Below the pieces are notes generated by a model. It worked only from the letters and a program-made list of their open reading frames with translations. It was not told the DNA's origin and made no database searches. From IMG/VR virus record IMGVR_UViG_2547132278_000006: a DNA stretch of 24,771 nt; one strand, given 5' to 3'. Below are positions 1-24,771 of this stretch, in pieces. Positions within the stretch are counted from its first letter, which is position 1; every line of letters begins with the position of its first letter. The DNA comes from a virus. Lineage: Duplodnaviria; Heunggongvirae; Uroviricota; Caudoviricetes. A program made the translations under genes and the position numbers.

Positions 1-326
<326 letters not shown>

Positions 327-467
327 GTTAAAACGCATCTCCAGACTATCAATATGTCTCTGTGTCTCCAGTTCATAGCGGGTAATTGCGATTTCAATAA
401 TTTTATGACCAGCAAGGAAATCCAGTCCCGTAGACTCGATATCGATGCCTGCAACAATCGTTGTCAT
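327..467 (-). pseudogene. DEDD-family 3'-5' exonuclease (DnaQ/oligoribonuclease-like), N-terminal 47 codons only, truncated at the IS junction
   Basis: Hand translation from ATG at 467: MTTIVAGIDIESTGLDFLAGHKIIEIAITRYELETQRHIDSLEMRFN, then the frame enters the IS at 326 and stops after 2 codons. Exo I motif (D-I-E-S-T-G-L) and GHKIIEIA match DnaQ/Orn N-termini. Strong SD (AAGGAG) 5 nt upstream. Under 60 aa, so absent from the ORF track. Confidence 0.5.
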
Positions 468-476
468 CAGAACTCC

Positions 477-896
477 TTACAACTTCTTAGCGCCCTTAAG
501 TAGTGCGCTACGTACAAATTGAGCCGCTTTTTTCAAAGTTTCTTCACTGGTTTCACAGACAATCGGATCTTTCCACTTACCTGACACAGTGTTGAGAATA
601 TTGATTTGGTTGCTATCCAGACAAACAGAGATATAAAGCACCGTGCCACCAGCCAGCATCAAATGCATAGGAAACAGAGGCTTTTTACTGCCTTCACTGA
701 ACTGAGACATGGCGATGTTAATGGCTTCACCCACTTGTGTACCAACAAGCCCCTGCGCAGTTTCGAATATGGCACGAATAGCCAGACGAGCCTCTCGATC
801 GCTCATAAGCGACCGGGAATGTTCGTCCGCTACACGAATCAAAGCCTCTGTTGTTTTCCGATCCAGTTCATCTTCAAGCAACAGTTCACTAAACAT
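477..896 (-). CDS. hypothetical protein (139 aa)
   Basis: Intact minus-strand ORF in the co-oriented gene array; no motif recognised. Confidence 0.55.
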   Translation of the reverse strand: MFSELLLEDELDRKTTEALIRVADEHSRSLMSDREARLAIRAIFETAQGLVGTQVGEAINIAMSQFSEGSKKPLFPMHLMLAGGTVLYISVCLDSNQINILNTVSGKWKDPIVCETSEETLKKAAQFVRSALLKGAKKL

Positions 897-957
897 TTTT
901 TATCCTTAACCCATTTTGAGAGTTTTATTGTCGCAATGTCGAAGAGGCGAACAATTT

Positions 958-1602
958 CTAATGAACGGTTACTCGGCCACAGAAGCGGTTTTCTATCTTT
1001 TCTACCGCGTTATCGAGCATTCTCATTACTGATCTGGCTCTTGCTTCAACTGTGCGATACCGGTTGGAAACGACGAAGGTTTGCAGATCTCCCCTTTGCG
1101 GATGCAGGTGAATTTTTGTCAGTTCCCCGCACATCAACGCATCAATACGAGCGACATACAGACGGTCTAATGATGCTCGTTGTGACCGCAAGTAATCTCG
1201 CTCTGAGAGAGCGACCCCCGGGCGTAGGCCAGCAATGGCGTTAAAATTTGAAATAGCAGTTTTGTGGCAAAACTTTTCGATATCGAGGGCTAACTCAATA
1301 CATCGATCTTCATTGGTATGGCCGACCAAATCCAACGTGTAGGCCATAACATCAGCAGGTGTGCGATCGATAACAAAGCCTTCAACACCACGCGTAAGTA
1401 GCTCTATATGCTTTGCTATTTCCATTTGAATCTGAAGCCGCTCATATAGAGGCATAGACTCACCTACTCGAACACCGAGTCGGCTCATCAAACTTCCGAC
1501 CCCAGCATCCACGTAAGGGATTCCGTAATGTTTGTCGATATATTTTGCCAGGGTTGTTTTCCCACTGCCCTGAGCACCAGTGATCCCAATCCGGTAATCC
1601 AT
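958..1602 (-). CDS. P-loop nucleoside/nucleotide kinase-like protein (thymidylate-kinase/dNMP-kinase-like)
   Basis: Walker A ITGAQGSGKTTLAKY at the N-terminus; downstream VIDRTPADVMAYT resembles the Tmk DR(H/Y) region; sits in the nucleotide-metabolism cluster; start ATG overlaps the DHFR stop (TAATG). Confidence 0.55.
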   Translation of the reverse strand: MDYRIGITGAQGSGKTTLAKYIDKHYGIPYVDAGVGSLMSRLGVRVGESMPLYERLQIQMEIAKHIELLTRGVEGFVIDRTPADVMAYTLDLVGHTNEDRCIELALDIEKFCHKTAISNFNAIAGLRPGVALSERDYLRSQRASLDRLYVARIDALMCGELTKIHLHPQRGDLQTFVVSNRYRTVEARARSVMRMLDNAVEKIENRFCGRVTVH

Positions 1603-2078
1603 TACGACCTTCTGTATACGATCTGCGAAAAGCCAGGCTCTTCCTCGCTGGCTCGTTGGGTAAAAACTGTTTCAACAGGCACAAAGCCTAAGTTACGCAT
1701 CATGCTTGTCGGGAAGAATGCATCGGCGTTTGGTACATCAACGCCGATGTGAGAGAGCCAAATCTCTTCAACATGCGGCATGAATAGCGAGTAAATTTGT
1801 TCCCCGCCAATCACCCACACAGGCTCTGGTAATCGTAGCACATCATCCACACCAGCAGGGTAGAATCCATTTGGTACAAAGCCATGCGAGCGCGTCAAAA
1901 CGAGGTTATGACGCTCTGGAAGAGGGCGTTTGAGACTTTCCATCGTTTTACGCCCCATAACGACAGTGGCGTTTTTGGTGAGTCTCTTAAATAGCTTCAG
2001 ATCGGTAGAACAACGCCAGGGCAGTTCGTTCGCTATGCCGATCTCATAGTTACGGCCAACAGCAGCTATCATCTTCAT
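1602..2078 (-). CDS. folA: dihydrofolate reductase
   Basis: MIAAVGRNYEIGIANELPW...DLKLFKRLT...VVMGRKTMESLKRPLPERHNLVLTR...VIGGEQIY aligns by eye with the E. coli FolA motif pattern (LPW, FK, VMGRxTxES, RPLPxR, IGG); SD GAGGTGA upstream; ATGA overlap with the upstream gene. Confidence 0.85.
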   Translation of the reverse strand: MKMIAAVGRNYEIGIANELPWRCSTDLKLFKRLTKNATVVMGRKTMESLKRPLPERHNLVLTRSHGFVPNGFYPAGVDDVLRLPEPVWVIGGEQIYSLFMPHVEEIWLSHIGVDVPNADAFFPTSMMRNLGFVPVETVFTQRASEEEPGFSQIVYRRS

Positions 2079-2488
2079 ATGCTCACCTCATAGATGACCG
2101 GTCTATGATGAGAGTCAGCTAAAGCGGCACGGAGTCGAGGATCGTGCACCAGCGCAGCGATAAGCAGATCGCCTTTATGCTCCGCTAATGTGCGCTTAAT
2201 ATGCTTCTCATAACTAGTGCTATTCGGTACGAGATGAAGCCAGTCGTAATCAACACCAAAATCTTTCAGCCATCGTTTAGTGGGCGCTTCAAGAGTTTCA
2301 GAGCGGCTACTGATAAGCACCACTTCAGCCCCTGAGCGAGCAAAACCACGCAACATACGGCTGGTGGGGAAAATGAGTTCATCACCGGCAATGAATTGGC
2401 CTGCATCCGAGTCAGATACAGATTTACGATGGCTGGTATTTGCCAGCACACCTTCAATTTCGCATAAGACATACATACCTCTTGCCAT
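2075..2488 (-). CDS. hypothetical protein, possibly HAD-like hydrolase fold (putative nucleotidase) with non-canonical motif I
   Basis: Likely start is the ATG at 2488 (MARGMYVLCEIEGVL...), 2 nt after the thyA stop; the ORF track extends to 2584 but overlaps thyA. hhhhCEIEGVL resembles HAD motif I (hhhhDxDGT/V) with Glu replacing both Asp; later LISSRS and VHDP could be motifs II and IV. Function is tentative. Confidence 0.45.
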   Translation of the reverse strand: MARGMYVLCEIEGVLANTSHRKSVSDSDAGQFIAGDELIFPTSRMLRGFARSGAEVVLISSRSETLEAPTKRWLKDFGVDYDWLHLVPNSTSYEKHIKRTLAEHKGDLLIAALVHDPRLRAALADSHHRPVIYEVSI

Positions 2489-2489
2489 A

Positions 2490-3593
2490 TCACACCGCCA
2501 CTGGAACCTTGATCCACGGTAGAGGGGCATAGCCAAGAATAAGAATCTCGTCCCATTTGAAATCATCCAGCTCAGACCATTCATTAGGGAATATAACGAC
2601 CGGATCTGAATGCTCTGGAGCCTGTCGTTGCATTAGCTCACACACACCTTCCATGTGGTTGTTGTACAAATGCACGTCAAAGCCAAAATGCACAAATGCA
2701 CCGGCCATGTGACCCGTAATCTTCGCGAGAAAATGAGTGAGAATGCCATAGCCAGCAATATTGAATGGCATACCAACAAAAGTGTCTACGCTACGCTGTA
2801 CGAGGCAGGAGTTGAGGATGCGTTTGGGGATTCCAAGTTCATCCAGTTCAGTTTCAGTAACACTGCCGTCCATCTCCAGATCGTATAGCATCTTGGTGTA
2901 GATAGACTCATAACCGAGGCGACTGTGTTGAAGACCAATGTCAGTTGCCATCGTTAAACGGGTTTCAAAATCAAGCTCACGACTCCACAAAGAGAAGACA
3001 AAGTGGCAAGGTGGCAGTTTCATATCCTCAAGCTCGCCTACGTTCCATGCGTTAAGCATGATGCGACGATCGGTAGGGTTCGTGCGCAGTGTATCGACAA
3101 TACGCTGTAGCTGATCGATTTCACGGGACAGCACTACGCGATCTTCACTGATACCCAGGTATCCCTCGACTTTGTACCCGCGTAAACGGAAAGTATCGAT
3201 CTTGCTCAGATATTCACTATGGCTCACGATGCGGGTATCTTCCCATCGACGCCACTGCTTACCGTAAACCGGCCCCAAATCGCCATTCTCATCGGCCCAT
3301 GCATCCCAAATCTTAACGCCGTTATCCTTGAGAAATTGGATGTTGCCCGTGCCTTTCAGATACCACTCAAGTTCGACAAGTAGTGGCTTAAGATTTACCG
3401 CCTTTCCAGAAATAAGCGGCACAGTCCCACCAGTAAGCATGTAGTAAGAGGGAACGTAGCAGGTGCTTAAAGTACCAGTGCCTGTGCGATCATCAACCTG
3501 CACGCCGCTTTTAAGCACCGTCTCAATAACTTTTGCATACGATGCGTTTGTTACCTGACCGTTCGTATGCTCACGATTCAAAAGGAGTGACAC
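2490..3593 (-). CDS. thyA: thymidylate synthase (ThyA family), long form with insertions
   Basis: DDRTGTGT, DLGPVYGKQWRRW, RRIMLNAWNVGEL, LPPCH, QRSVDTFVGMPFNIAGY, DVHLYNNH and C-terminal IKVPVAV match ThyA catalytic motifs. The ORF track starts at a GTG at 3620; GTG at 3593 has a GAGG SD 5 nt upstream and is the more likely start. Confidence 0.85.
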   Translation of the reverse strand: MSLLLNREHTNGQVTNASYAKVIETVLKSGVQVDDRTGTGTLSTCYVPSYYMLTGGTVPLISGKAVNLKPLLVELEWYLKGTGNIQFLKDNGVKIWDAWADENGDLGPVYGKQWRRWEDTRIVSHSEYLSKIDTFRLRGYKVEGYLGISEDRVVLSREIDQLQRIVDTLRTNPTDRRIMLNAWNVGELEDMKLPPCHFVFSLWSRELDFETRLTMATDIGLQHSRLGYESIYTKMLYDLEMDGSVTETELDELGIPKRILNSCLVQRSVDTFVGMPFNIAGYGILTHFLAKITGHMAGAFVHFGFDVHLYNNHMEGVCELMQRQAPEHSDPVVIFPNEWSELDDFKWDEILILGYAPLPWIKVPVAV

Positions 3594-3670
3594 AAAAACC
3601 TCACAAAGATAAGTAATCACTTATTCATTGTGTGAGTTTACATTTATTGAGAGAACAAGACCAGATAGAT

Positions 3671-3702
3671 AAAAAAATGGTGGCCACAGGCCACCAAAAA
3701 CG
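3671..3702 (-). terminator. rho-independent terminator (bidirectional hairpin flanked by A/T runs)
   Basis: AAAAAAA-TGGTGGCC-ACAG-GGCCACCA-AAAAA; on the minus strand the 8-bp GC stem is followed by T7, 60 nt downstream of the stop of CDS 3765..4634. Confidence 0.6.
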
Positions 3703-3764
3703 AATAGTTGTTTCAGAAATTTAACGCGCCAACGCAATATACACAGATAGATAACTACCTACAA

Positions 3765-4634
3765 TTATTTTTTGATCATTCCGTACATTGCTGAGGCTTT
3801 AGCTTGCTCAACAAAGGAGGATAAATCGACATCACTATAGGTTGGAGACTTCAGAATCTTTCCATCGGAAATTCGAAAACCGATCATCTTATCGGTGCCA
3901 TCAGCATGGCGAAATCCCAGGTCAGAAGAGTCGTATTTGCAGTTGGCCACAGCATGGCGACGCTCTTTGGCATCTGCAGGCCATAATTTTGTCATGTTGG
4001 ACCGATGAATTTCGCCAACCAGCTCGACGACATTGATACCGAGGAAATCAGCCAGTCGATAGGTCATCATGCACGCCACATAGATTTTGTTCATTACACG
4101 GCGCAGTTCCTGAATCAGCTCAGAATCCTTAACAGTCTTGTTCTCAAGTTTATCTGCCAGCTCTTCGAGCATACATGACGCCTCACGAGCTTCCTGAAAT
4201 GGCATTGCCATATCATCGAAAACAGTGTTACCAGGCACAAAAATTGTCTGCATAAAGCGATCAATGCTCTGTTCCTGCGTGTAATAAGTCATGCCGGTAG
4301 AAATACCACCTTTGATGGCGACCATCGTACCAACACCAACGTATAAAAAGTCGGCCATTGCATCCAGCAGTTGCTCAATATCCCCATTCATTGCGGCTGG
4401 AATACCTTCCACTACAGCTTCTTCATGAATCAGGCTTGCACGGAGACGAAGCAGCTCTGGTGTCGGCATAACGCGTCTCGGATGCTGGAAGAGTTCATGA
4501 AACTGATCGACCATCTTGTAAATACTTTCAGTGGCTACACCATGGCCTTCATGCAACTCATATGGTTCTGGCTTAAATCCAATGAGTCGATCGGTGGCAA
4601 GTTTCAGGTGGTCAGTCAGTTTGGTAAAGTTCAT
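3765..4634 (-). CDS. hypothetical protein, possibly all-alpha NTP pyrophosphohydrolase (MazG/dimeric dUTPase-like)
   Basis: 289-aa ORF between thyA and nrdB; LIHEEAVVEG...DIEQLLDAMAD loosely resembles the MazG EExxE...ExxD motif and a second helical half suggests a tandem arrangement. Function by weak motif recall only. Confidence 0.5.
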   Translation of the reverse strand: MNFTKLTDHLKLATDRLIGFKPEPYELHEGHGVATESIYKMVDQFHELFQHPRRVMPTPELLRLRASLIHEEAVVEGIPAAMNGDIEQLLDAMADFLYVGVGTMVAIKGGISTGMTYYTQEQSIDRFMQTIFVPGNTVFDDMAMPFQEAREASCMLEELADKLENKTVKDSELIQELRRVMNKIYVACMMTYRLADFLGINVVELVGEIHRSNMTKLWPADAKERRHAVANCKYDSSDLGFRHADGTDKMIGFRISDGKILKSPTYSDVDLSSFVEQAKASAMYGMIKK

Positions 4635-4711
4635 GCTAGTTTTGTTCCTTCTTAATTCTTGTGATCCATTGTGGCCCAGCGTTGCCAGGCCACATAATGC
4701 TTTGTATCGGT

Positions 4712-5854
4712 TTACAGGTCTGCAAACTGGCTTAGAGAAGCCTTATCCACGGTAGAATCGATCTGACCTACCAGATATGTGCTTTGCTCTGCCTCTTGTG
4801 GTGCAATTTGCAGTGTGTCGGTTAACAACCACTTGTTCATCCAGACCAGCGGATCAGTGGTAACTTCTGGAAATAAAGCCTTCAGGCCAAGACGATTCAT
4901 AGCCAGATTGGTGCGGTATTTTACATACGTTTTGAGAATATCCGCGTTTAAACCAATCATCGAACCATCTTTGAAGAGATAGTCTGCCCAGTTCATTTCT
5001 TGTTCGGCGACTGATTTCATGGTGTCGTAAATGACGTTTTCTTCATCAGCAGCAATCTCTTTCCACAATAAACCTTCGCGACCGGTACGCATGAAGCGGA
5101 TCATGCGTTCAGTTCCTTCGCAATGCAGAGCTTCATCACGGGCAATAAAGCGCATAATTTTGGTGTTACCCTCAAGCAACTTCCGTTCGCCAAAGGCAAA
5201 AGTACATGCAAAACTTACATAGAAACGGATCGCCTCAAGCGCATTAATGGACACCAATGTGCGGAAAAGCTGACGGTGCAAAGGGTATGGCTCCCAGCCA
5301 TATTCATTTACGTACAGACGCTCAAATTCCTTCTCACCTAACGACTGGCGCTCGCAGGTCATCCCATAAAGCCTGTCATATTCAGCAGAGATACTGATCG
5401 CTCGGTTGATGATTTCTTCATCCGTAACAATACCGTCAAAAACAATGCTCGGATCGTCCACCATGCCACGAATAATGTGGGTGTAGCTGCGGCTATGGAT
5501 AGTCTCAGAGAAAGACCACGTTTCAACCCACGTTTCCAGTTCAGGAATAGAGATAAGCGGCAGCAGCGTTGCATTTGGGCTACGTCCCTGAACTGAATCG
5601 AGTAACGTTTGATAACGGAGATTGCTCAGAAAAATGTGACGTTCGTGGTCCCGCAGCTTCGTGTTGAAGTCGATACGATCGCTCGAAATATCAACTTCTT
5701 CCGGCCGCCAGAAGAAAGACAATTGACGTTCAATCAACTTTTCAAAATCACGGTATTTTTGCTGATCGTAACGTGCCACGTTGACAGATTGTCCGAGGAA
5801 CATAGGCTCTTTGGTTGCATTATTAGCACCCAAACGGAACGTTGAATATGACAT
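4712..5854 (-). CDS. nrdB: ribonucleotide reductase class Ia small (beta) subunit
   Basis: Near-colinear with recalled E. coli NrdB ([88 protein letters not shown]). Confidence 0.95.
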
Positions 5855-5877
5855 GTGTTTTTCCTTTTTCTTTTTTG

Positions 5878-5955
5878 GTGCGTTTAAACAAGTTGTTATC
5901 TTATGTGTTTAAACAAGGCTTACAAATCAAAGAGAAGGTGGGGATATCCCCCACC
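5878..5955 (-). promoter_or_regulatory. nrdA-nrdB intercistronic element: two 14-bp direct repeats with a palindromic core, plus a GC-rich palindrome just after the nrdA stop
   Basis: TGCGTTTAAACAAG (5879-5892) and TGTGTTTAAACAAG (5904-5917), both containing the palindrome GTTTAAAC; GGTGGGGATATCCCCCACC at 5937-5955 lies 6 nt downstream of the nrdA stop. Confidence 0.35.
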
Positions 5956-5960
5956 ATATG

Positions 5961-8276
5961 TCAGATTTTGCAGGCTCCGTCGCACTCATCTTCTGGCTCG
6001 ACGGCTACAGCTTGCGCCAGTGGATTCTGCGGTTCGTCGTCATCACGCTTTCCTGCACCATCTCTGGTGTTGTGGTAGTAAAGCGTTTTAACTCCCATCT
6101 TGTAGGCGAGAAGCAAATCTGACAGTAGCGTCATCATTGGGACTTTATCGCCTTCAAAGCGAGAAGGGTCATAGTTGGTATTGGCCGAAATAGCCTGGTC
6201 AAAGAACTTCTGGATGATCGCCACCTTTGTCAGATAGCCGCGGTTGTCCGGCATATCCCACAGGTATTCATACTGTTCCTTCAGTTTTTCAAACTCAGGC
6301 ACGACCATCTTGACGATGCCGTCCTTAGAAGATTTCACTGACACCGGGCCACGAGGCGGTTCGATGCCGTTGGTGGAATTAGTGATCTGGCTGGAAGTCT
6401 CGCATGGCATTTGTGCCGTCAGTGTGGAGTTGCGAAGGCCGTATTTTGCAATACGTTCACGCAGTTCTTCCCACGGCATCTTTAACTCAAAGTTTGTTTC
6501 GCCACTTTCGTCTAATGAAGAACGGTAATGGTCGATCGGCAACTGACCAATTGCGTATTTGGTCTGCTCAAACCAGTCACACTCACCTTTTGCTTCGGCA
6601 AGTCGGCAGCTGGCATCAAGAAGGTAATACTGGATAGCTTCGAACGTTTCATGCACCAGTTTATTGCCAGCGGTATCAGAATAACGAACGCCATTCTTTG
6701 CCAGGTAATAAGCAAAGTTGGTTACACCAATTCCCAAGCTACGACGAGCTTTGGCAGGCACTTCGGCTGCCTCCATCGGATAGTCTTGATAATCCAGTAA
6801 CGAATCCAGTGCAGCAACGGCATAGAACGCCACCTCTTTAAGAGACTCCAGTGAACGGATGGCTCCGAGGTTAAAAGCGGATAAAGTGCATAGCGCGATC
6901 TCACCGTTCGGGTCGTCGGTAAATGCCAGTGGACGGGTGGGTAGGGTGATCTCCATACACAGGTTTGACTGGCGGACAGGTGCAAGAGCAGGAATGAAAG
7001 CGCCATGCTCATTAATATGATCGACGTTCGCAATATAAATTCGGCCCGTGGACGCTCGTTCCTGCATCAGAGATGAGAACAGCTCAATGGCAGGTACTGA
7101 CTTCTTGCGAATTGAATCATCGGCTTCGTATTTATGGTACAGCTTTTCAAACAGCTCCTGGTCTGTGAAGAAGGCTTCGTACATATCAGGCACATCATGC
7201 GGGCTGAACAGAGTGATGTTCTCGCTTCTGACGAGTCGACGGTACATTAGACGGTTACTCATGACGCCGTAATCAAGATGGCGAACGCGGTTTTCATCAA
7301 TACCACGGTTATTTTTCACCACCAGCAGACTTTCAACTTCAAGATGCCAGATCGGGTAAAACGCTGTTGCTGCGCCACCACGAACACCACCTTGCGAACA
7401 AGATTTAACAGCCGTCTGGAAATGCTTCAGGAATGGAATAACTCCGGTATGGGTGGCTTCACCATTGCGGATCTCGCTGCCCAGCGCACGGATACGGCCA
7501 AAACCAATACCAATTCCAGCACGACGTGAAACGTAGTCGATAATTGCGGCTGAAGCTGCACTAATCCCTTTCAGACTATCGCCAGACTCAATCAGCACAC
7601 AACTGGAGAACTGACGGGTTGGAGTACGGACGCCGGCCATGATTGGTGTGGGCAGAGACAGTTTGAACGTACTTGTAACGTCATAGAAACCTTTGACCAT
7701 CTCCATACGTGTTTTGCCAGCGCAGTCGTCTTCCCAATTCTGGAACAGACACATGCCTACCAGCATATAGATATGTTGCGGCCCCTCATGAATCTCACCA
7801 GTAACACGGTTTTGAACGAGGTATTTGCTTTGCAACTGCACCGTAGCTGCATAGCCAAAAAGATCGTCACGTTTCGGCTTAATGTAATTGCCGAGTTCTT
7901 CGATCTCTTCAAACGAATAATGTGTCAGCAAATCCTTGTCATAAACGCCCTTGTTAACGTTCTTGACAATGTGTTGGTAGAAGTTCGGATAGTCGTAACG
8001 ACCGAAGGCATCTTTGCGGATTTTAAAAATGTTCAGGCGGGCAGCCACCTGTGAGTAATTTGGTGCTTCTGGTGAGATCAAATCAGCGGCAGATTTAACC
8101 AAAGCCTCATGCAACTGGCTGGTGGTAATCCCATCAAAAATGCTGGCCGCAGCTCCCATTGCTACAGCGGATGCGCTTACACCACGAATGCCTTCTACGC
8201 CATACATTACGACGCGGTTGTATTTTTCTTCGGATAACGGCTCTGTTTGGCCGTTACGTTTTACGATGCTTATCAT
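5961..8276 (-). CDS. nrdA: ribonucleotide reductase class Ia large (alpha) subunit
   Basis: 771 aa; long stretches match recalled E. coli NrdA (YLVQNRVTGEI, LPTPIMAGVRTPTRQFSSCVLIE, CSQGGVRGGAAT, NRVRHLDYG, RQSNLCMEI, C-terminal ...CDGACKI). Confidence 0.95.
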   Translation of the reverse strand: MISIVKRNGQTEPLSEEKYNRVVMYGVEGIRGVSASAVAMGAAASIFDGITTSQLHEALVKSAADLISPEAPNYSQVAARLNIFKIRKDAFGRYDYPNFYQHIVKNVNKGVYDKDLLTHYSFEEIEELGNYIKPKRDDLFGYAATVQLQSKYLVQNRVTGEIHEGPQHIYMLVGMCLFQNWEDDCAGKTRMEMVKGFYDVTSTFKLSLPTPIMAGVRTPTRQFSSCVLIESGDSLKGISAASAAIIDYVSRRAGIGIGFGRIRALGSEIRNGEATHTGVIPFLKHFQTAVKSCSQGGVRGGAATAFYPIWHLEVESLLVVKNNRGIDENRVRHLDYGVMSNRLMYRRLVRSENITLFSPHDVPDMYEAFFTDQELFEKLYHKYEADDSIRKKSVPAIELFSSLMQERASTGRIYIANVDHINEHGAFIPALAPVRQSNLCMEITLPTRPLAFTDDPNGEIALCTLSAFNLGAIRSLESLKEVAFYAVAALDSLLDYQDYPMEAAEVPAKARRSLGIGVTNFAYYLAKNGVRYSDTAGNKLVHETFEAIQYYLLDASCRLAEAKGECDWFEQTKYAIGQLPIDHYRSSLDESGETNFELKMPWEELRERIAKYGLRNSTLTAQMPCETSSQITNSTNGIEPPRGPVSVKSSKDGIVKMVVPEFEKLKEQYEYLWDMPDNRGYLTKVAIIQKFFDQAISANTNYDPSRFEGDKVPMMTLLSDLLLAYKMGVKTLYYHNTRDGAGKRDDDEPQNPLAQAVAVEPEDECDGACKI

Positions 8277-8349
8277 GTATCACCAAATAAAGAGGGCCAC
8301 TAAATATAGTGGCCCATGTTAATAGATAAGCACTTACCTATCAATGAAA

Positions 8350-8919
8350 TCAAATGAGAGACTTAAGAACATCGCGCACCTGGCGGAACTGATCTGTTTG
8401 CATACCGGTATGGATGGCAGCCACCGCATCAGCCAAATGTTCGTTTTTGTTCACGAGAACATCCTGTCCAGATTGCTTACGACGCAGCCACGGTGCTTTA
8501 GGGTGTTTTTTCGTAGCCCACTGGATAATCTCTTCTTTCGATGTAGTAAGTTTATTGCCGACAAAATGCTTGATTTCGTTTGGAGTAACCTGGATCAATG
8601 GCTTATCCACACACGCAAGTACACCGATACAAATACCGTAAGACGTCTGCGAACGAGAGTTTTGGCTCCCAACCGGTAGCTCACAAAAAACCATATTTGC
8701 CTTATCAATGATTGGCTTCGCAACACGCCATATTTCACTGGCTCGGCGCAGATCGTCACTGTTCACACGAACGGTCTTTTTGTTACTCCCCGCTTTAGTC
8801 TCAACAAGAGTAAGGCCGTGAATCTCAAGTTCGTCCGTCTCAAGGTCTAAAGTGCCCACAGCAAGCCCAAAGTTGCTCATTGAGGGATCAACACCAACTA
8901 CGCTGATTTTTTTACTCAT
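8350..8919 (-). CDS. RuvC-like Holliday junction resolvase
   Basis: N-terminal ISVVGVDPSMSNFGLAV (RuvC ILGIDPG...GYGV pattern), mid FCELP (catalytic Glu region), C-terminal LADAVAAIHTG (RuvC DAADALAIAITH pattern). Confidence 0.6.
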   Translation of the reverse strand: MSKKISVVGVDPSMSNFGLAVGTLDLETDELEIHGLTLVETKAGSNKKTVRVNSDDLRRASEIWRVAKPIIDKANMVFCELPVGSQNSRSQTSYGICIGVLACVDKPLIQVTPNEIKHFVGNKLTTSKEEIIQWATKKHPKAPWLRRKQSGQDVLVNKNEHLADAVAAIHTGMQTDQFRQVRDVLKSLI

Positions 8920-8928
8920 ATAGTCTCC

Positions 8929-9672
8929 TTACCATGTTCCCCATATAGGGTTTTCCAATAATCTCGCCTCCAACGAATTGGCTACTATTGCCGTTTGCAA
9001 CGTTGGTTGGGGATAGTTTGCAAAGTCTGAATACTCATTTTCCTGCGTGACACGTTTATCTGCGGCATGTTTAACACCACTTGCTATGAAATGACGCATG
9101 ATGCCCAACAGCCTCCGACTGTCTGCACTATCGTTTGCTAAAACATGAGGGAGCTGAAGTTCGATTTCTACCATTTCTCCATACTTACCAACAAACTGTA
9201 GTTTGTCCGCACTGTACTTTTTATCCCTCCTTTGGATAAGGAAACCAGTAAAAGCATCACCTGGCGATGCCAAACTATCCACCCGCTTATTGGCAAGTCG
9301 AATAAGGTTCGTGAAAGCCATACAGTGATGCGCACCCATTCCCCCAAAGAACCCTTCGCTATTAATGTTAAGATCTTCAGTTTCATGGGATGCAATAAAC
9401 CCAGGCCCGACGTTGGGAAGATATCCCCCCTCAACAAAAGGATTAATCAGGATCGGCGCAATACATCCAGGTGGTAGTGATTTCAAACTTTGCATCAATG
9501 GCGTCTCGGATATTAGACCAAGCAACGCGGCGAATTGTACTCCGTCAATATTGTTGCTGCCCCACAGAATACGTGGAGCCGCACCATTGGAAGTATGCCC
9601 ATTGATCAGTTTTATCGACTGCATCACTGCAAATACCTGCAAAAACTGCGAGCGACTTAATTTAAACGACAT
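8929..9672 (-). CDS. hypothetical protein (247 aa)
   Basis: Intact ORF between the resolvase and Rad50-like genes; its start overlaps the rad50-like stop by 11 nt; no confident motif. Confidence 0.55.
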   Translation of the reverse strand: MSFKLSRSQFLQVFAVMQSIKLINGHTSNGAAPRILWGSNNIDGVQFAALLGLISETPLMQSLKSLPPGCIAPILINPFVEGGYLPNVGPGFIASHETEDLNINSEGFFGGMGAHHCMAFTNLIRLANKRVDSLASPGDAFTGFLIQRRDKKYSADKLQFVGKYGEMVEIELQLPHVLANDSADSRRLLGIMRHFIASGVKHAADKRVTQENEYSDFANYPQPTLQTAIVANSLEARLLENPIWGTW

Positions 9673-11578
9673 AGCTGCGCCCCTCTTTAACTTCCAGCGT
9701 AATAGTTTCCCGGAACCATGACTTCATCTCTTTATGGGAGATAATCAGCACAGTACCTCGCTCGCGAGCTTTGGACTCCAGAATACCCATGAGGCGTTCA
9801 AGACCGGCTGTATCGAGTGCATCGTCAATTTCGTCGCCGATAAACAAATCGATGTTTTTACTCGCCCGGTTGCTAACCAGATCCTGCAATGCCAAAGAAC
9901 ACGCAATGCGAACCTTCCGCTTCTCACCACCAGAGAGGGTCTGGAACGACTTACTTGAACCTTTCTTCTGCACACTAATGTTGAATTTGTCGCGATACTC
10001 ACCTTTTTTAGTGACATCCATCGTCGACCACTCAGCAGTAATATTCCCGTCAGACAACGTATTGAGATACTCGGCAGTGCGTGTATTCAGGAAAGGCGTA
10101 ACAGACGTCAAAATATGAGAACGCACCCCGGCAGGAGAGTAGACCTGACGAGCTTTTTCCAATAGCAACGTTTGTTCCTGAATAGCCTTCAACTCATCTT
10201 TTAAGGACTTGAAGGTAGACTTACTGGATACCAGGTTATCTTCGTGTCTGGCGATAAGAGCAATAAACGGATTAATCTCTTTTGATATACGATCGACCTC
10301 AGTACGAGCACGAGTCACAAGAGACTCAATAGCAACAACCTCCTTCTCACGATGACGCAAAGATGAGAGTTGTTTCGTAAGCTCTTCAATCCGGGCAATG
10401 ATAGCCGTTACATCAGGTGTCGTTTTAACAAGGGCAGACTCAATGCTTAACGCTTTCTCAAGATTCGTTTTGTGTTTAGCCATTGCCTCTGCAAGTGTCT
10501 TCGCCTGACCAATTTCCTGACGTGCTTGTTCAATGAAATTCTCCTTCACCGTTGATAGATCTTCTTCGCAGTAGGCTTTGCCACAAGTAGGGCATGGTGA
10601 TCCCACTTTAGTACCAACCTCTTCTGCTTTGGTCTTAAAATTACGCGCGCGGTTCATTGCATCAGCCTGACTATTTTCTGTAGCTTTGATGCTTGCCCGA
10701 ATATCAGTTATCGCACCACGAACTTTGAGCAACTTGGCGTCATGTTCTTCTTTTGAGGCTAACTTTTTGCGCTCACTTTCGATTGCCTTCTCGGTATCAC
10801 GGATCTGTTCGGGAAGAGTGCGGATCTCAAGTTCAACTTCCGTTAACTCAACTTCGGCACTGGCCAGCCCAGCCAGGGCATCGTCATAACGTTTAGAACG
10901 CTCTTGCTCCCATGATTCAGAGGAGGCTTTCGCTGACTCAATTTCTGACTGTGTTGCCTCAATGGTCGAGATTGTCGACTCCAATTTGGTTTTAACCACA
11001 TCCATACGTGCGGCAGCTGCATTAGCTCGCTCACGAGCAATAGCGTAGGCGCGTGTCAGTCTGTCAACGCCAGCGGCTTCTTCTACGATGGTTTTGAGGT
11101 TTTTGTCGGACATTCCAGGTAAATCTGGCATAGCTTCTTGGCTCGCATAGATGGAAGCCATGAAAACCTCTTTAGATGCACCGATCAGACGCTCGACGAA
11201 CTCTTGCGTCAGCGCATCTTTGCCTTTCGTCATATCGCCGTCTTCACCACGAACGATAAGCCGATTTTTGAACTCTTTGTGTTTACGGTGACGAATGATC
11301 GCATATCTCTTGCCTTCATCCTCGATGGTTACTGCAACACGACAGTTCTTTTCATGGTCGGTAGACAACACATCGTCACCCTTCACACCATGAGCTGTTT
11401 CGCCATAAAGACACCACATCAGGCTATTCATTAGCGTTGACTTTCCAGAGCCATTACTTGATGCGGAACTATCATCACTATTAACACCCTGAATGAGCAC
11501 TAAACCACGCTGATCTAACTCGACCTCCGCGCTGGCGATAGCCATAAAATTCTCAACCTGGAGCTTTAAAAACTTCAT
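9662..11578 (-). CDS. Rad50/SbcC-like recombination ATPase (T4 gp46-like)
   Basis: Walker A NGSGKSTLMNSL, long coiled-coil region, zinc-hook CPTCG, ABC signature LSGGEKRKV, Walker B/D-loop LFIGDEIDDALD. Confidence 0.85.
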   Translation of the reverse strand: MKFLKLQVENFMAIASAEVELDQRGLVLIQGVNSDDSSASSNGSGKSTLMNSLMWCLYGETAHGVKGDDVLSTDHEKNCRVAVTIEDEGKRYAIIRHRKHKEFKNRLIVRGEDGDMTKGKDALTQEFVERLIGASKEVFMASIYASQEAMPDLPGMSDKNLKTIVEEAAGVDRLTRAYAIARERANAAAARMDVVKTKLESTISTIEATQSEIESAKASSESWEQERSKRYDDALAGLASAEVELTEVELEIRTLPEQIRDTEKAIESERKKLASKEEHDAKLLKVRGAITDIRASIKATENSQADAMNRARNFKTKAEEVGTKVGSPCPTCGKAYCEEDLSTVKENFIEQARQEIGQAKTLAEAMAKHKTNLEKALSIESALVKTTPDVTAIIARIEELTKQLSSLRHREKEVVAIESLVTRARTEVDRISKEINPFIALIARHEDNLVSSKSTFKSLKDELKAIQEQTLLLEKARQVYSPAGVRSHILTSVTPFLNTRTAEYLNTLSDGNITAEWSTMDVTKKGEYRDKFNISVQKKGSSKSFQTLSGGEKRKVRIACSLALQDLVSNRASKNIDLFIGDEIDDALDTAGLERLMGILESKARERGTVLIISHKEMKSWFRETITLEVKEGRSYVV

Positions 11579-11807
11579 ATAACACCTTTGATACCGTGTG
11601 TTAGCTTTTGACCTTCTTTCAATCTGAACTCCGTATGCGCCGGGAAGGATCTGCGCCTCAATACGCCTTTTCTGGTTAACCTTCCAAGATAAAACGCTAC
11701 GGGATTTCCTTGTGGCGGGTAGGGCTTGTGAAACATCACCGTCTGGCCTCGTTCAAGTCTTTTCATCGTGATGGCAAAGTCTCGAAAGCTCCCATAACGA
11801 CTTTGCC

Positions 11808-12893
11808 TCACACAGCCTCCGAACTCTCCGCTTCGGTGAGGATTTCCTGACACAAAATATCCAACTTGCTTAGATCAAATCCGCCGTCAGTATCGTGGAC
11901 AATCTTGCAATAAGCAGATACCGACTCTCCCAGGCTATCGATTTTGCTGGTTTCCGTTGTGCTTGCTGTCCCTTCCATCATTGATGACTTACGGATGAAG
12001 TTGCACACGACACCTTTTGCACCCATTGTTTTGAGGATGTTCTGGTACTTAATGCCTTCTTCATCGTTCTCAATTACGGCGCGGAAACGCACGTAGTTGC
12101 CGCGAATTTGGTCATCGGCAACATAATCTTCCAGGTTAATGAATTTAGGCGCACTGGTTTCGTAGTGACTGAAACTGCCGTCCGGGTTTACGATCATGTA
12201 ACCAGCCAGAGATCCAACATCTCCCCAATTTTGATGGGTCAGCGCACCGACACTGATAACTCCAGGAATGACCTCTTTATGGTTGTGGTAATGCCCACTA
12301 AGCACGAGACGAAAGCCGATATCCTTTAACTCCTGCGCATCGATACCGACGTCAGGCATTGTTGGAATGGCTTTGTTAATGGATGTATGGATAACAACGT
12401 CATGATTATCACCTTCTACGCTCTTACGTAATGCTTTCAGATCGCAGATAAGCTCTGCATGATTGTTACGCCAGCTAATCAGGTGGACAGTCACATCACC
12501 AATTTTTATTGAGTGTGGGCGTTTGCCACATACGATTACCACGCCGATAGAACTCAGCGATGCTGCTGCGTTGGCGCTATATACTGAATCGTTGGTTTCA
12601 AGATCGTGATTACCGGCCAGCATTACTACTGTCAGATCAAGCTCGTTGATAATCCACTTGTACGTTTCAGTTACGTAATGCAAAACAGAAGGGGACACAG
12701 TTCCTCGGACGTGAAATGTATCACCGGCAACCAACATGTACTTACAACCGGCCTTCTTCATGGCGATGGCTGCTTCTTTCGTTGCTTCCAACTGTATTTC
12801 AAGTCTGGAGTTAAGCCCCTCTGCGTTCGTCGTGGAGAACGCATCCCATTTGTGGTAGTGGCAGTCAGAAATGACGCCGTATGGCAAAGTCAT
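11808..12893 (-). CDS. Mre11/SbcD-like nuclease (calcineurin-like phosphoesterase; T4 gp47-like)
   Basis: Phosphoesterase motifs ISDCHYH, AGDTFH, GNHD, GHYH in canonical order; immediately upstream of the Rad50-like gene. Confidence 0.85.
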   Translation of the reverse strand: MTLPYGVISDCHYHKWDAFSTTNAEGLNSRLEIQLEATKEAAIAMKKAGCKYMLVAGDTFHVRGTVSPSVLHYVTETYKWIINELDLTVVMLAGNHDLETNDSVYSANAAASLSSIGVVIVCGKRPHSIKIGDVTVHLISWRNNHAELICDLKALRKSVEGDNHDVVIHTSINKAIPTMPDVGIDAQELKDIGFRLVLSGHYHNHKEVIPGVISVGALTHQNWGDVGSLAGYMIVNPDGSFSHYETSAPKFINLEDYVADDQIRGNYVRFRAVIENDEEGIKYQNILKTMGAKGVVCNFIRKSSMMEGTASTTETSKIDSLGESVSAYCKIVHDTDGGFDLSKLDILCQEILTEAESSEAV

Positions 12894-13147
12894 GTGTTTT
12901 TCCTTTGTGGTTATTTTGATACAAATTTTAAGAGCAATGAGGAGGTAAACAACTATGCATAACGGTATGTTAGGAATGAAACGAGCGTCTTAATATACAA
13001 AATTTATAAGTAAGTATATACCTATTTATTGTGGCGCAACTTTGCTTGTCTGTATGACTAAAAATAAGACAGGATCACTGTAGAACGCTATGAGAGCTAT
13101 TTTGAGGAGGCGTAGATTCTATCTACGCCAATATACGATCTGGAGGG

Positions 13148-13792
13148 TTACAGCGCGTCAGTGGGCTTTTTACGCGCTGCGTTTATGCTTATGACGCCAG
13201 CTTTTGGACGTGGGTCAACAAGGTTAAGCTCTTCTTCGCTGTGGTATTCGAGGTCGAACTCACGTTTTACATGTCTGATGTAGATTGCGGTGAGCAGGCT
13301 ATCTTTGGTCAGAAAGTGTCCGTAGGATTTGCGGATCACTTCTTCTACCTTCTCGATTTTCTCACCACCCATACAGAGATGATTAAACCGGCTGTGTTTC
13401 CGCAACATTTCGTATACTGGGCCTGAGTAAACCTTGTCTACTTTCCCAAAACGGATGATTTTCCCTGTGTCTGCGGATACGAGGCAAATCAGCTTGTCTG
13501 GTGATAAACGATCTCGCCACGTCACACCTGAACGGAGTGTGTTGAAGTAGGGAGCATCCAATCCGATGATCGGTTTACGAAATGCGAGTAATGGAACGTA
13601 CCTGATGCAACTGTTTAAATGAAAATTCACACCAGCCTTATCAAGTTTAATTCTGGTTTCGTAGATCGGGCACTTCGCCGCTATACCGCAGATGTCACAA
13701 AGCAACTTCTGCTTATTCAGGTTGGAATTTGATTCGATAGTGTAGGAGCCGTCTTCAAGACGACGAACCCAGCGCGTGCGTTTTAGATCCAT
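13148..13792 (-). CDS. hypothetical Cys-containing protein, divergent from repA and adjacent to the origin
   Basis: 214-aa ORF with clustered cysteines (LLCDICGIAAKCPIY...NSC); function unknown. Confidence 0.5.
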   Translation of the reverse strand: MDLKRTRWVRRLEDGSYTIESNSNLNKQKLLCDICGIAAKCPIYETRIKLDKAGVNFHLNSCIRYVPLLAFRKPIIGLDAPYFNTLRSGVTWRDRLSPDKLICLVSADTGKIIRFGKVDKVYSGPVYEMLRKHSRFNHLCMGGEKIEKVEEVIRKSYGHFLTKDSLLTAIYIRHVKREFDLEYHSEEELNLVDPRPKAGVISINAARKKPTDAL

Positions 13793-13870
13793 ATGTCATT
13801 TTTCTGTGATTGTTAGCCGAGGCAACGATAACCCACCAGGTGCGCCGAAGGTAGTAAATGCCTGTTTTAA

Positions 13871-13951
13871 TTATTCACATATCCACAGGATAGATCCTAA
13901 TAAAGAGATCCATAGATAGATCCTTATATAGATCAAATAAGATCCCCGATC
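13871..13951. promoter_or_regulatory. oriR-like origin element: tandem DnaA boxes followed by a cluster of six GATC (Dam) sites
   Basis: TTATTCACA (13871-13879) and ATATCCACA (13879-13887) are each 1 mismatch from the DnaA box TTATCCACA. GATC at 13893, 13907, 13919, 13931, 13941 and 13948, i.e. 6 sites in 59 bp within AGATCC-type repeats. Confidence 0.6.
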
Positions 13952-13991
13952 GCTGTAAGCCGCGCCACGCCTGGTCTAAAGTCATGTTCAT

Positions 13992-14093
13992 GTATGCTGT
14001 CAGCGGTAATTGATAGTCTGTCAGCGGTTCACCGTATGCTGCCAACTGTTTTTGGTATTCTGTCAGCGGCAAATCAAGTATGCTGTCAGCGGT
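13992..14093 (+). repeat. origin iterons: 5 direct repeats of a 16-bp unit (GTATGCTGTCAGCGGT) at 21-23 bp spacing
   Basis: Units start at 13992 (perfect), 14013, 14034 (degenerate), 14055 and 14078 (perfect); phased at about 2 helical turns; they end 20 bp before the repA ATG, so they overlap the repA promoter region. Confidence 0.8.
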
Positions 14094-14113
14094 TGAATGA
14101 CAAAGGTGTCCAC

Positions 14114-15208
14114 ATGTCCACAAAAAATAAAAAAGGTAAAAATAACAAAGAAGTAGAAGATAACATCGACAACTTTGAAGAAGGTTCCCTTGAATTGTAC
14201 ACAGGGGAACTTGTCCCTAATAGCAACAATACAGTCCAACCAATTGCGTTGATGCGACTGGGGTTGTTCGTCCCCACGCTTAAGGGAACAAAATACAGTA
14301 AACGTAACAAGCCAAATGAGATCGATGCTTCAAAGGAGCTTGTCCAGCTCGAAGTAGCCCGTTCTGAAGGCTATTCCGATATCAAGATAACCGGTCCTCG
14401 TCTCGACATGGATCATGATTTCAAAACGTGGGTGGGCGTTGTGCGTTCGCTGGCAGAATACGGCGAACCTAACGGTCGTGTCGAGTTAAGCATCACGAAA
14501 TTTGCTAAGTTTTGTGGCTATCCATCGTCACAGATCCGCAAAACACTCCGCGACCGGCTTACAAACAGTCTTTTGAAGATCATGCGTACAACTCTGTCTT
14601 TCCAGAGAACGTATGAAGAAAAGAACGTCGACGGCTCTAACAAGATCTCGCTTCTGATGGTGCACCTCATCAATAGCGTGGACTACAACGAGCAGAAAGA
14701 TACGGTGGTGTTCTATGCAGAACCGAAGCTGGCCGAACTATATCGCTTTGACCATAAGGTTCTTTTGCAGTTAAAGGTTATCAATAAGCTACCACGCAAA
14801 GAAACAGCACAGGCTCTGTACACCTTCATCGAAAGTCTTCCAACCAAGCCTGCGCCGGTATCGCTTGCTCGATTGCGTGCGCGACTCAATTTGAGTAGCA
14901 GGAATGTAAGCTCGCAGAATCAGACTATACGTAACGGCTTAAAAGCTCTCCAAGATTTGGGCTATCTCGAATACAGCGAGATTAAGCGAGGGCGGTCGAT
15001 CTATATCCAGATTCACAGCCGTAATCCAAAACTTAAAGTCGCACCGCCAAAACCTGAAGACATCGAACCCAAAAAACCAGATGAGAAAGCCGGGGAAATT
15101 GATGCTAAACAGAACATTATCAACAAGATAACTGAACTTTCGCAGAATTTGACGCCTGAAAATATCAAGATGATTGAGATCCTTTCCAATAGTCTCAAAC
15201 TGCTTTGA
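14114..15208 (+). CDS. repA: iteron-binding replication initiator (RepA-like), 365 aa
   Basis: The only substantial plus-strand gene; flanked upstream by 5 iterons and downstream by 12. Start taken at ATG 14114 (MSTKNKKGK...); the ORF track's 5' extension to 13994 runs through the iterons. Assignment is mainly contextual (P1/F-type organisation). Confidence 0.7.
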   Translation: MSTKNKKGKNNKEVEDNIDNFEEGSLELYTGELVPNSNNTVQPIALMRLGLFVPTLKGTKYSKRNKPNEIDASKELVQLEVARSEGYSDIKITGPRLDMDHDFKTWVGVVRSLAEYGEPNGRVELSITKFAKFCGYPSSQIRKTLRDRLTNSLLKIMRTTLSFQRTYEEKNVDGSNKISLLMVHLINSVDYNEQKDTVVFYAEPKLAELYRFDHKVLLQLKVINKLPRKETAQALYTFIESLPTKPAPVSLARLRARLNLSSRNVSSQNQTIRNGLKALQDLGYLEYSEIKRGRSIYIQIHSRNPKLKVAPPKPEDIEPKKPDEKAGEIDAKQNIINKITELSQNLTPENIKMIEILSNSLKLL

Positions 15209-15740
15209 TATGCTGTCAGCGGTGAAATGTATGCTATCAGCGGCTATTTTTCTGAAATGTATGCTGTGAACGGTTAAAGATATGCTACCAGCGGTATAGT
15301 GAGATGAACGTATGCTGTGAGCGGTAAATCATCTATCACCACTCAATGCTCTGTCATACCTCCCCAGTGGTTACTAACCTCGAAGAGTGCATTCCATATA
15401 GGTTTGCGCTCACTAACATTCTATTGCTATTGCGCTGATTGCTTGTAGTGAAAGGCATTTATTGCCTGCTGCTCCCTGATAGAACGTATGCTGTCAGCGG
15501 TGTTTTATTGAGGAATTTTTGTTTGGATATGCTATCAGCGGTAATTAATGGTATATGTCAGACCTTCGTATGCTGCCAGCGGTAATTTTGTTCTGGTTAT
15601 ACCCATACCGGTACACATTATTCATGCAATGTCTTAAGTATGCTGCCAGCGGTAAAAAATCGAGTAAAGTATGCTGTGAGCGGTGATATAGACTCTCGAT
15701 ATGCTATCAGCGGTAGTTGATTGTGTATGCTGTCAGCGGT
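15209..15740 (+). repeat. incA-like copy-control array: 12 direct iterons of the same 16-bp unit
   Basis: Units start at 15209, 15230, 15260, 15281, 15311, 15486, 15527, 15568, 15638, 15669, 15699 and 15725, all same orientation; most spacings are about 21, 30-31 or 41 bp (roughly 2, 3 and 4 helical turns), with 26 and 70 bp as exceptions; 0-3 mismatches to consensus; a 160-bp iteron-free spacer at 15327-15485. Confidence 0.8.
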
Positions 15741-15757
15741 GACGACTATGAAATATG

Positions 15758-15780
15758 ACTGCGGAACGAGCCGCAGTCAG
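15758..15780. terminator. stem-loop (GACTGCGG-AACGAG-CCGCAGTC) at the end of the iteron array
   Basis: 8-bp perfect inverted repeat followed on the plus strand by TTTGCATTT; lies between the iterons and the convergent CDS 15788..16000. Confidence 0.35.
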
Positions 15781-15787
15781 TTTGCAT

Positions 15788-16000
15788 TTAGTGTATTTTC
15801 TTTAACAGACCCCAAAGTGTTCCGGCTTTTGTAGTCAGTTTTCCTGTTTCTGGATCGTACATACGCCATTCACGCCGCTGGTGGACGATATACCCATCTT
15901 CACGTTCCAGACGCTCAAGAATGCCAGGCTGCTTGAAACCCTTAGCACGCCAGTAGCCGCTTGTTTTCTCGATTTCCAGACCTGCCAGTGTTAATGCCAT
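15788..16000 (-). CDS. hypothetical small protein (70 aa)
   Basis: ORF whose start overlaps the upstream gene's stop (ATGA at 16000); no motif. Confidence 0.5.
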   Translation of the reverse strand: MALTLAGLEIEKTSGYWRAKGFKQPGILERLEREDGYIVHQRREWRMYDPETGKLTTKAGTLWGLLKKIH

Positions 16001-16335
16001 TACCCAACCTCCTTGCAGTCATCGAAAAGGTAGCTTTGCTGAGAAGCGTGAACGCCATAAAAGCCCTTGTATTTGTTGTATACGAAGTGGTCTTCTCCGA
16101 CGCCGGTTAATTTGCCATTACGATTTGTGAGATATGGGGATGACAACACTCGATCGTCACGCACAATATAGAACTGGTCGCCGCTGTCTACGACCATCGC
16201 TCCATATGGTGCTTTTATGACGTCGGTAAGAGCGCCATTCTTAACGTCGGCTACAGACATTTCACACTGATAAACAGTGGTGTCGGCCACAACGATCGAA
16301 GAAAGAAACAACAGCGCGAATGGGATGGTCTTCAT
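16000..16335 (-). CDS. small secreted protein with N-terminal signal peptide (111 aa)
   Basis: MKTIPFALLFLSSIVVADTT has n/h/c-region character; two Cys (mature N-terminus and C-terminus) could form a disulfide. Confidence 0.6.
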   Translation of the reverse strand: MKTIPFALLFLSSIVVADTTVYQCEMSVADVKNGALTDVIKAPYGAMVVDSGDQFYIVRDDRVLSSPYLTNRNGKLTGVGEDHFVYNKYKGFYGVHASQQSYLFDDCKEVG

Positions 16336-16511
16336 GCTGCCACCTCTTTGATTACATCAAATGCTGAATTAAATACGAGCACGATAGCCAAAGCGTTTAT
16401 GACTACGTCGTGCACCGGGGAAAAGACTTTACGAATGACACCAGTGAAAATGCAGTCGATGACAAAAGCTATTGAAACGATGAGTAACAAGTATTCAATA
16501 AAAATCTTCAT
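16332..16511 (-). CDS. small hydrophobic membrane protein (59 aa), not in the supplied ORF track
   Basis: Hand translation: MKIFIEYLLLIVSIAFVIDCIFTGVIRKVFSPVHDVVINALAIVLVFNSAFDVIKEVAA; two hydrophobic segments; its stop overlaps the next gene's ATG (ATGA at 16332-16335). No obvious SD. Confidence 0.4.
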   Translation of the reverse strand: MKIFIEYLLLIVSIAFVIDCIFTGVIRKVFSPVHDVVINALAIVLVFNSAFDVIKEVAA

Positions 16512-16550
16512 GATAGGTAGATACTAACTTATATAAACTTTACTGTAAAC

Positions 16551-16826
16551 TCACTCAAAAGTGCTGATGCTTAAAATACGCTCAAGATGTTCAGCATCTT
16601 CATTACTGATTTGTTGAGTCTCTTCTACGTACCAACAGTTGCCGTTATGCCAACAAACACCATCATCATCAACCATCACTGAATCAGCGTCATGACCTGT
16701 ATATTCAACAAGAGTACGCTGGATCAGCGTGTCAGTTTCTTCATCGTTAAGGCCATCGACTTTGACCATAAAAAGCGGAAACACGTCATAGACAGTGCTG
16801 GTAACGATTCGAACTAAAACTCTCAT
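16551..16826 (-). CDS. small strongly acidic protein (91 aa)
   Basis: About 18 Asp/Glu against about 5 basic residues; preceded by the conserved ACCACAAAAGGAAAAACAC-ATG initiation cassette. Confidence 0.6.
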   Translation of the reverse strand: MRVLVRIVTSTVYDVFPLFMVKVDGLNDEETDTLIQRTLVEYTGHDADSVMVDDDGVCWHNGNCWYVEETQQISNEDAEHLERILSISTFE

Positions 16827-16881
16827 GTGTTTTTCCTTTTGTGGTTAGTGTTTACTTATTTTGTTAGTTATGAATAGGCGA

Positions 16882-17307
16882 TCAATCTTCTTGGTTAGGG
16901 AAAAACTGTTCAATAACTCTGTCAACGGCTGTGTCTATATGGAGTAGATGCCACACAACCATATCTTTGCTTCCCATGCCTTGTGTGAATATCACGTCAT
17001 ACTTACGCCATGCGCAGTGGAACCAATATGCTGAGTCATCAATTGGTAAATCCTCTCCCGCCTCTTTGAAGTATTTCAGCAGCATTGCCTGCTCTGCCGT
17101 TGGCGTTGGACCTATTTCCTGAGCGTACATACGGATGAATCGCTGCCAGTCTGTCTCGTCGGGGGTTGGATCTGGTGGGGTCATTTCTGCGATAGCGTTT
17201 CGTAGCTGATGCGCCCAATCAGGTTCAGGAAAGCCTTTTGCTACTTCATCATCAATAACATCCAGAGCCACGTTTGCGGCATCGTAGAGTTTCTTAATAA
17301 CTGTCAT
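16882..17307 (-). CDS. hypothetical acidic protein (141 aa)
   Basis: Intact ORF rich in Asp/Glu and Pro; no motif recognised. Confidence 0.55.
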   Translation of the reverse strand: MTVIKKLYDAANVALDVIDDEVAKGFPEPDWAHQLRNAIAEMTPPDPTPDETDWQRFIRMYAQEIGPTPTAEQAMLLKYFKEAGEDLPIDDSAYWFHCAWRKYDVIFTQGMGSKDMVVWHLLHIDTAVDRVIEQFFPNQED

Positions 17308-17356
17308 GTTTTCTTAGCCTTTTAAACAAATTGTTTTCTTAATAAGATAATTGCGA

Positions 17357-17384
17357 TAAAAAAGGCGTCCAACTGGACGCCTGA
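17357..17384 (-). terminator. rho-independent terminator
   Basis: Minus strand: AGGCGTCC-AGTT-GGACGCCT followed by TTTTTTATC; 15 nt downstream of the SPFH gene stop. Confidence 0.6.
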
Positions 17385-17398
17385 ACTTTTAAGGGGAG

Positions 17399-18229
17399 TT
17401 ATTTCACTGTAATGAAAGGAGTGTTAGCCCCTTGAGTCATGTACTGCGGTAACTGGCCATTCCATTTATTGATGGCTTCCAGCTCCATAACGTTCGGGTT
17501 TTGACGCAGAGCTTCACCGCGCAGACGAATGGCGTCTGCTTCTGCTTGCGCACGAGCACGGATAGCATCAGCTTCACCATTAGCCTGTTCACGTAGCATA
17601 TTCGCCTCAGCTTTACGCTGTTCAACTTCCTGCTGGCGTTGCAGAGTACGCTGGTTAGCCGTTACTTTGGCGTTGATAGATTCAATGACGGTTTTTGGGT
17701 AATCAGGCTTTCCAACCCATGACAGGCTCAGTACCTCAATACCAACCGGAGACATCTCTTTCTGAATGTCTTTCAGTGCGTTGTCCAGCAATTGCGCCTT
17801 ACCACCGTCGATAAATGAGTCAGTGGTCATACGGCTGGCCAAACGGTTTAGAGAGTCGGCAATTTTCTGACGCAGATCTGATTCGGTGATATCGTCTACG
17901 CCTTTGCGATAGGTCTGGAACACCGTCGTTACCTTGTCACGATTAACCAGATACGCAACGCCAATTTTGTGACCAATAGCAGTACCGTCACTCATCTGGA
18001 ATGTGAACGGCTCGTCGTAGGTCTTCATTTGTTTGAAGGTCGGGAATACGTAAAGTTCGGTGTTAAGACCTGTCCATTGGCGACCAACGCCAACCACTTC
18101 ACCGATCCCTTTGTCTTCACCTAATTTGTTTACTTTGATGCCAACGTATCCAGGCTCCACGCGATCACAGCCAGTAAGACCCATTGTGCAAATAGCCGCC
18201 AGAGCAACTGCAAGTAAACCTTTCTTCAT
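17399..18229 (-). CDS. SPFH/band-7 (prohibitin/HflC-like) lipoprotein
   Basis: Signal peptide with lipobox MKKGLLAVALAAICTMGLTGC; SPFH-like core and an Ala/Glu/Arg/Gln-rich coiled-coil tail (QRQQEVEQRKAEANMLREQANGEADAIRARAQAEADAIRLRGEAL) typical of HflK/C-type proteins. Confidence 0.75.
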   Translation of the reverse strand: MKKGLLAVALAAICTMGLTGCDRVEPGYVGIKVNKLGEDKGIGEVVGVGRQWTGLNTELYVFPTFKQMKTYDEPFTFQMSDGTAIGHKIGVAYLVNRDKVTTVFQTYRKGVDDITESDLRQKIADSLNRLASRMTTDSFIDGGKAQLLDNALKDIQKEMSPVGIEVLSLSWVGKPDYPKTVIESINAKVTANQRTLQRQQEVEQRKAEANMLREQANGEADAIRARAQAEADAIRLRGEALRQNPNVMELEAINKWNGQLPQYMTQGANTPFITVK

Positions 18230-18232
18230 TAC

Positions 18233-18433
18233 TTATTTCCCCTTTGCTTTGATTAATGAGTTGATAAACTTACGACCAGCAATAAGACCGATTACAGGAG
18301 CACCAAAACCAACGATAACTCCAAACATGACGGCTAAATCACTCTTGGTAGAAATCAGCGACGGAACCAGTAAACCGTAGATGAGAGCCACTGAAACGCC
18401 TGTGGCTACTGCCAATAGATAGATTTTGATCAT
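18233..18433 (-). CDS. small two-TM membrane protein (66 aa), cotranscribed upstream partner of the SPFH lipoprotein
   Basis: Two hydrophobic helices; stop 3 nt before the SPFH start; conserved initiation cassette (CCACATAGGAAAACAC-ATG) upstream. Confidence 0.6.
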   Translation of the reverse strand: MIKIYLLAVATGVSVALIYGLLVPSLISTKSDLAVMFGVIVGFGAPVIGLIAGRKFINSLIKAKGK

Positions 18434-18462
18434 GTGTTTTCCTATGTGGTTGTTATGCGAAA

Positions 18463-18491
18463 ATAATAAGTAAGTACTTATATATTTTCAA
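18463..18491 (-). promoter_or_regulatory. sigma70-like promoter for the small-TM/SPFH operon
   Basis: Minus strand TTGAAA-N17-TATTAT (5/6 and 5/6 to consensus), about 30 nt upstream of the ATG at 18433; the spacer holds the near-palindrome ATATATAAGTACTTACT. Confidence 0.45.
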
Positions 18492-18492
18492 G

Positions 18493-18522
18493 AGATAAAA
18501 AAGGCGTCCTGTGGACGCCTTG
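18493..18522 (-). terminator. rho-independent terminator
   Basis: Minus strand: AGGCGTCC-ACA-GGACGCCT followed by TTTTTTATC; 4 nt downstream of the recA-like stop; same stem sequence as the terminator at 17357. Confidence 0.6.
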
Positions 18523-18525
18523 TGT

Positions 18526-19599
18526 TTACTCTTCTACTGACTCGGTGGGGTTGTCTTTTGCTCTTCGGTCGTCGATTGCCTGCAAAGCCGCAATGATTTC
18601 AGCCAGTGGCTTCTCCCGATACATCTCGACGATCTGCGATTTGGTGTATTTCTTGTCACCAATTTCAACTCGCCCGCTGGCGTTCTTTGGCAGGTATCCT
18701 TCTTCCAGCATGTACTCGACGAGCGATTCGATAACGTCGAGGCCACGAGTAGGATCGAAGTAGAATTTCCAGGTGCATTTGCCATACGGTGGTGCAACTT
18801 TGTTTTTGATGCATTCTGCGCCTACGTCCTGGCCGATCTTCTCTTTACCATCCTTCATCACCGATGCACCAAGACGGATACGTACAGAAGCGTAGAACTT
18901 CGGTGAATCTCCACCTGGCGACGTAGTAGGGTCGCCAAACATTACACCGATTTTTGTGCGAACCTGATTCAAGAAGATGATGCAGGCGTTGTATTTGCGT
19001 GCCCACAAAGCCAGAGTAGGGAAGTTCGCACTTGTCGCACGAGCCAGTGCCGTATTGTCGTTCATGTTTAGCTGATCTTTGTCTTTGGCAGTGCCTTCAG
19101 CCATCTTTTCGAACTTCTCGGCTTTGGAGTTCGGAACCATAGACGCAAGTGAGTCAGCCACGATACAGATAGGTGCTGATTCAGGGATAAGCTCTTCATC
19201 ACGTACCAATTTAAGTATTGTGCCGATCAACTCTACAGAGTCTTCGAAGGTGTCAGGCTGCTTGTATACCCACTGACCGTCATCCTCATCTGCGTTCAGG
19301 CCATTGGCTACAGCCAGGCCAACGTCAAAACTGTTTTCATGATCGAGGAATACCGCCAGACCATCTTGTTTTTGAGCGGAGATCATCGCTGCTGTTGCAA
19401 GGAACGTTTTCCCTGCACTTGGAGGACCGAATACTTCGACGATACGACCACATGGGAAGCCGCCATCGTAACGACCAGAAATAGCTTTGTTTAACGGTGG
19501 AAAGCCTGTATCAATCCAATGAGTTACTTTCTGAATTTCGTCGTTGCTACCGATTTTCTTTTTCAGAGCAAGTGCCAGTGCGGATTTTCCTTTTGCCAT
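18526..19599 (-). CDS. recA: RecA-family recombinase
   Basis: Walker A GRIVEVFGPPSAGKTFLA; FLNQVRTKIGVMFGDPTTSPGGDSPKFYASVRIRLG is near-identical in pattern to recalled E. coli RecA ([36 protein letters not shown]). Confidence 0.9.
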   Translation of the reverse strand: MAKGKSALALALKKKIGSNDEIQKVTHWIDTGFPPLNKAISGRYDGGFPCGRIVEVFGPPSAGKTFLATAAMISAQKQDGLAVFLDHENSFDVGLAVANGLNADEDDGQWVYKQPDTFEDSVELIGTILKLVRDEELIPESAPICIVADSLASMVPNSKAEKFEKMAEGTAKDKDQLNMNDNTALARATSANFPTLALWARKYNACIIFLNQVRTKIGVMFGDPTTSPGGDSPKFYASVRIRLGASVMKDGKEKIGQDVGAECIKNKVAPPYGKCTWKFYFDPTRGLDVIESLVEYMLEEGYLPKNASGRVEIGDKKYTKSQIVEMYREKPLAEIIAALQAIDDRRAKDNPTESVEE

Positions 19600-19601
19600 G
19601 A

Positions 19602-19874
19602 TCAGGCTCCTTTTGTTTCGTTGATTCGTTTTAAAGCGGCGGATTCATCGAATACAATCGCATCGTGGTTAAGGAGTCTGGATACACGAGCGAGGATTTT
19701 TACGACCTGCTCGCTGACTAATCCAAACTCGCGATCTGTCGCTTTCATTCCGGCAGCGCCTAGAATTGACGGCAGTGCGATGACAGCGTACTCACCGTGA
19801 TAAAAGACAATCTCTTTTGCCAGTTGGGCAGGGGTGGTTGTAGCGCCATTGATAATCGATTTAAGCATTAGCAA
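19602..19874 (-). CDS. hypothetical protein (90 aa)
   Basis: ORF between the FEN and recA-like genes, overlapping the FEN 3' end by 7 nt; no motif. Confidence 0.45.
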   Translation of the reverse strand: MLMLKSIINGATTTPAQLAKEIVFYHGEYAVIALPSILGAAGMKATDREFGLVSEQVVKILARVSRLLNHDAIVFDESAALKRINETKGA

Positions 19875-20812
19875 TACCTTTCGAATGGAAGAACAAACAC
19901 TTCAAGGTCTTCAAGGAACGAACGGAAATTCAGCTCGTAGCACAGTTGCTCGAATGCTTTCACGTCACGATTGCCTTTGATTGTTTCGATTTCGGTAGGC
20001 GGAAACTTCGTCTCAATCAGGTTCATTAGCGTGATGTTTCTCTTGAACGCTTCGAGCATTCGACAGCCTGTTTTCTCGTTGAAGGCATTCTTCGCTAGTT
20101 TGTTGAAGGCGGTCTTATGGCGTCCTTTGTCAACCACGATTGAGCCGTCGTTGATGCCGCGTACCATCGTTGCGACACTTCCCCATTCATGCAGCAGCTC
20201 TTTCGCACCGCCAGCACCAATGCCACCAACACCGCTAATATTGTCCGATTTATCGCCTTGTAATGCTTTTGCTTCCAAAAATGCGCGAGGAGTAGCGAAT
20301 CCTGTCAGCTCCGCAAATTGCTCAAAATTAACCTGCTTGTTTTTGGCGTCTTCGCGCAGGCTTACCCAGCTTACGTTTTCGCGAACTAACTGAAGCCAGT
20401 CGCTATCGCCTGTTAACAGATAGATGTGTTCAACGATTGGCTGCGGTGCAATGCTGGCTACCAGCAGCCCGGCCAGATCATCCGCTTCTGCATCTTTTGC
20501 AATGAGTTGGGTAACTCCAAGCGCGGTCATCATTTTGAGGATGTATGGCTTCTGGATAGCAAAGCCTTCCTTCATCTTTTTCATATCAGGATCGTCGTCG
20601 CGATTTGCTTTGTAGTCCGGGTAAAAGTCGCGACGCTTGTCACTAAATCCATCCCAAAGAATCATAGGTCGGGCATGGAGGATGGAGGCATAACGACGGA
20701 CGTTCTTAACAAAGCCGAAAGCAGCCTGTACTTCCATTTCGCCGTTGTGCAATTTGTCAGATTGTTGGTGGTAATAACCCAGGCTATTGCCATCTACGAA
20801 GAGATAATTCAC
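19868..20812 (-). CDS. flap endonuclease / 5'-3' exonuclease (T5 D15 / T4 RNase H family)
   Basis: YLFVDGNSLGY, AKDAEADDLAGLL, TGDSDWLQLV and H3TH-like GDKSDNISGVGGIGAGGAKELL. Start is uncertain: the ORF track starts at GTG 20863, but that places a strong terminator hairpin inside codons 2-9; GTG at 20812 follows the hairpin and has GGAAGGAA upstream, so it is preferred here. Confidence 0.85.
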   Translation of the reverse strand: MNYLFVDGNSLGYYHQQSDKLHNGEMEVQAAFGFVKNVRRYASILHARPMILWDGFSDKRRDFYPDYKANRDDDPDMKKMKEGFAIQKPYILKMMTALGVTQLIAKDAEADDLAGLLVASIAPQPIVEHIYLLTGDSDWLQLVRENVSWVSLREDAKNKQVNFEQFAELTGFATPRAFLEAKALQGDKSDNISGVGGIGAGGAKELLHEWGSVATMVRGINDGSIVVDKGRHKTAFNKLAKNAFNEKTGCRMLEAFKRNITLMNLIETKFPPTEIETIKGNRDVKAFEQLCYELNFRSFLEDLEVFVLPFERYC

Positions 20813-20825
20813 CGGTACATTCCTT

Positions 20826-20858
20826 CCAAAAAGTAAGGCGTCCGTAGACGCCTTACTG
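20826..20858 (-). terminator. rho-independent terminator downstream of the SSB gene
   Basis: Minus strand: GTAAGGCGTC-TACG-GACGCCTTAC followed by TTTTTGG; 15 nt after the SSB stop; shares the AAGGCGTC/GACGCCTT stem core with the terminators at 17357 and 18493. Confidence 0.55.
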
Positions 20859-20872
20859 GTCACGTAATGGGA

Positions 20873-21901
20873 TTACAGAGAGTCCAGCTCTCTCAGTAGG
20901 TCATCCAGACCTTCATCTTCCGTCGCAGATGCGGCTGCTACAGATGTCGCTGCGACTGCTTCAGACTCTTTGACTGATACTGCAACGGCAGCGGGACTTG
21001 CTTCTGGTTTAAATTCAGTTTCAACGGCACGGAGGATTTCTTCATCAACCAGACTGGTTGGTTCAGAAGCTGGGGTATGAGCGGTAGCTACAGCAGTCGC
21101 ACCCTCCGTATGACCAGTGACAGAGCCAAATCCAGGTAGTGCCGCAGCCGATGTTTTCGCGGTTGAGGAAATTGCTGGTGCAGATGCTGCGGCAGTTGGT
21201 GCAGCGATGCCAATCAGACGACCCATAGTGCGAACTGTCGACAGAAGACGAGTTTCATCAGCTTGATTTGCGTATGCGATCAGATCATGCTGGGTATTCC
21301 AGAATTTATCTTCGATATCGCCTTTGTAGACTTTACGCTTAGGCGAGACGTCATATTTGGTATCGCGACCAGAGCCAGTACGTTTAATCAGGAATGCGTA
21401 GCCTTCCTCTTTGCTCAGTGGATTGCCGATATCATCAGCGATGTCTTCGGTGATTGCTTTGCAGATATCATCGAATACAGTAGACGGCAGCTCGATTAAC
21501 TGGCATTTCTCAGCATCTGCGAAATCCTCACGAGCAGAAAGAATGCCGTTGACCAGGTAGCGAGGAGTGGCACGCATTTGACCGATGCGTTCTTCCATTG
21601 CTTTGTTACCCTTGTGACGAGCGCGACCTTCCATCACCATTTCGCATAGCTGACAAGCGCGACCGTGAGTATGTTGCTCACAAATATAAGCGTTGGTTGC
21701 TTCTTTACCTTCCTCGTTCTGATACTTAACGTAGTGCATACCGAAAGTCTGGAAGAACTTACCGTTTGGGTCGTCTTTATTCGGGAAGATGCGGATATAG
21801 TTGACGCCGTCTTTTAAGCGAGTCAGATCAACGTTGTTACCACGTTTGGCGGCAATGTCTTCACGAGTTTTGTTAAGCAAATCAAGTAATGTCTTAGACA
21901 T
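20873..21901 (-). CDS. gp32-like single-stranded DNA-binding protein
   Basis: IRIFPNKDD matches T4 gp32 IRFLPSKND; Zn-ligand pattern H...C...C-x2-C (CEQHTHGRACQLCEM); Ala/Thr/Ser-rich low-complexity linker; acidic C-terminal tail (EDEGLDDLLRELDSL, compare gp32 DDIDNLLNEI). Confidence 0.75.
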   Translation of the reverse strand: MSKTLLDLLNKTREDIAAKRGNNVDLTRLKDGVNYIRIFPNKDDPNGKFFQTFGMHYVKYQNEEGKEATNAYICEQHTHGRACQLCEMVMEGRARHKGNKAMEERIGQMRATPRYLVNGILSAREDFADAEKCQLIELPSTVFDDICKAITEDIADDIGNPLSKEEGYAFLIKRTGSGRDTKYDVSPKRKVYKGDIEDKFWNTQHDLIAYANQADETRLLSTVRTMGRLIGIAAPTAAASAPAISSTAKTSAAALPGFGSVTGHTEGATAVATAHTPASEPTSLVDEEILRAVETEFKPEASPAAVAVSVKESEAVAATSVAAASATEDEGLDDLLRELDSL

Positions 21902-22018
21902 GTGTTTCTCCTTGTTGTGATTTGGCCGATGGCGCTATGCGCGTTGGGCTTTCGTTCATTCGTGGCTCTTTCGAGCTGTTAAATGATAGATCAGTACTTA
22001 CTTATTATCTATCAAAAA

Positions 22019-22450
22019 TCAACGGGGAGTAATAAAGCGTTCAGAGCCTAATCGCTCTAATTCAACGATGGCCATCTTTGACGCCTGAACGATCATGTCT
22101 CGGCGATGCGAAAAGGCGGCGACAGCATGTTTGTATATGTCTGCGATGTGCCGTGCTTCATCCAACTTCTGCCTTTTAGACAGATACTGTGGGTTTGTTT
22201 TAACCTTAGCGTCCAGTACAGATTCGTTGAACTTAATGCCGTTCATACTCAAGTTCTTACGCTCTGTGTCGTATAGCTTTGCTTCAACAGCTTCAAGGTT
22301 AAGTTTTGCCTCTGCGACACTTCTTTCTGCATGAGCGAGTTTTGAGCCATACTCCATTAAAAGGCGGGGTTGTCTACGCCAGACTTCCTCCAGATTGTCT
22401 CGGTCAAACTCGAGATCAGACATTATTTTCTCGTAAATATCGGTGATCAT
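22019..22450 (-). CDS. hypothetical protein, possibly UvsY-like recombination mediator
   Basis: 143 aa (T4 UvsY is 137 aa); LLMEYGSKLA...AEAKLNLEAVEAKLYD loosely parallels recalled UvsY LYSKWL...AQKKVALKARLDYY; sits next to the gp32-like gene in a RecA/Mre11/Rad50 context. Functional call is weak. Confidence 0.45.
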   Translation of the reverse strand: MITDIYEKIMSDLEFDRDNLEEVWRRQPRLLMEYGSKLAHAERSVAEAKLNLEAVEAKLYDTERKNLSMNGIKFNESVLDAKVKTNPQYLSKRQKLDEARHIADIYKHAVAAFSHRRDMIVQASKMAIVELERLGSERFITPR

Positions 22451-22482
22451 GTGCTTTCCTTTTTACTTATCATCTTATATTG

Positions 22483-22520
22483 ATTATATCATTGTGATGA
22501 TAAGGCAAGGAGTTCGAGGA
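22483..22520 (-). promoter_or_regulatory. candidate promoter with extended -10 (TGATATAAT) upstream of the UvsY-like gene
   Basis: Minus strand TTGCCT-N14-TATAAT with TG at -15/-14; -10 hexamer at 22483-22488, about 30 nt upstream of the ATG at 22450. Confidence 0.4.
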
Positions 22521-22544
22521 TAGGGGATATGAGGGGATAAGAGA

Positions 22545-22569
22545 AAACATGGCCATAGAGGCCATGTTT
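22545..22569 (-). terminator. stem-loop downstream of the polymerase gene
   Basis: AAACATGGCC-ATAGA-GGCCATGTTT, a 10-bp perfect stem 7 nt after the polymerase stop; the 3' tract is only moderately T-rich. Confidence 0.4.
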
Positions 22570-22575
22570 ATGGGA

Positions 22576-24485
22576 TCACGACTTAATAGTTTCTGCTACG
22601 TCGGCTAATATCGCTTCTAGTCGTTCTCCCTCTTCAGGTCTGAAGTAAAGAATGTTGGGGTTAAACCCGTAAAAGACAGTAACGTCAAGGTCTGGAAGAT
22701 ACTCCTTCCTGCCGACCAAATCGGATGGCTTGTTTTTGTTGTTAAACAATGCCGTTGCCCGGCTGCCACACGTCAGCACATAGGTCGGACGCACCAGATT
22801 GATCTCTTCACGTATAAAGTCGGTGAACTGGCCGATCTCGTCTTTGGTGTAGTCTTTTTCTTTGTCTTTAACCTTCTTGCAAACGCCTGTGACATAGAGA
22901 TCGCCCATGCGTAAATCTCCAGCCGTCAATAGCTTGGCCTTAAAGTCGTCGTATCCGTTCTCCATAAAGTAACCGGTTCGAGCATCATTGCCGTTCGCAT
23001 TGTCCAGAATGATCATGATTTTCGGCTTAATACCAATGCTGGGGCGGATTAGTTCATCACCTAAGCCCATTTCAGCCGCCATCCGCGTCATGAGTACGTT
23101 AATTTCAGCCGAACGTTTGGGGTTCATCTCAAACGGACGTGAGGCTTTAACTGCGTCTATGACAAGGTTTCCCATCAATTCAGCCTGGTCGCGTAGGCGC
23201 TCTGGATCAGTTGCTGGCAGACTGCCTGGCTCGATGGATGCAAACGCCCCTACTTTTTGCAGCGATTCGCGCACTCGACTATTACAGGCACGTTTCTCGA
23301 CAGCTTCTTCGAATTGCGCCAGTGACTCGAATTTGCCGCCAACTTTTTCTCGCGCTCTCATGATGGCTTGGCAGCCATTCTCAGAACACCCCTTCACAGC
23401 AGAGAAGGGCGCATACAGCACCTGGCTGCCATCTTCAAGCGTGCGGATCTCGATTCGGTTAGATGACACGTTAACGTCTGGTGGCAATACGCGAATGCCA
23501 TAGGTCAGCGCATCTTTAACCAGCCCCTGGTGTTTATCTTCGCCAAGAATAGTGAGAGCAGCAGCGAAAAACTCTGCGGGATAATGAGTTTTCAACCACA
23601 TAGATTGATAACTGATTAAGGAGTAAGCAACAGAGTGTGATTTGTTGAACTGGTAGGCACCATTCTTTTCGAATGCGGTCCAGATCTCCTTCGCTTTCAT
23701 CTCTGATAGCCCTGGATGTGACGCTGTAACGCGTACTGCGTTTATAGGTAGTTTTGCGCCGTACTCAAGTGCCTCTTCGACAGTTTTCAGAGTTCCGTCT
23801 TCGCATTTAAAATGTTCCGCACGGTGAATGCGCTGTGTAGTGCCATCTTCCAGCTCAACGTCTATCCAGCCAGCTTGAGCCTGAACGATGAACTTCTCGC
23901 CCATGCTCTTCATTTTTTCCATGTCTTTTTTGCCGATCGCTTTACGAACGCCGTCAGCTTCAGCCATTGTGAAGCCAGCAAGCAATCGAGTCGCGTTCAT
24001 CGTCTGTTCCTGATAGAGAATCACGCCATTTGTTTCTGCGGTAAGTTCATCAAGAACGGGGTGTAATGATTCCGGCGTCATAAAGCCTTTGGCTACAGAA
24101 ACATAGTCATCCAACATGCCTGACTGAATTGGCCCCGGCCGGAAGAGCGCAGTCGTAGCAACAACCGTTTTAAAGCTCATTGGCTCAATTCCACCACCTA
24201 AATCTTTAAGCAGCTTGCGCATTGGGCCTGATTCAAGCTGGAAAACACCTTGAGTGTACCCAGCAGCAAAACCATCCAGCACCTTGCGATCTTCAAGAGA
24301 AATGGCATCAAGATTGATATCTTCACCTGTGTTCTCTTTTATGTAGCGTTTTGCACTATCGAGCAAATCGAGAGTTGCCAGGCCAAGCACGTCCAGCTTA
24401 ATTAGGCCCATAGCCTCGCAGTAACGCTTGTCAAATGCGATACAACGCGCGTCACCACGGCGCTCAACCGGTGTACGTTCTGTCA
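22576..24485 (-). CDS. dnaE: DnaE-type (Pol III alpha-like, family C) DNA polymerase, 5'-truncated at the IS junction; C-terminal uracil-DNA-glycosylase-family-4-like domain
   Basis: IAFDKRYCEAMGLIKLDVLGL, GVFQLESGPM, ALFRPGPIQSGM, GVILYQEQ and FNKSHSVAYSLISYQSMWLKTHYPAEFFAAALT match the E. coli DnaE palm/fingers from about residue 530 onward; the first ~500 residues are missing. The ORF-track 'start' at 24513 lies inside the IS terminal repeat (IS end at 24486), so the first 9 codons are IS-derived. Confidence 0.75.

Positions 24486-24771
<286 letters not shown>

Follow-up and report, generated by a model that had tools for sequence, protein, structure and literature searches.

A probable plasmid-maintenance module of an E. 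coli phage-plasmid, comprising an origin, the initiator gene repA and copy-control repeats, was found in the window (the whole 24,771-nt stretch of DNA that was analysed). The region is very probably the plasmid-prophage replicon of an SSU5/pECOH89-type phage-plasmid, homologous to oriR-repA-incA of P1 and working in the P1 fashion. The replicon is ordinary and already catalogued, being known as IncFIB(H89-PhagePlasmid) in PlasmidFinder, and its cis-elements may have been described before. The anatomy, the homology with P1 and the exclusively plasmid-borne occurrence were established by the present analysis; the sole item that is possibly new is a bipartite element at 15363-15419. A search of the literature, which did not cover the two likeliest papers, found no experiments on the exact replicon. 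The features of the region are the following.

13871..13887, plus strand: two tandem DnaA boxes, TTATTCACA and ATATCCACA, aligned with the DnaA protein_bind site annotated in P1 oriR
13889..13951, unstranded: six-GATC cluster of (A/T)AGATCC repeats, 68% A+T, collinear with the five annotated Dam sites of P1 oriR
13952..13974, unstranded: GC-rich spacer GCTGTAAGCCGCGCCACGCCTGG, separating the iterons from the GATC repeats
13992..14093, plus strand: five origin iterons (incC equivalent), spacing 21/21/21/23 bp
14052..14081, plus strand: weak candidate repA promoter (TTGGTA, 16-18 nt spacer, TCAAGT or AAGTAT), homologous in position to the annotated P1 PrepA
14114..15208, plus strand: repA, coding for 364 aa; predicted iteron-binding initiator (P1 RepA/RepFIB family) with two winged-helix domains in tandem
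15208..15325, plus strand: proximal control iterons, 5 copies, spacing 21/30/21/30
15363..15419, plus strand: conserved bipartite non-iteron element within the 160-bp gap of the control array
15486..15740, plus strand: distal control iterons, 7 copies, spacing 41/41/70/31/30/26
15756..15779, unstranded: GC-rich hairpin with a 9 bp stem, bidirectional terminator-like

In the first-pass annotation, two tandem DnaA-box-like 9-mers and six GATC sites in 59 bp were reported upstream of the iterons, and both observations held. The box at 13871-13879 is a perfect TTATNCACA, the one at 13879-13887 deviates by 1 mismatch, and one base is common to both. The six GATC sites lie at 13893-13951, compared with a maximum of 2 per 60 bp elsewhere in the window. 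This AT-rich region is presumed to be the unwinding region and the Dam/SeqA target. The GC-rich spacer was largely conserved, with most columns invariant, in an alignment of the window, P1, JK004, Klebsiella pJN2-26 and a Cronobacter plasmid. The nucleotide identity between P1 oriR and window positions 13860-13974 was 78%, the DnaA site, the Dam sites and the spacer being collinear.

The mismatch-tolerant scan with the iteron GTATGCTGTCAGCGGT (up to 3 mismatches) resulted in 17 matches, all on the plus strand, whereas 0.21 were expected by chance and 0 of 100 shuffled sequences reached this number. The earlier count of 17 same-strand copies, five before and twelve after the ORF, was thereby confirmed. 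The origin iterons start at 13992, 14013, 14034, 14055 and 14078; the last one ends at 14093, leaving, as had been claimed, 20 bp before the repA ATG at 14114. The same origin-iteron layout was detected in Klebsiella, Cronobacter and other E. coli copies, and the architecture of the replicon as a whole is kept in Klebsiella, Cronobacter and Salmonella relatives.

The downstream repeats (15208-15740) had been described as a single 12-copy control array. The number was correct but the continuity was not, as 160 bp without iterons (15326-15485) separate the first 5 copies from the other 7. Position 15208, the final base of the repA TGA stop, is where the first control iteron (ATATGCTG...) begins; the previous placement, 1 nt after the stop, is an equivalent reading counted from the T at 15209. 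The control iterons are spaced in multiples of ~10.4 bp. Their number varied among the relatives: 9 in PhiR41_1, 8 in Klebsiella and 10-11 elsewhere. PhiR41_1 lacks the last three distal iterons through an iteron-to-iteron deletion. An inverted iteron-like sequence within repA (14448-14462) was rejected as a chance match, since it has 4 mismatches to the 16-mer consensus and about 2 matches at 4 mismatches are calculated for a window of this size. The repA genes of the scanned relatives contained no minus-strand iteron match at 3 or fewer mismatches.

The repA start at 14114 is preceded by the Shine-Dalgarno AAGG at 14103-14106. The RefSeq product is 404 aa long and starts at 13994; its extra 40 residues are iterons translated in frame (ATGCTGTCAGCGGT = MLSAV), and the RepA homologues start at the Met of 14114 instead. 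The initiator was correctly described as larger than P1 RepA, but its length is 364 and not 365 aa. The impression of an unusually large protein was not sustained: most RepFIB-family homologues have 320-360 aa with a C-terminal linker-plus-helix tail, as here, and P1 RepA is the short outlier.

RepA shared 46% identity with P1 RepA over 278 aa (BLASTP, E 3e-86) and 49% with SSU5 RepA, and tblastn matched repA of P1, P7 and RCS47. The comparison of the ORF product with Rep_3/RepA families, proposed in the first-pass annotation, gave a match to PHROG 775 (RepA family, E 5e-133) and to Pfam Rep3_N (PF01051) in the first winged-helix domain (E 3.9e-9, 37.5 bits versus a cutoff of 22.4). The second domain, Rep3_C (PF21205), remained below the Pfam threshold by sequence (E 0.13), and P1 RepA and SSU5 RepA were also slightly under this cutoff. 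None of the three proteins matched NCBIfam. The AF2 model of RepA, of moderate confidence (pLDDT 69.6), matched RctB domains 2-3, RepE54-iteron complexes, pi, pPS10 RepA WH1 and TrfA (Foldseek, E 6e-8 to 4e-3). The alignments with chains of the RepE54-iteron complex spanned 206-226 columns over both domains, and 262 columns were aligned with pi, so that the modelled fold points to a second winged-helix domain. The tandem winged-helix fold and the general iteron logic are predicted to resemble those of RepE (mini-F), pi (R6K), RepA (pPS10), TrfA (RK2) and RctB domains 2-3 (Vibrio chromosome 2). The likeness to these solved structures is at the fold level only, with no detectable sequence similarity; the PDB sequence search with RepA gave nothing meaningful and only the fold search gave matches. 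That the repeats are operators of an unrelated regulator and the ORF encodes no initiator has a negligible probability. No evidence for this explanation was found, and it is effectively refuted by the P1 RepA homology, the initiator fold and the collinearity with the annotated RepA-binding iterons of P1.

The P1/F-style iteron replicon recognised at first was supported by the RepA homology, the fold and the collinearity with oriR. The order of DnaA boxes, GATC/AT-rich repeats, GC-rich spacer, five phased iterons, repA and control array is the same as in P1. The spacing of the five incC iterons is 21/21/21/22 in P1, and in both replicons the control array (incA in P1) starts with the final base of the stop codon of repA. 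Judged by sequence, the likeness to the P1 replicon is one of true homology and not of analogy. The differences are modest. P1 has the iteron GATGTGTGCTGGAGGGAAA in place of RTATGCTGYSAGCGGT, and all 12 control iterons are direct here, in contrast to the 9 of P1 (3 direct and 6 inverted). From the last iteron to the ATG, the leader is ~36 bp shorter here and lacks the DnaA-box-like motif TATCCACA of P1. RepA has ~12 more N-terminal residues and a 55-aa C-terminal tail compared with P1 RepA, and unlike in P1, parAB is not adjacent to the replicon.

All the mechanistic steps are taken from P1 and other iteron plasmids, and by this analogy we infer the following course. RepA monomers would bind the five phased origin iterons and, together with host DnaA at the two adjacent boxes, open the AT-rich GATC-repeat region, which would have to be Dam-methylated and, once the origin has fired, would be sequestered by SeqA. 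Opening would be followed by loading of the host helicase and replisome. RepA on the origin iterons would also repress the repA promoter buried there. By homology with P1 the origin iterons should contain this promoter; the consensus sigma-70 scan reported none in the iterons at its threshold, and its overall counts were not above those of shuffled sequences. The 12 downstream iterons would constitute the negative control (incompatibility) locus, titrating RepA and "handcuffing" with the origin iterons to keep the copy number low.

It is highly improbable that the 12-iteron array is chiefly a second origin, a replication enhancer or a partition-/pairing-type site instead. The direct orientation of 12/12 copies, which departs from P1 incA, and the division of the array by a conserved non-iteron element would be in line with such a role. 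However, the array shows none of the origin hallmarks (AT-rich stretch, GATC cluster, DnaA boxes), so that any role of this kind would be unconventional. Its position is homologous to that of P1 incA in both the stop-codon start and the ~10.4-bp-multiple spacing, and the natural variation from 8 to 12 copies fits a dosage-type control element. Separate ParA/ParB-like genes also exist elsewhere on the plasmid. Negative copy control is the preferred function of the array.

The neighbours of the replicon are phage replication genes (gp32-like SSB, RecA, 5'-3' exonuclease, dnaE, SbcCD-like and nrdAB). Domain searches found no recognisable DNA-binding domain in the small proteins adjoining the replicon, no tRNAs were found in the window and the Rfam search of 13500-16200 (E up to 1) gave no match. 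The location amid the phage's own replication genes could suggest that the RepA/iteron module serves also, or instead, as the lytic (vegetative) origin of the phage, with the conserved extra element as a possible switch; to our knowledge, no separate lytic origin is known for the SSU5/pECOH89-type family. This explanation is improbable in comparison with plasmid maintenance. Homologous replicons drive ordinary non-phage plasmids, i.e. those of the RepFIB family and the IncF plasmid pCFSAN004177P_01, which holds a related replicon of 81% identity. P1 uses a separate oriL/repL for lytic growth. Moreover, the present copy persists as a plasmid although IS100 splits its dnaE, which argues that its maintenance is independent of the phage polymerase.

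The IS100 ends are located at window positions 1-326 and 24486-24771, and dnaE is split at 24485. Because of this disruption, the present phage-plasmid copy is probably defective as a phage. The E. coli plasmid pTW10722_119, which is 100% identical to the window and belongs to the SSU5/pHCM2/pECOH89 phage-plasmid family, has four IS100 copies and ISEc47 in its record. No annotated CDS crosses the stretch with IS100 that lies there between the genes for tail assembly and tail fibres, and, judged by annotation gaps alone, further genes are possibly disrupted by IS100. The split dnaE and these possible losses incline this copy towards a "plasmidised" prophage. It does not qualify as an intact, inducible phage; there are related members that are intact, such as PhiR41_1. 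The initial proposal of a phage-plasmid or plasmidised prophage was borne out by pTW10722_119, on which genes for siphovirus structure and packaging are present (terminase, portal, major capsid, tape-measure, tail and tail-fibre). The ParA/ParB-like genes lie on the same plasmid, away from the replicon, and its sole typed replicon is rep_cluster_488.

The replicon was present in 120 of 5,426 complete E. coli genomes, where all 186 locations were on plasmids and 0 were chromosomal. In PLSDB, 143 plasmids carried the replicon and 136 of these were non-mobilizable. Near-identical phage records were PhiR41_1 and CMS-2020a. The SSU5/pHCM2/pECOH89 phage-plasmids are a described family (PMC3999498, PMC7969092), and those of the SSU5 supergroup have been typed as IncFIB (PMC7969092). 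Cyrano, an SSU5-type relative, was reported at ~5.5 copies per chromosome (PMC9928086).

In the SSU5/Cyrano (pLF82)/pHCM2 type, the replicon occupies the same backbone slot, between the phrog_2105 gene and the phrog_804 "Cre-associated" gene, and the flanking genes and the DnaA/GATC part are ~76-77% identical to the window. The RepA identity between pECOH89 and pLF82 is 48% (PMC3999498). The SSU5 iteron, AACCACTGTAGAGAGT, differs from the present one, its control iterons are direct and then inverted, and an additional upstream iteron set is found. The bipartite non-iteron element is common to both types but inverted relative to repA in SSU5. These differences in the iteron, the array and the element orientation indicate that the two types presumably have different incompatibility specificities. 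In RepFIB replicons, which occur in IncF and other plasmids of enterobacteria (RefSeq "RepB family plasmid replication initiator"), the RepA homologues have 45-58% identity and repA has, as here, iterons on either side. These replicons differ in that the present replicon resides in a siphovirus genome and has a type-specific iteron sequence.

Scientifically nothing unexpected was found, and the replicon is another case of P1-type replicons shuffled among unrelated phage backbones. For annotation, the locus serves to identify the contig as an SSU5/pECOH89-type phage-plasmid. Such phage-plasmids spread blaCTX-M-15 and dfrA genes. The cis-map (DnaA boxes, Dam sites, GC spacer, 5 + 12 iterons and the corrected repA start) may help to predict incompatibility, to build mini-replicons and to correct the RefSeq RepB start, which now translates iterons as protein.

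The P1 model leaves the element inside the control array unexplained, and this element alone among the findings merits experimental work. Two 16-bp pseudo-palindromes, nnnAGTGRYYACTAAC, located ~39 bp apart within 57 bp (15363-15419), make up the element; some relatives have the perfect palindrome GTTAGTGATCACTAAC as one of the two copies. The element occurs once per replicon, in the H89 and SSU5 types alike, and is absent from P1. It is kept across replicons with RepA proteins only ~48% identical and unrelated iterons, and its orientation relative to repA flips with the replicon type. The motif did not occur again in the rest of the plasmid (118 kb examined), which weakened its reading as an operator of a master repressor. 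The 160-bp gap was also considered as relics of SSU5-type iterons, but the alignment revealed a sharply bounded conserved block that is the iteron of neither type. A hairpin or ssDNA signal was unsupported due to the weak energy (-5.8 kcal/mol) and the lack of compensatory changes. It is rather doubtful that SSU5-supergroup replicons have, in this element, a second class of cis-acting control site that has so far escaped description. Such a site would be bound by something besides the iteron-reading surface of RepA, e.g. a dimeric host- or phage-encoded regulator, and might link the control of plasmid copy number to the cell cycle or the lysogeny/lytic decision. The non-iteron 39-mers of Vibrio cholerae ori2 offer a loose analogy.

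The hairpin at 15756..15779 closes the replicon module and also ends the convergent minus-strand operon.

The overall interpretation of the first-pass annotation was upheld: the 13871-15740 sequence, whose description was borne out on re-inspection, is an iteron replicon of the P1 family (RepFIB type) and belongs to a phage-plasmid lineage that has already been catalogued. The scan of the 24.8-kb window with the 16-mer GTATGCTGTCAGCGGT at ≤3 mismatches resulted in 17 matches, all on the plus strand, in line with the 17 one-orientation copies described earlier. By chance 0.21 matches were expected, and none of 100 shuffles attained 17. Within the window the copies were confined to two sets, one in the origin and one in the downstream array. 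The count of 12 copies in the latter was correct, but the set is not a single block, being divided into 5 + 7 copies by a 160-bp gap. According to the information-content profile, the iteron core is 16 bp (RTATGCTGYSAGCGGT) with sharp limits, followed by an A/T-rich tail. The spacings of neighbouring iterons were mostly integer multiples of ~10.4 bp. Both reported tandem DnaA-box-like 9-mers and the cluster of six GATC sites were also detected; elsewhere in the window, GATC did not exceed two sites per 60 bp.

13871-13879, DnaA box 1, TTATTCACA, perfect match
13879-13887, DnaA box 2, ATATCCACA, one mismatch, one base in common with box 1
13893-13951, six GATC sites of the origin
13992-14093, plus strand, five origin iterons, start-to-start spacing 21/21/21/23
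15208-15740, plus strand, twelve downstream iterons (GTATGCTGTCAGCGGT scan, ≤3 mismatches)

The curated P1 genome annotation was used as the reference for comparison. Its order is an 18-bp DnaA site, five Dam sites, five incC (origin) iterons with a spacing of 21/21/21/22 and PrepA inside, repA, and incA, the downstream control iterons, the first of which begins at the final base of the repA stop codon. The proposed P1-style architecture was confirmed: each of these parts recurs in the window with the order unchanged, and here too the array begins at the stop codon. In blastn, window 13860-13974 was 78% identical to P1 oriR (E 7e-18). A multiple alignment placed the DnaA boxes, the (A/T)AGATCC repeats and a GC-rich spacer (GCCGCGCCACG.CTGG) of the window opposite their counterparts in four other origins, those of P1, P1-like JK004, Klebsiella pJN2-26 and a Cronobacter plasmid. 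The iterons occupy the same positions as in P1 but differ in sequence, and the longer P1 leader before the ATG, containing the DnaA-box-like TATCCACA, is missing from the window. The homology to P1 extends to the cis elements (oriR/incA).

The repA ORF was located at 14114-15208 as annotated, although its product is 364 aa and not 365 aa. The HMM search with this product passed the Pfam Rep3_N (WH1) cutoff (37.5 vs 22.4 bits) and gave only a weak score with Rep3_C (WH2); the same pattern was determined for P1 and SSU5 RepA. In pairwise BLASTP the window RepA was 46% identical to P1 RepA (E 3e-86) and 49% to SSU5 RepA (E 3e-106). The tblastn search against phages gave 48% identity with SSU5 and Cyrano RepA and 41-44% with those of P1, P7, RCS47 and SJ46 (E 1e-55 to 1e-68). 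The database search yielded 477 relatives across Enterobacterales, named RepB-family, RepA or RepFIB initiators. Sequence searches of PDB and NCBIfam with RepA found nothing. The initiator is larger than P1 RepA (286 aa), as had been pointed out, but this is not unusual: in the alignment, the conserved ...RNPKLK motif of most 320-360-aa homologues is followed by a charged linker and then a terminal helix, a tail absent from P1 RepA, so that a protein of this length is the norm for the family. The RefSeq/PGAP initiator models of 404-407 aa (e.g. WP_001348683.1) start within the first iteron, and the homologue alignment revealed that the first 40 residues of the 404-aa models (MLSAV...MLSAV..., window 13994-14113) are an in-frame translation of the iterons. 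The alignment supports Met-14114, with AAGG upstream, as the true start. The AlphaFold2 model of RepA had a mean pLDDT of 69.6; most of the core scored 70-90, and the termini and linker were disordered. The Foldseek matches of the model in PDB were RctB domains 2-3, many RepE54-iteron complexes and the RepE dimer, and further pi-iteron, pPS10 RepA WH1 and TrfA.

Plasmid pTW10722_119 (ETEC strain TW10722) matched the region at 100% identity, and more than 100 E. coli and Shigella plasmids of ~105-115 kb, mostly non-mobilizable, did so at 98-99.8%, among them p2009EL-2050 (O104:H4); the phage records PhiR41_1 and CMS-2020a also matched. In the literature these are assigned to the SSU5/pHCM2/pECOH89 phage-plasmid family (PMC3999498; PMC8085198; PMC7969092). 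The replicon is already known: it is annotated, serves as a typing marker, being listed in PlasmidFinder as an IncFIB type (PMC7969092; bioRxiv 10.1101/2025.09.12.675607), and was present in 120 of 5,426 complete E. coli genomes (~2%), where all 186 matching places were on plasmids and none was chromosomal. The search for structural and partition genes was positive in the rest of pTW10722_119, which has the phage genes for terminase, portal, major capsid, tape measure, tail and tail fibre. Also encoded there are a small ParA-like ATPase and proteins with a ParB domain, as well as a DnaB-like helicase, ligase, RNase H and an N6-adenine methyltransferase. The replicon is indeed embedded among phage replication genes, the window flanks encoding nrdAB, thyA, DHFR, SbcCD-like, RecA, gp32-like SSB, 5'-3' exonuclease and dnaE. 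A 214-aa phrog_2105 protein with no Pfam domain is encoded at 13148-13792 (minus strand). Its gene is transcribed divergently from the origin, with its start 79 bp away from the DnaA boxes, and is conserved in this place in the relatives from SSU5, Klebsiella and Cronobacter.

Both window ends are IS100 termini inverted to each other (1-326 and 24486-24771), and the right-hand one splits phage dnaE (DNA polymerase III alpha) at 24485. The full record contains four IS100 copies and ISEc47, and it shows no annotated CDS where IS100 separates the genes for tail assembly from those for the tail fibre. Therefore, of the phage-plasmid or plasmidised prophage suggested earlier, this copy of the family is probably a defective, "plasmidised" phage. 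Close relatives, e.g. PhiR41_1, have been deposited as phages. The RecA-like gene of PhiR41_1 (779 aa) has a 1,269-bp insertion compared with the 357-aa RecA of the window (L002, the PhiR41_1 record, 7741-9009 vs window 19404-19408), which could be an intein or homing-endonuclease insertion.

While anatomy and homology were determined here, the steps of the mechanism are drawn from P1 and iteron-plasmid biology, as described by Abeles, Austin, Chattoraj and Wickner. On this model, DnaK/DnaJ/GrpE would turn RepA dimers into monomers, which would bind the five phased iterons, while the tandem boxes would be occupied by DnaA. Melting of the methylated GATC/AT-rich repeats would let host DnaB and the replisome enter, and SeqA would sequester the hemimethylated GATCs. 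RepA on the iterons would repress its own promoter, and the downstream array would titrate RepA and handcuff origins, resulting in low copy number and incompatibility. General iteron-plasmid points are covered in PMC6090056. The plasmid's own adenine methyltransferase may help to maintain GATC methylation. As this copy persists with dnaE split by IS100, its maintenance seems to rely on the host replisome. The ~5.5 copies per chromosome of Cyrano, an SSU5-type relative, in overnight culture (PMC9928086) fit a low-copy iteron replicon.

Both the iteron and the set of five at the origin were retained in the copies from Klebsiella, Cronobacter and Salmonella and in further ones from E. coli. Their downstream arrays contain 8-12 iterons, all direct, and such differences in array size could tune copy number. 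In PhiR41_1 the last three control iterons were lost by an iteron-to-iteron deletion (L002 ~4060-4075 vs window 15654-15740). The 20-bp "attR" (1378-1397) and "attL" (2648-2667) annotated as phage attachment sites in the deposited record of Klebsiella phage pJN2-26 (L005) coincide with iterons (starts 1379 and 2649) and look like an annotation artefact from repeats. The SSU5 replicon occupies the same backbone slot, with ~77% identity to the window in the genes on either side and in the DnaA/GATC segment, whereas its iteron, AACCACTGTAGAGAGT, is unrelated and its control array has direct then inverted copies, like P1. Thus, at least two RepA/iteron specificity types exist on one phage backbone, which agrees with the 48% identity between pECOH89 and pLF82 RepA (PMC3999498) and with "conserved phage, variable plasmid genes" (PMC7969092). 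SSU5 has an additional 3-4 iterons (L004, the SSU5 record, 912-999) ~300 bp upstream of the five repA-proximal ones, beside the DnaA/GATC segment, and given these its origin layout may differ from those of P1 and the window. A copy of the window's replicon type, IncFIB(H89-PhagePlasmid), with 81% identity was detected in a 34.7-kb mobilizable IncFIA/FIC plasmid without phage genes (CP012496.1, 27621-31988; L009), between a transposase gene and the resolvase/ccdAB region. Its two DnaA boxes are perfect, it has five GATC sites, and the iterons downstream number only about four. This copy shows that phage-plasmids and ordinary plasmids exchange the replicon module.

The gap of the control array offers a modest side lead, a conserved non-iteron element that forms a block with sharp boundaries and flanks unalignable between lineages. 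It consists of two nnnAGTGRYYACTAAC pseudo-palindromes ~39 bp apart, the second of which is a perfect palindrome, GTTAGTGATCACTAAC, in some variants.

15363-15419, bipartite element in the window
2639-2700, minus strand, bipartite element in L004 (SSU5)
~2928-2990, bipartite element in L005 (Klebsiella pJN2-26)
~3085-3145, bipartite element in locus L010
~1350-1410, bipartite element in locus L012

Scanning IMG/VR for the pattern gave 108 stretches; in 65 of them the bipartite element was complete, and these made up 27 sequence variants. In every locus checked it followed a repA homologue at a distance of a few hundred bp, inside or beside the control array. It was not found in P1, JK004 or the IncF plasmid copy, and had no second occurrence within 118 kb of pTW10722_119. 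A hairpin is possible but weak and without compensatory changes, and Rfam gave zero family matches. The element is common to H89-type and SSU5-type replicons despite their unrelated iterons, in the orientation of repA in the former and inverted in the latter. The most economical guess is a putative site for a dimeric protein other than the iteron-reading RepA.

Follow-up and report, generated by a model that had tools for sequence, protein, structure and literature searches.

The stretch of DNA analysed here (the window; 24,771 nucleotides) comes from an SSU5-like phage-plasmid, i.e. a plasmid-like phage of E. coli, and carries on its minus strand a short cassette which an earlier note had described as a promoter- and terminator-bounded unit encoding an SPFH lipoprotein and a small two-helix membrane partner. 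All of the elements so named were found (Table 1), in the order recA terminator (T1), sigma-70-type promoter, 66-aa gene, 276-aa SPFH lipoprotein gene and second terminator (T2). The setting is likewise as described, the neighbouring genes forming a replication and recombination array on one strand that comprises RNR, ThyA, RuvC, SbcCD, RecA, a 5'-3' exonuclease, a gp32-like SSB, UvsY and Pol III alpha. Three nucleotides separate the stop codon of the 66-aa gene from the ATG of the SPFH gene, the ribosome-binding site of which falls within the upstream gene; this layout is that of a translationally coupled operon with its own promoter, flanked by two copies of one terminator. An Rfam scan of positions 15000-20000 (E <= 1) returned no match.

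Table 1. Features of the cassette and its boundaries (window coordinates).
Feature	Position	Strand	Remarks
T2, intrinsic terminator after SPFH gene	17363..17382	-	cassette right boundary
276-aa SPFH/Band-7 lipoprotein gene	17399..18229	-	Pfam Band_7, lipobox
66-aa two-helix membrane protein gene	18233..18433	-	two hydrophobic helices; PHROG 1130
Sigma-70-type promoter TTGAAA-N17-TATTAT	18463..18491	-	10/12 matches
10-bp palindrome TAAGTACTTA in promoter spacer	18471..18480	.	phage-wide promoter or operator motif
T1, intrinsic terminator after recA	18501..18521	-	9-bp stem, 6 GC pairs, T-run
Repeat-to-repeat span	17355..18509	.	first base of right copy to last base of left copy

Promoter, terminators and cassette boundaries

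The promoter reported previously was recovered and scores highest among 11 promoter-like sites found over 6 kb; as 9.7 would be expected, there is no overall enrichment, and the match alone is little proof. Across 27 distinct upstream sequences of relatives, however, neither the -35 block CTTGAAAAT nor the ribosome-binding site AGGAAAACACATG varies, whereas adjoining bases do. The spacer palindrome belongs to a motif with 13 sites in the relative Cyrano, against 2.3 expected, of which 11 are intergenic (P = 1.3e-8), and this motif of the cassette promoter is also borne by the phage's own promoters. Strictly lytic expression, considered as a meaning of the palindrome, was dropped as a firm claim, genes 3' of motif sites being unevenly expressed in macrophages.

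Folding and shuffling bore out both terminators, with energies of -17.1 kcal/mol for T1 (z -6.4) and -15.7 kcal/mol for T2 (z -5.05) and, in each case, none of 200 shuffles as stable; one relative carries a compensatory stem change (GGCGCCC/GGGCGCC) in its terminator. T1, which forms the left boundary of the cassette, is kept in every relative, whether the cassette is present or not. An exact 16-base repeat, GATAAAAAAGGCGTCC, is common to the two terminators (copies at 17355-17370 and 18494-18509), as is the repeat GGACGCCTTTTTTATC. The 16-bp copies lie 1139 bp apart, and the insertion/deletion unit is a segment of that length comprising the promoter, the two genes and one terminator copy.

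The SPFH lipoprotein

Pfam, AF2 and Foldseek together confirm the description of the 276-aa product, a predicted lipoprotein, as having an SPFH/Band-7 core and a long coiled-coil tail. Pfam Band_7 (PF01145) matches residues 23-209 at E = 2.6e-30, with a score of 106.2 bits where the gathering threshold is 23.6, and PHROG 200 ('lipoprotein') matches at 3e-108. 'Serine protease' and 'transposase' labels attached to homologues were rejected because domain searches found no such domain. The signal peptide carries the lipobox L-T-G-C21 (N-terminus MKKGLLAVALAAICTMGLTG-C21-D22), which makes Asp22 the +2 residue, and Cys-Asp-Arg is present in 95 of 101 lipobox-bearing enteric homologues. We infer that Asp+2 keeps the protein at the inner membrane, on its periplasmic side; the Arg at +3 may make this retention signal less effective. 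Selection on the SPFH gene (dN/dS 0.01-0.06) is similar to that on recA.

The AF2 monomer model (mean pLDDT 80.7) places the SPFH domain at residues 21-176 and the long helix at 179-243. The C-terminal motif KWNGxLPxYxTxGxxxPF is invariant and modelled with low confidence, a combination compatible with a cap that would form only upon assembly. Foldseek returned full-length matches to prohibitin, HflK/C, erlin, stomatin, flotillin and QmcA (E 1e-14 to 1e-8, probability 1.00). When solved structures were searched by sequence, the single sequence gave only one weak match, to HflK, and a family profile was needed to match prohibitin, HflC, QmcA and HflK. Model and fold search show in the lipoprotein the components of cage-forming SPFH proteins such as HflK/C, prohibitin, erlin, stomatin and QmcA: an SPFH domain, then a wall helix some 65 residues long, and a conserved cap motif at the C-terminus.

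The hairpin partner and its pairing with the lipoprotein

The 66-aa protein is most simply read as a membrane hairpin with both ends in the cytoplasm (N-in/C-in). Its predicted periplasmic turn is conserved (L-V-P-x-L-I-S-x-K-S/D), and variation lies at lipid-facing helix positions, the turn being invariant. Of the two genes, that of the partner evolves faster (dN/dS 0.13-0.23), and it shows local allele replacement in one relative (L022). A word-indexed homologue search found only close E. coli relatives, all unnamed; a custom HMM reached more distant homologues. The protein matches PHROG 1130 ('membrane protein', 9.3e-26) and no Pfam or NCBIfam family at E <= 0.01, the NfeD OB-fold domain included.

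Viral contigs were scanned with a diverse SPFH alignment and the 80 closest loci kept; in all 80 the partner gene lies upstream of the SPFH gene, with gaps of -4, +3 or -20, and, because only these closest loci were kept, the evidence for co-occurrence in distant phages comes from fusions and from a handful of genomes checked by hand. The partner was also found in the N4-like phage KpCHEMY26, PVP-SE1, Pseudomonas phage TL and a Kaistia prophage. Fusions of the two proteins account for about 17 of 143 full-length family representatives, each with three hydrophobic segments; an AF2 model of one natural fusion (P0021) has three helices followed by the SPFH domain and is silent on contact between hairpin and SPFH domain. 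To judge from these sequences the two genes are an ancient pair, and their constant adjacency and natural fusions point to joint action of the two proteins, plausibly in equal numbers.

The lipoprotein family extends to 902 clusters at E <= 1e-10 and is represented in phages that infect Proteobacteria, Bacteroidota and Bacillus, and a homologue is present in 413 phage records, virulent phages among them; cassette DNA is matched in about 7% of complete E. coli genomes. Neighbours of the pair are early or DNA-metabolism genes, both in prophages of the P2-like and lambdoid kinds and in virulent phages of the N4-like, rV5-like and LUZ24-like groups. Taken with the constraint on sequence, this breadth leads us to prefer a general rather than a niche role.

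Structure and context together raise the possibility of an HflK/C mimic, i.e. a periplasmic cage that would engage FtsH or another inner-membrane protease or client, change how fast membrane proteins of the phage or the host are turned over and so perhaps influence the choice between lysis and lysogeny or how stable phage proteins are. HflC, HflK and the prohibitins, which are partners of AAA proteases, are among the closest solved relatives; the periplasmic side of the inner membrane would be common to the phage protein and HflK/C; and in lambdoid prophages the pair lies between the repressor region and xis-int, an interval that is the leftward early operon, home of the lambda FtsH inhibitor cIII. 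However, the lipoprotein fails both equivalog models by a wide margin (HflC, TIGR01932, 30.2 against a cut-off of 134.4; HflK, TIGR01933, 18.7 against 159.4), is anchored by lipid rather than by a transmembrane helix, is encoded by one gene and not a K/C pair, and has no ftsH-related neighbour in any context examined. Such mimicry is accordingly rated improbable.

A dispensable unit at a variable site

Among 80 relatives' loci the cassette is intact at 41, degraded at about 7 and absent from 32. An exact empty site exists in a near-identical relative (L069), in which the T1 loop is joined to the right flank of T2. The earlier note had suggested checking whether related elements hold a different cargo at this position, and they do: Type I RM, Type III RM, HEC-07, NinX and other genes were found there. 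These observations support the view of the cassette as autonomous and dispensable, at a site whose content varies; since it is absent from 40% of close relatives, the cassette is dispensable for the phage life cycle. Its GC content (0.45-0.49) is the same as that of the flanks, and the synonymous divergence of the SPFH gene approximates that of recA, which makes it an old resident and not a recent import.

Expression in Cyrano

Published RNA-seq of LF82 carrying Cyrano places both cassette genes, CYRAN_56 and CYRAN_57, at background in LB stationary culture (PMC9928086 S1 Table), and outside the 13 Cyrano genes, termed morons, that are expressed in LB-grown lysogens (PMC9928086). In macrophages at 6 h the two reach log2 values of 7.6 and 7.3, with recA and DUF7238 flat at ~4 log2 in the same samples (PMC9928086 S1 Table), which shows that the cassette is transcribed independently of these flanking genes in Cyrano. 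Other Cyrano genes are patchily induced in macrophages too (MCP, a tail gene, CYRAN_46 and CYRAN_60-62; PMC9928086 S1 Table), so that the cassette could have been induced through partial derepression and not as a response to stress.

The description of the cassette as a phage moron therefore stands in part. It has its own promoter and terminator, independent transcription and a patchy presence, whereas its composition is not atypical, its synonymous divergence equals that of recA, its promoter shares a motif with other promoters of the phage, and in other phages the pair keeps company with early or DNA-metabolism genes. In Cyrano its expression is at background in LB but rises in macrophages. 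Our preferred reading is that the cassette in the SSU5-like phage-plasmid is an old yet dispensable accessory, off in ordinary culture and conditionally on. A role in lysis timing was ranked low, the holin, endolysin and spanin genes of Cyrano lying ~30 kb away.

Induction within macrophages bears on a further explanation, that of a lysogenic-conversion virulence lipoprotein which would be exposed on the surface or on vesicles and act on an animal host. A possible precedent is PM0222 of Pasteurella multocida, a prophage-encoded HflK/C-like protein that is reported to be released in vesicles and to signal through TLR1/2, and deletion of which reportedly attenuates (PMC9872710). Against this, virulent phages that infect environmental bacteria commonly carry members of the family, and Asp+2 predicts retention at the inner membrane with no surface exposure; we hold a virulence role to be very improbable indeed.

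Proposed function

SPFH proteins occur throughout life, and cage structures have been solved only recently; their bacterial roles are debated. Literature searches combining SPFH with prophage, phage-encoded, superinfection exclusion and anti-phage found no functional study, and a 2026 paper regards the reason for an SPFH gene in phages as still unexplained (PMC13239085).

The reading that we prefer, tentatively and with rather less than even confidence, is that the pair forms an inner-membrane cage protecting or remodelling the membrane of the phage-occupied cell. If HflK/C-FtsH and QmcA-YbbJ are a guide, copies of the lipoprotein would assemble as a closed dome above an inner-membrane patch that holds the hairpins, and the dome would fence inner-membrane components in or out. 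Such a cage, the target of which would not be nucleic acids, may keep the inner membrane intact and energised, to the benefit both of a lysogen under envelope stress and of lytic growth. Envelope remodelling, one of the functions suggested in the earlier note, fits this predicted anatomy.

The main rival, also among those earlier suggestions, is superinfection exclusion or a related envelope defence, in which cage and hairpin would block entry of a competitor's DNA or trigger membrane collapse on infection, a role like that of T4 Imm/Sp or P22 SieA although the sequences are unlike. The site is a defence-system hotspot, holding Type I RM, Type III RM and HEC-07 in relatives, which favours defence over protection by a membrane cage. 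The same direction is indicated by the presence/absence polymorphism of a dispensable unit with its own promoter and terminator, by the company of early and DNA-metabolism genes that the pair keeps in virulent phages, by the faster evolution of the partner and its local allele replacement, and by the predicted periplasmic inner-membrane location, the place at which phage DNA enters. Strong constraint on the SPFH gene combined with a broad phage distribution is, however, unusual for exclusion genes; the partner varies at lipid-facing positions and not in its turn; and the cassette is off in LB-grown lysogens, where one would expect an exclusion gene to be active. A PADLOC-DB v2 scan of both proteins and DUF7238 gave no match, the two cassette proteins having none even at E <= 1, and the PHROG labels are just 'lipoprotein' and 'membrane protein'. 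Exclusion is a real possibility but, on the whole, unlikely.

A bolder form of the cage proposal, which we consider doubtful, is that virulent and temperate phages alike use the pair, as an SPFH cage specific to phages and placed in the periplasm, with the hairpin as its own subunit, to seal or reorganise the inner membrane of the cell they occupy. It might serve either as a general barrier to the entry of competitors' DNA or as a shield against membrane-collapsing abortive-infection systems. If true, either would be the first function assigned to any SPFH protein of a virus, and the hairpin would represent a class of SPFH partner distinct from NfeD.

The analysis contributes a lipoprotein subfamily that always accompanies a specific two-helix partner, to which it is sometimes fused, and that is predicted to face the periplasm at the inner membrane; in SSU5-like phage-plasmids the pair is optional and has clean boundaries, its site otherwise holding restriction systems, and, in one lysogen, it is off in broth and induced inside macrophages. 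A defined two-gene construct, natural presence/absence pairs and the culturable strain LF82 with Cyrano make the role of the putative viral SPFH cage testable.

Comparison with known systems

T4 Imm/Sp, P22 SieA and HK97 gp15 are small inner-membrane or periplasm-facing accessory proteins of virulent and temperate phages. The cassette resembles them in placement and predicted location, but Pfam and PHROG detected no relationship in sequence or fold.

Likeness to HflK/HflC, which form a cage around FtsH in E. coli (PDB 7VHP, 7WI3, 9CZ2), extends to the SPFH domain, the long wall helix and the C-terminal cap segment, with a structural match over the full length, and to a periplasm-facing position at the inner membrane, which is predicted for the phage lipoprotein. 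Unlike HflK/HflC, the phage protein is lipid-anchored without an N-terminal transmembrane helix, and its single gene is accompanied not by a second SPFH gene but by that of the 66-aa hairpin.

SPFH-NfeD pairs have an operon logic resembling that of the phage pair, and some occur as fusions; QmcA faces the cytoplasm, in contrast to the predicted periplasm-facing phage lipoprotein. In these operons (QmcA-YbbJ, PDB 8Z5G; YqiK-YqiJ; PH1511-PH1510) a small membrane-protein gene adjoins the SPFH gene, as here, and the structure of QmcA matches the fold of the phage lipoprotein, whereas the phage partner lacks the NfeD OB-fold domain and any Pfam family.

Other phage proteins belong to the same two families, PHROG 200 and PHROG 1130, namely phiP27 L05, P88 gp12/gp11, PVP-SE1 gp117/gp115 and the 'SPFH serine protease' of KpCHEMY26. 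Gene order and coupling there are those of the cassette; in these phages, however, the pair lies inside longer same-strand gene runs, whereas the cassette described here has its own promoter and duplicated terminators.

Architecture of the cassette

Every gene in this region is encoded on the minus strand, and the elements claimed in the earlier note, i.e. a promoter, a 66-aa protein with two membrane-spanning segments, a 276-aa SPFH/band-7 lipoprotein and a terminator on either side, could each be located. Promoter-like hexamer pairs are not enriched (11 seen vs 9.7 expected from shuffled sequence); the cassette promoter is the top-scoring of the 11, with 10/12 matches, and its -35 block is, like the ribosome-binding site, invariant across 27 distinct sequences from relatives in which adjacent bases vary. 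The terminators following recA (T1) and the SPFH gene (T2) have folding energies of -17.1 and -15.7 kcal/mol, respectively, each surpassing all 200 of its shuffles, and a compensatory change in the terminator stem is present in one relative. The longer protein matches Pfam Band_7 (2.6e-30) and starts with a signal peptide ending in a lipobox, L-T-G-C21. The surroundings are likewise as described, comprising genes for nucleotide metabolism (ribonucleotide reductase, thymidylate synthase ThyA) together with RuvC, SbcCD, a Rep initiator, RecA, a 5'-3' exonuclease, a gp32-like SSB, UvsY and Pol III alpha.

Table. Positions of the cassette elements and the adjoining genes in the window.
Feature	Position	Strand	Remark
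recA	18526-19599 (ends 18526)	-	gene 5' of cassette
T1 hairpin and T-run	18521..18501	-	after recA
Promoter TTGAAA-N17-TATTAT	18491..18463	-	
66-aa ORF (partner)	18433..18233	-	two hydrophobic helices
276-aa ORF (SPFH lipoprotein)	18229..17399	-	starts three bases after 66-aa ORF
T2 hairpin and T-run	17382..17363	-	after SPFH gene
DUF7238	start 17307	-	next gene past T2

The RecA of the window comprises 357 aa and is without an intein. In Cyrano (CYRAN_55) and about 19 related contigs (L065-L083) RecA is 779-780 aa long, with an insert of ~422 aa in the P-loop (GPPSAGK|C...HN|T) matching Intein_splicing and LAGLIDADG_3.

Insertion site and history

Escherichia phage CMS-2020a, with which the window shares 99% identity, and phages Cyrano and PhiR41_1 (94-95% identity) are all phage-plasmids of ~108 kb. 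Mapping of neighbouring genes in 80 viral contigs with RecA at least 92% identical identified the cassette as intact in 41, truncated or partial in about 7 and absent from 32. In one cassette-free contig (L069), whose recA and DUF7238 genes are 100% and 99% identical to those of the window, the empty site contains a single terminator after the recA stop, combining the loop of T1 with the right flank of T2. A 16-base repeat, GATAAAAAAGGCGTCC, occurs at 17355-17370 and 18494-18509 and, because L069 has one hybrid T1/T2 terminator, the cassette can be defined as exactly the 1139 bp between the two copies. The cassette is thus real, cleanly bounded and optional.

A check proposed in the earlier note, for different cargo at this position, gave a positive answer: relatives vary in the genes that follow the recA terminator, a position that is a hotspot for cargo. 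Type I hsdM/hsdS genes (methylase and specificity subunit; about 7550-11550) in L023, L024, L073 and L082 have displaced the 3' portion of the SPFH gene, leaving 63 aa; L075 carries a Type III restriction enzyme and methylase (res/mod, 7184-12324) and L061 a 530-aa protein matching the candidate defence family HEC-07 (5013-6605), the remaining cargo being NinX, an Api92-like three-gene block and a 77-aa ORF. A second variable site separates uvsY from the gene for Pol III alpha: in Cyrano it is filled by a HicA/HicB toxin-antitoxin pair (51112-51960), in the window it is only a gap of ~125 bp (22450-22576).

In GC content the cassette (0.45-0.49) does not differ from its flanks. Comparison of the window with diverged relatives that carry the cassette gave matching dS for the SPFH gene (1.3-3.4) and recA (1.6-2.0), with dN/dS of 0.01-0.06 for the SPFH gene, 0.02-0.08 for recA and 0.13-0.23 for the partner gene. 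Both cassette genes are, on these estimates, real and under purifying selection, and the cassette is an old resident and not a recent import, having diverged together with the backbone and later been repeatedly lost or overwritten. In three relatives (L022, L065, L072) the partner protein is only 73-74% identical to that of the window whilst the recA and SPFH genes are 98-100% identical; in L022, dS for the partner gene is 0.63 vs 0.13-0.18 in neighbouring genes, which suggests allele swapping or local replacement restricted to this small gene.

Regulation and expression

The promoter spacer contains a palindrome, TAAGTACTTA (18471-18480), which recurs, near-copies included, at 8327-8336 and 21991-22000, upstream of nrdA and ssb, with common flanks (..ataag-TAAGTACTTA-cTTATcat). 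Cyrano (OV696614) has 13 such sites vs 2.3 expected, and 11 of these are intergenic though only 13% of the genome is (P = 1.3e-8); they also lie upstream of thyX, tail genes and the tail fibre gene, and one falls between a putative repressor gene and CYRAN_46. The palindrome looks like a putative phage-wide promoter or operator element, and its recurrence indicates that the cassette promoter is built like the phage's own. A near-palindrome, AAGAAAACAAWTTGKTT, at 17324-17340, past the terminator and upstream of DUF7238, is kept in all relatives, whether or not they have the cassette, and a second copy is present at 5886-5902, upstream of the gene for the ribonucleotide reductase small subunit; it may be a further regulatory site.

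Misson et al. reanalysed RNA-seq data for E. coli LF82 carrying Cyrano (PMC9928086), in which the cassette genes are CYRAN_56 and CYRAN_57. In stationary LB culture both are at background (log2(fpkm+5) of 2.32/2.32 and 4.30/3.02, respectively), whereas after 6 h in THP1 macrophages they reach 7.61/7.70 and 7.25/7.42 (PMC9928086), indicating conditional and not constitutive expression. In the same macrophage samples RecA (4.06/4.05) and DUF7238 (4.20/3.94) remain near the floor (PMC9928086), giving experimental support to the cassette as an independent transcription unit. Since MCP, a tail gene, CYRAN_46 and CYRAN_60-62 rise in macrophages too (PMC9928086), the induction may reflect either a stress response or partial derepression. 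Downstream of the cassette, 16000-16511 encodes a 59-aa two-helix membrane protein, a 111-aa signal-peptide protein and a Cra-like gene, whose Cyrano counterparts (CYRAN_60, CYRAN_61, CYRAN_62) are at the floor in LB and climb in macrophages to log2 8.3-9.0; several envelope-directed genes, those of the cassette among them, may be induced together. That the SPFH protein acts as a virulence lipoprotein akin to Pasteurella PM0222 we consider highly improbable.

The layout of a phage moron, as proposed earlier, holds in that the cassette is bounded, optional and independently transcribed, but not in its GC content and dS, which are not foreign. Its expression is at background in LB and raised in macrophages, and CYRAN_56 and CYRAN_57 are outside the 13 Cyrano genes termed morons by Misson et al. 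(PMC9928086).

A widespread phage module

The cassette belongs to a widespread phage module already annotated in databases, its proteins matching PHROG 200 (SPFH lipoprotein, 3e-108) and PHROG 1130 (partner, 9.3e-26). Translated matches to the lipoprotein were found in 413 phage records, including virulent N4-like, rV5/PVP-SE1-like and LUZ24-like phages as well as phiEa21-4-like phages, phiCbK, Lak megaphages and one crAss-like phage, and exhaustive searching gave 902 clusters at E <= 1e-10, nearly all full-length (~280 aa). Of 143 full-length representatives, a lipobox-like motif is present in 113 and a C-terminal W-[DN]-G..P motif in 124.

The partner family lies directly upstream of the SPFH gene in all 80 of the closest viral loci (gaps of -4, +3 or -20); examples are an unannotated 62-aa ORF in phiP27, gp11 of P88, gp115 of PVP-SE1, gp10 of Pseudomonas phage TL, a gene overlapping its SPFH neighbour by 4 nt in KpCHEMY26, and one in a Kaistia prophage. 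In ~17 of the 143 representatives the two are fused in the order partner-linker-lipobox-SPFH, with three hydrophobic segments, and 13 of these match the partner HMM built here. That the two occur as natural fusions argues strongly for a joint role of the proteins. One further representative (P0278, 344 aa) has a partner-like hairpin at the SPFH C-terminus, a reversed order that would flip the hairpin topology and could be a read-through or frameshift artefact.

The pair lies between cox and replication gene A, on the same strand, in P88. phiP27 and a Shigella lambdoid prophage have it flanked by the repressor region and xis-int, and in N4-like, PVP-SE1 and TL phages its neighbours are early or DNA-metabolism genes. 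These positions point to use in lytic growth, beside or instead of the lysogen.

Fold, anchor and topology

The AF2 model of the lipoprotein (mean pLDDT 80.7) comprises an SPFH domain (21-176), a helix (179-243) and a second, short helix, followed by a C-terminus of low confidence in which the invariant motif lies. Foldseek matched it over its full length, at probability 1.00, to prohibitin, HflK/C, erlin, stomatin, flotillin, QmcA and major vault protein, and the family profile matches solved sequences of prohibitin, HflC, QmcA and HflK at 1e-6 to 4e-3. Assignment as an HflK or HflC orthologue was rejected on scores far under the equivalog cut-offs, the lipid anchor and the lack of a paired paralogue; a Pfam domain search likewise rejected the partner as an NfeD protein.

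Of 101 lipobox-bearing enteric homologues, 95 have Cys-Asp-Arg. An Asp at +2 is established in E. coli as a signal for inner-membrane retention, which Arg at +3 may weaken. The predicted arrangement of the partner as a hairpin with both ends cytoplasmic, and the SPFH domain outside the cytoplasm, fits the fusions, since their third hydrophobic segment must re-cross the membrane; the charge pattern of the 66-aa protein, whose C-terminal tail contains five basic residues, agrees. The turn, P-x-(L/M)-(I/V)-S, is the invariant stretch of the partner and would then face the periplasm.

Possible function

The anatomy of the cassette is well supported; its benefit to the phage we infer. No functional study of a phage-encoded SPFH protein was found in the literature searched, and a 2026 paper calls the reason for the gene's occurrence in phages unclear (PMC13239085). 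We tentatively favour an inner-membrane cage that faces the periplasm and includes the hairpin as an integral subunit; it would preserve or remodel the inner membrane of the cell that the phage occupies. Superinfection exclusion or envelope-level defence, in a cassette whose site holds restriction genes in relatives and whose proteins match none of the PADLOC defence models, seems somewhat less likely. An HflK/C-like modulation of FtsH is more doubtful still: the phage protein resembles HflK and HflC in its full-length fold but differs in being lipid-anchored and without a paired paralogue. SPFH proteins paired with a small membrane protein are a known kind of system, from which the phage version differs in its lipoprotein anchor, its predicted periplasmic orientation and its non-NfeD partner.

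Follow-up and report, generated by a model that had tools for sequence, protein, structure and literature searches.

The window analysed here is a 24,771-nucleotide stretch of viral DNA (IMG/VR record IMGVR_UViG_2547132278_000006), and its right-hand end carries the 3′ portion of dnaE from an E. coli SSU5-like phage-plasmid, broken off by the end of an insertion sequence. Positions 22000-24485 are 99% identical to many E. coli plasmids of about 105-115 kb and to SSU5-type Escherichia phages, and the window is therefore from an SSU5-like phage-plasmid; over the same positions, the identity to Salmonella phage SSU5 itself is 83%. The features that define the locus are as follows.

22576..24485, minus strand: 3′ remnant of dnaE, coding for aa ~538-1172 of 1172 in the intact protein; 99% identity to the uninterrupted dnaE of many E. 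coli plasmids of ~110 kb, e.g., NZ_CP023851.1
22576-22578, minus strand: dnaE stop codon, the end of the listed open reading frame (ORF)
24484..24513, minus strand: artificial start of the listed ORF, 10 codons in, or across the junction with, the insertion sequence (from the translation and the junction)
24486..24771, strand not assigned: end of IS100kyp (IS21 family), interrupting dnaE; 99% identical to IS100kyp istB in many records
24552..24737, minus strand: IstB C-terminal ORF inside the IS100kyp end, 99% identical to IS100kyp istB

Nucleotide homology to dnaE stops at 24485, and the IS100kyp element end (TGTCAATGACGG...) starts at 24486, which places the cut at 24485/24486. The listed ORF (22576..24513, minus strand, 645 aa) had been described from its translation as a DnaE-type polymerase. 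This holds insofar as the fingers and helix-hairpin-helix (HhH) domains are present, but the ORF is incomplete, being a 3′ remnant cut by IS100kyp, which had gone unnoticed. Intact dnaE in relatives has 3519 nt and encodes 1172 aa (L001, NZ_CP023851.1); only polymerase residues 535/538-1172 are encoded in the window (535-1172 by tblastn). As IS100kyp cuts dnaE, the PHP domain and most of the palm/thumb polymerase core, with the palm that bears the catalytic Asp residues, are without counterpart in the window, and both are found in the intact orthologue L001 (TIGR00594, E=2.1e-189, over its cut-off). With the PHP domain and most of the core missing through IS100kyp, the window copy cannot make an active polymerase. 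The dnaE/IS100kyp junction was searched for in PLSDB and in the RefSeq complete E. coli genomes, and no record in these sets carries it. Downstream of dnaE, at lower coordinates and on the same strand, lies a replication/recombination module comprising a 143-aa ORF without a family match, a gp32-like single-stranded DNA-binding protein (SSB), a 5′-3′ exonuclease, a RecA-like protein, and SbcCD-like proteins; the Rep3 initiator of the same module is on the opposite strand.

The intact 1172-aa protein is ordered as PHP domain, polymerase core, fingers, HhH/beta-binding domain, a short conserved helical linker, and a domain derived from uracil-DNA glycosylase (UDG). The parts of this order that are encoded in the window, with the motifs discussed below, are listed here.

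23875..24375, minus strand: Pol III alpha fingers (ORF aa 47-213; PF17657, E=9.4e-45)
23701..23874, minus strand: family-specific insertion in the fingers, from alignment of the fused protein to concatenated split pieces
23230..23499, minus strand: HhH/beta-binding domain (ORF aa 339-428; PF14579, E=6.6e-17), the last part homologous to cellular DnaE
23164..23199, minus strand: conserved linker motif RLRDQAELMGNL, with its core QAELM at 23173..23187 (counts in 92 relatives)
22579..23118, minus strand: family-4 UDG-like domain (ORF aa 466-645; TIGR00758, profile, AlphaFold2, Foldseek)
22993..23007, minus strand: degenerate motif A, LDNAN, versus GE(A/G)PG (HMM alignment to 4zbx)
22876..22896, minus strand: YVTGVCK, the counterpart of (V/F)ITNVVKC (HMM alignment)
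22654..22662, minus strand: degenerate motif B, NPN, versus HP(A/S) (HMM alignment)

E. coli Pol III alpha is homologous as far as its residue 895, at the GAFD motif that closes the HhH/beta-binding domain, and NCBIfam DnaE models cease to align at ~955 of the 1172 residues. Models for the OB fold and the tau-binding C-terminal domain (CTD) were sought in the C-terminus in Pfam and NCBIfam, with no match. In structure models, the whole of the sequence that remains past a linker of ~35 residues folds as a UDG. The UDG-like domain thus stands in place of the OB and tau-binding region of cellular DnaE, as had been proposed from the sequence. The domain had been placed at 22576-23150 and at ORF residues 455..645; the location was right and is refined here to 22579..23118, and because the window copy is truncated by the insertion sequence, ORF residues 455..645 correspond to ~982-1172 of the intact protein.

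The polymerase is not a single gene throughout the family. Many relatives divide it between two cistrons, one for an N-piece of 787-790 aa and the other for a C-piece of 386-389 aa; the C-piece takes in the end of the fingers with FNKSHS, as well as the HhH domain, linker, and UDG-like domain. The window has the fused form, which is colinear with the N-piece followed by the C-piece, and alignment of the fused protein to the concatenated pieces puts the split point at the codon boundary at 23748, within the fingers insertion and ~30 residues before the FNKSH motif. It is at this motif that an intein divides the DnaE of cyanobacteria. C-pieces account for 27 of the 91 non-redundant family members, and full-length proteins for 36. 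Between the cistrons of two relatives (L004 and L005) lies a gap of 70-84 nt that contains double stops, a hairpin, and a ribosome-binding site, and in a third (L002) a gene for an HNH/NUMOD4 homing endonuclease separates them. Homologues of 385-392 aa could have been artefacts of gene calling; this was ruled out by their own conserved start (mostly MK-I/V), and the double stop codons, hairpin, and ribosome-binding site in the gap also speak against it.

The C-terminal domain has an alpha/beta fold of the family-4 UDG type. Searches with the window sequence alone gave indications of this. The C-terminal 215 aa match the NCBIfam model TIGR00758 ('UDG family 4') at E=1.2e-8 with 34.9 bits, far short of its curated 125-bit threshold; archaeal type-4 UDG in NCBIfam is matched at E=4.9e-6, Pfam PF03167 gives E~1e-3 and 19.7 bits, under its 24.3-bit cut-off, and the best four PDB matches obtained with phmmer are all family-4 UDGs, at weak E-values of 0.06-0.25. 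Such single-sequence searches are too weak to decide, and a profile of relatives was required. Two word-indexed homologue searches returned a full-length relative in neither case, and 7 close fragments in the first. The diversity of the family came from an exhaustive search of 1.84 billion representatives, which yielded 141 clusters with the UDG-like domain. A profile built from 43 diverse relatives of the domain matched Sulfolobus tokodaii UDG (4zbx) at E=2.5e-21 over residues 2-188 of 194, Thermotoga maritima UDG (1vk2) at E=2.7e-20, Thermus thermophilus (Tth) UDGa (1ui0) at 1.6e-16, and UdgX at ~1e-13. PF03167 is matched by 42 of these 43 relatives, at best with 1.3e-14. An AlphaFold2 model of the domain, with the alignment of relatives as input, reached a pLDDT of 94 and a pTM of 0.90, and its best PDB matches in Foldseek are exclusively family-4 UDG or UdgX, with a probability of 1.00. 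The sequence-only reading had recognised a family-4 UDG-like domain by eye and had named structure prediction and a UDG profile search as ways to check it; both were run and returned a family-4 UDG fold with a significant match, and not an OB fold. That the likeness is due to chance, the region being a divergent OB or DnaE C-terminal domain, is exceedingly improbable: its sole point is the sub-threshold single-sequence Pfam score (19.7 versus 24.3 bits), and an OB fold or canonical DnaE C-terminus is ruled out by the profile matches to family-4 UDGs and by Foldseek.

The HMM alignment reproduced all four segment pairings that had been made by eye, together with both motif substitutions. Window KIMIILDNANGNDARTGYF aligns with family-4 UDG IMFVGEAPGENEDKEGRPFVG, YVTGVCK with FITNVVKC, RPTYVLTCGSRA with MPKIIVTLGRHS, and GFNPNILYFRP with TYHPAAALYNP. 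On Tth UDGa numbering, the alignment gives the substitutions E41D, G42N, E47D, F54M, N80G, and H155N. Both catalytic signatures, which had been called degenerate, are so across the family. For motif A, GE(A/G)PG, the window has LDNAN and the family consensus is x-D-x-P-x; for motif B, HP(A/S), the window has NPN in place of the catalytic His (Tth H155). Residues were counted in 92 relatives, thinned to <80% identity. Asn is found at the His position in 60 of them, Ser in 15, Thr in 13, and His itself in 1. At the position of N80, G, A, S, or T stands in 87/92 and Asn in none. The Glu position of motif A (E41) is Asp in 85/92, the Pro is present in 71/92, and the E47 position is acidic in 87/92. 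In Tth UDGa, the uracil-reading Asn is N80, in 'ITN', and k2/Km drops ~2500-fold for H155S, ~900-fold for E41Q, and ~40-fold for N80A (PMC5387724).

The Fe-S ligands follow a different pattern. The Cys that follows the Lys of YVTGVCK is absent from the window domain, as are the CxxC and both later 4Fe-4S ligand positions, and 38/92 relatives retain CxxC and one later Cys at the family-4 Fe-S ligand positions, together with a conserved His; the window lineage has lost the cysteines. Since two key residues for uracil excision are lost across the family, the loss is old and does not reflect a decay peculiar to the window copy. With the His, whose part is to stabilise the departing uracil, and the uracil-reading Asn gone, as well as the Fe-S cysteines in the window lineage, the domain most likely does not excise uracil, a loss of activity that we infer from the residues. 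The constraint at pocket positions (D, the acidic position, Pro, a small residue at N80, and N/S/T at the His) could mean that the pocket binds a ligand.

Comparative data indicate that the domain is maintained. Two DnaE orthologues that are 64% identical overall are 61% identical in the UDG-like domain and 59% in the PHP domain, a comparison that points to purifying selection on the UDG-like domain and to conservation about like that of the PHP domain. Positions Y110, E140, P146, and G153 are invariant in the domain, and K116, K119, T112, G171, and P189 are almost invariant. When the last 390 residues (HhH and UDG-like domains) were modelled, the pTM reached 0.78, with a pLDDT of 85-91 for the linker, which suggests that the two domains are docked in a fixed arrangement rather than joined by a loose tether. 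The linker carries a motif of the pattern R-x2-D-Q-x-E-L-[ML]-P-G-L (RLRDQAELMGNL in the window), with R9 in 88, Q13 in 85, L16 in 74, and M/L/I17 in 89 of the 92 relatives. Its core QAELM (Q-x-E-L-[ML]-P-G in the family) sits 17 residues past the GAF motif, and both its place after the HhH domain and its pattern recall the internal clamp-binding motif of E. coli alpha, 920-QADMF-924. Because both models make it a confident helix, QxELM was downgraded from a firm clamp-binding site, and RLRDQAELMGNL is a candidate for either an internal beta-clamp-binding motif or an inter-domain helix.

The architecture itself is known. A DnaE variant with the order PHP-Pol3-(HhH)2-UDG was described from plasmids of Yersinia pestis and Salmonella, with the OB domain and CTD replaced by an archaeal-type UDG domain (PF03167) (Timinskas et al., 2014; NAR 42:1393, PMC3919608). 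By the domain order of its intact orthologue, the window gene belongs to this protein family and shares its architecture; the window copy is additionally disrupted by an insertion sequence. The variant occupies one sentence and one figure panel of that paper, and the passages found there make no mention of missing catalytic residues, Fe-S remnants, a conserved linker motif, or split genes (Timinskas et al., 2014; PMC3919608). The window UDG-like domain is 94% identical to the copies on a Y. pestis 101-kb plasmid and on Salmonella plasmids. The sequence-only reading had suggested surveying DnaE homologues for the same fusion, and it proved widespread; beyond the 141 clusters, the domain occurs in 941 PLSDB plasmids, from Klebsiella, Escherichia, Acinetobacter, Enterobacter, Yersinia, and Salmonella. 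NCBI annotation already calls C-terminal pieces 'uracil-DNA glycosylase'. A literature search joining SSU5, DnaE, and UDG directly found nothing. As the architecture was published in 2014 and is widespread, it is no discovery; the motif-by-motif account and the family survey are detail added to it.

UDG modules associated with other viral replicases differ in whether they retain activity. It had been stated, with reference to the SPO1 polymerase-related group, that inactive UDG-like domains are fused to some phage polymerases. This is true of N4-like PolA, which has a family-4 UDG domain without catalytic residues, proposed to be a processivity module (PMC10201439), but not of the SPO1-like and SP15-like polymerases, whose UDG domains keep the catalytic residues and, for the SP15-like enzyme, were shown to be active (PMC10201439; Missoury et al., 2025, preprint, 10.1101/2025.03.26.645540; PDB 9qhs). 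N4-like PolA (PMC10201439) resembles the window protein in that a family-4 UDG fold is fused to a phage replicative polymerase, the catalytic residues are lost, and docking in a fixed position is predicted; however, that polymerase is of family A with an N-terminal UDG domain and the window polymerase is of family C with a C-terminal one, and the fusions are independent. The UDG-PolA proteins of the SP15-, YerA41-, and phiLo-like types (and of the SPO1-like type) keep motifs A and B and excise dU, whereas the window domain lacks the His and Asn. The UDG-like domains of SPO1 and T5 were proposed to be intrinsic processivity factors by analogy with vaccinia D4-A20 (PMC3201878). Contact between the UDG module and the 5′ template strand, in front of the polymerase, is seen both in SP15-like PolA and in the holoenzyme of mpox (10.1101/2025.03.26.645540). 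Poxvirus D4/E4, in the E9-A20-D4 (F8-A22-E4) holoenzyme, is a catalytically competent UDG of the family-1 type that serves a family-B polymerase; unlike the fused window domain, it is a separate subunit joined through A20. Family-4 UDGs (1UI0, 1L9G, 4ZBX) and UdgX share with the window domain the fold, topology, N-terminal helix, strand order, and motif-B loop length; the window domain has substitutions at the Gly-Glu of motif A, at the uracil-reading Asn, at the His of motif B, and at the 4Fe-4S ligands, and it is not a free-standing enzyme.

We favour, with moderate confidence, the reading that the UDG-derived domain is a non-catalytic module for handling nucleic acid that is docked on the polymerase. 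It descends from a family-4 (Fe-S type) UDG, whose fold it keeps, and most likely has lost uracil excision; its task would be to hold DNA in place or steer it, and the DNA concerned is probably the template strand in front of the active site. In cellular DnaE this task falls to the OB domain, in whose place the UDG-like domain would act. We infer both the DNA binding and the template-strand position, and the latter agrees with where UDG modules sit in the replicases of phages (family A) and poxviruses (family B). That a tau-binding domain is lacking fits a polymerase that works outside the host clamp-loader complex.

It is also conceivable, though we consider it rather unlikely, that the domain is mainly a structural module or one for docking to other proteins, with no direct role on DNA; it might bind the primase/helicase or the gp32-like SSB of the element, the clamp of the host, or the N-terminal piece of the polymerase. 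The charge of the domain speaks for this. The window domain has a net charge of -3 and a pI of 5.2, the family has a median charge of -2 with a pI >7 in 41%, and many acidic residues are conserved (D74, D/E80, D108, E140, D/E168, D180), so that the domain is acidic to neutral overall; such low basicity is unlike that of a typical non-specific DNA clamp and tempers any simple 'DNA clamp' reading. The models also suggest tight packing against the preceding conserved helix, and the domain of the split relatives sits on a separate C-terminal subunit that is obliged to assemble with the N-terminal piece. A purely structural role is, however, harder to reconcile with the basic positions conserved along the DNA-binding face of the UDG fold (K116 in 92/92, K119 in 89/92, K/R158 in 80/92, and K163 in 86/92) or with a motif-B loop that remains near that of S. 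tokodaii UDG in length and sequence (NPNILYFRP versus HPAAALYNP), and the characterised polymerase-associated UDG modules all contact DNA.

We judge it improbable that the domain is still a DNA glycosylase, whether weak or re-specialised, that attacks uracil or some other base as it scans the template ahead of the polymerase. Family-2 MUG functions with Asn in motif B, and for this reason Asn there is no proof of inactivity; the MUG motifs are NPSGLS and GINPG. The near-invariant acidic residue of motif A (D in 85/92) and its Pro, the acidic E47 counterpart (87/92), the limitation of pocket positions to particular residue classes, and the CxxC and further Cys that 38/92 relatives have in common with Fe-S UDGs all speak for such an enzyme. 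Nevertheless, even close relatives differ (N, T, or G) at the position ahead of the motif-A Pro, a catalytic one in UDG families 1 and 2, the uracil-reading Asn is found in none of the 92 relatives, and the stacking Phe is not conserved. The His is missing in 91/92, and its replacement in H155S costs Tth UDGa ~2500-fold (PMC5387724). Active UDG-PolA fusions do exist (10.1101/2025.03.26.645540), and a glycosylase on DnaE would give rise to abasic sites as does the active UDG domain of SP15-like PolA.

Within the preferred reading of a non-catalytic module handling nucleic acid, a bolder and doubtful version would make the domain a non-excising reader or guide of the template strand, serving either as a 'read-ahead' pocket for pyrimidine or uracil or as a substitute for the OB domain. 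If this were true, the C family would be the third polymerase family, after A and B, to have independently recruited the UDG fold at the template entry, and a large part of the clade would use a two-subunit split polymerase with the UDG-like domain on the small subunit. SSU5-like phage-plasmids are common in clinical Enterobacteriaceae, and their replication enzymes are of some practical interest. UDG modules touch the template ahead of the active site in family-A phage polymerases and in the poxvirus family-B holoenzyme; the same, shown for DnaE, would indicate a general design principle of viral replicases.

The dnaE gene of the window is broken by IS100kyp, an IS21-family element whose end adjoins it, so that polymerase residues ~538-1172 are all that remain. 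The features concerned, in the window and in three loci of relatives (L002, L004 and L005), are as follows.

24486-24771, end of IS100kyp (IS21 family), junction with dnaE at 24485/24486
23164-23199, strongly conserved motif R..DQxEL[ML]PGL, between the HhH and UDG-like domains
22019-22450, minus strand, 143-aa ORF directly downstream of dnaE
L002 2918-7170, two-cistron dnaE
L004 2558-6161, two-cistron dnaE
L005 2547-6170, two-cistron dnaE

The start of the listed dnaE ORF (24484-24513) lies within the IS100kyp end or spans the junction, and the junction has no record in PLSDB or in the RefSeq complete E. coli genomes. On the other side of dnaE, the 143-aa ORF holds its place in relatives: L002, L004 and L005 have ORFs of 143-146 aa at this point. 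A Pfam search with the window ORF returned no match. The RecA-like gene occupies 1074 nt in the window (18526-19599), whereas its counterpart in phage PhiR41_1 is annotated as 2340 nt (L003 40799-43138), suggesting that the phage copy holds an intein or other insertion.

Within the polymerase, the pattern of the linker motif and its place in the chain are like those of QADMF, the internal beta-clamp-binding motif in E. coli Pol III alpha, but the linker motif is predicted to be helical. In an alignment of relatives of the UDG-like domain (22579-23118), 38 of 92 family members retain a CxxC, a conserved His ~8 residues on and a Cys at the position of a family-4 UDG Fe-S ligand; the window lineage has none of these. 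This suggests that the Fe-S cluster was lost step by step, after the UDG-DnaE fusion.

In relatives, dnaE can be divided into two cistrons, encoding an N-piece of 787-790 aa and a C-piece of 386-389 aa, at a point matching ~23748 in the window. In some cases the cistrons stand 70-84 nt apart, and this gap contains double stop codons, a hairpin and an RBS; in others a gene for a 231-aa HNH/NUMOD4 homing endonuclease lies between them. Two unusual proteins, each from one assembly contig, could be true variants or else assembly artefacts: P0017 has an HNH/NUMOD4 endonuclease N-terminus in-frame with '...RESLQKVGAFASIEPGS' and then the UDG-like domain, and P0024 is a C-piece that reads on into the gp32-like SSB, the UDG-like domain and next ORF both being deleted. 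C-pieces make up 27 of the 91 non-redundant family members, and the split dnaE of relatives may constitute a two-subunit C-family polymerase.
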